The position numbers and the translations under genes were made by a program. Positions 1 to 64,000 of a DNA stretch of 64,000 bases are shown one piece after another (position 1 is the first letter of the stretch; each line of letters begins with the position of its first letter). Location: IMG/VR virus record IMGVR_UViG_3300048691_000181, positions 32,001 to 96,000 of that record. One strand, 5' to 3'. Below the pieces are notes generated by a model. The model was not told the DNA's origin. It did not search any database and saw only the letters and a list, made by a program, of their open reading frames with translations. This DNA comes from a virus.

Positions 1-278
1 GTAAATATAATCATCTTACAATTGAAGTGCCAATCGTAGACTTTCCTAACATCTTTGATAAGACTGAGACATACGATACAATCGTTATTGACCATTCTGT
101 TTCTAATGTTATCGATGCTTCAGGTGCTCATATCAATTCTCCTTTGAAAGAGTTTATCGTATTCCCTACGGCAGTTAAAGGTGTTGAAGGTGTTTCTACG
201 GCTTATACAGATACGTTTACGTATATCAACAGGTGGTTAGCTTCAGCAAATATGCCATCTGCTACACAAAACGGATAG
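1..278 (+). CDS. Major capsid protein, C-terminal fragment (gene begins before the window)
   Basis: Frame is open from base 3 (KYNHLTIEVPIVDF...). The YD..VIDH...SPLKEFIVFP...INRWLAS tail resembles crAss-like MCP C-termini, and a strong terminator follows. Ends TAG. Confidence 0.6.
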   Translation, partial: KYNHLTIEVPIVDFPNIFDKTETYDTIVIDHSVSNVIDASGAHINSPLKEFIVFPTAVKGVEGVSTAYTDTFTYINRWLASANMPSATQNG

Positions 279-319
279 GAATAATTCTTCAAATAAGAAC
301 AAGTTTAACTTAAAACATA

Positions 320-358
320 AAGGGAATCGAACTGGAGACATATCGATTCCTTTTTTTT
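320..358 (+). terminator. Rho-independent terminator
   Basis: Stem GGAATCGA/TCGATTCC followed by T8. Confidence 0.85.
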
Positions 359-374
359 AAACAAAGAAAACAAA

Positions 375-1553
375 ATGGTACAAAAAATATATCTACCTAA
401 ATCCTTAGGTATTTACAATCCGCCTCGCAAAAGTGGTATCTTTGGTACTGCTATTGATACAGACACCTTAGATGTTGCAGATTGGATTACGCAAGCTGCA
501 TCAGATGGAACAATTACTATTTCAGGTGTTGGTGCTGTTAGTTCTGTTGCAGGACGTACAGGAGCAGTTACTCTTGCTAAAGTAGACGTTGGGTTAACGA
601 ATGTGGACGATACATCAGATGCAAACAAGCCAGTCTCTATTGCACAAGCAACAGCTATTGGACTTAAGGCAAATTCAACTGTAACAGACAACTTGACTAC
701 TTTAAGCGGAGTGGCTGCTAATGCTACCAATCTTGGCACTTTTACGGGTGTTACAATTCCTGATAATGCCACAGTCAAGTCAGCACTGGCTCAACTTGAA
801 GCACACGGAGAAACGCTTGAATTACTCGTTGCAGCCAAGCAAGATAAGATTCAATATAAACAAGCAGGCACAAACGTTTCTACTCTTGGTGCTTTCGATA
901 AGATAAATGTTATTGGTGGCACAGCAGTTATAAATGGTGGTGATGCTACTCAATTAGACATCACTATTCCTTCCGTAGGAGCTACTACAAATACTTTAAC
1001 GAGTAATCTTGCTTCAGGTATTGTTTCAACTGTTAATGGTATAGTAGCGACCCTAACTCCTCCAACAGGAACTATTGCGACACAATTAGGTTTCGATGGT
1101 ACGGGTGCTATTGTTAAAGCTCTTCCAGTAGCTTCTGCTCCAATAACAGTCGTCAATAATGGTGCTTCTATTAAGTATTTTGTAGTATCTGGAACACCTG
1201 TTGTAACATTTACTAAAGCCGCTGGAGTAACACAAGTTGTTTCTACTGGTGGATTAATTGAAGTTATCCGTGTTCAAGTAGGTTTTGATACTGCTACGGA
1301 TACAGATGGTGCAAATTCTATTACAGTTCAAGTACCTACAACACAATCTGGCTCTATGATTCAAGTTCCTGTTGCAGAAATCTTCAACACTCAAAATGGC
1401 GCTACACCTTCAGTTACACCGTGGTTATATAAGAATCCAGGTTCTACACCTACACTTTCAGTTTCAGGTGGTACGGCAGGCTCTTTTGTTATTGTTAAAG
1501 CAACTGGAACGAATGTATTGGGTACAACAGCTACACTTGTAATGAACTTTTAA
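375..1553 (+). CDS. Virion fibre/decoration-type structural protein
   Basis: 392 aa, T/G/A/V-rich, with the common phage fibre motif VSSVAGRTGAVTL..DVGL.NVDDTSDANKPVS; no signal peptide. Confidence 0.6.
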   Translation: MVQKIYLPKSLGIYNPPRKSGIFGTAIDTDTLDVADWITQAASDGTITISGVGAVSSVAGRTGAVTLAKVDVGLTNVDDTSDANKPVSIAQATAIGLKANSTVTDNLTTLSGVAANATNLGTFTGVTIPDNATVKSALAQLEAHGETLELLVAAKQDKIQYKQAGTNVSTLGAFDKINVIGGTAVINGGDATQLDITIPSVGATTNTLTSNLASGIVSTVNGIVATLTPPTGTIATQLGFDGTGAIVKALPVASAPITVVNNGASIKYFVVSGTPVVTFTKAAGVTQVVSTGGLIEVIRVQVGFDTATDTDGANSITVQVPTTQSGSMIQVPVAEIFNTQNGATPSVTPWLYKNPGSTPTLSVSGGTAGSFVIVKATGTNVLGTTATLVMNF

Positions 1554-1578
1554 GTTTAATAAAACACAAAGAATAAAA

Positions 1579-2166
1579 ATGAAAAAAATATTATCAATTA
1601 TAGCATTACTTGCTATTACAGTAATGTCTTATGCTCAGAATATTACATTTGCGACTACTTATAATATCATAGGAACTACAAGTTTAGTATCTGGCAATAC
1701 TTATACAGTTATAGGCAATGTAACTGATTTTAATGGGATTTATAATGGTACAAGTGTGGCTGTTGGAGATAGTTTATTTTACATGGAAGATGGAATAATC
1801 TATGCTGGCGCAGTAACTCTTATCAATTCTACCTCTGGCAATCAAGTATCTTTTAGGTTCTTATCAACAGACGCTTTACTTTCTACATCTCCATCAGCAA
1901 CTATGTCTGGGCAAATTATAATATCTCGCAAGAATCCACAAGGTTATTGTGCTGTTCCTGCTGGAACAAACGAAGGACTACGTTGGTCATTAGAGAATAG
2001 ATTTAAGAAGCTACTTGCAAGCGATATTATAAATTCTAAAATATACGGAAGTTTTAAAAATCCCATTAATGCAGCATTATTTACGCCCATTAATGGGATT
2101 TGGGAAACAAGTATAGATAATGAAATGGGTCAAGTCGAAGGCACATTAATACGTAGAAAAAATTAA
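1579..2166 (+). CDS. Exported protein with Sec signal peptide
   Basis: MKKILSIIALLAITVMSYA|Q, SPI-type with +1 Gln. Confidence 0.7.
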   Translation: MKKILSIIALLAITVMSYAQNITFATTYNIIGTTSLVSGNTYTVIGNVTDFNGIYNGTSVAVGDSLFYMEDGIIYAGAVTLINSTSGNQVSFRFLSTDALLSTSPSATMSGQIIISRKNPQGYCAVPAGTNEGLRWSLENRFKKLLASDIINSKIYGSFKNPINAALFTPINGIWETSIDNEMGQVEGTLIRRKN

Positions 2167-2189
2167 TTAACAATTTGAGCTTAATAAAA

Positions 2190-2309
2190 ATGAGTACATT
2201 TATTAATGACCATGTTGGTCAATTTATTAGCATAATAGCAATCGTAATTATTGTTGCATTTATAATTTATTTTGTTCGTTATTACGAAAAAGAAAACAAA
2301 GATATTTAA
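2190..2309 (+). CDS. Small single-TM membrane protein (39 aa, not in ORF track)
   Basis: MSTFINDHVGQFISIIAIVIIVAFIIYFVRYYEKENKDI*; A-rich leader; TAATG overlap with the next gene. Confidence 0.65.
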   Translation: MSTFINDHVGQFISIIAIVIIVAFIIYFVRYYEKENKDI

Positions 2310-2743
2310 TGATACAAATTATAATATTATACATAGTCCTATCTATATTAATAGGACTAACTAAAAGTCTTGCAGATACAATTATTTCAGGGTCTTTCGC
2401 AGCTAAGTTTCCACACTTAGCAAATAAATCTAATTCATGGTGGGGTAATACCTCAAGGAAATGGAAGAATGGAGATAAAAGTCAGGGGGAGGCATTTTGG
2501 CTATCATCTTCAATATTAGTTCCGTTTACTGATTTTTGGCATTTCTTAAATCTATTAAATGCTAATTTATATAATGTACTAATGCTACTATCATGTTACT
2601 TATGCTATAAGTATTCATATTTTCCGCAAAATACATATTATATTTATTCGGTTATATTTGTGTTTGGTAGCTATATTTTAGCACGGACTACACATCATAT
2701 AAATTTTACACTTATTTTTAACGCTAAAACAAAACAATATTAA
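2309..2743 (+). CDS. Membrane protein, paralogue 1 (KNGD..QGEAF..SSSILV..TD.WH family)
   Basis: About 3 hydrophobic segments; motif shared with 5786..6211. Confidence 0.7.
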   Translation: MIQIIILYIVLSILIGLTKSLADTIISGSFAAKFPHLANKSNSWWGNTSRKWKNGDKSQGEAFWLSSSILVPFTDFWHFLNLLNANLYNVLMLLSCYLCYKYSYFPQNTYYIYSVIFVFGSYILARTTHHINFTLIFNAKTKQY

Positions 2744-3553
2744 ATGAAAAAAGTACTTATTTTTCTTTTTATAGCTATTAGCTATATTTCAGTAAATGCA
2801 CAAAGTCCTGTGGGTGGTGCAGGCATTTGCCTTACCGCAGGAGACCCTAATACAGGGTCACTCCAAGTAATCAATTCAAAATATTCTTGTCAGATTGTCA
2901 AGGATTCGGTTTCAAACTTATACTATCGCTATGATAATTCACTCGCAAGTGGTAGTAAGTGGGTAGTAATGACTTTAAGTGAAGTTGATGGTAGTATCAC
3001 AAACGAAGGTTTCATAGGTGTTACTGCTGGTTCAGCTACAACATCAATTTTGCAAGGTTATAACTCAGTAGGTACGGCTACTGGTGCAGGTGTAACTGTT
3101 ACAGCAGGAACAGGTTTATCTATTGCAGAAACAACCTCAATAGATGGTGGTGTTATCACATTAACAAATAGCCTACCAGACCAAGTAGTATCTATTACTG
3201 GTGCTGGAATTAGTGTTATTACTGGTACATATCCTAACTTTACCGTTACTTCAACGGAAGTAGATGGTTCTGTAACTAATGAGATTCAAACAATTTCAGC
3301 AACAGCAGCAGCTTCCAACTCAACAACAGTAGCCCTTAACTTAGCAGGTGGTTCATTTGCATTATCAGCAACAGCACCTTTGACTTTAACAGGTGCAGCA
3401 AATTCTCCTATTATCGGATTCGGAACACTTATAGCATATACGGATGATATTGCCGCAGGAACAGGTGGCGTGGCAATTGGAGGATGGTATCAAGCAAGTG
3501 CGGCTAACACAATGGGAGTGAAACAAGGAACGCCTCTAATCAGAGTATATTAA
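2744..3553 (+). CDS. Exported fibre-like protein with signal peptide
   Basis: MKKVLIFLFIAISYISVNA|Q; two EVDGS(I/V)TNE repeats typical of Bacteroidota surface/fibre proteins; two-Cys N-domain shared with the next gene. Confidence 0.7.
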   Translation: MKKVLIFLFIAISYISVNAQSPVGGAGICLTAGDPNTGSLQVINSKYSCQIVKDSVSNLYYRYDNSLASGSKWVVMTLSEVDGSITNEGFIGVTAGSATTSILQGYNSVGTATGAGVTVTAGTGLSIAETTSIDGGVITLTNSLPDQVVSITGAGISVITGTYPNFTVTSTEVDGSVTNEIQTISATAAASNSTTVALNLAGGSFALSATAPLTLTGAANSPIIGFGTLIAYTDDIAAGTGGVAIGGWYQASAANTMGVKQGTPLIRVY

Positions 3554-3570
3554 TTCACATATAAAAATAG

Positions 3571-3603
3571 GTCATCCTAATTTATTAACTTAATTAGGAT
3601 GAC
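3571..3603. terminator. Intergenic hairpin (terminator or processing site)
   Basis: GTCATCCTAATT...AATTAGGATGAC, 12-bp stem. Confidence 0.55.
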
Positions 3604-3611
3604 TAAAAATA

Positions 3612-5780
3612 ATGAAAAAAATAATGAAAAAAATAATATTATTTTTGTTGTTGATTATTCCATTTTTAATTTCTGCTCAAATTGTAGGTGGTAGTGGACA
3701 ATGCAAGATAAATGGTAGTCCTAATTCAGTTGCAAATTTACAAGTACTCAATCAGTCTTATAGTTGTTCATCCGCTATTGATACGTTGACGGGTGACGAA
3801 TGGGTGTATAATGTATCGTTAGCACAAGGGTCAAGATGGGAAAATAAAACACTAATGCTTTCTAACAAATGGAAACTTGGTGGCAATACATTAACAGCTA
3901 ATACTGTTTTTGGAACAAATAGTGACCATGATTTAGTATTTATTAGAAATGGTGTACGCGCTGGCTTAGTAAATAGTTCGTTAGCTAATACTTCTTTTGG
4001 TGTAAGTGCTTTACAATCTAACACTACTGGTTATAATAACACAGCTAATGGTCTAAATGCTTTATATTATAACACTACTGGCAATTCTAACACAGCTAAT
4101 GGTCTAAATGCTTTATATTATAACACTACTGGCAATTATAACACAGCTTTTGGTCTAAGTGCTTTACAATCTAACACTACTGGTTATTATAACACAGCTA
4201 ATGGTGTAAGTGCTTTACAATCTAACACTACTGGTTATAATAACACAGCTAATGGTCTAAGTGCTTTACAATCTAACACTACTGGCAATTCTAACACAGC
4301 TAATGGTGTAAGTGCTTTACAATCTAACACTACTGGTTATTATAACACAGCTAATGGTGTAAATGCTTTACAATCTAACACTACTGGTTATAATAACACA
4401 GCTAATGGTGTAAGTGCTTTACAATCTAACACTACTGGCAATTCTAACACAGCTAATGGTGTAAATGCTTTACAATCTAACACTACTGGCAATTCTAACA
4501 CAGCTAATGGTGTAAATGCTTTACATTATGGAAAAACAGGCAGTAACAATACAGTATTACTAAGCAGGGGAGACGGTATAGTTAGAAGTATTATAGCAGA
4601 CAGCTCTATGAATAACTCTTTAGTATTAGGTGCTGGTGAAAACATACGTATTTATTCTGATTCTCTTGCAAACACAGGATTTGGAACTACAACACCTACA
4701 AATAAACTGCACATTGAGGGTACTACTAATCCTATTCGTGCAGTAGGATTAGTAAGTGGTGTAAATACAGACAGTGTTGTAACAGTAGATGCAACAGGCG
4801 TTTTTCGTATGTCTAATTTGCAAGATATTGTAAAACGAAATGTCAATAATATATTTACTGTAAATCAAACTATAAATGGTATTACAGTAGGTAGGTCTGC
4901 TGGAAATACAACAAACTCTTTAGCGATTGGTCAAAATGCTTTAGCGTCTAACACTACGGGAAGTACTAATACGGCTATTGGTACAATATCACTTTTGTCA
5001 AATACTACGGGTTCTAATAATACAGCAGTAGGTTCAGGTTCTTTATATTCAAATGATATTGGTTCTCAGAATGTCGCAGTTGGGCAAAACTCATTATTAA
5101 ATAATAGTATTGGTAATACAAACACATCAATAGGACAAGGCTCATTATACAACAATATAGACGGAAATGGTAACACCGCCATTGGTCAAAATAGTATGGA
5201 CGCGCTTATAAATGGCGATAACAATACAGCTATAGGTAAAAATGCGAACGTACAAGATGCATTAACAAATGCTACGGCAATTGGTTATAATGCCAATGTA
5301 GATTCAGATAATTCACTGGTTTTAGGTAGTAATGTTAATGTTGGTATAGGTACATCATCACCCGTTTATAAATTAGATATTAATGCTATTTCAGGTGGTA
5401 CTGGAAACCCTATTCGTTTATTGGGGTTACAAACAGGCACAATAACAGATAGTATTGTAACATCCGCAAGTGGTGTACTAAAACGCATGTCACTTGCAGA
5501 TTTAAGTGTATCACAAATTATCAAATCTTCTAATACCGTAGTCAACATTCCATCTATTACAGGAATGGGAACAGTAGGGACAGTATCAGTAACAGTAACG
5601 GGTGCTGTTGTGGGTATGCAAGTATCAGCAAGCCCAAGAACAAACGTAATGACATCAGGAGTAAGTGCACCTATTGTTTATGTTAGTGCAGCAGATACAG
5701 TAACATTTAGTTTTAGCGGATTAACTGTAGGTGCTAATGGCAACATTTCTTCAAATTGGGATATAGTAATTCAAAAATAA
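3612..5780 (+). CDS. Fibre/adhesin-like protein with 17-aa beta-roll repeats and signal peptide
   Basis: MKKIILFLLLIIPFLISA|Q; W.LGGN..FGT motif; NTTG.NTA.G..AL repeats; two NVGIGT..P-type fibre motifs. Confidence 0.75.
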   Translation: MKKIMKKIILFLLLIIPFLISAQIVGGSGQCKINGSPNSVANLQVLNQSYSCSSAIDTLTGDEWVYNVSLAQGSRWENKTLMLSNKWKLGGNTLTANTVFGTNSDHDLVFIRNGVRAGLVNSSLANTSFGVSALQSNTTGYNNTANGLNALYYNTTGNSNTANGLNALYYNTTGNYNTAFGLSALQSNTTGYYNTANGVSALQSNTTGYNNTANGLSALQSNTTGNSNTANGVSALQSNTTGYYNTANGVNALQSNTTGYNNTANGVSALQSNTTGNSNTANGVNALQSNTTGNSNTANGVNALHYGKTGSNNTVLLSRGDGIVRSIIADSSMNNSLVLGAGENIRIYSDSLANTGFGTTTPTNKLHIEGTTNPIRAVGLVSGVNTDSVVTVDATGVFRMSNLQDIVKRNVNNIFTVNQTINGITVGRSAGNTTNSLAIGQNALASNTTGSTNTAIGTISLLSNTTGSNNTAVGSGSLYSNDIGSQNVAVGQNSLLNNSIGNTNTSIGQGSLYNNIDGNGNTAIGQNSMDALINGDNNTAIGKNANVQDALTNATAIGYNANVDSDNSLVLGSNVNVGIGTSSPVYKLDINAISGGTGNPIRLLGLQTGTITDSIVTSASGVLKRMSLADLSVSQIIKSSNTVVNIPSITGMGTVGTVSVTVTGAVVGMQVSASPRTNVMTSGVSAPIVYVSAADTVTFSFSGLTVGANGNISSNWDIVIQK
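3999..4525 (+). repeat. Tandem array of 51-nt units (10 full plus 1 partial) encoding G(V/L)(S/N)AL(QS/YY)NTTG(YN/NS/NY/YY)NTA(N/F)
   Basis: Units start at 3999, 4050 ... 4509 and are near-identical at DNA level. Confidence 0.95.
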
Positions 5781-5785
5781 AAGAT

Positions 5786-6211
5786 ATGACAACATTTTAT
5801 ATAATCCTTGCTTTATGTGCAATAGGGCAAGGGTTCTTTAAAGACATTTCAGATGCTTTAATGTCTGGAAAATTTCAAGATGCTTTTGGTGTGAAAAATC
5901 CTAATGGTTTCTTTGGTACAACAAGTTGGACAAGAAAATATAAAAATGGAGACGTGAAGCAAGGAGAAGCCTTTTTGTTCAGTTCTTCTATTTTGGTATT
6001 CCTAACAGATGCTTGGCATTTATCAAATTCTTTTGAGATGTTGTGTAATATGGGGTGTTTAGTATTGGTGTTAAATCTTAACTTTACATTAACTATGTCA
6101 ATTGCAGTAGCATTAGTATATTGGTTTCTAAGAAGTGGTACACATCATGTTATGTTTACTTGGTGTTATGCTATAATTAAACGCATTCGATTAAAAAATA
6201 AAAAGACATAA
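5786..6211 (+). CDS. Membrane protein, paralogue 2
   Basis: KYKNGDVKQGEAFLFSSSILVFLTDAWH matches the 2309..2743 motif; likely start is ATG 5786 (ORF track starts at 5756). Confidence 0.7.
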   Translation: MTTFYIILALCAIGQGFFKDISDALMSGKFQDAFGVKNPNGFFGTTSWTRKYKNGDVKQGEAFLFSSSILVFLTDAWHLSNSFEMLCNMGCLVLVLNLNFTLTMSIAVALVYWFLRSGTHHVMFTWCYAIIKRIRLKNKKT

Positions 6212-7413
6212 TGAAAAAATATATTTTTTTAATTCTTAGTATTTGTGTATTTTCATTAAATGCACAAATTACGATAACACCACAAGGTACAATTATGGGT
6301 ACGCTATCAACAAATTACGCTTCGCTTTCAACAAGCGATTCCTTTGTCAGGATGAAGTCGGATGGTACATTATTGGGTTCACCTATTTCAGGCTGGATAC
6401 AACCAGCTATTGTAGTTCCGACATCTTTTAATTCTACATTAACTCAAAAGCTACTATCGGGGCTTGTAGTAAATGGTACGAATACGGATAGTGTTATTTG
6501 CTTTAACGCTACAACGAAAGTTTATACAAAAGTGGCAAGAACAGCATTAACTACGGTTAGTACTGTTGATTATCTACAAGCTAAACTATCAGCAGCACAA
6601 ACAAAGACTGCTGTAAGCGATATCATTCTTAATACACTTGTATCGGGAAATATCCCACTCAATACAGCAACAGGGGTAATTACATTAACAGCAGGAAAGA
6701 CTTATAAGTTAGAAGCACGTGTTTATTCCCAAAATACAACAGGAGGGGCAAATGACTTTTATTTTGAGTTTGTAGATGCTACTTCAAATGTTGGAATAAT
6801 TAGTGGCTTGAATGGTATTGGCGGTATTTTAACAACTGGTTCTTTTTTGAGAAACTACAATCCGAACGTTTCTTTGATTTATACTCCTTCTACTAATCAA
6901 GCAATTAAGTTAAGGATTACCAGTTTCAGCGTTACTTCAACAGATATTATGGCTGCTACAAATATGACAGTAGAACAAATAGGCTTGACGGGAGTTAACG
7001 TACTGCCTATTGCAAATGGTGGTACTGGTTCGTCTACTCAAAATTTTGTAGATTTATCTTCAACAGCACAGGGCAGATTGGGCAGTCTTGGTATTGGTGT
7101 ATTAATTCCTACATCAAATTTGCATATTGTTGGCAGTTTAGCAACATCTATTAGAGAAAGCACTGTAACAGCTATAACAGTAGCAGCAATAGACCGCACA
7201 GTTATTTACACAATAACAACAGGCATGCCTGCATTTACCTTACCTGCCGCAAATACGTGTAGTGGTAGAGAGTATAGATTAGTTAATTATTCTGCAACGG
7301 CAGGAAGTGTAAGTAGTTATACTGGATTTACGGGTATAGCAGCCACGACAATACTTGCCCAATCTTCCATCGTAGTTCAATCAAATGGAACGACATGGAG
7401 ACGTGTTGAATAA
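6211..7413 (+). CDS. Exported fibre-like protein with signal peptide
   Basis: MKKYIFLILSICVFSLNA|Q; LPIANGGTG and LGIG..P.SNLHIVGS fibre motifs; C-terminal LPAA..C.GR.Y...SNGTTW module. Confidence 0.7.
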   Translation: MKKYIFLILSICVFSLNAQITITPQGTIMGTLSTNYASLSTSDSFVRMKSDGTLLGSPISGWIQPAIVVPTSFNSTLTQKLLSGLVVNGTNTDSVICFNATTKVYTKVARTALTTVSTVDYLQAKLSAAQTKTAVSDIILNTLVSGNIPLNTATGVITLTAGKTYKLEARVYSQNTTGGANDFYFEFVDATSNVGIISGLNGIGGILTTGSFLRNYNPNVSLIYTPSTNQAIKLRITSFSVTSTDIMAATNMTVEQIGLTGVNVLPIANGGTGSSTQNFVDLSSTAQGRLGSLGIGVLIPTSNLHIVGSLATSIRESTVTAITVAAIDRTVIYTITTGMPAFTLPAANTCSGREYRLVNYSATAGSVSSYTGFTGIAATTILAQSSIVVQSNGTTWRRVE

Positions 7414-7424
7414 ACTAAATAAAC

Positions 7425-7886
7425 ATGATAAAGCTATATCTAATCTTAGCAATAGTTTTATTTATAACGCTATTCGCTTACTTAATAATCAAATTTTTAA
7501 AAAGACTAACAATGTTTACACTTCAAACAACAGTTGACTTCAATCAACTCATAACAGGACAAGCTGTTCAAGATACACAGCTTCAAAATATTGCAGCAGT
7601 AACAGCAGAATTGACTGCCAATGTTCAACCAGCACTTGATTTGGTCACTTCAACACAAGCACAATTGGTTCTTGACCAAGAAGCTATCGTAGCCGCACAA
7701 GCAGTTATAGATGCAGCTAATGCTAAATTGGCAGCAAATCAAGTAATTGCTGATGCAGCAATTACTATGTATCAAGTAGCTTCGATTGACCTTACAGCAT
7801 GGACGACTTATGCACAGGACTTATCTGATGACATGGCTACGGTCGAAGGTTTGAAAGATATATATACTCGGAACAACGGACAGTAA
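7425..7886 (+). CDS. Ala/Gln-rich coiled-coil protein with possible N-terminal TM anchor
   Basis: 153 aa ORF; alternative ATG at 7512. Confidence 0.55.
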   Translation: MIKLYLILAIVLFITLFAYLIIKFLKRLTMFTLQTTVDFNQLITGQAVQDTQLQNIAAVTAELTANVQPALDLVTSTQAQLVLDQEAIVAAQAVIDAANAKLAANQVIADAAITMYQVASIDLTAWTTYAQDLSDDMATVEGLKDIYTRNNGQ

Positions 7887-7898
7887 CTTTTAGTATTC

Positions 7899-7926
7899 AT
7901 TGGAGGAGATTAAGCCCTCCTCCAAT
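7899..7926. terminator. Intergenic hairpin
   Basis: ATTGGAGGAG...CTCCTCCAAT, 10-bp stem. Confidence 0.5.
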
Positions 7927-7970
7927 ATTATGTCTTTAACACAAAAAAGAAATATTCAAACAAAACAACA

Positions 7971-8393
7971 ATGCCACAAATATCTAACCCCCAAACAGTA
8001 GGGAATAGCTTAGATTTACAACAAGCTGTTTAGTCTGCCATGTTTGCTTTTGCAACTCAATTATTAAAAGATGAAAAAGCAATATCGGCGCCTAATCAAG
8101 GCTATCAAATGTACGCTAAACGTATTGCATTTGCCAACCTTGTAATGCAGTCATATAGTCCCGATTCGATTTCCCAATGGGCAAAACGAGCAGCTACATT
8201 AATTGCCATAATTCAGCCAGATATTGTATTAAATGAACAAGCTACATTTAGATATCTGCTTCAAGATAATCCAATGGGACGTAATTGCATGGAAACGGAA
8301 TTCGCTTTGTTTCAATGGAATCAACAAGGCGAAACTTCGGGTCGCCAATTATGGGATACACTATCTGGTGTAAGCCAATTAGATTTACAATAA
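7971..8393 (+). CDS. Hypothetical protein, 140 aa if the in-frame TAG (8031-8033) is read through
   Basis: ATG 7971 has a typical A-rich leader; MPQISNPQTVGNSLDLQQAV*SAMFAF... is in frame with ORF 8040..8393. Confidence 0.6.
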
Positions 8394-8415
8394 AAAACTT
8401 AAACAATAATATTTT

Positions 8416-8880
8416 ATGAAACACGTATTAATTTTGGCTATGAGCCTATTCGCATTCACACTATCTGCACAAGATGTCAACTGTACAACAATCAAGGCTG
8501 TTCAAGCCGAACTTAAAATCTCAACCGAGAAGGTAATGATTAAGGCTCCGAGAACTCATTTTGAAGAGCGTTCTGAAACTGTTATGGTAAAAGCTGCTCG
8601 CACGCATTGGGAAGAGAAAGCATCTGACAAGCTTTTGTCAGATGAATATACTAAGGTTTTTCAAGACGCTACTGGCAAGTGGTGTGAATTGAAAGTTCCT
8701 GCTGTTTATATCTCTGTTGTAGAGAGCGTTGAGATTATCGATACGCCAGCAGAATACAGAACATTTACAAGATACATCGAGGTAGTAGACGTTCCTGCTG
8801 AATATAAGATGATTACAATTACTCATCGCATTAAAGATGGTTATGTTCGCGTTATCAATGTTGACTGTTCTGGTCGATAG
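8416..8880 (+). CDS. Exported protein with (V)PA(E)Y repeats
   Basis: MKHVLILAMSLFAFTLSA|Q; repeated VPAVY/TPAEY/VPAEY as seen in Bacteroidota envelope proteins. Confidence 0.65.
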   Translation: MKHVLILAMSLFAFTLSAQDVNCTTIKAVQAELKISTEKVMIKAPRTHFEERSETVMVKAARTHWEEKASDKLLSDEYTKVFQDATGKWCELKVPAVYISVVESVEIIDTPAEYRTFTRYIEVVDVPAEYKMITITHRIKDGYVRVINVDCSGR

Positions 8881-8909
8881 TTTAAGATAAACTTTAAAGC
8901 ATTTTAAAC

Positions 8910-9230
8910 ATGGACAATAACATACAAACGGTACTTTGGGGAGCAGTTGGCGCGGCAGGCACCGCCTTATCTGCATGGATTTTTAAGCTGGCTTTAACGC
9001 CCAACCAAAGAATTTCTGAGATGAATACCATTGTGGCAGCGCACTCAAAGATGCTTGTAGATATATCCAATGAGCTTCAAGAGGTCTTAATTGAGAATAG
9101 AAATTTCAAGGAACGCATCAAAGAGTTGGAGAAAGAAAATCACGAACTCTATACCAAAATAGAAAAATTAGAAAAGTCGGATGAAAACAATACACGAATT
9201 AACAAGCAGGCTCGAAGAATTGGGTCATAA
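8910..9230 (+). CDS. Holin-like/lysis-associated protein (1 TM plus coiled coil)
   Basis: N-terminal TM then heptads; overlaps the endolysin start. Confidence 0.5.
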   Translation: MDNNIQTVLWGAVGAAGTALSAWIFKLALTPNQRISEMNTIVAAHSKMLVDISNELQEVLIENRNFKERIKELEKENHELYTKIEKLEKSDENNTRINKQARRIGS

Positions 9231-9756
9231 GATATATCGAGAACCATGGGAGTTAAATCTTGTTTTCATTAGAACAAGTCAGAGATTTACTAATAAGTTT
9301 GATGATGAAGCTTACTGGTTTTGGTGGAATGATAAGGGGGAGTTGGGATTTAAGTCTGCTAAGTGTACAACAAAAGCTGGCTTCTATTATGCTTTACATC
9401 CTATGGGTTCCAACGGAACAGCAATCCTTAAAGAGCAGCAATATTTGGATTCGTGGAAGTTAGGCTTACACCATTCTGATTATGCTGCTCTTGTTCAGGC
9501 TAAACCTATATCCGTTTGGAGAGATAACAATAAGGATTCTAAGTTAGATAACAGGGCAGAAGAGACTGGTTCTTTTTATATCAATATTCATCGAGCATCT
9601 AAGAATAAAGAATCTATGATTGTAGGTAACTGGTCAGCAGCATGCATTGTTCTTGCGAATCCTATTATGTTTCAGACCCTTATTCGTGCGGTCAACCAAC
9701 AATTAACTTTGGGGAAAAGAGATGTCTTTTCTCCTACAATACTAAAAAACTTTTAG
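9181..9756 (+). CDS. Putative endolysin, L,D-transpeptidase (YkuD)-like His/Cys family
   Basis: NKFDD, GTAIL, RDNNKD and INIHRA...VGNWSAAC motifs; flanked by TM proteins. Confidence 0.7.
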   Translation: MKTIHELTSRLEELGHKIYREPWELNLVFIRTSQRFTNKFDDEAYWFWWNDKGELGFKSAKCTTKAGFYYALHPMGSNGTAILKEQQYLDSWKLGLHHSDYAALVQAKPISVWRDNNKDSKLDNRAEETGSFYINIHRASKNKESMIVGNWSAACIVLANPIMFQTLIRAVNQQLTLGKRDVFSPTILKNF

Positions 9757-9758
9757 AC

Positions 9759-10157
9759 ATGAAACAAAGAATTTTAACCTCGTTAACACCTATTGCGGTA
9801 TCGCTCTATAAATCATTCCAACAAAAACATCCTGTCGTTGCTTTAGCAATTGGAGGTACGGTTATGTTTACATGGGGAGCTTTAACGGCTGTAACACAAT
9901 CAGGTATTCTTCAAGGAACGCCTATGGAAGAACATGTAGGTACGATTACAAATGCTCTATCCTTCTTAGGTATGGTGGTGAATTTGCTTCTAAGCGCTTC
10001 TAATATACCTACTGCTACAATTGTAGCAAATAAGGGGGAAGTGTTCTCAGAATCAAAAGAAAAGCCATCTACGAGCATCGTAGTAACACCTGCTACTATG
10101 ATTAAACAACCTCAGTTAGGTTCTATCCAAGACGTTCTAAATAAGACTAAAAAATAG
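9759..10157 (+). CDS. Holin-like 2-TM protein
   Basis: Likely start ATG 9759 (MKQRIL...); two hydrophobic segments; directly after the lysin. Confidence 0.5.
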   Translation: MKQRILTSLTPIAVSLYKSFQQKHPVVALAIGGTVMFTWGALTAVTQSGILQGTPMEEHVGTITNALSFLGMVVNLLLSASNIPTATIVANKGEVFSESKEKPSTSIVVTPATMIKQPQLGSIQDVLNKTKK

Positions 10158-10162
10158 GAATA

Positions 10163-10576
10163 ATGATATTCACATTGAACTCAACTGGCACATATACTAT
10201 TGACTTAGATGTGTCTATTAAAACACAATATAACTTAACCAATGTTCTTACTATTGATGGCGTTATTATTGTGGCTGCTACAAATCTTCCCTATACGGCT
10301 ACGTTTACCGCAGGGGCGCACTCGATTGAGATTTTAAGAACAGGTGCTTCTGGGACATATAAAGAAAAGGCTTGTAAGCTAACTGATAAAGATATTCTAT
10401 GTAAAGTTATAAAACACATTGAGTCTTTACCAGAAGAAAAGCGTTATAAGTCACAAGCTCTCTATTTGTATTATATCTTAAATGCTGGAATAAATACATT
10501 AGAATGTACGTGTCAATGTACAGACCTAAAGACTATCTATACTGACTTAAATAACCTAATTACTGACTGCTGTTAA
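10163..10576 (+). CDS. Cys-containing virion-associated protein
   Basis: 137 aa; beta-rich N half, CTCQC and CC in the C half; structural context. Confidence 0.5.
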   Translation: MIFTLNSTGTYTIDLDVSIKTQYNLTNVLTIDGVIIVAATNLPYTATFTAGAHSIEILRTGASGTYKEKACKLTDKDILCKVIKHIESLPEEKRYKSQALYLYYILNAGINTLECTCQCTDLKTIYTDLNNLITDCC

Positions 10577-10578
10577 AT

Positions 10579-11157
10579 ATGGACTGTAATATTATATCTA
10601 ACTATAAGAGTATTAAGACTCAATTGGGTAATGGCATTGAATGTGACGAGAAGATAAATAAACTGAGTCAGCTTGTCTTAGTGGACTATTCTACTATTCT
10701 ATCTAATCAGACGGGTTATACGTGCAAGGATAAAGAGATTTGCAACTATTGCAATAGTTGCTCTACAAGTACTATCTCATGCAATATCGTAGAGATTACG
10801 TCTAATGGACCTAATAACCTTATGGTATCTTATTTAGGAGAGTCTAATTGTTACGATATAGGAGCAATGAACGATTGGCGTGTAAGTCTTTATCTAAATG
10901 TTACTTTTAACAATATAGGAACTGTATTGACTTCAAATATAACCTCTGTCTATTTAGATGCTGTCTTAACTACGATAACGTCTCAATCAAATGTTGTTTA
11001 CGATACGCTTAATAGCAGATACGAGATTCAGTTCAAGGCGCTTGATAATCTTCTGAATAATACTGGAACTATGAAAGTTAACTATACTGTTTCAGATGGT
11101 ACTTCTACGATAAGCCTATTCCAATATATCTCTTTAGACAATAAGAATTTATGCTAA
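10579..11157 (+). CDS. Cys-rich hypothetical structural protein
   Basis: 192 aa; CNYCNSC cluster. Confidence 0.5.
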   Translation: MDCNIISNYKSIKTQLGNGIECDEKINKLSQLVLVDYSTILSNQTGYTCKDKEICNYCNSCSTSTISCNIVEITSNGPNNLMVSYLGESNCYDIGAMNDWRVSLYLNVTFNNIGTVLTSNITSVYLDAVLTTITSQSNVVYDTLNSRYEIQFKALDNLLNNTGTMKVNYTVSDGTSTISLFQYISLDNKNLC

Positions 11158-11184
11158 GAGAAAATAACACTTAAATTTACTATT

Positions 11185-11292
11185 ATGCGTATCAATATAT
11201 TACCTAATCCTGCATCGGCTTATTTCGATGATGAGACATTGGAACTGTTTGCTATTTATGCTCAAGGGCGCATTAATCCTTTTGGACTCTAA
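11185..11292 (+). CDS. Small hypothetical protein (35 aa, not in ORF track)
   Basis: MRINILPNPASAYFDDETLELFAIYAQGRINPFGL*; fills the gap before the terminator. Confidence 0.5.
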   Translation: MRINILPNPASAYFDDETLELFAIYAQGRINPFGL

Positions 11293-11311
11293 GATAGCAT
11301 ACACTAAAAAT

Positions 11312-11357
11312 AAAAAGCGTTTTTGGTATCTCCAATGATACCAGACACGCTTTTTTT
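11312..11357 (+). terminator. Rho-independent terminator (bidirectional-looking)
   Basis: AAAAAGCGT..TGGTATC/GATACCA..ACGCTTTTTTT. Confidence 0.8.
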
Positions 11358-11360
11358 ATG

Positions 11361-11368
11361 TATATTTG
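11361..11368 (+). promoter_or_regulatory. Bacteroidota sigmaA -7 element (TAnnTTTG)
   Basis: TATATTTG immediately after the terminator, 40 nt before the 11409 start. Confidence 0.55.
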
Positions 11369-11408
11369 TATTTAAAGTAAAAAAAGAAAATAAGAAAATC
11401 ATAACCAG

Positions 11409-12140
11409 ATGAACTTAAAAACACATATAGACGCACTTAAACAGTTAATGCATGGCGGCATCCCTTCTGATGATAGACGCCTTTCTGACGGCTTCTTATC
11501 GCATATTCTCTTTGCGGTCAGAAATGACCTTTTGAGAAAACGCTTAGACAAGGGAGTGGCTCTATCGGAAGAAGTTTATAGTACACTTTGTATGGATGTT
11601 TCAGATTCCGCCTTTCATAATTGTAATTGCGCAGAAGGTGGATGTCCTGTAAAGAGGACTGTCTTTCACGTACCTAATGCACTTCAAACAAAGAAAGGCG
11701 TTACATTAAAGGTGATGAATCTAAATGGAGAAGTTATAGATAACCTGAGTGTAGATACCAACAAATACTCTAAAGAGCATGGACTCATACAACGCCTTAA
11801 AAGCCCCGATTCCTTTGATATAAGCCAGATGAATTGGTATTTCCACGCGAACCACATCTTCGTTCAAAACAACCCGCATATCAAAAAAATACTTGTCAAA
11901 GGCGTCTTTGCAGAATCCGTTTCAAACTTAAATCTTGAACAGTGTACAGGCATAAATACTAATTGTGTCTATCCTTATTCTGATTCAGGATTCATTGACC
12001 AAGACTTATTACCTGCGCTTTATGCGATGAGTCTTCATCTGATTAACCGTCCTGTTCAAGATAAGGTGTCAGATGAAATAGATGCGACTGTGCCTACGGA
12101 AGCCATGAGTCAAAGGCAGTCCAGAAGAAGAACTAATTAA
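11409..12140 (+). CDS. Conserved crAss-like tail ring/neck structural protein
   Basis: GG..SDDRRLSD N-terminal motif; lies before the IHF/tube/stabiliser genes. Confidence 0.6.
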   Translation: MNLKTHIDALKQLMHGGIPSDDRRLSDGFLSHILFAVRNDLLRKRLDKGVALSEEVYSTLCMDVSDSAFHNCNCAEGGCPVKRTVFHVPNALQTKKGVTLKVMNLNGEVIDNLSVDTNKYSKEHGLIQRLKSPDSFDISQMNWYFHANHIFVQNNPHIKKILVKGVFAESVSNLNLEQCTGINTNCVYPYSDSGFIDQDLLPALYAMSLHLINRPVQDKVSDEIDATVPTEAMSQRQSRRRTN

Positions 12141-12194
12141 GAAAAGAGAAGTAAAAAATAAAAGAAGAATAACTAAGAATAAAAAATAAAAAGA

Positions 12195-12806
12195 ATGCAA
12201 TTAAGAGATACATATTTACCAGAATATTTAGAACTATTCGATTATACCGAAAAAGATAAGAGTTTAGTCGCATCAAGAAAAACAGTAGGGCTTAAAGACT
12301 TTTATCTTCATTATGCCTCTGATAGAGCAAAAGAAGGGAAAGCAGTAGAATTCACATTCTCTGAATTTAAAGAGTTCTGTTCTATTTATAACGAATACTT
12401 AGCTCAAGAGATATGTCGAGAAGGTACATGGATTAAATTACCTTTTGGTATGGGACTAATAGGTATATCTAAATTTACGCCAAGATACTATAAACCACGG
12501 TTTAAGAAAGAAGGTGTAGAGCTATATACGAATCCACATTCAGAAGGTTTTGTCGCTAAGTTCTCGTGGGATAAAGAGAAAGCTATGCTAACGAATAAGA
12601 CTCTTTGGAGGCACGTAGCTCCATCTTCTCTTAGGCAGAATATAGCTAAGGCTATCTTCAACTATGATGCTGCTGGTAAATACCATATCTTAGATAGAGA
12701 ATCAGAGAAGTTAACACGTCAAGCGTTTAGGAAAGAAAAGAAACAAAAAGAAATGAACGAACGAGCTGAAAAGCTTAATCTAAAACAAGGAAAAACAAAA
12801 GCTTAA
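12195..12806 (+). CDS. IHF/HU-like DNA-binding protein (crAss-type)
   Basis: IKLPFGMGLIGISK and YTNPHSEGF..KF.W motifs; basic; synteny. Confidence 0.65.
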   Translation: MQLRDTYLPEYLELFDYTEKDKSLVASRKTVGLKDFYLHYASDRAKEGKAVEFTFSEFKEFCSIYNEYLAQEICREGTWIKLPFGMGLIGISKFTPRYYKPRFKKEGVELYTNPHSEGFVAKFSWDKEKAMLTNKTLWRHVAPSSLRQNIAKAIFNYDAAGKYHILDRESEKLTRQAFRKEKKQKEMNERAEKLNLKQGKTKA

Positions 12807-13636
12807 TGAAATACGTCTCAATAAAATCCATCCTCTATGACCTCTCAACCACGATAGAGCCAAGCGAATGGAACGAATCTACGGTTATAGAATGGGCTCT
12901 AAAGGCTTCGAGAAAGATAGGTGTTATAGATATGTTGACACCTAAGCACGAGTTATGTGAAGTTATTGGACATACGTTTAAGAAACCTGACGACTTAAAG
13001 ACTTTAACTCAAGTATGGGTTTATACACTTTCTGTTTCTAATCCCTACTTTAACTCTTCAATAGAGTTGGCAAGACTTAGGCAACAAGTTGTAGACAGAC
13101 TTCAAGTACCTAAGCCAGACATCTGGTTAGATGGTATTCTCAATGCACGAGGAGGTTCAATTTCTCAAACATCAAAGACATGGCGTGTGCTCTATAAGAA
13201 TACGGGAACACCTATGATGCCCTGCTTACAAGAGAAAAGTTGTATGATGGAATATCGAGAAGAAGGTAATGCGATTAAGGTAACCCCTAAAACAGCAATT
13301 GTTTTATTGTCTTATCTGGCTTATGCCCAAGACAATGGAGAGTATATGATTCCTGATAACGAGAATTTTAAAGAAGCCTTGACCAATTATATCCTTTATC
13401 GCCTATACGACGCTAAAGTAAAAGTAGAGCCTAACCAGTTCAATCAAGCTGAAAGGAATATGCATCTTCAACGATATAATACACTGGCTGCACGTGCCAA
13501 GGGTGAATTGAATTCACCTGATGTAGGCACACTTGAAAACTTGAAGAATATTCGTACCAGAATGATGCCTAAGGGGAATCTCTTTGAATCAGGTTTTCAA
13601 TCTCTAAATCAACCAGAAAGAGGTAACCGCTTCTAA
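12806..13636 (+). CDS. Tail tubular/ring protein (P22 gp4-like)
   Basis: MKYVSIKSIL..L, IEW..A..KIG, MIPDNE.FKEAL..YI; synteny before the stabiliser. Confidence 0.65.
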   Translation: MKYVSIKSILYDLSTTIEPSEWNESTVIEWALKASRKIGVIDMLTPKHELCEVIGHTFKKPDDLKTLTQVWVYTLSVSNPYFNSSIELARLRQQVVDRLQVPKPDIWLDGILNARGGSISQTSKTWRVLYKNTGTPMMPCLQEKSCMMEYREEGNAIKVTPKTAIVLLSYLAYAQDNGEYMIPDNENFKEALTNYILYRLYDAKVKVEPNQFNQAERNMHLQRYNTLAARAKGELNSPDVGTLENLKNIRTRMMPKGNLFESGFQSLNQPERGNRF

Positions 13637-13648
13637 ACCAAAAAGAAA

Positions 13649-16600
13649 ATGCAAAAGACACTATCTAATACTTTTACAGGCGGGATGAACTGGGCGCTTC
13701 TTCCACAACTGGTACCGCCTAATCAATACGAGCAAGCCCTTAATGCTGTAACACAAGATAGAGAAGGGCAATTAGGTGGCTTATCTACGGAACAATCTAA
13801 CTTCAAGTGTGGTACACTTCCATTAGACTATGTGCTCATAGGGCATCAACTTCTTTCTGATACAGATAAAGAACTCTATGTCTTATTCTATGCAGGAGCT
13901 AATGGCTATGGAGAAATAGGTATTCATAATCCTACTGATTGTGGTTACACTAAAATAGTCGGTTCTACGTGTTTAAACTTTAATGAACAATATCCTGTTT
14001 CTGCCTTGTTGAAAATACAAGACAATTCAAATCGGTTTGTTTATTTTACGGATGGCGTAAATCCATACCGTGTAATAAATATAGACGATAAGGCAAGATA
14101 TGTTACAGACCCTAATCTTCCTACTGAGACACTTATTTGCGACGCCCTCTTGTTTGCGCCTAATATGGAAACACCTTATCTAAAGGCTATAGAAGTCTTA
14201 GATGGCGGTTCTTTGAAGATGGGGCATTATCAGTGTTATGCACGTTATGTTGATAAAGAACTTATCGTCACAAATGTCATAGCTCAGTCTAATGACGTAA
14301 TGATAAATAGATACGCTGCTTCAGAAGGATATTTCACTATAGATGGAGGCTACAATATTTCTGATGCTGGCATAGCTGCTGGTACAGAGCAATATCCTAA
14401 GACTAATAAGTCTATCAAGTACACTTTATACAACACGGACAATCGGTTTGATTATGTCGAATTCTTGATTGTCCTTTTTACTGGTGGAGACAATGCTATC
14501 TCTACGGTAGAAAAGAGTGCCCCTATTGCTATATCCAAAACTTCGTCAAATCCAACAGACCCTAATGGTACAGTAACATGGGTTTATACAGGATATAATG
14601 GACTATCGGGATATTCTATCAATGAGGTGATTATAGATAAGACCATCCTTAGCACAGTAAAAGCGCATATTCAAAAAGACAATAGACTATTTATTGCTAA
14701 TACTGTTGAAGAAACGACTATGGACTATTCTCTAATCCAACAAGCAGCATTGTCTATACCAGTTAGATGGAGAGCAGAACGATTACCTAAGTTTACAGCA
14801 AATATAGAAGGAAACTCGAAAAATATGTTAGAGCACAAGACGTATATGCGTGATGAAGTATATGCCTTAGGTGTTCAAGGAAGAAAGAAGAATGGTCAAA
14901 GGACACCTGTATTTCATATTCCTGGAAGAGCTCCTTTAACAGGGATAGGAGCGCCCCTGTCCTCTGGTGAAATATTTACTATTCGTACCAACCCTACCTC
15001 TGGTTGGGATAAGAAACTCTTAAACATAGTATCTTCTACTACGATTGATGCTACGGGAAATTCTGTTCAAACACATGAAGTAGAACACTTGACCAAGTAT
15101 ATAATAGGAAATCAGATAGAACGTTGGAGAGTTTATAACACGTCAAATATAGATATAGTTACGCCAACAGAATTTGGAGGCATCATGGCTTACTATGAAT
15201 GCGATGAAGTTTACCCTACGATTAAGACACCAAACGGTTTAAATCTTTATGGTTCTTTAACAGGAAAATCTATTAGGCATCATAAGATGCCTGATACAAA
15301 TACGATACTCCACTGTACAGATGACGAAGTTCGGCCTTTATCTTTAGACATCGATTTAAGTCTATTTGTCTCATCTCTGCCGTCCGTTATTACAAATCAG
15401 GTAGAATCATGGCATATTGTACAAGCTGAGCGTACAGATGAAAACAAGACCGTTCTTGACAAAGGCTTTACCACGTACAACGAGTTTAACCTATATAGAG
15501 ATACACCTCTTGCCTTCTATGATTCAGATAAAGTTATTTCTTTCTATTCTCCTAAGTCTGTATTCCAGAGAGCAGGACTAAATGGGACACACTATAAGAT
15601 AGAATGGTATAATCGAGAACAAGATGTAGAGGCAAATGTTTCAGACTATACATATTTACAACCTAATTTTGTTTCTATGGGAGGAGATAACAGAAAGATA
15701 GTACGAGAGTTTATTCAAAAGTTAGACACACTTGGACCACTTAAATACAATCCTTCTAATTTGGCAATAAAGGCATTTACTTATATTTCTCCTACGACAT
15801 TGAGCTTAACCACAGATAATTTCACATTAGGAAGTCTGGGCAATATTACTGTAACGTTAAGGAATAGAAGCTTCTCTAATGCGCTTTTGTTGTTTCAGAT
15901 GGAAAATGGAAAAGTAATAAAGAATCCTACTGATTCTGCGGCATTCCCTAATGCCAAACCTTTCTTGACGTATGGTGCTATTAAGCAAGAGAAGTCTGTC
16001 TATGGAAACTTAGACCTATTGACCTATTTCGATACCTCCAGAATGCTCAATAGTCCAAACATTAATACGACCATTAATTCTAATCTTCATATTATCAAAT
16101 CAGGAGATACGTTTATTACACCTTTGCACGTACATAATATAGCTTTCATTAACTACGGTTCAGTCCAGAACAATATCACAGAAGATTTCTATTACTATAT
16201 AGTAGAGTCTGATTTGAATGCGGGTATGAGGCATCAATGGAATGTGAATCAAAAGACTCAGGGTAATCTTTATCATAAAGGATGGTACACATGGAATGGT
16301 GCACCTCAACGCTTTGGTGAAGACATTGAAGAATATTTAGTCAGAATGAACGGAGGTATATATGCTGGTTTCTGGTCTAATTCAACGGCAGACAAAAGAC
16401 TATTTGCTCCTGCCTATCTCTATAACAAAGACTACGGCTATCAGGCTCCAATTAAGCCTCAGTATGCCTTGTCGGGACAATACGATTATATCAAATTCTC
16501 TGAAAAAAATAGGCACTATTATCGAATTAGATATTCAGAGAAGTCTTTCCAATCAGCAAGGACAGATGCTTATAGAGACTTGCGTCCTAATAACTATGTA

Positions 16601-17914
16601 GATATAGATGCTCAGTATGGACAGATTAATGACCTGTTTGTGGACAAGAATAATATCTATGCACGCACCCATAAGTCTATCTTAATGGTTCCTACAAATG
16701 TCCAACAGATAGAAGGCAATGAGACATCTGTCTATCTCGGTAAAGCAGAAGTTATTCCATACGAACCTAAGGCAGTTTCAAACACAACTTGGTATGCTGG
16801 TGGTTATAATTTTATGCACCGCGTAAATACTGAATTTGGTACACTATTAGTAGACATCTATAACCATAAGATATTTCTGTTTAGAGACGGTTTAGAAGAC
16901 ATTACCTTATCTATGCAACCTTTCTTTGATTCGTTCCTTAGATGGGACTTATTAGACTTTAACGTTGATTATAAATATAATAGAGTTATTACATACTATG
17001 ATGCATGGAGAAAGAGAGTTCTTATTACAATGCACCGTTGGGTATTGAATCCGAATACGCTTGAGAAGATTAAGGCTGGGCCAATATCCTATAATGATTC
17101 AACTAAACTCTTTAGATTTTCCTATAATGTTCTTGGAGTTCCATTTGAAGACTTACCGATAGAAGATATAGCAACCTTAGAGAAATATACCATCTCTTAC
17201 GACTTCTCTAATAAAGCATGGGTGTCTTTTCATTCGTATGTTCCAGATTATGCTTTTGGACTTAAACAGGGATTCTTAACTCAGCATAAATATCCAGATA
17301 GTACACTAAACACAAATGCACTATGGCAACACTCTGATTCTAAGTTCAATGACAAGTCATACCTCATGTTTCAAGAACAGGACTATTCCTTCTCGATTGA
17401 GACAACAATTAATGGAGCGAACGAGATGTCTACTTACCAGAAACAGTTAGATACGTTGATTATAGATTCTGCTCAATCGAAACAAGATAGTATAAATACA
17501 GTTAGGTGGGATACATTAGAAGCGTATACAGACAAACAACATACGGGCGTAATTAACATATTACCTATTGTTCAAGATAAGACTTCGATGATACGTCAGA
17601 ATCTTTATTCTACTAACTTTGCTGAACTATCAGAGAAAGAAGGTTATTATCACATCAACAAGATACTTGATAGAATTAAGGTCGTGAACAATTCGGCTAA
17701 CTTTATCTGGACATTTAATAACCGTTTAAGAAAAACACTCGATACGGCCAATATATACACGTCTCAAACAATGAATGCTGGAAGACTAAGTTCTAAGTGG
17801 ATACGTGTTAAGTTAGGCTTACAATACAATAAAATAACAGACATCGGAATTACGAATAAGGTCAAGCAAACAATTTTTTCTCTTGGTTCAGATGTAGATA
17901 TAGTTCTAAGATAA
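13649..17914 (+). CDS. Tail stabilisation/muzzle protein (P22 gp10-like)
   Basis: 1421 aa; F.GGMN, YFTDGVNP.R.INID, NRLF.AN, YMRDEVYA.G, GDTFI and WVSFHSY.P motifs. Confidence 0.8.
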   Translation: MQKTLSNTFTGGMNWALLPQLVPPNQYEQALNAVTQDREGQLGGLSTEQSNFKCGTLPLDYVLIGHQLLSDTDKELYVLFYAGANGYGEIGIHNPTDCGYTKIVGSTCLNFNEQYPVSALLKIQDNSNRFVYFTDGVNPYRVINIDDKARYVTDPNLPTETLICDALLFAPNMETPYLKAIEVLDGGSLKMGHYQCYARYVDKELIVTNVIAQSNDVMINRYAASEGYFTIDGGYNISDAGIAAGTEQYPKTNKSIKYTLYNTDNRFDYVEFLIVLFTGGDNAISTVEKSAPIAISKTSSNPTDPNGTVTWVYTGYNGLSGYSINEVIIDKTILSTVKAHIQKDNRLFIANTVEETTMDYSLIQQAALSIPVRWRAERLPKFTANIEGNSKNMLEHKTYMRDEVYALGVQGRKKNGQRTPVFHIPGRAPLTGIGAPLSSGEIFTIRTNPTSGWDKKLLNIVSSTTIDATGNSVQTHEVEHLTKYIIGNQIERWRVYNTSNIDIVTPTEFGGIMAYYECDEVYPTIKTPNGLNLYGSLTGKSIRHHKMPDTNTILHCTDDEVRPLSLDIDLSLFVSSLPSVITNQVESWHIVQAERTDENKTVLDKGFTTYNEFNLYRDTPLAFYDSDKVISFYSPKSVFQRAGLNGTHYKIEWYNREQDVEANVSDYTYLQPNFVSMGGDNRKIVREFIQKLDTLGPLKYNPSNLAIKAFTYISPTTLSLTTDNFTLGSLGNITVTLRNRSFSNALLLFQMENGKVIKNPTDSAAFPNAKPFLTYGAIKQEKSVYGNLDLLTYFDTSRMLNSPNINTTINSNLHIIKSGDTFITPLHVHNIAFINYGSVQNNITEDFYYYIVESDLNAGMRHQWNVNQKTQGNLYHKGWYTWNGAPQRFGEDIEEYLVRMNGGIYAGFWSNSTADKRLFAPAYLYNKDYGYQAPIKPQYALSGQYDYIKFSEKNRHYYRIRYSEKSFQSARTDAYRDLRPNNYVDIDAQYGQINDLFVDKNNIYARTHKSILMVPTNVQQIEGNETSVYLGKAEVIPYEPKAVSNTTWYAGGYNFMHRVNTEFGTLLVDIYNHKIFLFRDGLEDITLSMQPFFDSFLRWDLLDFNVDYKYNRVITYYDAWRKRVLITMHRWVLNPNTLEKIKAGPISYNDSTKLFRFSYNVLGVPFEDLPIEDIATLEKYTISYDFSNKAWVSFHSYVPDYAFGLKQGFLTQHKYPDSTLNTNALWQHSDSKFNDKSYLMFQEQDYSFSIETTINGANEMSTYQKQLDTLIIDSAQSKQDSINTVRWDTLEAYTDKQHTGVINILPIVQDKTSMIRQNLYSTNFAELSEKEGYYHINKILDRIKVVNNSANFIWTFNNRLRKTLDTANIYTSQTMNAGRLSSKWIRVKLGLQYNKITDIGITNKVKQTIFSLGSDVDIVLR

Positions 17915-17931
17915 ACAAATCTTAAACGAGA

Positions 17932-20901
17932 ATGAAAAAGAAAATACAAAAACTTAGTCAAGGTGGAGATATTCTTGGAGGTATATCTAAATTTGCACCT
18001 CTGTTAAATATGGTAGCACCAGGATTAGGAACAGGCATAGGTGCTGTTGCGGGATTAGGTTCTTCCTACTTAAATAACCAAGAGATGAAACAGAAACAAG
18101 CAGAAATGGCTATGAACAATCCTGCTAACTATTCTAATCAGAATGCATTTGGTTATGCTCAAGGCGGTCCAGTTCTTCCTGCTCGAGACAATACATCTGT
18201 TCCTAATCCGATATTAAGACCTACGTGGATGGGAAATATGCAGAATCAACAACACTTCTATGCTCATAATTCTCCAACACAAGCGAATCTAAACATGATG
18301 AACATGTACGGACAAGGAGCTCAAGACCTAAATAACCAGAATGCAGCATATAAGAAATCTTTAACAAGTCCTTCTACATTAGGTTCTGTTATGGGCAACA
18401 CAGCCCTTGATGCTTTAGGCTTGTTTGGAGGCAATATGATTAAGCCTGCTGTCAAAGGCGTTCAAATGGGAAGTGCAAATAAAGTAGAAGACCTTATGCC
18501 ATTCTCTAATCTATTGAGATGGGCTGATGACATTAAGGTTCTTCCTAAGTCTAATATAGGATTTAAAGACGGTGGAGACTTGTCTAAATTAGCCCAAGGT
18601 GCTGGCTTAGTTACAGGAGCTCCTAATCAGATAGATGGTAATAACATGAACTATAAAGGTTCTCCAATAGCCCTTAATCATGGTGAGACCTTAGATACGA
18701 ATAAGGATAGAGTTATCTCTACCAATTACTTTAATCCTGTTACAGGAAAGAAAATAGTAGATGAAGATAAAGCGTTAAAGAGAAGTAGAGGGAAAGCAGA
18801 AAAGATACTTCAGAATGGTTCAGATGTAGCTGCCATGAATACTGTTAAATATACACAACAGAAAGAAGATGGACTCTATCGTATGCAAGAGATGATTGCT
18901 CAAATGGCAGGAGATAGGAATAGACCACAAGACCAACCTCCGCAAGGATATTACAAAGGTGGAGAGATTGGCAATGAACAAGGAGTTCCTCTAAACAAGT
19001 TCTATGAAGAGATGATGAATTCACAAGGAAGAGGCATTCAAGTAGAACAAGTTACAAATAACGATACTTTGAATCAAGTAATAGTAGATGCATCTAATAA
19101 AGCAGCTAAAAATATTAAACAGAATAAAAAGTCTATTGCTCATTCTGAAGATACGGCTAAGATTCAGAGAGAACTAAAAGCTCTTGGTTACGATTTAGGT
19201 AATTATGGGAATAAAGGCGTAGATGGTATATGGGGTAAGAAAACTGAATCTGCTTATAATGATTCGGTTAAGAAAGGAATATACTATAAAGAAGGAGAGT
19301 TAGATTTAACAGATGAGCAGCAAGGATATCAAGCGAAGTTTAAGCATGGCAATAAAGATACAGACGCTTTTCTTACTGGGCTTCAAAATTCTAATGCTCT
19401 AAAGTTTGATGAATTTAATAGTGGAAATGGATTACTCGATAGCATGATTTATGGACTTGGAGCGAATCAAAGAAAACATGATGAAAAAGTTCAAAAATGG
19501 TATGAAGCTCATCCTTACGAAGGTGTTCCTAAATCTTCTCTAATGAGTAAAGAAAACTCAATTCGCAAACAAAAGGTAAAAGCTGCTATTTCTAAAAAAG
19601 AGATGATTCGTCCTGATGATAGTTCAACTGTCATAGGTACTCCATTTGTGACCAATAGCACTACTAAAAAAAAAGAACCTGTTTCAGCTCCCATTAAATC
19701 TACTCCAAATTGGGAAAATGCTCCATTGATTGAAGCGTATAGAAATGACCCTGACAAGAGTAGTTATCGTAATGCGCCTAAAAAAGAAGAAGGCAATTCT
19801 ATGTTATGGCAAATGCTAACTATACTAAAGAATAACGAAGAAGGAAAATCATTAAGAAATGGTAGAGCTCAAGACGAAGTTACTAAGCAGGTATTATCTA
19901 AAAAGTATGTTACAGGTGGTCCAATAGACTGGGAAAAGAATATGCAAAACTTAGGGAATGTGAATCAACGCTATATGCCTGATGGTTCAGAGATTGACCC
20001 GATATACGGAACTAATCCTTTGCCATTAAGAACACCTATGATTCCAGACTCTATTCAGTCTATGTTTAATCCTGATGCTGGTAGGGGAGATAATGGCGCT
20101 TTCTTAAATAGGAGTAATCACTACATTACGGCGCCTTTGCCATTAGGAAGAGAAAAAGGAAGTCACGCATTAGATGTTCGAGTTAATCCTGATTTAGCTT
20201 CTTTGGATACAGACCCTTATGGGAATGCGCTTCAGACTGCTTTATCAGAGCAAGGAGCTGGCATTGATACTAAGTTTGCGCCTAAGCAACATAATCCTAA
20301 TTTCTGGTCTCAATCAACACAAGGAGAAAAGATAGGCATGGCAGGACAAGCAGCTTCTCTTATTGCTAAAGGAATAGAATCCTTTCAACCGCTTCAACAA
20401 CAAGCTACACGTCTTAATACAGCTCCTATTTCTTTAACTCAATTAGACCCTTCTTCTATCTTAAACAGAAATCAACAATCCTACCAATCAGCCTTAGCAG
20501 CCAATCAAGGCAATACCTCTAATCAGAATGTAGGTATACAACAAGCCTTATTTGCAAACAAGCTATCTGCGGATAATCAAGCACTTTCTCAATTTCAACA
20601 ACAGAATGCTTCGCTCAAAGATAACTATGAACAAAGATTGGCTCAACGTATGGGAGAGAATAATCAATCTGCTAACCAAACAGATGATATTATGGCAAGA
20701 CGTAGAGGAACACGAGAAAACATGAGAATGGGACTTTATGGAGATGTTGCTACTATGGGTATGAATGTAGGTAACTTGATGAATACACGTATGTCTAACC
20801 AAGCAGGCTTACAAATGATGAAAGGAATAGCACCTGATGTATGGGCTAATCAAATGAAAAATATGTCTCCAGCAATGAAGCAATACTTTGGACTTCAATA
20901 A
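17932..20901 (+). CDS. Internal virion (ejection/cargo) protein with peptidoglycan-binding domain
   Basis: Gly/Asn/Gln/Met-rich; IQRELKALGY...VDGIWGKKTESA (PG_binding_1-like) at ~19150-19260. Confidence 0.65.
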   Translation: MKKKIQKLSQGGDILGGISKFAPLLNMVAPGLGTGIGAVAGLGSSYLNNQEMKQKQAEMAMNNPANYSNQNAFGYAQGGPVLPARDNTSVPNPILRPTWMGNMQNQQHFYAHNSPTQANLNMMNMYGQGAQDLNNQNAAYKKSLTSPSTLGSVMGNTALDALGLFGGNMIKPAVKGVQMGSANKVEDLMPFSNLLRWADDIKVLPKSNIGFKDGGDLSKLAQGAGLVTGAPNQIDGNNMNYKGSPIALNHGETLDTNKDRVISTNYFNPVTGKKIVDEDKALKRSRGKAEKILQNGSDVAAMNTVKYTQQKEDGLYRMQEMIAQMAGDRNRPQDQPPQGYYKGGEIGNEQGVPLNKFYEEMMNSQGRGIQVEQVTNNDTLNQVIVDASNKAAKNIKQNKKSIAHSEDTAKIQRELKALGYDLGNYGNKGVDGIWGKKTESAYNDSVKKGIYYKEGELDLTDEQQGYQAKFKHGNKDTDAFLTGLQNSNALKFDEFNSGNGLLDSMIYGLGANQRKHDEKVQKWYEAHPYEGVPKSSLMSKENSIRKQKVKAAISKKEMIRPDDSSTVIGTPFVTNSTTKKKEPVSAPIKSTPNWENAPLIEAYRNDPDKSSYRNAPKKEEGNSMLWQMLTILKNNEEGKSLRNGRAQDEVTKQVLSKKYVTGGPIDWEKNMQNLGNVNQRYMPDGSEIDPIYGTNPLPLRTPMIPDSIQSMFNPDAGRGDNGAFLNRSNHYITAPLPLGREKGSHALDVRVNPDLASLDTDPYGNALQTALSEQGAGIDTKFAPKQHNPNFWSQSTQGEKIGMAGQAASLIAKGIESFQPLQQQATRLNTAPISLTQLDPSSILNRNQQSYQSALAANQGNTSNQNVGIQQALFANKLSADNQALSQFQQQNASLKDNYEQRLAQRMGENNQSANQTDDIMARRRGTRENMRMGLYGDVATMGMNVGNLMNTRMSNQAGLQMMKGIAPDVWANQMKNMSPAMKQYFGLQ

Positions 20902-20921
20902 CCTAAACAAAAAGAAACGCA

Positions 20922-23057
20922 ATGCCAATTAATCAATATTTTAACTACCAACCACTACAACAGGCAGACTATTCATTCCATGCACCATTAGAGATGATGG
21001 GTAAGACTTTGTCCTATCTTCAGGATAAGTCTGACAAGAACTATGCTGCATTAGGAGAAGTGCCAAGTCTGCTCAATGTTCCTGTTTTAGAAAAAGATGC
21101 TCAGTTAAGAGCCAATATAGAGAATAAGTATAGAGATAGGATTAAACAATTAGTCGATAAAACAGGAGGAGACTATTCTGGTGTCCAGAAAGATGTACTT
21201 GCTATCCAGAATGACCTTAGAAAAGACTTATCTTTCTCTGGAAACTTAGGCGCGTTGAAGTCTAACTATGACGAGTTTGGTGCTTACCAGAAAAGATTAA
21301 CAGACAATAAAACCCTAACGAACTACCAGCGTTCAGGTGCAATAAATACATCTCTAAAGAATTATCAAGGTGCAGGAGAGGTAGACGCTTTAACAGGCAA
21401 GTATAACCGATTCTCTGGTATAGACATAGATGGATTTGATGTCCAGAAACATTTGCACGATATTAGAGACCTTAAACCTTCATCAGAAGAACAGATAAGA
21501 ACTTATAAAGAAGGTAATGACATCATAGATAGAAAGTCTGCTGTTAAGGGTGTATCTTATAAGAATGCCTATGAAGTAGCCAAAGCTGACTTATTTTCCA
21601 ATCAGGCTTATCAACAACATAGGAGACAAATGGCAGCTATTGGAATGGCTATTGACCCGAGAGATGAACATGCTGCCTTAGATGCTTTTGCAGAACAAAG
21701 AAGCTTTAAAGAAGTATCAGATGACTTAAAGAGAACCAATACTGGTGATAGAGAATTTGCAGAAAGAAGAAGACACAATTTAATGATGGAAGGATATATG
21801 AAACCCGAACCTGTTGGACAATTAACATTAGAAGCTGGTAAAGGGAATGGAATACCATTAGAAAGAGAAATTAATACCACATCTAAATTAGAGCCAATTT
21901 ATGATAAAGACTTCATTGAACTGTCTGAAGGACAGGCATATCTTGGATATAAGCCAGTATCTAAAGGTGATGAAACATTAGACTATAATCACTCTTATGT
22001 TAAAACAGACCAATATGGAATATCTGGTCAAGCTCTAACAATGGCAGGTAACCAATTAATGAGAGGTCAAAAGACAGCATTGAAGATGAAAGAAGTTAAA
22101 GATAAAGATGGTAATAAGACTCAAGTACCCGTTCCTTTCTCTGAACTCAATATTGATGAGAAGCAAGCTCAATTAGGTGCATGGAATAAAGACAAGTCAA
22201 CTCAACAATCTCTTGTTCAGTTTACTAAGAATAACTATGGAACAATTGCACGTCAAAAGAACTTTACTTCCTCTTCAGTATTTACTATTGGAGATACTAA
22301 GAAACAAGATGAATTAGGTGGGTTGTATGAAGGTCAATCAGGATTGATTACTGTTTCAGATACCCAAGGTGCTTCACAAGGAACACTTCAAGACCAGATA
22401 TCGGCTTTCTCAAATACAGTAGGCGATGGCTCTAAAGTTAAAGTAACAGCAATTGGACCTTCTCCTTCAGCCAATCCTTCTGTAACAGGAAAGATGTCAG
22501 TTCGTCTTACTGTTCAAGGAAAGGCAGGACAACCTATTTCTAAGATACTATTCCTCGACAATCAAGACCCTGCTCTTCAACAGACTTATAAATCTGCTGT
22601 TGCAGCCTTTGCTCCTAATCAAGAGCAATTTGTATTTCAGCATAACGGAAAACCTGTACATTATGAAACATCTTATACAGAGTCTTTAACGTCTCCAGAT
22701 GGAAGTATATCTTCTATGTTTAGGGTTGCTCGACCTACTTCGCCATCAGAAATAGCAGAGAATAAGCGCTTAGGAATTGATGGGACTGCCTTCATAGACA
22801 ATGAAGCTGCTCTTAGCTTAGGCTCTCAAGTAGGTGTTAACCATACTATTATTGGCGGTAATAACAGAAAGGGATTAATTGAAGTGTTAGAGAATCTACC
22901 AAATGGCAAGTCTGTTAAAAAGACTTATCGGATTAATTCTCTAACACAATTGTATCCTTCTTTACAGGAAGCAACACCTCAATTAGCGCCATCTAAAGCA
23001 ACAAAGTCTACTCGTTATAGTCAATCCCAATCTTCAAGTTATTCGGAGAATGATTAA
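20922..23057 (+). CDS. Internal virion (ejection/cargo) protein
   Basis: 711 aa; helical N-terminus; lies between the tail genes and the vRNAP. Confidence 0.55.
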   Translation: MPINQYFNYQPLQQADYSFHAPLEMMGKTLSYLQDKSDKNYAALGEVPSLLNVPVLEKDAQLRANIENKYRDRIKQLVDKTGGDYSGVQKDVLAIQNDLRKDLSFSGNLGALKSNYDEFGAYQKRLTDNKTLTNYQRSGAINTSLKNYQGAGEVDALTGKYNRFSGIDIDGFDVQKHLHDIRDLKPSSEEQIRTYKEGNDIIDRKSAVKGVSYKNAYEVAKADLFSNQAYQQHRRQMAAIGMAIDPRDEHAALDAFAEQRSFKEVSDDLKRTNTGDREFAERRRHNLMMEGYMKPEPVGQLTLEAGKGNGIPLEREINTTSKLEPIYDKDFIELSEGQAYLGYKPVSKGDETLDYNHSYVKTDQYGISGQALTMAGNQLMRGQKTALKMKEVKDKDGNKTQVPVPFSELNIDEKQAQLGAWNKDKSTQQSLVQFTKNNYGTIARQKNFTSSSVFTIGDTKKQDELGGLYEGQSGLITVSDTQGASQGTLQDQISAFSNTVGDGSKVKVTAIGPSPSANPSVTGKMSVRLTVQGKAGQPISKILFLDNQDPALQQTYKSAVAAFAPNQEQFVFQHNGKPVHYETSYTESLTSPDGSISSMFRVARPTSPSEIAENKRLGIDGTAFIDNEAALSLGSQVGVNHTIIGGNNRKGLIEVLENLPNGKSVKKTYRINSLTQLYPSLQEATPQLAPSKATKSTRYSQSQSSSYSEND

Positions 23058-23088
23058 GATGAGACATATCAAACTAATCGCTATTGCC

Positions 23089-23096
23089 TATCTTTG
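23089..23096 (+). promoter_or_regulatory. Bacteroidota sigmaA -7 element
   Basis: TATCTTTG about 40 nt upstream of the giant ORF. Confidence 0.6.
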
Positions 23097-23135
23097 CCGT
23101 AAAAAATAAAACATAACTTCTAAATTCTACCTTTC

Positions 23136-26100
23136 ATGGACGAACAAGGACAAGACCCGTTTGCAGGAGGACTGCAACCACTAAAGAATACATACCAAAG
23201 ACAATTTCAGACATTAGATAAGCCGACAGAAATGGAGGCTTATAATGAATACGATAGAGGCTTTATTCCTAATTCAGGAATGAGTCAAGAACACAATAGA
23301 GCAAATAACCAGTCAAGTGGAGACTTACTTGCTAAGGCTGTTAAACGCTTAGCAATCTCTACTCCATTAAAGTTTGCTGAAAGTATCTCAGACTTAGGAG
23401 GTTTCTTGACAGGAACTTCAGCTATGGACAATCCATTATCTGTTGGATTAAGACAAGCAGAAGATGCATGGAAAGAAATGAATCCTGTTTATCGTTCTCA
23501 AAAGTATGACGAAGGAACAGTATGGGACAAGATGACATCTGGTTCATTCTTAGCTAATGACCTTATTGATGGTGTGGCTTATATGGCTTCAGCATGGGGT
23601 GGTACAAAGCTGATTGGTGCTGGTGTAGGAATGGCACTGAAGGCTACTATGCCTGAATTGGCATTAGCAGAAGCAGCAATGGCTAATGGTCAACAATTGA
23701 GTGGCGGTTCTAAGTTTGTCCAGACACTTCTTAATCGTGGCTTAGACGCCAATAATATTACACGTGGTACTGTAACAGCTTTAAATACGATTTCAGAAGC
23801 AACAGCAGAATCCGTAGACTCTTATACTCAAGTCAAACAAAACTTGCTCAGAAAGAAGCAATTAGGGCTTATGGGCCATTCTGGTTATGAGGACTATGCA
23901 AATATAGGAGATGACCAAATAGAATCTGAAGCAAGAAGTGCTTATAAGGAAACCTTTGTTGGTAATGCGGCTATCTTAATCCTGCCTAACTGGTTAGAAT
24001 CTGGTTGGTGGTTAGGAAAAGCAGGTAAAGCAGGTGCTCGTGCAACCTTAACAACAGCTTTCAGAGCAGGAGAAACGCAATTGGCTCAAGAGGCAGAAAA
24101 AATGGGTTTCAAACATGGAGCTATTGCTTTTGCTAAAGGCTTTGCTACGGAAGGCTTATGGGAAGAGAATCTTCAAGGCGCACTTCAAATGTACGAGAAG
24201 TCTATCTCTGACCCGACACTCTCTAATCGCGATAGAGGGCTATTTCCTGGCATTGCAGGCACTTTAAAGAATTCAGCAACAAACTTAGCAGGGTTTAGCA
24301 AAAGTCTCTTAGGAGGCAATATTGATGCCAATTCAGAAGAAGGTCAAGGTGCTATCTCTATCTGGTTAGGCGGTGCTTTAGGCTCTCCTATGGCATTGAT
24401 GGGTCATTACCGTGAACAAGTGGACAATAAGAAACAGAGAACAGAACTTCAGGCTGAGTTAGATAGAGCACATCAGAATAGTAAAATATTAGGTCATGGA
24501 TTCAATAAAGAGATAAACTTTGCTGTTGACTCGATTGAGAAAGATGATACTGGAAAGATAAAGAAAGATGCTGAAGGTAATCCTATTATCAAGTTTGATA
24601 TAGAGAAGAAGACTCGAGATTTGATTTCAGGATTTTTTAAAGAGATGTCTGCTAACCATGCTGTTTTAGCGGATATGGCAGACAATGAAATCTATGGTGC
24701 TGTTAATACACATTTCTCTGCCTTCAACGCGGCTATGGAAATAGAACAGTCAAGATGGGATAAAGGGATTAAGGATGTCTTTGCTGAAAGATTGGTTAAA
24801 AACTTTGAAGAGATGTCTAAGGGAACAGAAGCTGTACCAGAAAGTAAAGACGAACAAGGCAATGTTATACCAGCTCAAGAAGCTGTTGAAGGAACGAATG
24901 TAGGTAGAGGACTTTTTAAATTAGAGCTCTTAAACTCTTATCGTGACTTGTACCGTAATGAATATCAAGCAGCCTATAACAAAGCATTTAGAAGCTTTGA
25001 CGGCAATGACGAGAACAAGAAACGTTTCTTATTAGACATGGTTCAGAATAGAACGATTGAGATGTTTAGGTTACAGATGTTAAAGAGCTTGAGAGATGGT
25101 AATGGTTCTCTAACAACAGATGGTTTAGCAGAACCCTATATCAAGTCTAAGCAAGGAAGAGAAGACATAGAGAAGTTGATTGCCGAGAAAGAAGCTCAAA
25201 TAGAAAAGTTTAATCTTAGGACAAACTCGAAAGGCATAGAAGCAATGTATGGAGAATATCAGAAGTCTCAATCGGTAGATGATGTTCAGGAAGCATTGGG
25301 TAATGCAGTAAAAGAAGTAGCAGATTTAACCAAAGAACTTTCTGCAACAACAGAAACAGAGGTAGAGCAAACAACTAAAGATGCAGACGGCAAAGATGTA
25401 GTGACTAAAGTAAAGCAACAAGTAGGCATTTCAGAAGAAAAAAGAAAAGAGCTGAATCGGAAGATTCAAGAAAAGAAGAATGAAGTATTTCTTAAACGTC
25501 AAGAATATGAAGAACAGGCTGGTATTCACGCTAAGTCTATCTCAACCAACTTTTATCATGATAAAGACCTTGCAAAAGATGCCTTAGCTGGTAAAGATGT
25601 TAGAGGAATGGGACGTTACCAATATGAAAGGTTAGCTCATTCAAGAACTAAGATAGGTGGTAGATTTAGTAGATACCAGAATAGAAGAATGGGTCAAGTT
25701 CAAGATAGTCTTATCGCTCAAGTAGCGGCTAATATTCAAGCGAATAGAGAAAAGATGGCAGGGGACTTAACCTTAGTTGACCGTGTTCAAGACTTGATGG
25801 ACCAATATGAAGATGCACTACTTAATCCTCAAGCAGGTTCAGAAGAAATACGTCAACAATTACAAGAAAATGAAGAGAAGTCTCATCTATTATATCAAGA
25901 AGAAAAAGATTTAGATTTAAGATATACAGAAGAATTAAAGTATGCAACAACTTCTTTGTTGCGAAATCGCATTGATAAGACTTTCCAAAAACAAAGAGCC
26001 TTATTAAGTGAAAGAAGAGAGCTGTTAATTAACGAGTATAAAAACTTAGAGCAAGAATATAAAGACTTTGCTGATGACAAAGCCTTAGATATTATTGAAG

Positions 26101-29100
26101 AAATGCTTCAACTGATAACCCAGAATCAACGTGTCTTATTTCAAGCTTCTTTGTTTGATGGTTCTGTTATAGCTAAGTTTATGAATTTGGTTGAGACCAT
26201 TAGAGATAAATCAGAAAAGGCAATAGTAGAATACAATGACCTTATTGAACAAAGAGATGAGTTAGGGCAGAAGATTCAAGAAGGTGTATTTGATAAACCT
26301 ATCATAGAAGGATTACGAGAACTAAAGAATATAGACCTATATGGAATTAAACCAGAATACTTCTTATCTACGCCTATTGTTAAAGATGAAGATGAAGATG
26401 GTAATGAATTTGCTTTAGGTTTTGGTATAAGACAAGGAACACATATCTTTCCTTCTAATTTTGATGATGTAGTTGAACTTCAAAAGAACTTATTAAAGGC
26501 AATTAAAGCAAAGGATGATGCGCTTAACCAATATAAAACTCTTTTAAGTCAAATAGACGAGAAAGATTCTCTAACACGTAAATATGCAAATATTCTTAAT
26601 GGAGCAGAAGCTACAGCTGCTTTACCAGAAAGGGCTGGTTTAGAAGAAGCAGTTACTAAATATAAAGAGCATGTTAAAGAAAGAAGTAAACTTAATCTTG
26701 AACACACTAAGCTAAAGGACTATGATAAGAAAGCTCAATTAGCAATAGAAACAGAATGGTTGGTCAATCCTAATGAAGCTTACTTTAGACAATATCTCGT
26801 AGAACAAAATACGGATGATGTCTTAAACGCATTGTCTATCGAGTTCTCGAACATAGCTGCTGGTAAACTCTTTGATTCAGCTTTCGATATTGACGATAAA
26901 TCTACATGGACTATTCTTCCCGATGTAGCTTTTACAATGCCATTGGTTACTGCACGCTACTTTAAAGAGAAGTTAGAGGAAATAGTCAATATGACTAAGC
27001 ATACAACAGAAGATGAGACAGCAAAAGGAATTATAGAAGCCTATAAGAAAGTGTCTCAAATAATGGGGATGGGTAAATATGAGATTACACTGCCTAAAGC
27101 TCTCGATATGCTAAATGCCATTATTGCACACGAAGACAATCGTCAGAACATTAATATTGGTAGAATGGAAGCCTTTGAGAAGAATCAGAAAGCGTCACAT
27201 CAAGAAGTCTTAGATATTATTCATGGTTCAGATGCAATTAAGCTGGATGACTCTTATGGCCTATTTCGTGAGCTGCAAGCGATTAAATCCAGCGAGCGGT
27301 CTACTAAGAAGGCTGATGCTTTAAAGAGCTTAGAAGCAAAAGAAAAGGCTATCTTGCTTGAAGTAGATACTTTGATTGCACAGATGGGCATAACAGCATT
27401 GCCATCTGGTTATGAGTCTATGTCTGGTACGACCAAGCTGAATGCACTCTTATTCTCATTAGGTGGACTAAGTTCTTTTCTCTCTTTAGCAGGAGGAGAA
27501 AAGTTAAATGAACAGATGCGTGTAGCATTTAAGTTTCATGCCTTTGTTCGTGTGCTTCAATCAACAGGAGACATCAATCAGACACTCTACGAGATTTCTA
27601 AGGACGCTAAGTTAAATGATACTCAAAAAGCACAACTTACTGGCTTAATCACAAAGCTTACTTCCCTCTCTCCGATTGAGACAGCACAAGGATATTTGAA
27701 TTCTACGATTGGTGATAAAGGGAAGAATGATGCTAAGTATCAGGCTTTTGTAAATATCTTAACCAGTATAGATAAAGCACCTATGGATGGATTAGGCTAT
27801 TCGCCCAACTATCTTCAGATGAATGCCTTTATCGAATCAGTTATCAACTTCGACTTATCTCAAAAAGAGAACGAATCTCGTGTTACAGGCCTTAAAAAGA
27901 AGTTCAATTCGGACTCATTCCCTCAAGATGTCTTAGCTAAAGAATATATTAAAGACTTAAACGATAGACCTTTAAATGCGAGTTTACTCTTAGGCGTTTC
28001 TGGTTCAGGAAAAACAATAGGTACTCAACTCTTAATCAAATATTACTTAGCTGCTGGTTCAGGAAATAGACCTTCTGAAACAAAGAGAGTTCTCTTAGTA
28101 GGACATACTTCTGCTTCTTCAGAGAATCTAAAGAACGAAGCTGTTAGAACTATTCCTGCTGCTAATGCGATGACTGCTGTAACCAATGTCGAGTTCTATA
28201 ACATGACACCAGAGCAGCGTTCAGAGTTTGATTTGATTATTGCAGACGAACAGTTTACTCTTTCTACGGATGAGTTTAGAATATTCCAGAACGCGGGGAG
28301 AAATGCGTACAATGACGAAGGTGGCCCAGCAGTCTATGGTAAAGACGGATTAAAGATTCTTCAAACACCTGTTCTATTTATTATGGGTGACTCTTCTCAA
28401 CCACGAGGAGAGATTATGAACTACCTGACTGATTTAGAATCTGTTAAAGATGCTGCATATAAGTCGGTTAAGAGACTAACGCCATTGTCTATTGGCTATC
28501 GCGCTTCTGTTCAAGCCATAGAGTCTGTTGCTTACCAGTTTAAGTCCAGCACAGAGCATGTCCAACTGGAAACAACTGAAGCCAACAAGACAATAGAAGA
28601 GTTTAGAATTCAAGATAAGAACGCTATTATTGCCGCTAATGATAACCAAGCTTTAAAGGAATCTTTGTCTATCATTGGACTTATCTCTGATAATGATGCA
28701 GATGAACAAACACGTCAGAATAAGATATTAGACTTGGTTACACTCTTAGACAATAATACATCCACAGAGAAGACTGTTATTATTGTAGCCAACGAGAAGA
28801 AGAAGCAAGCATATATTGAAGGTTTAGTTAGGCTTAGTCCAAACATTAAGCCTGATTACGCAAAAGAAGGAAGGATTCAAGTAATGACCTTTAATGACGT
28901 TCAAGGGAGAACCTTTGATAACGTCTTAATCGACTATGTACCTACGGACAAGATGGTTCAGAGAAGTGTTGTCTTTAATCCTGCAACAAGAAAATATGAA
29001 CAGAAATATACAGAGATAGCCTTAGCCGACTTACAATTAGCTGTCGGTTCAGAATACAAGAAGAACTCTAATGTCTATATGGCTATAACAAGAGGAAAGA

Positions 29101-32100
29101 AGTTTGTCTATATGAATGGTATTTCTCAAGCAAAGTTAGAGACAGATAATAAACTTCAGAAGCACGTTTTTTCAGGCACTAAGGAAGCAGAAGCATTAAG
29201 AAAGAATTATGAAGAGGTTAAGAAGAACTTTGGGGTACAGGTCAATCAAGCAGTCACTACGACGCCTATTGCACCAACTCCTGCTCCAGCTGCTTCTTCT
29301 ACGAATACAAATCCTCCTCCTGCTGCAACACCTCCTGCTCCACCAGTAGCACCAACTCCTGCTCCAACCAATCCCCCTCCTACACCCCCTGTTTCAGATA
29401 TAGATAATTCAACTCCTATTATAGATAATACTGTTGAAGAAGATGAGGACGAATTAACAGAAGATGCTTTAGCAGATGTGAATACAGATGGACTTATTGA
29501 AGAAGATAAACAAGATTATCAAGACCAGATAGACCATATTGGAATAGCTCAAGTTATTGCTGCTATCAATCCAGACTTCTTTGCTGAAGGTTCAGATAAG
29601 ATTATTCTTCAACACCCAGAGACAATAGAAGATATAACTATTAATGATGGTGATACACACCTCATGGTTAAGCAAAGATTTAGAATACGTCAAGGGCTGG
29701 AGAATATTCATCAAGATGGCATAGATTATACGGTAGTTTATCCTGCTGCTATTGACTCTATTCCTGTTGAAGGAACAACTATTCCTAATTCGATTACGGT
29801 GCCTATCTTCTCAAACACAAACGATGGCAAGAGAGTAACTGTTCAAGTATATGTGCCTCTGGTTACGAAAGAAGGAGAGAGAGAACGTTTTACGGGTAGA
29901 TATATCAATTCTGGAACATTTAGATATATGACAGAAGGTGTATTTAAGTCTGAAACAGAGCATCTTGGCATGGGATTAGACACTGTCTTAAATGATATGA
30001 ATTCTAATGAGATGAGTGAATATACGACAGAATCTAAATACTTCAATGGAACTACGCTTACTCAAAAAGAGATAGATGACCACAAGAAGGTCTTGAAGGA
30101 CAAAGGATTAGATACAGACTTGCTTATGCAAGAGATGGTTGTTCACGAACAATCAGATATGAACTTTAGAAACTATGACCCTACTAAGGCTGATTCCGAT
30201 AAGATGAAGTCTGTTTCTCAAACAATAATACAAGTACTTACTGACCTCAAGAGCAAGGATAACAACGTTAATGACTCTACGTTAGAAGCATTTATATCAG
30301 AGATAACAATAAACGAGAATGGTGTTATTCGATTAAATCCTAAGTTCCTATTAGACGGTCAAGCTAAAGTTCAGCAAAAACTACCTGCTATGTTATGGGA
30401 AATTTCTACGATGGCATTAGTTAATAGTAAATCAGAAAGAGGAGTGAACTTCTTATCTTCTGCTTCACCAGCATTAAAAGCAGCCTTTGGTCAAAAAGGA
30501 CGTTCTAATGGTATTTACGGTATGCCTGTTATTATTTTAAAGAATATTCCTATTGGTACTAAGAACGGTAAGACTACAATAAGAGATTTCTTTATTCCGC
30601 TTAACCAGCCTAAGATGCAAGCAACATCTGAAATTGTATCTACATTCACTTCGTTGAAGTCTAATCTGGATAACTTCAAAGCTGTTTTAGATGAAGTAGT
30701 AGCTTCCTTAGGAAGTGATGCAAGTACCGCTTCTATTTTAGGATTAGATGCGATTAAAGGAGAAGCAGAGAGAATAGAGAATAAGAATGGCAGAGAACGT
30801 GCATTAGCAAATGGCACTTCTCATATCGAGACAAACAATACGCAAACCAATCTTTTAAACACGTCTTTTCTTAATATGGTACTCTATGCTGGTCAAGACC
30901 TATTTGACCTTCAAGATGATACGTTTGCGCCCAAGACTATTTCTGATGCAGATATAAAGAAGGTGCTCTTAGATTCATTAAAGACATCATTTGAGGCGGC
31001 TAAGGAGAAGATAGTCTTAGAAATATTCAAGAATCAAAACTTAGGAAAGAATATAGATGAACTCTTAGCTAAGGATAAATCACCAGAAGCAACAAAGAGT
31101 AAGAGAGACCAATTAGCTAAGATTAAAAGGGAACAAGAAGATAAGATTAATTTCCCTCAATCAGAGACAAATATATTAGGAAGCCAATATGTCCTATTAA
31201 CGCAAGGAATAATTGCTTCACCAGCTGAAAAGCTTCAACAATTAAAGAATGTTATCGTACCAATGGTGTATGGTAATAAGGGCTCTTTCTTTGGTACAGC
31301 TCTAAAGAATAAGCCTTATACAGTAGAGCAAGTAGCAAAACAGACAGGAATTGAATCTGCAGCTGAAGTTGCTGGTAAGCAGCCTTCAGACTATCTTGCT
31401 GAAGAGATAATTAAACAATTTCTTTCTGGTTCAGACACCTTTAAGCAGTCTGATATAGGCTTTTATTTCAATCCTAACGAAGGAAATGAAGCTATGCAAA
31501 CTAAGAACGAGTCGGTTAAATTTAAGCTCTTAGAAGGCAAATTACCTGCTGTTGTTTATGCGTACTTGAATGCAATGAAGGATTCTTTAGATGGTAAAGA
31601 TGTGAATACGATTCAATTAGAAGAACTCTTTAACATAAGAAATAAATCTAAGATTAAAAATGATGCTGCCTTTACTTCATATCAAGAGTTAAAGGACGAG
31701 ATAGCTAAATTAAATTTCAAGAAATTTAATTTTACCACAGAAACGACACCTCGAGAAATCTTAGAAAAGACTAAAGGATTTGACCTTAAAGCTTCTTTGG
31801 CTTCTAAGGCTCTCGAACACTTTGCTAAGGCTAACTATAAGATTAAGGATGAGAATGGCAACGAGAAAAGGCTCTTAATGTCTAAGCAAGATAAAAACAA
31901 TCAGACTGCTGAACAAAGGTCTAAAACAGGTAGACAAGCACAATTCAATGTCTTTGCTCGTTTAACAGAGACTAACTTCAACTTTGCATCAAGACAAAAG
32001 CTCGTTAGAACAAAGCTTGAGCAAGCAGTTAAGTTTCAATCTAAGAGTCAGTTTCCTTTTGGTATGTTTGAGATAGTTCAAGGAGAATGGTCTAATCAAG

Positions 32101-35100
32101 GTAAGATTAAGAAGAAAGATACTTATGGTGTTAATGATTCTATATTTAGAAGTTGGATGAATCAAGCAACTAATCCTAATCAAGATTTAGGATTTACGCC
32201 TATGTGGAATACGGGTACAGAAGTTAAAGAGTCTTTATTGAGAAAAGAACAAACAGCTCTTTACTTAGCTATGTGGAGAGCTTTCTCTGATGATGCTTTA
32301 GGCTTAGCTCAATTTGTTAAGCACATGGAACAGATGGGGGACTCTTCTTATTCCGAAGCTTTAACGGACAGCAATGGTACTCAATTGCCAGTTCCTATGA
32401 CTGAGGGAGATATTCAACGTGTTATAGATACACCAACAAACTATAAGCAATCTGTTACTTTTGGTTTAAGGTCTAATGAAGATGAACGTACAGAGAACGA
32501 GAAGAAATTAGGCAGAGACGAACCATCTGAATTGAATACGACTTCTGTTCATAAAGCTTTAGATACAACACAAGGAGCTACACAAGAACATGCTAAGAAT
32601 ATCTTAGACAAATTAGACGCTGCCTTTCCTGCTGTACCACTTTCTGTGACACCTAATAAGCTTGTTGTCCAGAGAGCTAATTCAGCTCAAGCACAACAAA
32701 CTAAGACCGAAGAAGACACAACTGCTACACAGGAAGCTCCTACGCAACCTACTTCTACTCCTGAAGAAGCAATTACAAATGCACGAACAGAGGCGAATGA
32801 TAATCTTGCTAATCAAGTAGCTAATGACCCTAATTCAACAGTAGCAACAGATGAGGATGTTGACCCTTTGGCTGCACTAAAGAAGAGGATAGAAGGTGTT
32901 GATTCGACTCTTACTGGTAAAGATAAAAATGCTCTTATTGAAAATGCTATTACCAATACACTTATTAAGACATTTGACAAGTATCCTTTAGCAACTATTC
33001 AGAAGTTGTCTAATATGATAATAGAAAGGATTGAAGGCAAATCAGAAGAAGTAGCTTATACTAATTCTAATCTGTCTGAAGCAGAAGATGCACTTGGTCA
33101 TTCAATGTCCTTAGTGAAATCAGTAGCACTTATGGGACAGGCTCTTTCTGTATTAGATAGTGTTTCAGATAAGCAAATTACAGGAAAGATAAAAGTAAAA
33201 AGAAAAGACCATACTGTCGCTTTCCAACAACAAGATGTGAATGAGGCTGTTAAAGCTATCCGTAGAAGAATAGAAGGAGATGTATTGACTTATGCTCAAT
33301 CAGTACTATCTGATTTTGGTATGGATATAGGAACAGTTAAGATGGTATCTCGTTTAACAGATGCAACTATGCAATCCGCACAAGGTAATAAACCTGTTTG
33401 GGGATATGTAAAACATGGAGCCATAGCACTTGAGAAATCAGCTACACGTACTGATTTTAACCACGAGTTCTTCCATTATACGTTCCGCTACTTAATGACC
33501 GAACCAGAAAGAAGGTTGCTCATCGAGAACGCAAAGAGTGAATTTGGAGAAGCCTTTAAGAATATGTCTTTTGCTGAACAAGAAGAATATTTGGCTAATC
33601 AGTTTGAGAAGTATATGCAGTTTAGAAAGTTTTCTCCTGAAACAAAAGAAGAAGCTAAGGCTAAGAAAACATTCCTTCGTGCTATGTTTGATAGATTTAT
33701 CGAACTATTTAACTGGATAATCGGAGCAAGGAACATAGTAGTAAATAAAGCATTAGGAAGAAAGGCCAATGCAGATTTCGAGGCTATTCGGACAGGCAAG
33801 TATAAAATCTATAATGCAGCATGGGATATGCTCTATTCAGGGAGGCTCTATGAAGCAGCCTTTTCTAATGGTGCACAATTGGAAGGAATTGAAGACGAAT
33901 TCTCTATCGAAGGAGCAACCCTTCAGGGTTTAATCAGAGAGATATTCTCTGAATTAAAGGACGCTTCATCACAAGACTATATAGACTATGTATCTCATGT
34001 CGAGTTAACAATAGGGATGTTGTATGCTGAAGGGCATAGAGATGGCTATGTTATGACTTATCATCAGGCAATCGGGCAAGCCTTTAATAAGATTCAGAAA
34101 CAATTAGAAGATAAAGAAGCCATTCCCAAGATATTCACTAAGCTTGAATCGCTATTCTCTAAAGAGTCTCCTGATAAAGTACGTTCTAAGATGCACTCTA
34201 TCTTTACCGAAGTAATCAAGTCTCTTATCAACAATATAGATATGCATGTTGATATCGAGAAAGATAATACAGTAGATATGGGCGAAGGTGTTAAGAATGT
34301 AGATAACGAGAAAAAGAAAGCGGAAGACAATCCAACTACGCATTTACGTCATGTGATTAAGACATTCTTCCGTATCGCTGGTTCAGACACTAAAGGGAAG
34401 TCGCTTATTCCTATCTCTAAGGAAAAGATATTTAGAGATACGATTAACCAAGTTCACTTCGCTGATTTAGCGCGTCTCGATGAAGAGATAGAGGTTTGGT
34501 TAACGAGTAATACTTTAGCAGCAAGGATTATTGAAGGTAAGAAGTCTTTAGAATTTGGTAGAGCTATCTTAGATACAAGTGAGAATAATGCATTAGCGAT
34601 TAAGAGGAGAATTATTCAGATTCGGAAAGATAGTTCCATTAAGAACAGTGGCTTAACCGACAATCCAGGATTAGGAATTAGAACGCTTCCTGTTAACGCA
34701 GGAAACATGGCTTATGTCTATGATAAGCATAAGCAAGGCTATGGCTTAGAATATACAAATGGTGGCTTCTCTAAGACTTATTATATTGATGGTAGGATAG
34801 CTGGTAATACGAAAGCTTCTTCACCAAAACAGATACATGACCAATTATCTCTTGATTTAGAATTATATTTAGACAAGAATCCTTCTGGAGATAGAGAAGC
34901 TTTATTAGCTATGATAAGGAATCAGACGAATTTTAACTTACTTGTTAGAAGAGCTGAAGCAGACCAACAATTAAAAGCTTTGTCTCAAACAATAGGCTCA
35001 TTGGGCGAAGTGAAGATGACTTCTGATACGGAAGGATTTGAGAAAGGGCAGTTATTCTTGAGAAGGATGTTAAACTCTTCTGCTGTGTCTTATGAAGACA

Positions 35101-38100
35101 TTAGAACCACTGTTTCAGATTCTATCATATCTGGTATTCAAACATTGCTTTTAACTGGACCTTTTACACCTGAACAATATACGGCTAATGCTAAAGCGTT
35201 TAAGGACAAGATTAAGAAAGAAGCATTGAAGGTTAAAGGCTTCTCTGATTCGGATATTAGTGGAGAATTGAAGAATGCTTCTACTGTAGCAAGCTTAGTA
35301 GCATTAGACAACTTATTCGATGATATGTACGATTGGATGAGCCTGCCAGAAAATAGGAACAGATTTTTAAACAGAAATAACCTTAACCAGTTAGAAGAAG
35401 CTGAATCTATACTTACCGATATGGAAGAAGCTAAGTATAAAGGCACTTCTGGCAATACAAAAGGAGAAGTTGCAATAAGCTTCGGACAACGTATCATCGA
35501 AATAACCAAGTTCTTAAACAGCTTAGATACAGAGACTATTCGCTTAACCATGAAGTCGATGAGTGGAGATATGCTCTATGCGTTTCAAAACTCTACTTTT
35601 ATGATGGACTTATGGCATGACATGAAGGATACGGATATTACTTTAGATAAGCTTCAATCTCTCTATCCTTTCTTAAAGTCTAAGAACTTTGAACACAATT
35701 CCTTTAACAAGACAGGTGTTGGTTCTAATCACATTATAAACTTCTCTACATTTGATGCGTATAAACAAACCTTTACGGGTTCTGTAAAAGTACACAAAGC
35801 AGAGAATGAACAAGAGTTCTTACGTCGGGTTATCAACTTCCATTTCTTACACAATATGGCTGCGGCTGATGTTTCTTCTTCTGGTACGGTGAATAGACTT
35901 ACGTATGACCAAGAGACATTCCCCTTAGAAGGACGTGCAAGACTTCAGATGGCAAATATCAACTTCTTAAACAAAGAAGAATTGAAAGGTAGCTTAAATA
36001 ATATTCTACTTCAATTACGCAATAGAGAACATGATATGATTCAGACATGGGTTAAAGGACAACCTACGAAAGACAAGAATGGCAATTGGACGGCACATGT
36101 CTTAAACTATCTGGGTATGTCTAAATCTATGCTCTTAGGAGAAGGTGTTACAGAAGAGCAGATAGATGCCTTTGAGAAGGCTTTAACAATGGAGACGATA
36201 GCTAACAAGGAAATCCCATTATCTTCTGTTACAGAGAAATTGAACAATGCTCTTGCTCCTTTAATGGAACAGTTAGGAAGGGCTATCTGGCAGAATATGG
36301 TTAAGTATAATAAGACAATACATCCTCAAATCTTAACCGCAGCAAGAAATATGAAGTCTCAAGGATGGATGACTCAAGCTGAATTAGATGAGATGGTTTC
36401 TATCTTATCTCCTACTGCTACAGTTGGTTCATTCCCTACTATTGCTAAGTATAATAAGAATAAGGATTTAGGGACAACAACTTACTTTTATAATGATATT
36501 TCTGATGCGGATAAAGTTAAGTTAGATGGAATCGTAGGTAAGATGTTTGGTGCTTACCAGTATAACCGTTATGTAAACTCTTATCATCTTAACCAGATGA
36601 TAGCAGGCGACTTATTGATGTACGGTAAAGACTTAGACTTAATCAAGCGTTTATTAGGCACTTCAACTCCGGGACAACACTTCCAAGTTGACAATACACA
36701 AGGAGAACAAGGTACTATGAAGGATGCAGAATATAGGGCTAAGCTAACAGCGACTTCACCTTATACGCGAGCTATTGTGGTTAGTGATGCGGTTATGCCT
36801 AATACAAGGTCTAAAACAAAACAGAAGATAGAAGACATAGATGAAGACGGTAATCCGATAACACGAGAAGTAGAACCAGAAGGATTTGACAACAAGCGCT
36901 CTATGGAAACTACGCTTCGTCGTATACTTCAACCACAAGACGAAGAAGCAAGGAATCTACTCTATACAGATAAGTCTCAATTGTTATATAAAGATGAGAT
37001 TGAAGCTGCGATTAAGAAGATTACGGAAGCGCATGGCGATAAAGGCTTTGAGATTACGGACGGTTATTGTTTAATGACACAAGCTGGTTACGAGAACTTG
37101 AAGAAAGGTTTATCTGAAGCATACGATTTAGGTGATGCTCAAAAGCTTATCTATTTTGGTATAGATGAACATATAGAACAATTACGTGGTGTAGATGGTA
37201 GGGCTGGTGTAGCTACTCCTTATTATGTTAAATCTTCTTATCTTGTTTTGTCTCCTGCTTTAATTGCACAGTATCCTGCATTGAATAGACTGAACCAATT
37301 CTTAATTGCTGCTAAGGCGGATGAACTTCACTTTGGTTCTTCTGTTAAAGTAGGTGCACCAAAGAATACGACAAGCTATGAAGATATACTTCATTCTGAC
37401 GATAGAGCAAGGACTTTAGGAAAGTTTGGCTTAGACAATGCCAATGTAGTTAGAATGAACAATAAGTATCGGAGAGCTGTCTATAACCCTATTGCCAAGT
37501 TAGATTCTAAGATTTCTTTATTTACCCAGATGTTCTATATGCAGATGGTAAATACGCCTTCGGGAGAGAAGTCGGATACAATTACATCTGCCTTAGCCTT
37601 CTTGTTTGAGAAAGGAATTGAAAGAGAAACACGTTTAATGAAGAATAATTTTGGTGCTTTTATCCAGAAGACAATCAAAAATGCACCAATCTTAGCTTCT
37701 TACGATGAATACTTAAATGGAACATTAGACGAAGATACGATTAAGCGGTTGATGACAGATGCGACAATACGTAAAGCTGTTCAGACTGCTATTGTCTCAA
37801 CCATAACAAAGAAGGCTATTAACGTAAACTTTAAAGGCGCTAAGCTAATTTCTGCGCCAGCAGGCTTATTAGATAGTTCTGGGTCTAAACCTTTAACACT
37901 TAGACACGAAGTTATTACAGACGAAGCTGGTAATAAGACTATCCAATATACAGCAGACTGTATTGTTTCAGAAGGGATGTTAGATGCAGCTCAAAAGGCT
38001 TTCTTAGACGGAGACAAAGATTATCACCAATCTGGGATAGATAAAAATAGCGGTATAAACATAGATGGACATAAGGTTTACTTCGAGAAAGGAGACTTCT

Positions 38101-41100
38101 TGTCTATGCGATTACCTACAACAGGTAAGCATAGTGGTGTAGTTCTACGTGTCGTAGGTTACCATAAATCTCCTGCTAACATAGTCTTTGTTGCACCTGA
38201 ATCCTCTAAGATATTAGGAGAGGATTATGACGTAGATGCACGTTTTACTGTGTTTAGAGAGACATGGAAAGGAAAGGATGGGTTTGAGATGAGCTATAAT
38301 ATTGGAGGGATAGAAACAAAACTTAAGGTAGACAACTTTCAACCAATAGGCTATATTAAGAAAAAGATAGGCTATCGGAAACAGGTTATGCAAGGCAATG
38401 ACCACAACGACTATAAGTTGTCTAAGGAAACACAACACATAGCTTGGTCAACCTCTAAGGATATTATGTTAGAGCAAACTAAGACATTGGATAAGTTGAG
38501 AAAACATATTTCAAGTCTTATCGAAAAAGTTGTAGATGCTCAAAGTGAAGAATATGAGCTCTATTATTCTCAGTTAAAGAATCTTGAGAAGTATGAAGAT
38601 GCACTCTTGCGTAATATTATTGTAGAGACTATTATGGATAATCTATCTTCTCCTGACCATATTATTGAGATGTCTTTACCGATTACAACAGAACACTTTG
38701 TTCCTTTGATTAAGACCTTAGAAATTAAATTAGGCTGGCATAATGAAATTAAAGAGAAGTATAATCCTTCTATCATTAGAGACATCTTAGGCTTACATTC
38801 TAATATACATGGTGGAGATATTATAACGGGAGCAGGAGCGAATGGCTTTAAGGAATTAGCCTATATTTTCAACACGGCATTGGATGATAAGGGGGAAAAA
38901 GAATTAAAGGCATTAAGGAATAAGTCTAATGCAAGAGCCAGAGCAAGAAAGAGAGTTGCAGGTATAATGAAGTCTTATGGGGAGACTGAAATTACTCCAG
39001 AGTCTATTCAAAAAGCCAAAGAAGACATTTCAAAACAAATAGAAACGCTTAAACAAGAGATTGTTAACGATAGAGAATATCTTGATAATATATTAAATAG
39101 ACCTCTTTCTGGAAAAAGAAATGAAGAGCAAGAACGAGAAGATGAAATTGACTTTTTGGCAAATGAGATAGATTCTAAGTATAAGCAGATAGAAGAATTT
39201 AAGACCTACCGAATTACAGATGAAAACATAGAATATACAAAAGGAACTGAATCAGAAGAAGCTATGAAGACAGAAAGACTTCAAGATTTAAAGGCCCTGA
39301 ACGCTATTTATAAAGCTTCTAATCAACGTTCTCTTGCTCATGGTAATGTTCCTTCATCTAATAGAAGAACAGGGCTTAGATTCAAGCAAATGCCTATTTC
39401 TATCTCTGACTCTAACGGTACCATCTCTTATGGTCATATCACAGAGAATGGCTATTGGATGGAAAATAAGAAAGAAAGGTTTGGCCTATCTATTTGGGAA
39501 CAGTTAGATGCGATTATTAACTTAGCATTGGACAACTTGAAAGAAAACAAGTTAGGTAAGCTCTCTATTTCTAATGATACGTTTCAGGCTATCTTAGGTG
39601 GTTTAGCTTTAGGGATGCCATTTCAAGAAGAGAATAACCTCATAGGAAATCTTCTTTACCAGCCAGCTATTAAGATGCTTACACATTCTCAATATGTCGG
39701 CATCTCTGATATTCACGATAGAATAGGCTTAAAGATGATTAAGAAAGGACAGAAAGATAATATGGAACGTGCTGTGGCATACGAAGAGGCTTTTAAGGAA
39801 GATCAAGCAAATACTATTGGAGATACGTTAGTGAAAGTTCTTTCTGTTATGGACAAAGAAGCACTTGAATTATCTCGGGTAGAGAATGAAGCATCGGAAG
39901 GTGCCGACTTCTTCGATTTAAGCGTCTATCTAAGTGGAACCTCATCCAATGCAGGTATATGGGAAGAGAACGCGCACAAAGGATATTTCAAGGTAATGGA
40001 AGCAGTTCTTGAAGTTTTAAATAAGACAGATAACTGGGATATTCAAGGTTGGGCAGGTAATGGCGAAAGAACTCAAGACTTGGTAAAGAAAGCCAATGGC
40101 GTACTTAGAACTATCTTGACCGATAAGTTTACACGTGCATTTGACGATACTCGACTCTTCGATAATGACTCCTTTATCATCTTCCTTAAACAGAATCTAA
40201 AGGCTCTAACCGTATTTAAACAGTTAGATATTCTTGGTGCAGATATCAATACGATGAATAAGCCTATTGCTGCGCTACGTATCAATCCCACTGATGCTGT
40301 TGAAGTTCAGGAGACTTTGTCTCAAAATGGTATATTTGGTCCAACCTTGACCAATATAAAACCGCGCTATAAGAGATATATGGGCTTCTCCGAATTCAAA
40401 GATAAGTTAGATGAATCAGATGATCGTATTACAACTCAATCGCTTTCAATCAATCCAGAGAACTTTATCAATAAGCAACCTCATATTAAAGGAGCACTCT
40501 TAGGAGCTCAAAGTGCTCAGGCTATGAATGCTCGTTATATGATTATCGAAGACCCCTCGTTTAAGCAGATGATAGAAGATACGCTTGAGATGTTATCCGA
40601 AGGCAAGTATAATAACATTATATCTGTTAGAGCAGACAACCATATTTCAGAAGAAGCTCGACTCATCTTAATCAAAGAAGAATTAGCTCGATTTGCTATC
40701 TTTAACGAGTATAAAGACTTTATGGAAGCAGAAGAATCTCCTTATGGTAAAGAGATAGAGTTTGGTTCGATGAAGGATAATATTGGTGTTATCTTAGAAG
40801 CATGGAAAGTAAAGGATAAGAATGTTATAATAGCAACAGAGAACCTAATCTTAGATGCTATTCGTTTTGATAATAGAGGTAAACTTCGATTCAGAGGGTC
40901 AGATATCTTAGATAAGAAGAATCATCAAGCTTACTTAATGGCAGCAGAAGATTTATCTAATATGTACTTTGACCAAGTATCTGGTAAAGTATTGGCTGGA
41001 GAAGAACGAATAAAACAAGAAGAAAAGAACTGGATAGATACTAAATTGTCTGAACCAGAGAAAACAAGAAGGAGAGGCTTAATAATTCCTTTAGATTTAT

Positions 41101-42119
41101 TCTTAGGTATCTATCTTAAACTTGAACAGCAAGGCTATGGTACAGAACATAAAGCATATCAACTACTCTCTAAAGATGTTAGAGACCTTATTGCTGATTT
41201 AGCTTATACGGGTATGGAGAACTTGAAGGATGTTATTGATTCTGGTACAGAACAAAAAGAAGTAGATGGTATTCAAGGAAGAGAATTCTCTGAAGAGTTG
41301 ACCAATCTACGTCAAGCCTTTACTGAATCTGTTCTTCGTAGAAACTTAGAGTCTGTTGGAGATGTTTATGAAACAGCAACCAATGGGATTAAGTTTGTTC
41401 CTTCAGAGAGTAAGGATATGATTCTATTTGGCGGAGAACAAAAAGCTCGAGTTGACCTTTCTGGTTTCGAGAAAGAAGTTAAGATTAACGAAAGAGGTTT
41501 CTTCTATGATTTGAAAGTTGTTACTGATAAGGAAATGCCTCCTTACATTAAAGCTAATGGGAATCTCTACGTCCGACTATTGTCTACGTACGACGAGAAA
41601 GCGGAAATATCTAAGAAGAAAGACAAACAAGGTAAAGAAATAGAAAGTAAGGCGACTGAAGTAAAAAAGAACAATACTCATTTCTTTGTTAAACTACCAC
41701 GTTCTACAACCTTTGCTAAAGAATCTTTTCTCTCTAACAGGTTAGATACTTCTTATTTGTCTATTATTCCTTACCAGAAACAAGCTACTACTTTTGCTGT
41801 AAGAGAAAGTTTGATTAAGCGATTGGAAGCTTCTATTAAAGAGAATAAAGGAATCATTTTTCTTTACGAGAAAAATGATGTATCTTTGTCTAACCCGATA
41901 CCCATTAAGATTAAGGAAGGTTCTACGGAACAAGAGATAACAACTTCGGGCAAACAGAAGCCTATCTATCGTGTTTACGAATATACAACTTTTCCAGAGA
42001 TACATACGGCTAACTATCGAAAACAATTGCCTATGCCAATCAAGAGTACACATAGTCTTTTCTTGGCTGGTAGAGCCTTAGAAGAAGAAGATGCCTTAAG
42101 AGACTCTTGTGATGTTTAA
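23136..42119 (+). CDS. Giant virion-packaged RNA polymerase polyprotein (two-barrel RNAP, SF1 helicase, zincin motif)
   Basis: RLP...GEDYDVD catalytic loop (DxDxD 38223-38237); TDG and K motifs at ~37050-37350; GVSGSGKT 27993-28016 with SF1 motifs II-VI; HEFFH 33462-33476. Confidence 0.85.
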   Translation: MDEQGQDPFAGGLQPLKNTYQRQFQTLDKPTEMEAYNEYDRGFIPNSGMSQEHNRANNQSSGDLLAKAVKRLAISTPLKFAESISDLGGFLTGTSAMDNPLSVGLRQAEDAWKEMNPVYRSQKYDEGTVWDKMTSGSFLANDLIDGVAYMASAWGGTKLIGAGVGMALKATMPELALAEAAMANGQQLSGGSKFVQTLLNRGLDANNITRGTVTALNTISEATAESVDSYTQVKQNLLRKKQLGLMGHSGYEDYANIGDDQIESEARSAYKETFVGNAAILILPNWLESGWWLGKAGKAGARATLTTAFRAGETQLAQEAEKMGFKHGAIAFAKGFATEGLWEENLQGALQMYEKSISDPTLSNRDRGLFPGIAGTLKNSATNLAGFSKSLLGGNIDANSEEGQGAISIWLGGALGSPMALMGHYREQVDNKKQRTELQAELDRAHQNSKILGHGFNKEINFAVDSIEKDDTGKIKKDAEGNPIIKFDIEKKTRDLISGFFKEMSANHAVLADMADNEIYGAVNTHFSAFNAAMEIEQSRWDKGIKDVFAERLVKNFEEMSKGTEAVPESKDEQGNVIPAQEAVEGTNVGRGLFKLELLNSYRDLYRNEYQAAYNKAFRSFDGNDENKKRFLLDMVQNRTIEMFRLQMLKSLRDGNGSLTTDGLAEPYIKSKQGREDIEKLIAEKEAQIEKFNLRTNSKGIEAMYGEYQKSQSVDDVQEALGNAVKEVADLTKELSATTETEVEQTTKDADGKDVVTKVKQQVGISEEKRKELNRKIQEKKNEVFLKRQEYEEQAGIHAKSISTNFYHDKDLAKDALAGKDVRGMGRYQYERLAHSRTKIGGRFSRYQNRRMGQVQDSLIAQVAANIQANREKMAGDLTLVDRVQDLMDQYEDALLNPQAGSEEIRQQLQENEEKSHLLYQEEKDLDLRYTEELKYATTSLLRNRIDKTFQKQRALLSERRELLINEYKNLEQEYKDFADDKALDIIEEMLQLITQNQRVLFQASLFDGSVIAKFMNLVETIRDKSEKAIVEYNDLIEQRDELGQKIQEGVFDKPIIEGLRELKNIDLYGIKPEYFLSTPIVKDEDEDGNEFALGFGIRQGTHIFPSNFDDVVELQKNLLKAIKAKDDALNQYKTLLSQIDEKDSLTRKYANILNGAEATAALPERAGLEEAVTKYKEHVKERSKLNLEHTKLKDYDKKAQLAIETEWLVNPNEAYFRQYLVEQNTDDVLNALSIEFSNIAAGKLFDSAFDIDDKSTWTILPDVAFTMPLVTARYFKEKLEEIVNMTKHTTEDETAKGIIEAYKKVSQIMGMGKYEITLPKALDMLNAIIAHEDNRQNINIGRMEAFEKNQKASHQEVLDIIHGSDAIKLDDSYGLFRELQAIKSSERSTKKADALKSLEAKEKAILLEVDTLIAQMGITALPSGYESMSGTTKLNALLFSLGGLSSFLSLAGGEKLNEQMRVAFKFHAFVRVLQSTGDINQTLYEISKDAKLNDTQKAQLTGLITKLTSLSPIETAQGYLNSTIGDKGKNDAKYQAFVNILTSIDKAPMDGLGYSPNYLQMNAFIESVINFDLSQKENESRVTGLKKKFNSDSFPQDVLAKEYIKDLNDRPLNASLLLGVSGSGKTIGTQLLIKYYLAAGSGNRPSETKRVLLVGHTSASSENLKNEAVRTIPAANAMTAVTNVEFYNMTPEQRSEFDLIIADEQFTLSTDEFRIFQNAGRNAYNDEGGPAVYGKDGLKILQTPVLFIMGDSSQPRGEIMNYLTDLESVKDAAYKSVKRLTPLSIGYRASVQAIESVAYQFKSSTEHVQLETTEANKTIEEFRIQDKNAIIAANDNQALKESLSIIGLISDNDADEQTRQNKILDLVTLLDNNTSTEKTVIIVANEKKKQAYIEGLVRLSPNIKPDYAKEGRIQVMTFNDVQGRTFDNVLIDYVPTDKMVQRSVVFNPATRKYEQKYTEIALADLQLAVGSEYKKNSNVYMAITRGKKFVYMNGISQAKLETDNKLQKHVFSGTKEAEALRKNYEEVKKNFGVQVNQAVTTTPIAPTPAPAASSTNTNPPPAATPPAPPVAPTPAPTNPPPTPPVSDIDNSTPIIDNTVEEDEDELTEDALADVNTDGLIEEDKQDYQDQIDHIGIAQVIAAINPDFFAEGSDKIILQHPETIEDITINDGDTHLMVKQRFRIRQGLENIHQDGIDYTVVYPAAIDSIPVEGTTIPNSITVPIFSNTNDGKRVTVQVYVPLVTKEGERERFTGRYINSGTFRYMTEGVFKSETEHLGMGLDTVLNDMNSNEMSEYTTESKYFNGTTLTQKEIDDHKKVLKDKGLDTDLLMQEMVVHEQSDMNFRNYDPTKADSDKMKSVSQTIIQVLTDLKSKDNNVNDSTLEAFISEITINENGVIRLNPKFLLDGQAKVQQKLPAMLWEISTMALVNSKSERGVNFLSSASPALKAAFGQKGRSNGIYGMPVIILKNIPIGTKNGKTTIRDFFIPLNQPKMQATSEIVSTFTSLKSNLDNFKAVLDEVVASLGSDASTASILGLDAIKGEAERIENKNGRERALANGTSHIETNNTQTNLLNTSFLNMVLYAGQDLFDLQDDTFAPKTISDADIKKVLLDSLKTSFEAAKEKIVLEIFKNQNLGKNIDELLAKDKSPEATKSKRDQLAKIKREQEDKINFPQSETNILGSQYVLLTQGIIASPAEKLQQLKNVIVPMVYGNKGSFFGTALKNKPYTVEQVAKQTGIESAAEVAGKQPSDYLAEEIIKQFLSGSDTFKQSDIGFYFNPNEGNEAMQTKNESVKFKLLEGKLPAVVYAYLNAMKDSLDGKDVNTIQLEELFNIRNKSKIKNDAAFTSYQELKDEIAKLNFKKFNFTTETTPREILEKTKGFDLKASLASKALEHFAKANYKIKDENGNEKRLLMSKQDKNNQTAEQRSKTGRQAQFNVFARLTETNFNFASRQKLVRTKLEQAVKFQSKSQFPFGMFEIVQGEWSNQGKIKKKDTYGVNDSIFRSWMNQATNPNQDLGFTPMWNTGTEVKESLLRKEQTALYLAMWRAFSDDALGLAQFVKHMEQMGDSSYSEALTDSNGTQLPVPMTEGDIQRVIDTPTNYKQSVTFGLRSNEDERTENEKKLGRDEPSELNTTSVHKALDTTQGATQEHAKNILDKLDAAFPAVPLSVTPNKLVVQRANSAQAQQTKTEEDTTATQEAPTQPTSTPEEAITNARTEANDNLANQVANDPNSTVATDEDVDPLAALKKRIEGVDSTLTGKDKNALIENAITNTLIKTFDKYPLATIQKLSNMIIERIEGKSEEVAYTNSNLSEAEDALGHSMSLVKSVALMGQALSVLDSVSDKQITGKIKVKRKDHTVAFQQQDVNEAVKAIRRRIEGDVLTYAQSVLSDFGMDIGTVKMVSRLTDATMQSAQGNKPVWGYVKHGAIALEKSATRTDFNHEFFHYTFRYLMTEPERRLLIENAKSEFGEAFKNMSFAEQEEYLANQFEKYMQFRKFSPETKEEAKAKKTFLRAMFDRFIELFNWIIGARNIVVNKALGRKANADFEAIRTGKYKIYNAAWDMLYSGRLYEAAFSNGAQLEGIEDEFSIEGATLQGLIREIFSELKDASSQDYIDYVSHVELTIGMLYAEGHRDGYVMTYHQAIGQAFNKIQKQLEDKEAIPKIFTKLESLFSKESPDKVRSKMHSIFTEVIKSLINNIDMHVDIEKDNTVDMGEGVKNVDNEKKKAEDNPTTHLRHVIKTFFRIAGSDTKGKSLIPISKEKIFRDTINQVHFADLARLDEEIEVWLTSNTLAARIIEGKKSLEFGRAILDTSENNALAIKRRIIQIRKDSSIKNSGLTDNPGLGIRTLPVNAGNMAYVYDKHKQGYGLEYTNGGFSKTYYIDGRIAGNTKASSPKQIHDQLSLDLELYLDKNPSGDREALLAMIRNQTNFNLLVRRAEADQQLKALSQTIGSLGEVKMTSDTEGFEKGQLFLRRMLNSSAVSYEDIRTTVSDSIISGIQTLLLTGPFTPEQYTANAKAFKDKIKKEALKVKGFSDSDISGELKNASTVASLVALDNLFDDMYDWMSLPENRNRFLNRNNLNQLEEAESILTDMEEAKYKGTSGNTKGEVAISFGQRIIEITKFLNSLDTETIRLTMKSMSGDMLYAFQNSTFMMDLWHDMKDTDITLDKLQSLYPFLKSKNFEHNSFNKTGVGSNHIINFSTFDAYKQTFTGSVKVHKAENEQEFLRRVINFHFLHNMAAADVSSSGTVNRLTYDQETFPLEGRARLQMANINFLNKEELKGSLNNILLQLRNREHDMIQTWVKGQPTKDKNGNWTAHVLNYLGMSKSMLLGEGVTEEQIDAFEKALTMETIANKEIPLSSVTEKLNNALAPLMEQLGRAIWQNMVKYNKTIHPQILTAARNMKSQGWMTQAELDEMVSILSPTATVGSFPTIAKYNKNKDLGTTTYFYNDISDADKVKLDGIVGKMFGAYQYNRYVNSYHLNQMIAGDLLMYGKDLDLIKRLLGTSTPGQHFQVDNTQGEQGTMKDAEYRAKLTATSPYTRAIVVSDAVMPNTRSKTKQKIEDIDEDGNPITREVEPEGFDNKRSMETTLRRILQPQDEEARNLLYTDKSQLLYKDEIEAAIKKITEAHGDKGFEITDGYCLMTQAGYENLKKGLSEAYDLGDAQKLIYFGIDEHIEQLRGVDGRAGVATPYYVKSSYLVLSPALIAQYPALNRLNQFLIAAKADELHFGSSVKVGAPKNTTSYEDILHSDDRARTLGKFGLDNANVVRMNNKYRRAVYNPIAKLDSKISLFTQMFYMQMVNTPSGEKSDTITSALAFLFEKGIERETRLMKNNFGAFIQKTIKNAPILASYDEYLNGTLDEDTIKRLMTDATIRKAVQTAIVSTITKKAINVNFKGAKLISAPAGLLDSSGSKPLTLRHEVITDEAGNKTIQYTADCIVSEGMLDAAQKAFLDGDKDYHQSGIDKNSGINIDGHKVYFEKGDFLSMRLPTTGKHSGVVLRVVGYHKSPANIVFVAPESSKILGEDYDVDARFTVFRETWKGKDGFEMSYNIGGIETKLKVDNFQPIGYIKKKIGYRKQVMQGNDHNDYKLSKETQHIAWSTSKDIMLEQTKTLDKLRKHISSLIEKVVDAQSEEYELYYSQLKNLEKYEDALLRNIIVETIMDNLSSPDHIIEMSLPITTEHFVPLIKTLEIKLGWHNEIKEKYNPSIIRDILGLHSNIHGGDIITGAGANGFKELAYIFNTALDDKGEKELKALRNKSNARARARKRVAGIMKSYGETEITPESIQKAKEDISKQIETLKQEIVNDREYLDNILNRPLSGKRNEEQEREDEIDFLANEIDSKYKQIEEFKTYRITDENIEYTKGTESEEAMKTERLQDLKALNAIYKASNQRSLAHGNVPSSNRRTGLRFKQMPISISDSNGTISYGHITENGYWMENKKERFGLSIWEQLDAIINLALDNLKENKLGKLSISNDTFQAILGGLALGMPFQEENNLIGNLLYQPAIKMLTHSQYVGISDIHDRIGLKMIKKGQKDNMERAVAYEEAFKEDQANTIGDTLVKVLSVMDKEALELSRVENEASEGADFFDLSVYLSGTSSNAGIWEENAHKGYFKVMEAVLEVLNKTDNWDIQGWAGNGERTQDLVKKANGVLRTILTDKFTRAFDDTRLFDNDSFIIFLKQNLKALTVFKQLDILGADINTMNKPIAALRINPTDAVEVQETLSQNGIFGPTLTNIKPRYKRYMGFSEFKDKLDESDDRITTQSLSINPENFINKQPHIKGALLGAQSAQAMNARYMIIEDPSFKQMIEDTLEMLSEGKYNNIISVRADNHISEEARLILIKEELARFAIFNEYKDFMEAEESPYGKEIEFGSMKDNIGVILEAWKVKDKNVIIATENLILDAIRFDNRGKLRFRGSDILDKKNHQAYLMAAEDLSNMYFDQVSGKVLAGEERIKQEEKNWIDTKLSEPEKTRRRGLIIPLDLFLGIYLKLEQQGYGTEHKAYQLLSKDVRDLIADLAYTGMENLKDVIDSGTEQKEVDGIQGREFSEELTNLRQAFTESVLRRNLESVGDVYETATNGIKFVPSESKDMILFGGEQKARVDLSGFEKEVKINERGFFYDLKVVTDKEMPPYIKANGNLYVRLLSTYDEKAEISKKKDKQGKEIESKATEVKKNNTHFFVKLPRSTTFAKESFLSNRLDTSYLSIIPYQKQATTFAVRESLIKRLEASIKENKGIIFLYEKNDVSLSNPIPIKIKEGSTEQEITTSGKQKPIYRVYEYTTFPEIHTANYRKQLPMPIKSTHSLFLAGRALEEEDALRDSCDV

Positions 42120-42138
42120 ATGGCTTAGAATCAAAATA

Positions 42139-42170
42139 AACCACCTTGTACGTCATTATACAAGGTGGTT
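42139..42170. terminator. Intergenic hairpin
   Basis: AACCACCTTGTA...TACAAGGTGGTT, 12-bp stem; T-rich tail only on the - strand. Confidence 0.6.
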
Positions 42171-42192
42171 AACCTTAAAACTTTAATCTCCT

Positions 42193-45100
42193 ATGGGATG
42201 TTTAGTAAATAGAGATGTAAAAACAAAAGAAATCTTAAACACGTATGTACGAGATTCTGCATCGCCCTTAAATCCAAAGAAAGAGAACGGAAAGCCTATT
42301 GTCTCTCTACTCTACAATAAGCTCGTAGGTACGACAGTGGGTAGTGAACCAGAGTTAGGCTTAGCCAAACAAACAGCCTTATCTATATGGGCCATTACAA
42401 CTACACCTCTATTTAGGAGTCAGTTTAATGGAACATTCGATAAGAATGGAGAACCTGAATTTAAAATTGGTACAGAAAATAAAGGCTCATTCGCTTATTG
42501 GGATTCTAAAGATGGTACTCAATTAATGAGAATAGAGTTAGGGGATAAGCGACTTCGTTACGAATCTAATACCGCCTTAATTGCTGAACTCGTTAAAGAT
42601 TCTGTCTTTGAAGATGAGCCAATTCTGCCAGAGATGAAAGAATACTTAGAGAAGTATGGTCAAGATGCTCTTAAACGAGCTAATGCTTCCTTAGGTGCAG
42701 CACTTGAATTTGTGACCGATGCAGATGCTTGGGAAAAAGCTAAGTCTGACCCTGATTACGAGAAGAAGAACTTTAGGATGAATGCTATGGGTCAGAAAGA
42801 ACGTATTGATGGTAAAGGTCATCTCCTAACAGGTACTTCCTTTAATGGAAACAATCAAGTACAACACTTAACCAAGGGGTTTGATAATACTCGATGGAAT
42901 GATAGTTTAACTATGGGAGAAAACTTAGGTAATATGTTCTGGAACATAGGAAAAACCAATGCAATAGATAAGTCCTTTAAGCTCTTGATTAACGACAAAC
43001 TGGTAAACTATGCTGAATTTGTTAAAGAGAAAAATACATTGTTCTATAACGGTACAGACAAAGGATCTATTATTCATCTTCGTAATCAGAGACAGTACGC
43101 ACGTAATCAAGAAGACTACGATACTATAACAGGAAAGATAAATGCCCTCATCTTAGCTAATAATGCTCGAGGAGGCAAACTAACGGAAAATGCTTATTCT
43201 TTCGTTGAGACTATTCAGGCTGCTCAAGACCAAAAAATGGGTATTAATAAAGAAGCTATCGTCTTCTTTGAAAAGGTTATTCATGCGCCTGTTATGGGTA
43301 TTCATGGCGTTATAGACAAGATGGTGATTAGACCTGATGGTAAGATGACTATAACAGAGATAAAGTCTTCAGGATTCCTTGACCAAAATAATAAGACATT
43401 CTCTTTCTTTAGGACAGATATTCAAGGTGACTTAGCTGTAGATATTGAAGTCTCTACCTTAAACAAAGCAAAGGTTCAATTGGTCCAAAACATGATGGCT
43501 GTTGCTTTGACCTATCCAGGAATTAGATTTTCGCTATGTGGCATAGAAAACTTAGCTTCTATTGCCAAAGCCCAAGAGTCTGGTTTTACGCCTCTATCTA
43601 AGCGTGAAGTGTCAGATATAATGAAGATGCTTTTAGCTTTCTATAAGGCAGAAAAAGCATTAGGTAACAAGTCTCAGTTCTCTCATATCTACGACCAATT
43701 AATGGCTTTAGATAAGATTGCTATTAGAGATATTTACCTTAACCCAGAGAATGTAGATGCTTATGTGGATGTTGTAGAATTAAAATACGTAAGAAAAGGG
43801 GATAAGAAAGTGCTTATGGCAACAGATAAATCTGAAGATAGATTGAAGATTCTTGAACAGCGTTTAGCTATGGGGGTAGGGATGCATGCTGATATGAATA
43901 GAGTCTCTAACTATATCAAATTTGAAGGAAAGGACAGTGGTCTTGGCAATAACTTTAATTTTACCGAAGACATTAAAGAAATCTTAGCTATCTTCTCTAA
44001 CTTAGGAGATGACCCTGCTATCTTTAACGATGATATTTCTTGGGCAAATAAGTGGATAGGTGGTACAACATCTAATGTCTCTCATCCTGTTATTCAAATC
44101 TATAACGAATACTTCCATGCGAAAAAGCTTCAACGTGATAAAGCGGCATTAAAGCTTAGAACACAATATGATGCACATTTCTTAAACAGTTACAACGAAT
44201 GGGCTATTGCTAATGGCATGACGCCTTTCTCTGGAACAAACAAATTTTCTGAACGGTTCTTCACTTCTGGTGATGCGACTAAGTTCTGGGCTCATTTCTA
44301 TAAGGAAATAAATGTCGGTTCTTATACTAAAACAGTAAGGATTACACAAGCTGAAGCAACGTCTAAAACAGACAAAGCGCTACTTAAATTTCTGGATGAT
44401 TATTATGAGTCTGTTCTTTCTGATACCTATACCGAGCAGATAAAGACAATTGATAAAGACGGCAAAGAGACTACAACAGAAAAGAAAGCCTTTATCTATG
44501 ATGATGCTACTTATACCGTAGATTCCTTTAACAGACCAAAGTCTATTAACCACTTAGAAGTCTTTCAAGGCAAAGGCTGGCAAATGGGTAATACGAATAA
44601 TTGGAATTGGTTAGATGTTACTTCTGTTAAAGACGAGAATGGACAATTGATTCAACGTATTCCTTTTACACCAAATACGTCTATGTTGCCTTACGAATAT
44701 GAACAAAGGTACGAATGGGATAAAGATGAAAAAGGAAATCCGATTAAATCTAAGTCTGCTTTGATTCGTCTAAAGAACACGTTTTTAAAGCATCTAAGCG
44801 GTTTTTTTGATAGACAGGATAATTATAAAGGAGCATCTGATATTCGTATGGTAGAACTCAAATATTTAGGTTCTGAATCAGAGAATATAGCTAACTATTC
44901 GATGGACTTAGGTGCTCAGTTCGGTAAGTTTATGGAGAATATTGAGTCTAAGAGGCATATGGATACTGTCTTAGCCATTGCTGAAGCTATTTCCACTCAT
45001 TCAGAAAATACGTTAAAAGATAGAGGCTATAACGAAAACCAGATAAACATAGCTGACTGGTTAAGGAAACAAGCAAGATGGCAAATTAAAGGAGAGAGAC

Positions 45101-46647
45101 CTGATGATGACCCTGTTCGTAATAATAGAGCTTTCGCTAAGACTTTGTTTAGGATACCTATTGCTGCCTATAACGAGAAAACAGGGAAATATAAAGAGTA
45201 TATCTTTACACTTCATACAATCATTAGAGGCATGACTACTTTTGCTTCTTACGTGTTCATGTCTATAAATCCTAAAGGTAGTTTATTGAATGCTGCTCAA
45301 GCAGTCTTTACGTCTCTTAAGACAGGCTTATCTATGCAGAGCGCTTCTAAGTTCTTAGGAATGAAGAAACAGTTTATAGATTTGACCGTTGGAGATTATA
45401 TTAAAGGACTAAAGATGTGGAGTACAATGCAAGAGTCTGCTATAAACGGAGACCCCGAATCAGCTAAGCTTTACCTACTTGCTAAAGAAATGTCTTATTT
45501 GCCTAATGACTACTCTTACTTTGACATTCAAGACTCTTTTGGCTTGAATCCGAACAGTTGGAAGAATCCTTCAGGCTTGATGGTTATGCATACGGCTGTT
45601 GAAGAAGCCAATGCCTTAGCTATACTCTACGCTCAGTTAAAGAGCTTAAAGATTGGACCAATTGACAAGGTTACTGGAGAACAATCTTCAGCATGGGATA
45701 TGTACCAAGTAGACTCAACTGAGAAAGTAGGCGCTCAAACAATACATAAACTGGTCTGGAAAGATGATTTCAATAGAGGTAACTCTTATCAGAATGGTGC
45801 TTATAGACCTACTTACGGCTTAACCGCTCAAGAAGTAATTAAGCTTAAACGGGTCTATGAACGGATACAAGGTAACTATAGGCACGAAGAAAGGTCTATA
45901 GTTGAGATGTATGTCTTAGGTCAATTCTTTATGCAGTTTAAGCGTTATTTGCCTTCTATGATTAGAGGTCAATTTAGAGGACGTATATCTGATTCGAGTT
46001 TAGGGCAGAATGTAGAAGTGAAACGTAATGGAGAAACTGTCTTAGAATGGAGGAATCGTATGACTACTGGCAAATATATTCTTTTGATGAACTGGTTCTT
46101 TGGGGCTGTTCTTCGACCTTTAATGTCTAAGATTCCTGCCTCAACGGGACAATTGAAACATATGACCGATTTAGGTTCTGTCAAAAGCAAGTATCTATTC
46201 TCGCAACAGTTGTCTTTTTCGGAGATGTCTGAGGATGAACAAACGATGGTCATGGATGCTATGCTGTCTCTATCAGTCTATTTTGCCATAGCCTTAGCAG
46301 GACTAAAAATGGAAGACGAGTCAGGCAAGAAAGACCCGTGGTATCTATTTCTCGAGAATATTAATTCGACGATGGTTCAACCGTGGAATTTGTTTAAGTT
46401 AACGGATACAATCAAGAGCATGGCTACACCTGTTTCGGTTTCTTTAATGGGTAATATCCTCTTAGGTTTTGGTGAATTAGCCCATCGAGGATTTCAAGTA
46501 GGCTTAGGCTATAAGGAAGAAATGAGAAATGAGAAAGGTAATATTCCAGGAACTAAGAAAATCCTTAGGGGATTTCCCGTCTCTAAGGGCTTTGTTGATA
46601 CGTGGGATACGGTTATTCGTAAAGGAGCTAAGGGAAATGAAGAATAA
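42193..46647 (+). CDS. Large cargo protein with PD-(D/E)xK nuclease-like domain and C-terminal hydrophobic helices
   Basis: GS.IH ... E...GVIDKM....G...I.EIKS at ~43060-43370. Confidence 0.6.
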   Translation: MGCLVNRDVKTKEILNTYVRDSASPLNPKKENGKPIVSLLYNKLVGTTVGSEPELGLAKQTALSIWAITTTPLFRSQFNGTFDKNGEPEFKIGTENKGSFAYWDSKDGTQLMRIELGDKRLRYESNTALIAELVKDSVFEDEPILPEMKEYLEKYGQDALKRANASLGAALEFVTDADAWEKAKSDPDYEKKNFRMNAMGQKERIDGKGHLLTGTSFNGNNQVQHLTKGFDNTRWNDSLTMGENLGNMFWNIGKTNAIDKSFKLLINDKLVNYAEFVKEKNTLFYNGTDKGSIIHLRNQRQYARNQEDYDTITGKINALILANNARGGKLTENAYSFVETIQAAQDQKMGINKEAIVFFEKVIHAPVMGIHGVIDKMVIRPDGKMTITEIKSSGFLDQNNKTFSFFRTDIQGDLAVDIEVSTLNKAKVQLVQNMMAVALTYPGIRFSLCGIENLASIAKAQESGFTPLSKREVSDIMKMLLAFYKAEKALGNKSQFSHIYDQLMALDKIAIRDIYLNPENVDAYVDVVELKYVRKGDKKVLMATDKSEDRLKILEQRLAMGVGMHADMNRVSNYIKFEGKDSGLGNNFNFTEDIKEILAIFSNLGDDPAIFNDDISWANKWIGGTTSNVSHPVIQIYNEYFHAKKLQRDKAALKLRTQYDAHFLNSYNEWAIANGMTPFSGTNKFSERFFTSGDATKFWAHFYKEINVGSYTKTVRITQAEATSKTDKALLKFLDDYYESVLSDTYTEQIKTIDKDGKETTTEKKAFIYDDATYTVDSFNRPKSINHLEVFQGKGWQMGNTNNWNWLDVTSVKDENGQLIQRIPFTPNTSMLPYEYEQRYEWDKDEKGNPIKSKSALIRLKNTFLKHLSGFFDRQDNYKGASDIRMVELKYLGSESENIANYSMDLGAQFGKFMENIESKRHMDTVLAIAEAISTHSENTLKDRGYNENQINIADWLRKQARWQIKGERPDDDPVRNNRAFAKTLFRIPIAAYNEKTGKYKEYIFTLHTIIRGMTTFASYVFMSINPKGSLLNAAQAVFTSLKTGLSMQSASKFLGMKKQFIDLTVGDYIKGLKMWSTMQESAINGDPESAKLYLLAKEMSYLPNDYSYFDIQDSFGLNPNSWKNPSGLMVMHTAVEEANALAILYAQLKSLKIGPIDKVTGEQSSAWDMYQVDSTEKVGAQTIHKLVWKDDFNRGNSYQNGAYRPTYGLTAQEVIKLKRVYERIQGNYRHEERSIVEMYVLGQFFMQFKRYLPSMIRGQFRGRISDSSLGQNVEVKRNGETVLEWRNRMTTGKYILLMNWFFGAVLRPLMSKIPASTGQLKHMTDLGSVKSKYLFSQQLSFSEMSEDEQTMVMDAMLSLSVYFAIALAGLKMEDESGKKDPWYLFLENINSTMVQPWNLFKLTDTIKSMATPVSVSLMGNILLGFGELAHRGFQVGLGYKEEMRNEKGNIPGTKKILRGFPVSKGFVDTWDTVIRKGAKGNEE

Positions 46648-46675
46648 GCCTTAGTAAGAACTAATAAGCAGATGC

Positions 46676-46716
46676 AAAAAAAATCTACTTACCAATTAAG
46701 GTAAGTAGATTTTTTT
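46676..46716. terminator. Bidirectional terminator at the strand switch
   Basis: AAAAAAAATCTACTTACC-AATTAA-GGTAAGTAGATTTTTTT between convergent genes. Confidence 0.9.
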
Positions 46717-46734
46717 CTTTTAAGGGTGATTACT

Positions 46735-47247
46735 CTATTCTGGTTCGTATTTAGCTTTTAAGAGAGCAAATCGCTCTCTTAAAAATTTCTCATGCAGTTC
46801 ATTATGCCTTGCTTTTTCCATAGCAGTGTTTTCTGCTTCTATTTCAATCATCGCCTCTCTTGCGGCTTCCTTGAATACTTCTTTCAATAGGAGTTTGTCA
46901 CTTTCATTAAAATAGCTTTCGCTGAAATCATTAAGTGCATCCTTAGGAAATGATGATTCTTCATCATTGACACTATGCTCTTCTTTTAAAGAACGAACCG
47001 TATCGTATATCTCTTCTGAATAGCCTGTAACAAAATCTTTGTTATATTGAGGAAACGTTGCTTTAATACAAAGCGCTATTCGTTGTTGATAACTTTCACC
47101 ACTACATGAAGTTGGCGAGCTTTCCATTTGGTTTATGTTATTGGCGGCATAATACAAACGTCTACCAAATTCGCTCTGGTTAAGCCCTAATGCTTCCCTT
47201 ACCGTCTTGATGCGTTCTCCGAACGTCATTTTTTTTGTTGATTCCAT
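46735..47247 (-). CDS. XRE/Cro-like HTH protein
   Basis: FGERIKTVREALGLNQSEFGRRL...INQME. Confidence 0.8.
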   Translation of the reverse strand: MESTKKMTFGERIKTVREALGLNQSEFGRRLYYAANNINQMESSPTSCSGESYQQRIALCIKATFPQYNKDFVTGYSEEIYDTVRSLKEEHSVNDEESSFPKDALNDFSESYFNESDKLLLKEVFKEAAREAMIEIEAENTAMEKARHNELHEKFLRERFALLKAKYEPE

Positions 47248-47258
47248 TTTTATTTTTT

Positions 47259-48164
47259 TTATTTTTTACTTTTCTTCATACGAGGCTGGAATGTTGTGAA
47301 AGATGTTTCATCAAATCCAAACCTGTCTCTTGTATATGCGGATGCAATTGCATCCATTTTATCTTTATCTTGTCTTAGCTGCTTTTCTTTCTCTTTTCGG
47401 AGATTAAAGTCAACCATCGCTTTGCCGAGAAGACTATCTGATATTTGCTTTTTGTCTTTCTCAATTCTTCTGTTTTTTTTATTCCGCTTATTACGGCTTT
47501 CAAAGAAAGCCTTTGTGATATGTTTCCTAAGTGTCTTTTTATCCTTGAACCGAACACACTTCGTTATATCTATTATGTTATTGTCATAATAGCGATAATT
47601 TCGGTACATAAATCTTTCTGGATAGAGAAAGTAGTCTGCATCTTTTTTTGAGATATTTAGATTATACTTATCTCTATCCTTATGTCCTTTAACGTGATAA
47701 GCGATAAAGTCGGCATATAGAATATGCTTATAGCTATATCCATAATAATGAAAATAATTAATATACTCTTCTCCTTTATGCTTTATCAAAAAGAGTTGCT
47801 TGCCTACTTTACTTTCTTCTGTTATTAAGAAGAAAGTTTCATTCTCGAAGATGACATTTCTTGGTAATGGATTTCTGTCAAGCTTCTTATAATTGCGAAT
47901 CTTGATAATACCATTTTCTATTTTATAAGCCGATTCTTCATCAAACCACCTTGATAGCACATAATGCATCGGTTGAGACCAGTGTCTCAAGAAAGGCTTT
48001 ACTTTTCTAAAACAAACCTTAAAAGGTCTATTCTCGTGACCTTTAACAAGCTGCTTTGTTTTATACCACGATTTATCATCGTGGCTTTTCCTAAAGTATT
48101 CTCCTGAACGCTCTCGATAAATCATCCTCGCTCTAAAAGGACTATTGTCATCTATCCATTCCAT
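47259..48164 (-). CDS. Basic hypothetical protein
   Basis: 301 aa, K/R/Y-rich. Confidence 0.6.
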   Translation of the reverse strand: MEWIDDNSPFRARMIYRERSGEYFRKSHDDKSWYKTKQLVKGHENRPFKVCFRKVKPFLRHWSQPMHYVLSRWFDEESAYKIENGIIKIRNYKKLDRNPLPRNVIFENETFFLITEESKVGKQLFLIKHKGEEYINYFHYYGYSYKHILYADFIAYHVKGHKDRDKYNLNISKKDADYFLYPERFMYRNYRYYDNNIIDITKCVRFKDKKTLRKHITKAFFESRNKRNKKNRRIEKDKKQISDSLLGKAMVDFNLRKEKEKQLRQDKDKMDAIASAYTRDRFGFDETSFTTFQPRMKKSKK

Positions 48165-48214
48165 GAAAGATAAGGTGCAGTGGTTAGCTGCACCATTTTA
48201 TTTGTGAGATAATT

Positions 48215-48829
48215 TTATTTTGCCTTTCTATGTCTTCTATGCTTAGAAGGCTTAGGAAGGGTTGCTGTATCTGTAATGGACTCAGCTGTTACATCAATAG
48301 TCTTAGTAGCCTTTTGAGCTCTAATCGCTGTAACAGCTTCTGATACAGCCGTATTCATAGTCTCTTCTTTTGTACCATGCTTGGCTATAAAGTAATAGCC
48401 ATACAGGTTATAGATAAGTTCAATAAAGAGCATCCTATTAGGCTGGATAGACTTGAATAAGCCTATGAGTCTATTTTCTATCTGCTCTTTATAATATACT
48501 TTATCCTTTTGATAGAAATAGCGCTTATCCTTAACTTCTTCAAAATTAGCAACTGACAACAACATAAGTTCTGTCATTTGAGATTTCAAAGGTGTTAAAT
48601 TTAAGACGCGTTCAAGGGGTGTAGCTTTATCAAAAGCAAGAAACTCTTGCCATTTAGCTTTTGTCGTATTGAATTTAGCAATAACGGCTAAGGCTGTATT
48701 TTGCTCTAATTCTGATAAAGTATATAAACGCTCTTTAGGCGTTGGATTAGAAGTAGATGTTATAGTCGTTACTTCTTGAGCTATATGTGCTGTCTGTTCT
48801 CCAAACATGCTATTTAATCGTGAAAACAT
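48215..48829 (-). CDS. Hypothetical protein
   Basis: 204 aa ORF. Confidence 0.6.
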   Translation of the reverse strand: MFSRLNSMFGEQTAHIAQEVTTITSTSNPTPKERLYTLSELEQNTALAVIAKFNTTKAKWQEFLAFDKATPLERVLNLTPLKSQMTELMLLSVANFEEVKDKRYFYQKDKVYYKEQIENRLIGLFKSIQPNRMLFIELIYNLYGYYFIAKHGTKEETMNTAVSEAVTAIRAQKATKTIDVTAESITDTATLPKPSKHRRHRKAK

Positions 48830-48882
48830 TGTATGTCATGTTTTGATGCCATATATGGCGTTATGTTAAAATATTCTTTTTT

Positions 48883-49644
48883 TTAAAGAATATTATATTG
48901 TACCTCAATTGCTTTACGCTTTACGAGGTTGTCTTCACCAAAGCGAGTAGACTTTGGCTGCTTTACTATTTCCGTGAATTTCGTAAGTGCTTGTTCGTAC
49001 TTATCCTTAAATGCACGTCTGTTCTTAGAGATAGGATGTTGAAATATTTCATTCTCTAAGTCTGGCTTAGAATCAAGTTCTAAGCCTTCCATCATATGTT
49101 CAGAGATGCCCATTCATCTGGCTAATGTTTCTGGAACAGCCTTGCAGGAAGCAGTTTGATTAGCTTCTCCTTTTCTTAATGCACAGAATTTCATCTCGTT
49201 TAAGCCAGCCTTAAACAGTGTAGAGATTTCAAAATTCTCGGGAAAGAATTGAACACCACTACTATTCTTCGAGTTAACGTATTCTCGCGACACCTTAGAG
49301 TACTTTCCTTCAATAAAGGGTTCTATGATGGTCTTTATATATTTAGGTCTTACGTCACAGATAATGAGTGTATGTGGCCCATTATAGTGTAAGACTTTCT
49401 TTATTTCAGAGAAGGTTAAGAAAGGCGTATTCTTTTCTATGTTTCTGAAATAAGAGAGAATAGATTCGTGCCTTTCTTCTTGTTCTAAGAAGCCGTTAAA
49501 GCAATAGATAAGCTGCTTAGTTCAAGAATCTTTATCTGATTCTAAACCAATATAGACACCGTAAAGTCCATGATGATGGTAAAGAATGTCTGTGTCTTTA
49601 CCAGAGAGAAAACCGAGATAATGAAGAGATTTGTTATTGTGCAC
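48883..49644 (-). CDS. Hypothetical protein (~253 aa) containing two in-frame TGA codons (49522-49524, 49114-49116)
   Basis: One frame runs from GTG 49644 to TAA 48883, interrupted only by TGA; contains FIEGKYSK and ELDSKPDLENEIF motifs I recall from crAss-like phage proteins. Confidence 0.8.
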
Positions 49645-49730
49645 TGATTCGAGTAGGTTTATTTAATTTTCTAATGCGGATTTGCTTTTGAATAAAGTAA
49701 CCTACTTCTGATGTTTCAGTAAGTAGGCGC

Positions 49731-50144
49731 TTAATTGTTCGGATAGAGCGATGATACGTCATTGGTGCTGATTTCTATTGGAAGCATAAACTTCCTTTGT
49801 TTTTGAATTAATAGCCACATTTTAGCGGCTGCTTCTACGGGGGAATTTTCCATCGTACTTATGAGCGTACTACCTGCTATATCTGTAATACGATAATAAT
49901 AGTATATACAGCTCTTATTATTACTTGCCTTTTGAAGAGTTAGCTCGTATCGAGAACCATAAGTAGTAATCGCTTCTGGTAGTAATGTCCATATCTCATC
50001 AAAAGAAGGACAAGCTATCGGATTAGTCTCCGATTCTTTATAGTAGCCATTAGCTTCTTCAAAGGCTTTTGAGCGATAATGACATTCTATATCCTGTGTG
50101 TATCCTGCTTCTTTGAGTAGGATACATGTTGCTAAACTAAGCAT
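49731..50144 (-). CDS. Hypothetical phage protein
   Basis: LKEAGY.Q...P...E....LP...EAAAKMW.L motif typical of Bacteroidota phage proteins. Confidence 0.6.
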   Translation of the reverse strand: MLSLATCILLKEAGYTQDIECHYRSKAFEEANGYYKESETNPIACPSFDEIWTLLPEAITTYGSRYELTLQKASNNKSCIYYYYRITDIAGSTLISTMENSPVEAAAKMWLLIQKQRKFMLPIEISTNDVSSLYPNN

Positions 50145-50201
50145 TTTTTATTAGTGTATCCCCCTTAGTTGTTACAGGGGGGAATATTTTATTTTTTGTC
50201 A

Positions 50202-51341
50202 TTAAAGTTCTAAAGTATAATTTGAATCAAAAATCCATTTGGATATATTAAAGATATCAAATTTCCTGTGCCATCGATAAGCTTCTATGTATTCAAAGAT
50301 GCCTCTAAAATGACGATGAGTGCCATTTATTTTCCCGTAGCCGCCATTTAATCCTATATCCAGAGTTTTCTCAGACACTACGAATTTAAGAGCGCTCTGA
50401 CCAAAGAATTCCTTCTTAGGAGCTACTATGAACTTAAATGGCATTAGCGTATACCCTTCTCTAAACAAATCTTGAAAATAGCCATCTGCATTCTGGATTA
50501 GCCACACGTAGAAAGCAGCTTGACGAAAATATCCGTATTTATAGAAGGCGTCTTCAAAGTCCTGTGGATTAGAAGATGTTGTTTTTAGGTCAATTGGCTC
50601 TATAGTTCTATCAAAGTGATTGACTATTACCAAGTCCAATAGGCCTTTAAATTGCATAACCCCATCTTTGGCTTTACCCATAAGGTCTATATTAGGGTCA
50701 GATATATCTTCTGGATATGTAACAGTATGGTAGATAGGCACTTGATATAAGACCTCACGTGTTTCATCATTCTTATCCACACCAAAATAAGACCGTATGT
50801 CTGGCAACTGTTCAAGAGCCCTAACAGCTACGTCTATTTCCTCGAAGTCATCATTAGAGAGTATATCTTTACCTTGTGCTTGTTCTCGAGCACGGTAATA
50901 GCCGCATAACTCGCCTTTGGTCCAGAAATCTTTTATGATGGCATTTATGTTCTTCTTATAGCCTGAATAAGCGTAAGCACGAAGATAGAGACCAATATTT
51001 ATATTAGCCTTAAATTCGTCTTCATCCCATACTTCTTCATTCAGCTCGAATAGGGGTAGATTGTCTATAAACTTTAACATAAGACCTGTGGGGCGATTGA
51101 CGTTAAAGACGAAGAATTGAGAAGAAAAGTTTTCTTTATCGGTTAAGAGACAATCTACGGCCCTTCCTATTCTAAAATGACGTATGTCCTCAGTCTCTAA
51201 CTGAGTATTCTCCTCCCAATAACGAATCCAAGCAGGATTCTCTACTTTCTTAAGTAGGGAGTTGTTGACAGCCTTAGAAGAGAAGTATTTCTTAATTCTA
51301 CCTTCTTCTGTTATGGCTTTATATGTATTTAAGGATTCCAT
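50202..51341 (-). CDS. PD-(D/E)xK exonuclease (RecE/Cas4-like)
   Basis: G.AVDCLL, FKGLLDLV......PIDLKTT, Y.RQAAFY. Confidence 0.8.
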   Translation of the reverse strand: MESLNTYKAITEEGRIKKYFSSKAVNNSLLKKVENPAWIRYWEENTQLETEDIRHFRIGRAVDCLLTDKENFSSQFFVFNVNRPTGLMLKFIDNLPLFELNEEVWDEDEFKANINIGLYLRAYAYSGYKKNINAIIKDFWTKGELCGYYRAREQAQGKDILSNDDFEEIDVAVRALEQLPDIRSYFGVDKNDETREVLYQVPIYHTVTYPEDISDPNIDLMGKAKDGVMQFKGLLDLVIVNHFDRTIEPIDLKTTSSNPQDFEDAFYKYGYFRQAAFYVWLIQNADGYFQDLFREGYTLMPFKFIVAPKKEFFGQSALKFVVSEKTLDIGLNGGYGKINGTHRHFRGIFEYIEAYRWHRKFDIFNISKWIFDSNYTLEL

Positions 51342-51365
51342 TATTAGGTTCTTAAATGTTATTTT

Positions 51366-51827
51366 CTAAAAATCGAATATGGCTCTATCTGCTCTTTTTA
51401 ATCTTAACCAGTAAAAACAGCAAGATAATATCTCCATCCAAGATATAGAAGCAATCTTATATAAAGGTGGATGCTGGTTGTAGACGAATCCGTGATAGTT
51501 GTCATGTAGTGCTTGTGTCAAGCGCCTCGAAGTGTCAATCGTACTTTCAGAGCCAAAAGACTCAGTTAAGAAGAAAGCTTCTGTTAGCCATACTTTCTCA
51601 TTTTCTGTCACAATATTGTGAAATTCGGAAGAATGGTAATTGCCTTTTATGTGATGCTTCTTACAAAAAGCATAGGCATCGTTATTCGTAGAAACAGAAG
51701 TCCTTACTTTGCCTAAGAAGAAACACCAAACAAGTTTAAAGTCTTTTGGATGAATTCTGCAAATAAGACAAAACATGAAACGCTTCATCCTTAAACTGAA
51801 AAATGTGTTATAGAACCAGTTAGCCAT
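51366..51827 (-). CDS. Hypothetical protein
   Basis: 153 aa ORF. Confidence 0.5.
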   Translation of the reverse strand: MANWFYNTFFSLRMKRFMFCLICRIHPKDFKLVWCFFLGKVRTSVSTNNDAYAFCKKHHIKGNYHSSEFHNIVTENEKVWLTEAFFLTESFGSESTIDTSRRLTQALHDNYHGFVYNQHPPLYKIASISWMEILSCCFYWLRLKRADRAIFDF

Positions 51828-52386
51828 CTCTTTTTCGTTTAAGATTACTTATTTTTTCTTCATGAAGCTCTTTGAAAGAAGGTAATCCTTTTCTTGCTCT
51901 TTGCTGGTTGGGCTTATAGCAGAAGCTATTATTCAGCTTACACCATTTGACCCAATCAGAACCAATTTCTGAGAGTTCTGATTGTTCCGTCTTTCTTTGC
52001 CATTTCTGAATCATGTGCAAAGGCTGAACCCAAAAGGATGCTGAACCAACTGTATAAAGCTGTTCATTAAAGTTATCCACTGGTCGAGACCGCTCTTGAT
52101 AATCTCGTTCAAGATAGCGAATTCCTTGAATTGTTGCTTCAGAAACTTCCCAAAGCTCACAAACGATATGACAATCTCTCTTATAGGCGGCATAAGGATA
52201 ATCCATCCCTTTGTGCATATAGAGTGTATAGTGCTTTAGTTTCGTCAATCCAATAAAGAAGCTATCTCTATCTTCAGTAATGACATTATGTCGTTTGCAG
52301 TCCTTTCTCAAAGAACCATAGATTAAAATATGGTGTCGTTCTGCTAAGGCTTCGCTTACTTCCGCTATGCGGATGTTGTTTTTCAT
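51820..52386 (-). CDS. Gamma-glutamylcyclotransferase (AIG2/GGCT-like)
   Basis: ILIYGSLRK...H, YP, ELWEV, LE..Y. Confidence 0.7.
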   Translation of the reverse strand: MKNNIRIAEVSEALAERHHILIYGSLRKDCKRHNVITEDRDSFFIGLTKLKHYTLYMHKGMDYPYAAYKRDCHIVCELWEVSEATIQGIRYLERDYQERSRPVDNFNEQLYTVGSASFWVQPLHMIQKWQRKTEQSELSEIGSDWVKWCKLNNSFCYKPNQQRARKGLPSFKELHEEKISNLKRKRDG

Positions 52387-52394
52387 TCTTTTTT

Positions 52395-52655
52395 TTAGTT
52401 TGTGAAATGTCTAATTATGGCAATGAGCACTGGCACAAAGACTGCTATAAATATAGCACCATGTATTAGTCCTCTAATATAGAGCCAATTCCTATGTCTG
52501 TCTGAAATGTGTAACTCAAGTGCATTGTCTTTTAAGAGCGATGCTACAAACTTGTCTATCTCAGTCTTCGATTTAGTCTTTTTCAATCCCTCATGCTTAG
52601 AGAGATATTCTTTTTTGTGTGCTCGAATTATTGCCGAAAGTGGTCTCAATTTCAT
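52395..52655 (-). CDS. Small protein with C-terminal TM
   Basis: 86 aa; hydrophobic C-terminus. Confidence 0.55.
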   Translation of the reverse strand: MKLRPLSAIIRAHKKEYLSKHEGLKKTKSKTEIDKFVASLLKDNALELHISDRHRNWLYIRGLIHGAIFIAVFVPVLIAIIRHFTN

Positions 52656-53010
52656 TCTTAAGTATTGAGTCTGGCGATATTTTAAAATAGAGTCCTGAAC
52701 GGAAAGAATCGAGCATAGAAAGTGTTACCGAATCAGCAAAGAAGATATTTCTAAGAGCGTCCCAATGAGACGAGATAAATTCAGGGTCTTCTTGCCATGG
52801 TGTTCCGTTACAATATTGTCTTTCTTCTCGAAGTAAAACTTCGAGAATTTCTTCTCTAATTGCTCGCTCTTTTCTGAAGTGACCTATTTGTTCAGCCTGT
52901 CTTAAGGAATAAGCTTGAAGCTTTTCCTCTATGTATTTCATATAAGTCCATAATGACATTATGCACAATAATGAGATAAGAATAAATCCTCTCATGTTTA
53001 CACATTTCAT
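52597..53010 (-). CDS. Hypothetical protein with N-terminal TM
   Basis: 137 aa. Confidence 0.5.
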   Translation of the reverse strand: MKCVNMRGFILISLLCIMSLWTYMKYIEEKLQAYSLRQAEQIGHFRKERAIREEILEVLLREERQYCNGTPWQEDPEFISSHWDALRNIFFADSVTLSMLDSFRSGLYFKISPDSILKNEIETTFGNNSSTQKRISL

Positions 53011-53447
53011 TAGTCTTCCATTTTTAAACGTTTTTTAATATCCTCAACAGTAAGCAATGTATCCTTTTGAGAATGAGATACGTAAGCTAAACAGTAAGGA
53101 TGATGTTCTTTCAACCAGAACTTGAATAGCTTCCATTTAATCATAAATTCTGGTGTAGCCATGCCTTTTGTCTCTATGACCCATTTCCAGTCAGGTGAGA
53201 CAAAGTCTGGCGTATATGTCATGTCTCTACATGAACATGTTTGCTTGATGATTCCTTTCTTTACGTCAAAAGAACAAAATTGAAATCTCGGATGAAGCAT
53301 AACGCAATGCTCCTCGTAATCGAAAGGAATATTCTGGTCTTGAAGCAATTTAGAACAATAAGCCTCAAGACCAGAACGAAAGCCATTACCTGAAACGGCT
53401 TTATATTTATGTAAAGGGATGCGTTTCCCTTGTTTTCTTTTTATCAT
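53010..53447 (-). CDS. T7 endonuclease I-like Holliday junction resolvase
   Basis: FRSGLE, YE, YTPDF, IETKG, KWKLF. Confidence 0.8.
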   Translation of the reverse strand: MIKRKQGKRIPLHKYKAVSGNGFRSGLEAYCSKLLQDQNIPFDYEEHCVMLHPRFQFCSFDVKKGIIKQTCSCRDMTYTPDFVSPDWKWVIETKGMATPEFMIKWKLFKFWLKEHHPYCLAYVSHSQKDTLLTVEDIKKRLKMED

Positions 53448-53450
53448 CTC

Positions 53451-53786
53451 TTAATGTGCCGTAGTAGCACCTCTTATAATGAAATTCATAGCATCTACTA
53501 CATCTTGCCTTATTTGAAGATGTAGTAGCTTTATATTTAAAGGATGAAGATTTGAATGGTTACCTCTTAAATAACACCATTCAAATGCATTCCTCGTATT
53601 CCCAGTTCCCCTATCAAGGCTTATCCATTTCTTCTGAAAAAAGGATTCTGCTTTTCCGAATTCGTTTAGAATACAAATAATAACGCCTTCATGAAGGGAA
53701 TCTAAAAACTCTATTTGTTGTTCAAGTGTATCAAACTTGAACTTTTCGAGATGCTTGAAGTTATAATTAAACTTATGCCTTGTCAT
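53451..53786 (-). CDS. Hypothetical protein
   Basis: 111 aa ORF. Confidence 0.5.
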   Translation of the reverse strand: MTRHKFNYNFKHLEKFKFDTLEQQIEFLDSLHEGVIICILNEFGKAESFFQKKWISLDRGTGNTRNAFEWCYLRGNHSNLHPLNIKLLHLQIRQDVVDAMNFIIRGATTAH

Positions 53787-55038
53787 TTTCGGCTAATTTA
53801 ATACGAGCTTCCAGAATAGTCTTCATCATCTCCCAGTCTTCACCATAGTTCTGGATAGTTGCTACAACAAAGTCATCGATATCCTTGAAGCCGATATTGT
53901 TATCGTCCATAAATACTTTATAAACATTCGTATAGCCTAAGCTTCTGAAGTGGCGCTCTTGACTATTTGCTGCCTTTCTTCCTGCGGCATCGTTGTCCAT
54001 CCAGATATAGATTGGATAAATTGGAATTATTCCAAACTCTATATCGATTTGGGTCATATATTCTTTAGACAATTTTGTTCCTTCACCGCACTTGCCTCCT
54101 ATGATAAAGTCTTTAAGGAGTTTCTTAATAAGAAGTGCATCTTTAAATCCCTTTGTCACAATGAAGCCTTTCCACGGATAGCGTGGTAGAATACTTGATT
54201 CCGTACTCTGCATATCCTTTATCCATTTCTTCAGACTGTCTTTATCACAATTCTTGATTAAGATATCTGGTGATGCTATGTTCTTAAACTTGTGAGCTTT
54301 GGACTCACTATATGGACGATAGACCTGCATAGGCTTGTCTTTATCGTGATAAAGGAACAAAGGTTGCTCTACCGTATCTAAGAAAACTGTCTTTTTATCG
54401 GTAAAGACCTTATTTAAGGCTTTAACGTGACGGTAAATATCTTCTGCGCCAAGTCCTCGTTTAGCCCAGAAGTCCATGTGATGCTGTTCAAAATCAAGCA
54501 TTTCGTCAAACTGAAGAACTGGCTTTTCGAGTGACCAGTCTTCTTTCTTTTGCGCCTCTAATAAGGCGGCTTTCTTTGCCTCGTATTCGGCTGTTACAAT
54601 TCCGTCTAACATCTTTTTCTCTTTCTTTTTTTGCTCCTTGAGCCTCTTTAATAAATCCTTACTACTTATGTCACTTTCTTCTAAATATGGCTTAGAATCA
54701 ATGAATAGCCCCTTCTCGTTCATCTTGCCCATGCAATTACCAAGATTGGCTAATATTTCTACAACTTCTACGAAGTCTTTCCCTTGAGACACTTCGTAGG
54801 CTCGGAAGATGTCGTAGGTCTCTCCTGTTGCAAAATCATGGAATAGCCAGATTCTCGAATCTGCTTTATCTTTGAAGAAATTACAATCTGCGTGTTTGTC
54901 TAAACGAAAAGGGTTCTTAAAGCGTCTTGTAGGATGAAAAAAGCCAAGTGCGCTGTTAAACGCACTTGGAATATCGACATGGTCGTAAATAATAGACTTA
55001 ATCTCTTTCCAGTCGATTGCTTCTTTATTATGTATCAT
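53773..55038 (-). CDS. dnaG: DnaG-like primase (TOPRIM)
   Basis: NPFR.DKHADC..FHDFATG N-domain; IVTKGFKDAL; WMDNDAAG; KDIDD. Confidence 0.8.
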   Translation of the reverse strand: MIHNKEAIDWKEIKSIIYDHVDIPSAFNSALGFFHPTRRFKNPFRLDKHADCNFFKDKADSRIWLFHDFATGETYDIFRAYEVSQGKDFVEVVEILANLGNCMGKMNEKGLFIDSKPYLEESDISSKDLLKRLKEQKKKEKKMLDGIVTAEYEAKKAALLEAQKKEDWSLEKPVLQFDEMLDFEQHHMDFWAKRGLGAEDIYRHVKALNKVFTDKKTVFLDTVEQPLFLYHDKDKPMQVYRPYSESKAHKFKNIASPDILIKNCDKDSLKKWIKDMQSTESSILPRYPWKGFIVTKGFKDALLIKKLLKDFIIGGKCGEGTKLSKEYMTQIDIEFGIIPIYPIYIWMDNDAAGRKAANSQERHFRSLGYTNVYKVFMDDNNIGFKDIDDFVVATIQNYGEDWEMMKTILEARIKLAENDKA

Positions 55039-55081
55039 TTCTATTTTTTTACGACCATTATGTTATGGAAGATGGTTTATT

Positions 55082-55765
55082 TTAGAACGGAAGTTCTCCG
55101 TCTTCTTCCGTTAAAGGAGCATCAACCCTATGTCCTTCTGGTTTAGAAGCTGAAGGAGCTAAGTCTGACTTAGAGCTTCCCGTGTAACCAGAAGTGTCGC
55201 GAGGCTTCATTCTTCTATGTAGATTTTTGTCAAGTTCCCATTGCGTGAACTTAATCTTAGATTCAACACCTTCTATGTGTTTCTCAATTTGAGGGCAAGT
55301 AGGTGTCCCTGCATTCTCGCTAAGTTTGGTCCATTCGTCTTTATTGTCCATAATCACCTTGATACTTACGAAGCGATTAGGCATTTTACGTTGCTTGTCT
55401 ATATAGGAGAACATAGTCGAGATATTTTTCTCGTAGTCGGCAGTTAGATATTTGTCGATTTCTCCTTGTGTACCAATTGCATCACAAATCTCCATTAGCT
55501 TCAAGACTAACTTATCTTCAGCTTGTTTCTTAGTTAAGGTTACTTTTCCGTTCTGAACAAAGTCTTTCTTATTGATAAAGAGAGCTAAGTCAGCGTATTC
55601 GTCTGAAGTAGTAGACTCAAAGGTAAGCTTAAAGAAAGGAGTTTCAGGCTTAGTATCTACCTTTTCTGCTTTAGAAATAGTAAAGCGTGTGAAAATTCCT
55701 GGATTAGAGATTTTGATTTTCTCAATTTGTGAAGCACGTAGGCTTTCTGCGTATATATTAGACAT
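55082..55765 (-). CDS. Single-stranded DNA-binding protein (putative)
   Basis: OB-like N-terminus and acidic EEDGELPF tail; lies between the AAA ATPase and primase. Confidence 0.6.
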   Translation of the reverse strand: MSNIYAESLRASQIEKIKISNPGIFTRFTISKAEKVDTKPETPFFKLTFESTTSDEYADLALFINKKDFVQNGKVTLTKKQAEDKLVLKLMEICDAIGTQGEIDKYLTADYEKNISTMFSYIDKQRKMPNRFVSIKVIMDNKDEWTKLSENAGTPTCPQIEKHIEGVESKIKFTQWELDKNLHRRMKPRDTSGYTGSSKSDLAPSASKPEGHRVDAPLTEEDGELPF

Positions 55766-55846
55766 GTGTATATGTATGTTTTATCCCTATGTTGGGATTA
55801 TTTTAATTTTCTATATATAGATAGTTAATGTGTTTATTTGTTTTAG

Positions 55847-55933
55847 TTAAAGAGTTCCAAATGGATGAAGTTCTAATTTATTCTTTAATTCGATTATAGA
55901 TTCATCTGAAAATTTTCCAATTTTAACTCCCAT
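55847..55933 (-). CDS. Possible 28-aa peptide
   Basis: MGVKIGKFSDESIIELKNKLELHPFGTL*; TAATG-coupled to the ATPase stop. Confidence 0.3.
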   Translation of the reverse strand: MGVKIGKFSDESIIELKNKLELHPFGTL

Positions 55934-56655
55934 TATGTAGTAGTTGAAGTTGTTTCAGGAATTTCTAAATCATATTTACGAATTAATCGAATCACTTCTC
56001 CTAAATCGTTTGACATAAACTTTGGAAGTACTCCATAAACAGACCTTGCTTCACAAAAACCTAAATTTTGCGTACGAAGATTAAATCGTTTTTCTTCTTC
56101 TGTTTCATCGATATCAAGAAACGTATATAGATTATAATTAGTAAATTTAGATAATCTACTTTTAGTTGCTTGTTTGCCAGGAAATAAAGTACGAAGATGC
56201 GTTTCTTTTAATCCTGTTTGAGTATTGACGCTATCATATTCCTCAGCATGGCATAGGAATATGATAATTAAATTATCATCTCCTGCTCGTTCTTGCGAAT
56301 TAGCAAAACTATATAAGTCGTAAGCGTCATCGGCTAAGTTTTTCCAAACGTCAAATCCTGGCTTTCTTCGTTCGTCTTGAAGATAATCAGTTAGTATTGT
56401 ATTTAAAGTATCTAACACAATTATCTTTATGTGTGGGCGACTTTTGACAATTGCCGAAATATAACTTTTTATTTTTCCTATATCACTTTCCCGTACGTAG
56501 TTTTTGTTTGTGGCATTATATTGCGAACGCCATCCAGAGTAGCTCATGCCTTTCTGGTCCGTATCGATAATAAATGTTTCTTTCGGGTCTAATGTTTTTA
56601 ATGAAAATGACTTACCTGTAGCTGGAAGTCCCGTGACTTGTAATAAAAGTGCCAT
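55933..56655 (-). CDS. AAA_24/Sak4-like ATPase (recombination)
   Basis: GLPATGKS Walker A; IIVLDT Walker B; IFLCHAE. Confidence 0.8.
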   Translation of the reverse strand: MALLLQVTGLPATGKSFSLKTLDPKETFIIDTDQKGMSYSGWRSQYNATNKNYVRESDIGKIKSYISAIVKSRPHIKIIVLDTLNTILTDYLQDERRKPGFDVWKNLADDAYDLYSFANSQERAGDDNLIIIFLCHAEEYDSVNTQTGLKETHLRTLFPGKQATKSRLSKFTNYNLYTFLDIDETEEEKRFNLRTQNLGFCEARSVYGVLPKFMSNDLGEVIRLIRKYDLEIPETTSTTT

Positions 56656-56693
56656 ATATGTTCATGGTGTCTTGCCTATATATGTTATAGGTC

Positions 56694-57023
56694 TTATATT
56701 TTATTAACGTTCTTTGCGATTCAGCCAGCAACAGTTTCGTTATACAGCGAGAAATCTATAATTGCTCCTGCCGCATAACTATTCTTCTTTGGCTCAACCT
56801 TTTTACTTTCTTTTATCTCTTCTTTCTTAGGCTCTACTTTAGGAGTTGGTACAACTACTTTAACTTCCACAGGAGCCTGTTTTGCTGCCTTCTCAGCCAT
56901 TATTTGAAGGTTATAGCGCAATTCTACTATATTGTAGAAATATTGCATTAGAAACAAAATAAGAAAGATATAAGCAAGATTGTGAAAACTTGCTTTATAT
57001 CCTTCAATAATCTCAATCATCAA
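56694..57023 (-). CDS. Single-TM protein; 109 aa if the TGA at 56721-56723 is read through
   Basis: ...ETVAG*IAKNVNKI-TAA. Confidence 0.55.
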
Positions 57024-57060
57024 GGATGTAATTGAAACTGCTTTCTTGGGTTCTCTTATG

Positions 57061-57068
57061 CAAAGATA
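57061..57068 (-). promoter_or_regulatory. Bacteroidota sigmaA -7 element
   Basis: TATCTTTG on the - strand, about 38 nt upstream of the 57023 start. Confidence 0.55.
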
Positions 57069-57137
57069 AGGATTTTCTCATTGAAAGTGGGTTGTTAGGT
57101 AATTTTCTTTCTAATTTCTTTCTTGCAAAGTGCTCTC

Positions 57138-58148
57138 TTAGATGAGCGTGTTTGTAGGCTGATAAGCGTCTCTTATAGTAGAGTTCTTAAAATCAGCAAT
57201 CATGTGAAGTACGGGACATTCGCCAAACCTATTCTTCAACAGGTGGAAGTATATCATAGGAAGACCTGTTCTTAGGTCATATACAGGGTAGTTTAGGTCT
57301 CCGTACTCTTTGATTCCCCGTACTCTACTTGGATTCATACTAAACAGAACTATGTCCGAATTAGAAAAGATGGCAGACGAGCCAAATATGTCTGCTTCGG
57401 TCGGGTAGTGTAAGGCTTTATTTGACACCCTTGCTGAAGAGAAAATGTCTCTATTTGTTTGGCTTAAACAAAGAAAGATAATACTCAACCCCATATCTTC
57501 AAAATCCTTCTTCATGTCTACTAATTGCTGGTAGAGATTGTCTACAATACGCTTAGCGTCTTCATCATTCTTTCCCTTCGTTAGAGTGATATAATCTATC
57601 GTGACAATGAGCTTTTTCTTTCTTCCTTCATCAGTAAGATTTCCTTCATTATCCCAAAGTTCATCTAACTCACGGTCAATAACAAATTGACATATTTCTG
57701 TCTTTATTTGGGCTACAGATTGTGCTTTGTCTATGTTAAATACAGGTTTATCTCCAAGCGTCTTTATAGCTTCCTCGACAAGTGCTGCTTCCTCCTCAGT
57801 CATAACGTACCCTCTCGCAGATTGAAGACTCTTTAATCCAATGCCTGTCTTCTTTGATAGATGTCGTAGTATTTGCATACGCACAATCATATCGAACTCG
57901 AAAGATAAGCATTCGACCAAAGGGTCTTGTTCCATAATGAAGTACTTTATTTGCTCCATAATCGTAGATTTCCCTGAAGAAGGCGTACCTACAATAGTCA
58001 TTAATGTCCACCACGGGATGCCGTCCAGTAACGCATCGTTAAGACCTCTGTACGGTGTTTCTGCTGAAGGAAGTAGCCCGTCTTTACGAGCAGTCATGTA
58101 TTCTTTTGTTTTCCGTATATCTACGGATATGTGTTTATATGCACCCAC
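57138..58148 (-). CDS. dnaB: DnaB-like replicative helicase
   Basis: GTPSSGKS; FEFDM; VTIDY; LSQTNR; DIFGSSAI...SD; LLKNRFG. Confidence 0.85.
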   Translation of the reverse strand: MGAYKHISVDIRKTKEYMTARKDGLLPSAETPYRGLNDALLDGIPWWTLMTIVGTPSSGKSTIMEQIKYFIMEQDPLVECLSFEFDMIVRMQILRHLSKKTGIGLKSLQSARGYVMTEEEAALVEEAIKTLGDKPVFNIDKAQSVAQIKTEICQFVIDRELDELWDNEGNLTDEGRKKKLIVTIDYITLTKGKNDEDAKRIVDNLYQQLVDMKKDFEDMGLSIIFLCLSQTNRDIFSSARVSNKALHYPTEADIFGSSAIFSNSDIVLFSMNPSRVRGIKEYGDLNYPVYDLRTGLPMIYFHLLKNRFGECPVLHMIADFKNSTIRDAYQPTNTLI

Positions 58149-58250
58149 TTGCGTCTATGTATTATTTATGGGATTATTTTACTTGGCTAAGAAATATAGC
58201 TTTCCATTTTTTCTATGGATATATAGATGTCTGCTACTTCTTTCTCAGCC

Positions 58251-58296
58251 AGTTCTTTGAGCTCTTTGAGAAAGAACTCAAAGAGCTCAAAGAACT
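58251..58296. repeat. Perfect 20-bp inverted repeat with 6-nt loop
   Basis: AGTTCTTTGAGCTCTTTGAG-AAAGAA-CTCAAAGAGCTCAAAGAACT. Confidence 0.9.
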
Positions 58297-58373
58297 CGAT
58301 TAAGACATTTTTTTAAGATGTAGTCTTGAAAGATATATCTATAAAATGAGTATATCCATCATTCACCCAATGC

Positions 58374-58571
58374 CTATAATTCTTCTTCGTAAGTGTCGCC
58401 TCGTTCGACACTTACTTCAATTATTTTCCAGTCAATGACGCCATCGTCATCTGCATCGTTGAGTGTATCTTTTTCATACTCAACGACTTCAGCAATTACC
58501 TTTTCTAATTCTTGTTTATCTTTACAAGAATATACCGCAGTCTTAGAGACTGTTACTTGTTTCCTAAACAT
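58374..58571 (-). CDS. Small acidic hypothetical protein
   Basis: 65 aa. Confidence 0.55.
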   Translation of the reverse strand: MFRKQVTVSKTAVYSCKDKQELEKVIAEVVEYEKDTLNDADDDGVIDWKIIEVSVERGDTYEEEL

Positions 58572-58747
58572 TTTTTGATTCTTGTTTTTCTCTTAAAAAT
58601 AATAGCACGACCAAATTCTTTTGATTGTTGCTTCTCGTCTAACTCTTTAGCGAGTTGACGCATGGCTTCAATACATTCATCTACAATGAGCATAGATTCA
58701 CCCTTTACTTCAAAGATGCTGGAGATTAATATTTTTTTTGATTGCAT
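58553..58747 (-). CDS. Small hypothetical protein
   Basis: 64 aa. Confidence 0.5.
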   Translation of the reverse strand: MQSKKILISSIFEVKGESMLIVDECIEAMRQLAKELDEKQQSKEFGRAIIFKRKTRIKKCLGNK

Positions 58748-59013
58748 TATTCTTCCAGTTCTATTTCTTCGACCTCTCCTTCGGTACAGGTCATTTGTCC
58801 TAACCAGAGATAAGGATGTTCTTTTTCGTAAATATCGACGATGCCATCAACTTGGCCTTCGATTTCTTTCTCAAACTTCTCGATGATGTCTGGGTATTCT
58901 TGACCCTCAAATACCTCTTCGCTCAACTCTAACTCATAAGTTAGAGTTGCTTTAAATTTTCTTTTATACTTTAGCTCCATTTTAGATTGGTGGAGATAAT
59001 CCCTTATCCCCAT
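58747..59013 (-). CDS. Small acidic hypothetical protein
   Basis: 88 aa. Confidence 0.55.
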   Translation of the reverse strand: MGIRDYLHQSKMELKYKRKFKATLTYELELSEEVFEGQEYPDIIEKFEKEIEGQVDGIVDIYEKEHPYLWLGQMTCTEGEVEEIELEE

Positions 59014-60244
59014 TTAGCGAATAAAAGCACTTTTCGGCTTGAAGAAGTGCTGCTTGAAGGCATGCTATCTGCCCTTCCCAATTAGTAGAGAATTCTTTAA
59101 CATGGTTTTCATCGAACATAAATAAAGATTGTTCGATGAATGTATGTGAGAGAGACTTCTGGCAATTTTCTTTACCAAAACACTCTATATGTAATCTTCT
59201 ATCTTTTATTATTTCTTCTGAAACAATAAAGATAGAGAAGGTTAAGCACTTTACTTCTCTCTCTGGTGGAGAATAGATAACGTAACCTATATTTGTATAC
59301 CGCCATAACTGGAAATAGTATTCTCCAAATTCTTCACAAACGAAGTGGTCATTTACTTCTTCTGGTTTAGAATTTCTTATGTCTTTCTCGAGGTTCTTAT
59401 AGTTCTCAGGGAAAGGAAGGTCACTGTGATACTCTGGCACTTCCTTGTCTTCCTTCTCACTATCTCCCATACAGCAATTAGGACATTCTTCTCGAGGAAA
59501 AGAGTCTTTTATATATCCCGTTAGAGAAAGGTCGTAAGGAACCTCTTCTAAGCAGGAATCACATGTCTTTATCTGATAGTAAGGCTGGTCTTCGTGACCA
59601 TTTACCATTAGACAACTATCGCATGTATGAGCGCTAATAGTAGCCTTGTCTGTCCGATTGAGATGCTCTTCAACAGTGACCATATAATCTTCACCACAGA
59701 GAGCACAATAGTCTATCTGAATCTGAAACATATCTTGCTTTAGATACTCGTCGTGCTCTTCAAATCTGTCATCTATGTCTTCCATCTCCATTCGAGGATG
59801 ATAGTCTTCTGACTCGAACTTGAGTTCACTAATGTCGTTCAAGCATTTATCGCAAACAAGCACAGTTGCTTGAATAGCATCAAAGTTCTTTTGAGGAATC
59901 TGAAACGGGAATAAGAGCTTTCTCCCTGACATTTGATGTTGAAACAAAGCTGTTTCAGATTCCTCTGAGAATTCGATTCATTGGCGCATAGAGTCGGATA
60001 AAGGGTCGAATTTTATCCCTCTCTTATCGCATATATAGCACGTACAGCTCCGCTCAAATATATCATCTTTACCAAAGCGGGGTAGCTCTCCATTGCGTAC
60101 AAAAGAATAAACGTTCTTGTGTGCAATTTCTTCTAATCCTGCTTTTTCAAGATACTTTTTATAAGTTGAGCTGTACTTGTTTTTTATAAAGTTATTAGCG
60201 TCTGTATCCTTATTTTGGATAACGCTACAAATAGAACAACCCAC
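58982..60244 (-). CDS. Multi-CxxC (Zn-binding) protein, 420 aa with one in-frame TGA (59978-59980)
   Basis: ORFs 59978..60244 and 58982..59947 are in frame, joined by DSMRQ*IEFSEESETALFQHQ; both halves carry CxxC pairs. Confidence 0.75.
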
Positions 60245-60270
60245 ATGTTTAAGGTTCTTGTACGTTTATT

Positions 60271-61449
60271 TTAGTTCTTGGGCAACTCGATACCCAATAC
60301 GCTTGGGTCAGAACAGGTCGACCTGAAAATTTTATTAACCTGTTCGACGAGTCCTTTTCGCTCACCTAAATTCGGATTCTTTTCAGCTTCGTCCAGCATC
60401 TTATTGGTTGAATTTAGCATCGTAATAAATGGCATACCACCCGTTGGTCCCATGGCTGTTTGCTTTTTCCTAATGACTTCTTCAAACTCATCGACTTGAC
60501 TATCTGTGAGTTTAGCCGCATTCTTTAACAAGCGACGAATGATTTTATCTTCCTTCTCAGCCGCCTTTTTTTCTTCGGGCAATCGATTGTCGTCTGTTGG
60601 CGGTGTAACGGGCTTAGCTGGGTCGGCAGGTTTTGGATTCCCTTTTTCTTCCTCTTTTTTTGCTTTTCGGTCTGCCTTATCTTTGTCGATAAGGCTCTGA
60701 TTCAGCTTGTCGATAATGGTAGATTCTCCCATAACCACGGCTAAAATAGCAATCATCACACCTTCTAATATAGAAGTGATAATGTGAACCTTGAACAAGA
60801 AGAACGAGTTGTTCATATTGAAGCCCAAGTAATTTGAAACTTCAACATTAGGGTCAAACCTTCCCCGATATGGAGCTGCTATTTCAGCAGGTGATTTCCA
60901 GAACATGAAAAATCTTTCAACCGCATAGTTAAACTCAGGTACCTGTTTAAAGCCCTTCGCAATTAACGCACAGTTGCCCCATGCGATATAGAAAGTAGAA
61001 AAGACAAGGACGACTGACATGATTAGCAAGAGAAAGAATGCTGCTGGCTTAGCTGACCTGATGACATCGCCTTTTTCGTTTCTTAAAGGACCAAAGAACT
61101 GAAGTCCTTGTACCGTCATCATCAGGAAAAACGGCGTTACACACGCACATAAAAATCCGACAACAGAGATAACGTTGTGTTGCAAAAATCTTGCAATCAT
61201 CGAGATAGGCTGTTCATCGGCAGGATGAACGAGCGTAGCAATATTTGCCTCCGTGATAAAGGAGGCAATATTCATAATAATAATGAGCATTAGAAAATTG
61301 CCCATGACGAAATGGGCAAAATAATGCTCCATTGTCGTTTTTTTTACTTTGGCTCGCCAAACGAGTCCTACCATGAATATGGCTAACATGATTACCGATG
61401 AATACATCAGTAAATCAGAAGTGAACTTGTCTCCGTCAACTGGGTGCAT
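60271..61449 (-). CDS. Polytopic membrane protein
   Basis: About 5 TM segments plus a charged C-terminus. Confidence 0.7.
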   Translation of the reverse strand: MHPVDGDKFTSDLLMYSSVIMLAIFMVGLVWRAKVKKTTMEHYFAHFVMGNFLMLIIIMNIASFITEANIATLVHPADEQPISMIARFLQHNVISVVGFLCACVTPFFLMMTVQGLQFFGPLRNEKGDVIRSAKPAAFFLLLIMSVVLVFSTFYIAWGNCALIAKGFKQVPEFNYAVERFFMFWKSPAEIAAPYRGRFDPNVEVSNYLGFNMNNSFFLFKVHIITSILEGVMIAILAVVMGESTIIDKLNQSLIDKDKADRKAKKEEEKGNPKPADPAKPVTPPTDDNRLPEEKKAAEKEDKIIRRLLKNAAKLTDSQVDEFEEVIRKKQTAMGPTGGMPFITMLNSTNKMLDEAEKNPNLGERKGLVEQVNKIFRSTCSDPSVLGIELPKN

Positions 61450-61485
61450 AAAACATTTTTTTTATTCCGTTAAAGTATACTCTTC

Positions 61486-62025
61486 TTAACCAGCATAGTC
61501 TGGTCTATCCCAAGAAGACTCTAATTCGGTCATGCCGTCCTTAGAGTCTTCTTCTTTTATGTCAAACAAGGAATCCAAATAGCTATGCCATTGTTCCATG
61601 TTTTCTGTATGTCCTTTTATTCTACCAATTGTGTTTTGGACATTCTCAGTCTGAATAGTAGAAAGTTCATCTATCCGATGAAGGACGTATGGGCAGTCCT
61701 TCAACTTTTTACATATATGTTCACTATATCTCTTTTCCTGATAGCCTCCATCGCCAGCTAAGTCAAACTGAGCATCTTCTATGACCAGTTCGTCTTCGTT
61801 AGCGTATTGAAATAATGAAGACATGAAGCTCTTAAAAGGAATCCATTTTTCGCTATATTGTACCAGTTCCATCTTCTCTTTAAGGAAAGTGGCATAAAAA
61901 CAATGAGATGGATTTGAGTTATCGAGGTAAAGGAAGATAGAGTATTCTATCTTGTCAACCGTCAATGGCATCAACTCCTTTCTAAGAAAGTAATACCATT
62001 TAAAATACGTCTTTCCTAATGCCAT
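61486..62025 (-). CDS. Hypothetical protein
   Basis: Likely start MALGKT (62025); ORF track starts at 62088. Confidence 0.55.
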   Translation of the reverse strand: MALGKTYFKWYYFLRKELMPLTVDKIEYSIFLYLDNSNPSHCFYATFLKEKMELVQYSEKWIPFKSFMSSLFQYANEDELVIEDAQFDLAGDGGYQEKRYSEHICKKLKDCPYVLHRIDELSTIQTENVQNTIGRIKGHTENMEQWHSYLDSLFDIKEEDSKDGMTELESSWDRPDYAG

Positions 62026-62039
62026 TATCCTTGGTTTTA

Positions 62040-62786
62040 CTACTTTAAATTCACATGCACATGAACTCCCGTTGCCCACGGAACCCATCTCCAGTGTTTT
62101 TCTTCATCAAGGGAAAGCATTCCTTTTGAAGACTGTTTATAGTCTTCGATAAAGAAGACTAAATTGTATTTATTAAGCCATCCCTCCCCTGATTCAGACA
62201 TCAACCAAGATGTTAATGTTTTAGAGTAATTGAGGTCAATGGCTTTGCCACACCTATGCCCCTTGCCGCCCCAATTACGATACGTGGAAGTCACAATTAT
62301 GTCGGGTGCAGAGTAATCTGCTAAATGTGCGAGCGCGTCACGTATCTCGTACGTGAGTTTATCTCTGCCCTGATTTGCCTTTTTCTGGTAAGTAACTCGG
62401 CTCGTTGCCTTTTGTAATCCCTCCAGCTCTTGAATGTCTGAATGGGAAATACTATCGCTATTGCTAATTTTCTTAACCAACGCAATCTTGGTAATAGCAA
62501 GTGTAACATTGGTATGCTTGATACCACGAATATGATGGCTATGACTGCCATCCAAAAAATAGTCATATTTTGTTTTTCTTAAGTTTTTGATTGCAAGCGT
62601 AGATTCTTCTCGAGGACACTCTAAGAGGTCTTTTATCGAAACTACGCTTACAATCGAATTAAATGATGTTTTAACGCATATTTGAGTTTTCTTTTTCTCG
62701 AAACTCATAAGTGGGAGGATAGCCAAAATCCAGATTAATTTCTTAATTTGAATAAGCCACCTTCCCCCTTTATTTATATGTACCAT
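62040..62786 (-). CDS. Peptidase M15-like Zn peptidase with N-terminal hydrophobic segment
   Basis: IIVTSTYR, H..GKAID (H-x6-D), HVHV. Confidence 0.7.
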   Translation of the reverse strand: MVHINKGGRWLIQIKKLIWILAILPLMSFEKKKTQICVKTSFNSIVSVVSIKDLLECPREESTLAIKNLRKTKYDYFLDGSHSHHIRGIKHTNVTLAITKIALVKKISNSDSISHSDIQELEGLQKATSRVTYQKKANQGRDKLTYEIRDALAHLADYSAPDIIVTSTYRNWGGKGHRCGKAIDLNYSKTLTSWLMSESGEGWLNKYNLVFFIEDYKQSSKGMLSLDEEKHWRWVPWATGVHVHVNLK

Positions 62787-62805
62787 CTTTAAAAGATTAG
62801 TTATT

Positions 62806-63324
62806 TTAAACTGAAGCTACAGTATTCTGAACGTATAATTCGTAATCTGCCTTTAATTGGATATACGATTTAGTATTCAAATCAGGATTCATGGGCAGTA
62901 CGAGCTTTTGAGCTTTACTCACCATGAACACTTCTGCGCTTTGCAACTTCGACAAAGTTACACCATTTTTGTCTAAATGGTTTTTTGGCACATACTTCTC
63001 AACATAAACATCGGGATTCTTATCTTTTTTTCCCTTGAAAGAAGGGTTGAAATAGCCTGATGTTGAAGAGCTGAACCATGTCGTATTTGGATTGAAATAT
63101 ACAGGTGCACCATTCTTATTTTGGAATGTGTGCATTAGCCCTGATTCAGTATAGCTAACATTGTATATTTGCTTGGTTCTTTTATCCCTTAAACAGACAA
63201 GATTATTTTCTACACCAAGCAGTCATTGAAGGAAAGGGTCTATGACCCTTTGTGTTGAGGATACAAGTTTGGTCGCAAAAGTTACAGTATTGGTTTTGCC
63301 ATTTGTGGCGTCAGTGGTATACAT
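62806..63324 (-). CDS. Hypothetical protein, 172 aa with one in-frame TGA (63223-63225)
   Basis: ATG 63324 MYTTDATNG...DPFLQ*LLGVENN...GLMHTFQ is continuous with ORF 62806..63135. Confidence 0.75.
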
Positions 63325-63388
63325 TAATTTGAAATTTAATCGTGAAAAAAAATAAGGTGTATGTTTAGGTTAATTTGCAAATTGGATT

Positions 63389-64000
63389 TTATGTTAAATC
63401 ATCGTAGCAAGAATCGCAAACCTTCTTGCCTTTATAGAGATTCTTCTGTTCTTCGTCAAAAGAATCGCCACATTCATCACAAGTGAATGTTTCAGGCTCG
63501 TCCTCTACTTCATTATTTTCCTCGAAGCAGGAATTGCACCAACGGGGTGTTCCATCCGAGTTTTCGATAGCCTCTTCAATCGTTTCATCGCAATCATTCA
63601 TCCTGCGTTCAATCTCAAGGTTGAAAAATTCCAGTCCTCCCTTGCAATCGCAGTCACAACACTCGAAGTTGTATACAACTTCGGGAAATAAATCTTGATT
63701 AGGTACTTCAATGGGAGTAGCTTCTACTCGACTTTCCTCTGGCATGCTAAAAACACTCTCTTCAGCTTTCACTGGTGTCTCAAACATAGAGTAGTCGAAA
63801 GCCAGAATCTTCTCTATGTCTAAGGGCTCAATCGGAATAGGTGTAGTATCCATCTTGAGTTTCTTAATTGTTGGAGCTGCCGCTTTCATCTCTAAGATGA
63901 GATTCCAGAGCTCACTATAAACCGTATGTCTTTTTTCGTACACCGTGGTCAAGAAGATAGAAAGTGCTTTATCATAGCACATCTTTCTGGTCAAGCCAAT
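63389..64000 (-). CDS. Acidic CxxC-rich protein (probably starts beyond the window)
   Basis: CCDC, CNSC, CDEC, CDSC. Confidence 0.6.
   Translation of the reverse strand: MGLTRKMCYDKALSIFLTTVYEKRHTVYSELWNLILEMKAAAPTIKKLKMDTTPIPIEPLDIEKILAFDYSMFETPVKAEESVFSMPEESRVEATPIEVPNQDLFPEVVYNFECCDCDCKGGLEFFNLEIERRMNDCDETIEEAIENSDGTPRWCNSCFEENNEVEDEPETFTCDECGDSFDEEQKNLYKGKKVCDSCYDDLT

Follow-up and report, generated by a model that had tools for sequence, protein, structure and literature searches.

Three genes on the minus (-) strand of a freshwater crAss-like phage, designated A, C and D, contain four internal TGA codons (two in A, one each in C and D), all on this strand, and at the three that homologue alignments cover (59978, 63223 and 49114) the nearest intact homologue carries tryptophan in every case. 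Judging from the conserved sequence beyond the stops, these genes probably need occasional UGA read-through, and with slightly better than even confidence we attribute it to gene-specific leakiness, the UGA being decoded as Trp by the host tRNA-Trp. The phage itself keeps to the standard code, in which UGA terminates translation. An earlier note on the window (the whole 64,000-nt stretch analyzed, positions 32,001 to 96,000 of IMG/VR record IMGVR_UViG_3300048691_000181) had described five interrupting TGAs; their coordinates, contexts and strand are as it gave them, but only four are internal, and the one at 56721 is not an interruption.

Phage genome and relatives

The whole genome comprises 106,963 bp, with a CheckV completeness of 100%. 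PHROG matches include TerL, portal, MCP and GroEL; the best match of TerL is Cellulophaga phage phi14:2 (28% identity over 94%), with which the phage also shares GroEL, GGCT, a Sak4-like AAA_24 protein, DnaB and primase. The crAss-type TerL, portal and MCP, the giant RNAP-region proteins and the two-block genome are those of Crassvirales, and relatives of the phage infect Bacteroidota. At least part of it occurs in 24 freshwater runs recovered with a 10-kb query, most of the query being present in only 2 of them, both of which may be the source sample; no RNA runs were listed among the matching runs.

Close relatives of the three genes are scarce. IMG/VR searches with C, TerL and A/D/C alignments returned only two distant homologues of D (L005 and L006), and a JGI metagenome search returned a single, very distant locus (L004). 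No match was found in GTDB genomes, among GenBank phages for A, C and D, or by megablast of the region. Pfam and PHROGs searches for the function of genes A–D gave no match, an ESM Atlas search gave no usable lead, and an AlphaFold model of D, built from 4 sequences, was discarded as unusable (pLDDT 39). Standard gene callers reduce A, C and D to stubs of 76+59, 316 and 109 aa, against 253, 420 and 172 codons for the continuous genes, and the public gene calls P0001, P0004, P0007 and P0010 are fragments of them.

Internal TGA codons of genes C, D and A

Gene C (58982–60244, - strand; 420 codons, GTG start) encodes a Cys-rich protein with many CxxC pairs. Its intact homologue P0002 (422 aa) matches it at 40% identity and 95% coverage, beginning with residue 1 and with the GTG start opposite M1, and the 88 residues N-terminal to the TGA are conserved. 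The TGA itself, codon 89 (59978–59980, - strand; context CAA TGA ATC), falls in a column occupied by W in P0002 (DSMRQ-stop-IEF against DSMKK-W-LEV), and a TTG lies 10 codons 3' of it. Among the strain differences listed for 59254–59513, nearly all are at third codon positions of the gene C frame.

Gene D (62806–63324, - strand; 172 codons, ATG start at 63324) shares 71% identity and its start position with the intact P0003 (174 aa). Its TGA, codon 34 (63223–63225, - strand; context CAA TGA CTG), is aligned with W in P0003 (DPFLQ-stop-LL against DPFLI-W-LL) and with S or E in remoter homologues. The best-conserved block of D (LRDKRT...VSYTE) is situated between this TGA and the next candidate start, codon 64; codons 35–63 were searched for ATG, GTG and TTG, and none was found.

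Gene A (48883–49644, - strand; 253 codons) runs from a GTG start at 49644 to a TAA at 48883. Its Trp positions are codons 41 and 177, both of them TGA, and it contains no TGG. Codon 41 (49522–49524, - strand; context TCT TGA ACT) lies outside all homologue alignments, and the Trp comparison accordingly covers the other three internal TGAs. Codon 177 (49114–49116, - strand; context AGA TGA ATG) is spanned by P0008 (51% identity, query aa 63–180) and P0009 (45% identity, aa 112–251), which have W and F, respectively, in this column, with the alignment unbroken on either side. The ATG immediately 3' of codon 177 makes a stop-restart split possible there. Codons 2–117 contain no ATG, GTG or TTG; since the conserved residues 63–117 follow codon 41 without any start codon, we infer read-through of codon 41. 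Together, the conserved sequence that follows a TGA without a restart codon in A (42–117) and D (35–63) means that read-through is needed.

Coding potential points the same way as these alignments. The earlier proposals that the genes are continuous and that the TGAs stand for Trp are both supported. Segments flanking the TGAs score 0.20–0.45 per codon in the same frame (reference means 0.29 for the true and -0.58 for the wrong frame), including four of the four segments of gene A; the exception is D codons 35–63, which at 0.012 still exceed the 95th percentile of wrong-frame scores (-0.064). Read-through closes the gaps of the table-11 annotation from 437, 30 and 253 nt to 86, 0 and 64 nt; the 30 nt agree with the earlier estimate, whereas the other two gaps had been put at about 530 and 190 nt. 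An ORF of 63 codons in another gap (window 58179–58370), containing four TGAs, was rejected for want of coding signal.

Standard code and use of UGA as a stop

A change of code by the phage is ruled against, as UGA remains a stop elsewhere in the genome. Genome-wide, 8 other minus-strand ORFs, taken as at least 6–8 genes, end at TGA, with the next TAA or TAG 1–13 codons on; the earlier statement that every other gene ends in TAA or TAG is thus true of the window but false for the genome as a whole. Among these ORFs are a glucosaminidase and a GH25 lysozyme, in both of which the Pfam domain finishes just before the TGA, and two of the TGA-ended ORFs have ATGA stop/start overlaps. The presence of these two lysis-type enzymes also means that the minus strand carries more than early or replication genes; of the proposed confinement to an early strand, the restriction of internal TGAs to the minus strand stands. 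The TGA of gene B (56721–56723, - strand; likely ATG 56900, read-through ORF 56694–57023) cannot be told apart from an ordinary stop, since reading through it would reach the TAA at 56694 after just 8 more residues, and it is treated as such, like the 7 other terminal TGAs of the genome. Re-calling genes, a check suggested earlier, raised the coding fraction only from 0.928 with code 11 to 0.941 with code 4.

The late plus-strand block contains 203 TGG codons, no in-frame TGA and no TGA stop, which bears out its description as TGG-only. In the cultured, standard-code phage phi14:2, TGA terminates 9 of the 62 ORFs in the early set and 2 of the 45 in the late set; given the same early/late asymmetry there, the absence of TGA stops from the late block does not point to incipient reassignment, as had been suggested, and we dropped it as evidence. 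A second stop follows within 3 codons at five of the eight terminal TGAs, against 26% of TAA/TAG controls, a marginal difference (p about 0.03).

No decoding machinery of the phage's own was found, contrary to the idea of a phage suppressor tRNA: ARAGORN (default and relaxed) and Rfam detected no tRNA(UCA) in the complete genome, and PF00472 and PF00579, sought for a release factor and TrpRS, are absent from it. Odd tRNA-like genes were considered as UGA or quadruplet decoders and rejected, because neither UCA nor UUCA is displayed by any of them and the ORFs continue without a change of frame beyond the TGA. A-to-I editing of the UGA was likewise rejected, as the contexts lack the TadA-type editing motif, UACG. 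Selenocysteine, for which UGA is a codon, or glycine, as in the freshwater Patescibacteria-type hosts that read UGA as Gly (code 25), is extremely improbable as the inserted residue: the homologues have W or F rather than C or G, an Rfam search of the whole genome gave no SECIS family above threshold, and the hosts of the phage's relatives are Bacteroidota.

Origin of the internal TGAs

The record is a metagenome assembly and was checked by contigs, which leaves room for sequencing or assembly errors with TGG as the true bases; we regard this as very improbable. Logan's independent assembly of run X2 has the TGAs at 49114, 49522 and 63223 with 0 differences, in a comparison of contigs rather than raw reads and with a run that is possibly the source sample itself. 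Contigs of runs X3 and X4 extend over 49522 and 59978, with strain differences read by position for 40 of 468 rows. Moreover, four random errors would hardly all strike third positions of Trp codons (375 TGG in 107 kb), and no sequence motif is common to the four sites. Strain differences display no strand-biased excess of G>A (G>A 63, C>T 53, A>G 62, T>C 61).

It is also conceivable, if rather unlikely, that the genes are broken or split by recent nonsense mutations in dispensable genes, their fragments being inactive or serving as separate peptides. A, C and D are orphans with few relatives and are called as fragments in public annotations, TGG-to-TGA is a single transition, two hits in one gene fit a gene already dead, and the ATG after TGA 49114 and the TTG past TGA 59978 could serve a split. 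Set against this, the three genes lack the features of decaying pseudogenes: frameshifts, TAA and TAG are all absent, TGA is the only lesion, coding signal is intact on either side, and the equally easy TGG-to-TAG transition is not seen (4:0). Under a random-nonsense model with the phage's own codon usage, the probability that four of four stops are TGA is ~3e-3, and that of three TGG-to-TGA changes plus one more TGA is 5e-6 to 1e-4, so that four TGAs, three of them at Trp, are very unlikely under random decay. Broken genes would further leave the best-conserved blocks of A and D untranslatable, in a phage that is widespread, at least in part, across freshwater runs.

The favored reading is leaky, gene-specific read-through. 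Four Trp codons of three replication-side accessory genes would have mutated from TGG to TGA; translation would begin at the conserved starts and mostly terminate at the UGAs, with a fraction of these read by a near-cognate host tRNA-Trp(CCA) or by a variant tRNA-Trp that reads UGA well. Read-through would reinsert the original Trp and give full-length protein at a lower level. Such TGG-to-TGA changes may survive because leakage restores the original protein, albeit at lower level, and all four stops may be TGA at Trp positions because only this nonsense restores the wild-type protein on leakage. The occurrence of read-through, its level and the tRNA responsible are inferred.

The immediate contexts of the stops offer slight hints. 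The four TGAs are followed by A, A, A and C, never U, which is statistically weak (chance about 0.06–0.2); +4U is the strong termination context in bacteria (PMC5289835). Hairpins 3' of the TGAs reach z about -2.3 at two sites, again statistically weak, and the RNA downstream of the TGAs contains no structural element common to the sites.

Leak or switch

Bacteria usually leak little at UGA, with a background of at most about a few percent. Because gene A requires two read-throughs, only a host that decodes UGA efficiently would give it more than a very small yield. Among standard-code bacteria, UGA-reading variants of tRNA-Trp(CCA) are widespread (PMC13092985).

A deliberate translational switch, as raised in the earlier note, is possible, and we consider it unlikely in its full form: efficient, regulated decoding of UGA as Trp, with the three proteins made only under certain conditions. 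Its agent might, with similarly low confidence, be a host tRNA-Trp that reads UGA well (one with a 4-bp anticodon stem, of Hirsh type or with a UCA anticodon) or an as yet unrecognized phage factor weakening RF2 at some stage, and the whole could tentatively be seen as an incipient or pared-down version of the stop-codon gating of recoded phages. The Trp evidence from homologues fits a switch as well as it fits leakage, the sooner second stop after terminal TGAs would suit it, and the majority of minus-strand proteins have no known family, leaving room for a novel factor. In a 103,776-bp ENA relative, roughly 45–67% identical, the C homologue is called full length, whereas the calls of the D and A homologues begin at the residue aligned to V43 and at residue 111, respectively; these short A and D calls hint at in-frame stops upstream there too, possibly conserved. 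The switch is nevertheless weakened by the lack of a suppressor tRNA, RF or aaRS in the genome, by the TGA-terminated genes of the same strand with their two ATGA overlaps, by the early/late stop asymmetry common to standard-code phi14:2, and by the mere 4 codons affected.

Conserved, programmed UGA gates that allow trace or stage-specific dosing of the three accessory proteins are a doubtful but related reading. Host tRNA-Trp read-through or a phage factor weakening RF2 could conceivably operate such gates, and the short calls in the ENA relative might then, tentatively, represent the same stops kept over long divergence. If the stops are conserved in relatives, they would provide simple host-dependent dosing of phage proteins, and host range would be predicted to depend on UGA reading by host tRNA-Trp and RF2.

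Comparison with known systems

Leaky UGA decoding has a classical example in the A1 read-through protein of Q-beta, made when tRNA-Trp reads a leaky UGA, and low-level decoding of UGA as Trp occurs in E. coli and B. subtilis. As proposed here for genes A, C and D, no dedicated phage machinery would be involved in either case; near-cognate tRNA-Trp would compete with RF2, and the full-length product would be the minority. The genes continue in the same frame past the UGA, into sequence needed for a conserved product, as in Q-beta. Unlike Q-beta, an RNA phage in which a complete coat protein gains a domain at one site, the stops in this dsDNA phage occupy internal, ancestral Trp positions, read-through would only restore the original protein, and one gene would need two such events.

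Phages of Gracilibacteria and Absconditabacteria, whose hosts read TGA as Gly, are code-11-compatible, with back-up stops and no in-frame TGA (PMC10746230). The present phage resembles them in the TAA or TAG close after terminal TGAs and in the many genes that avoid a TGA stop, but differs in having in-frame TGAs, with Trp in the homologues, and its back-up-stop signal is weak.

TGA-to-Trp recoding is established for the 'code 4' Agate and Jade phages and some crAss-like groups (Borges et al., bioRxiv 10.1101/2021.08.26.457843; Yutin et al., PMC7886860), and phage recoding is usually recognized by dense in-frame stops together with a phage suppressor tRNA. Like these phages, the present one is low-GC and crAss-like, presumably has a standard-code host, has in-frame TGAs that align with Trp and has a part of the genome free of them. 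Recoded phages, however, carry TGAs by the tens to hundreds, concentrated in structural and lysis genes, with standard replication genes, have lost TGA as a stop, and usually encode a tRNA(UCA), in some cases together with RF1 and TrpRS. In the present phage the 4 TGAs lie in 3 orphan replication-side genes and spare the structural ones, TGA still terminates other genes, and suppressor tRNA, RF and TrpRS are missing. The case suggests that a standard-code dsDNA phage can retain sparse UGA-for-Trp codons without a suppressor tRNA, and such leak-tolerated TGG-to-TGA changes may be the raw material where recoding begins. If the gates were real, stop-codon gating would act on the replication side, the reverse of the known late-gene pattern.

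Genome Organization and Taxonomic Placement of the Phage

The virus record comprises a single sequence of 106,963 bp with a CheckV completeness of 100%, and the window covers its positions 32001–96000. Its PHROG matches (crAss-type terminase, portal, major head protein and GroEL), together with a terminase whose best match is that of Cellulophaga phage phi14:2 (28% identity over 94%), indicate a distant environmental member of Crassvirales. The two phages have a common layout and share GGCT, a Sak4-like AAA_24 protein, DnaB, primase and GroEL. Structural genes form a plus-strand block at 14.6–78.6 kb of the genome, and replication genes lie in the minus-strand block, along with numerous orphans, two lysins and several tRNA-like genes. 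In the window, a single TAA and 78 nt lie between the 711-aa ORF (20922–23057, +) and the 6327-aa ORF (23136–42119, +), which share a reading frame, perhaps by chance (1 in 3). Sequence from the query stretch is listed, at least in part, for 24 public runs, all with the label freshwater metagenome, and only two of them contain most of it. Strains related to window positions 48800–63400 (~87–99% identity; 87–94% in runs X3 and X4) were found in many freshwater metagenome runs, the differences being mainly transitions at third codon positions.

Internal TGA Codons in Three Minus-Strand Genes

All five TGAs described in the earlier note (49114, 49522, 56721, 59978 and 63223) are present, each in the peptide context quoted for it. 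Their interpretation as gene interruptions holds for four of them, located in gene A (253 codons, 48883–49644, –; TGA at codons 41 and 177), gene C (420 codons, 58982–60244, –; codon 89) and gene D (172 codons, 62806–63324, –; codon 34). The TGA at 56721 instead appears to end gene B; it is followed after 8 codons by TAA and resembles seven other terminal TGAs of the same strand. Judging from their sequence, the TGA read-through ORFs A, C and D are real and continuous across the four internal TGAs: every segment flanking a TGA has, in the shared frame, the codon usage of coding sequence, and no frameshift, TAA or TAG occurs inside the three genes. In gene C, which is rich in CxxC pairs, strain differences fall almost exclusively at third codon positions. 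Between codons 2 and 117, gene A lacks a possible start (ATG, GTG or TTG), yet residues 63–117 are conserved; in gene D, the first start past the TGA is codon 64, downstream of the most conserved block.

Homologues support the proposal that TGA stands for Trp. Gene C aligns from residue 1 with P0002, an intact 422-aa protein from a 103,776-bp ENA contig (40% identity), and the alignment crosses the TGA at codon 89, where P0002 has W. Likewise, the intact 174-aa protein P0003 from a 4,005-bp JGI contig (71% identity, start in common with gene D) has W at codon 34. Two homologues span codon 177 of gene A: P0008, from a 3,320-bp JGI contig, has W at this position, and P0009 has F. Codon 41, one of the four internal sites, is covered by none.

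TGA Remains a Stop Codon

The four internal TGAs do not represent a change of code. The earlier statement that credible genes never end in TGA is limited to the window, since lysin genes and genes with an ATGA overlap end on it elsewhere. Outside the window, the minus strand carries seven other terminal TGAs, followed by the next TAA or TAG after 1, 1, 2, 3, 3, 8 and 13 codons; two of the seven form an ATGA overlap with the ATG of the next gene. Two more of the seven end genes for lysis-type enzymes on stretches L001 and L003 of the phage genome, one with a glucosaminidase domain (L001:6284–7381, –) and one for a GH25 lysozyme (L003:6750–7526, –); TGA stands just past the Pfam domain end, with a back-up TAA/TAG 1 and 3 codons further on, respectively. 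Both enzymes are thus encoded on what has been called the early strand. Relative to TAA/TAG controls, nearby back-up stops are only marginally more frequent past terminal TGAs. Full reassignment is contradicted by conserved genes ending on TGA, and re-calling under code 4 raised coding density only from 0.928 to 0.941, with no additional credible in-frame TGA beyond the four internal sites. At L005 and L006, two distant loci with gene D homologues, TGA is freely used to end genes in the matching region. No RF-1 domain and no TrpRS-type synthetase is encoded. ORFs ending in TGA account for 0/41 late versus 8/54 early ORFs (Fisher p = 0.009); phi14:2, which uses the standard code, has a similar asymmetry (2/45 versus 9/62), so the scarcity of late TGA stops is a habit of the lineage.

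The suppressor tRNA(UCA) suggested earlier was not found: ARAGORN and Rfam yielded no UCA anticodon, either among the tRNA-like genes or among the cloverleaf-like elements. Five tRNA-like genes, scoring 65.5 to 32.3 bits, reach the threshold of the Rfam tRNA model, all outside the window (genome coordinates): four on the minus strand (L001:9874–9946, 10302–10374, 11155–11227 and 12525–12595) and a fifth on the plus strand of another stretch (L002:4673–4754). The anticodon loop is not 7 nt long in any of them: it has 8 nt in three (CUUGAAAG, UUAGGUUU and UUAUAAAA) and 6 nt in one (UUUAGU), and in the remaining one it is non-canonical and accompanied by a long extra arm. Further cloverleaf-like elements lie at ~9250–9328, ~9534–9607 and ~20580–20664 of the genome, outside the window. 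The tRNA-like genes and these elements look like non-decoding tRNA mimics. A Pistol ribozyme match (L001:13193–13254, –; 54 bits, gathering score 34.5, whole model length) sits within a 141-codon ORF (12958–13383; TTG start, TGA stop), which is therefore probably not a gene; the T-arm sequence of the tRNA-like gene 10302–10374 recurs directly downstream of 12958. No Pfam family was matched at E ≤ 1e-3 by a 505-aa protein (L001:3042–4559, –), and PF05731 (TROVE), searched against all six frames of the genome, gave no match.

Leaky Termination as a Candidate Mechanism

A nonsense-mutation model was built from the codon frequencies of this phage, with transitions weighted 1–4. In this model, a random nonsense mutation creates TGA in ~24% of cases and is a TGG-to-TGA change in 3–8%, and the probability of four TGAs out of four, three of them at Trp, is 5e-6 to 1e-4. 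Among the strain differences, G-to-A changes are not in strand-biased excess. Three of the TGAs are identical in the Logan contig assembly of public run X2, which is possibly the source sample. Given the low model probability, the absence of this G-to-A bias and the lack of frameshifts, TAA and TAG, random error and simple decay are poor explanations of the internal TGAs.

Gene-specific leaky termination is the simplest reading of the internal TGAs, and we consider it slightly favoured over the remaining possibilities taken together. Of the stop codons, UGA is the most readily misread, with Trp inserted by near-cognate tRNA-Trp(CCA); such misreading underlies the Q-beta A1 protein and low-level UGA-as-Trp in E. 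coli and B. subtilis. Here, tRNA-Trp(CCA) would misread UGA and place Trp at the internal TGAs. Leakage through a TGG-to-TGA change would give back the wild-type protein, as no other nonsense mutation would, which would explain the all-TGA, mostly-Trp spectrum. According to a recent survey (PMC13092985), the sole tRNA-Trp(CCA) has a 4-bp anticodon stem in 6.5% of standard-code bacterial genomes, and A9C or G24A forms occur in many others; UGA read-through in E. coli increases with variants of this kind. The +4 base at the four internal TGAs is A or C, never U, a statistically weak pattern; +4U is the strong termination context in bacteria (PMC5289835).

The TGG-to-TGA changes may be merely tolerated, or may serve to hold A, C and D scarce. 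In the ENA relative (45–67% identical), whose contig encodes P0002, P0009 and P0011, the D homologue is called from the residue aligned to V43 and the A homologue from residue 111, with the C homologue at full length. Since upstream in-frame stops would yield internal gene-call starts, the short calls hint that such stops are conserved in its D and A homologues.

Recoded phages (Borges et al., bioRxiv 10.1101/2021.08.26.457843) share the TGA = Trp signature with this phage; however, none of their other defining features is found here (dense TGAs, a bias towards late genes, TGA no longer serving as a stop, and a suppressor tRNA). Classical near-cognate read-through is closer in its working but produces a C-terminal extension, whereas here read-through of this type would, judging from the sequence comparisons, act on ancestral Trp codons inside genes of a dsDNA phage.
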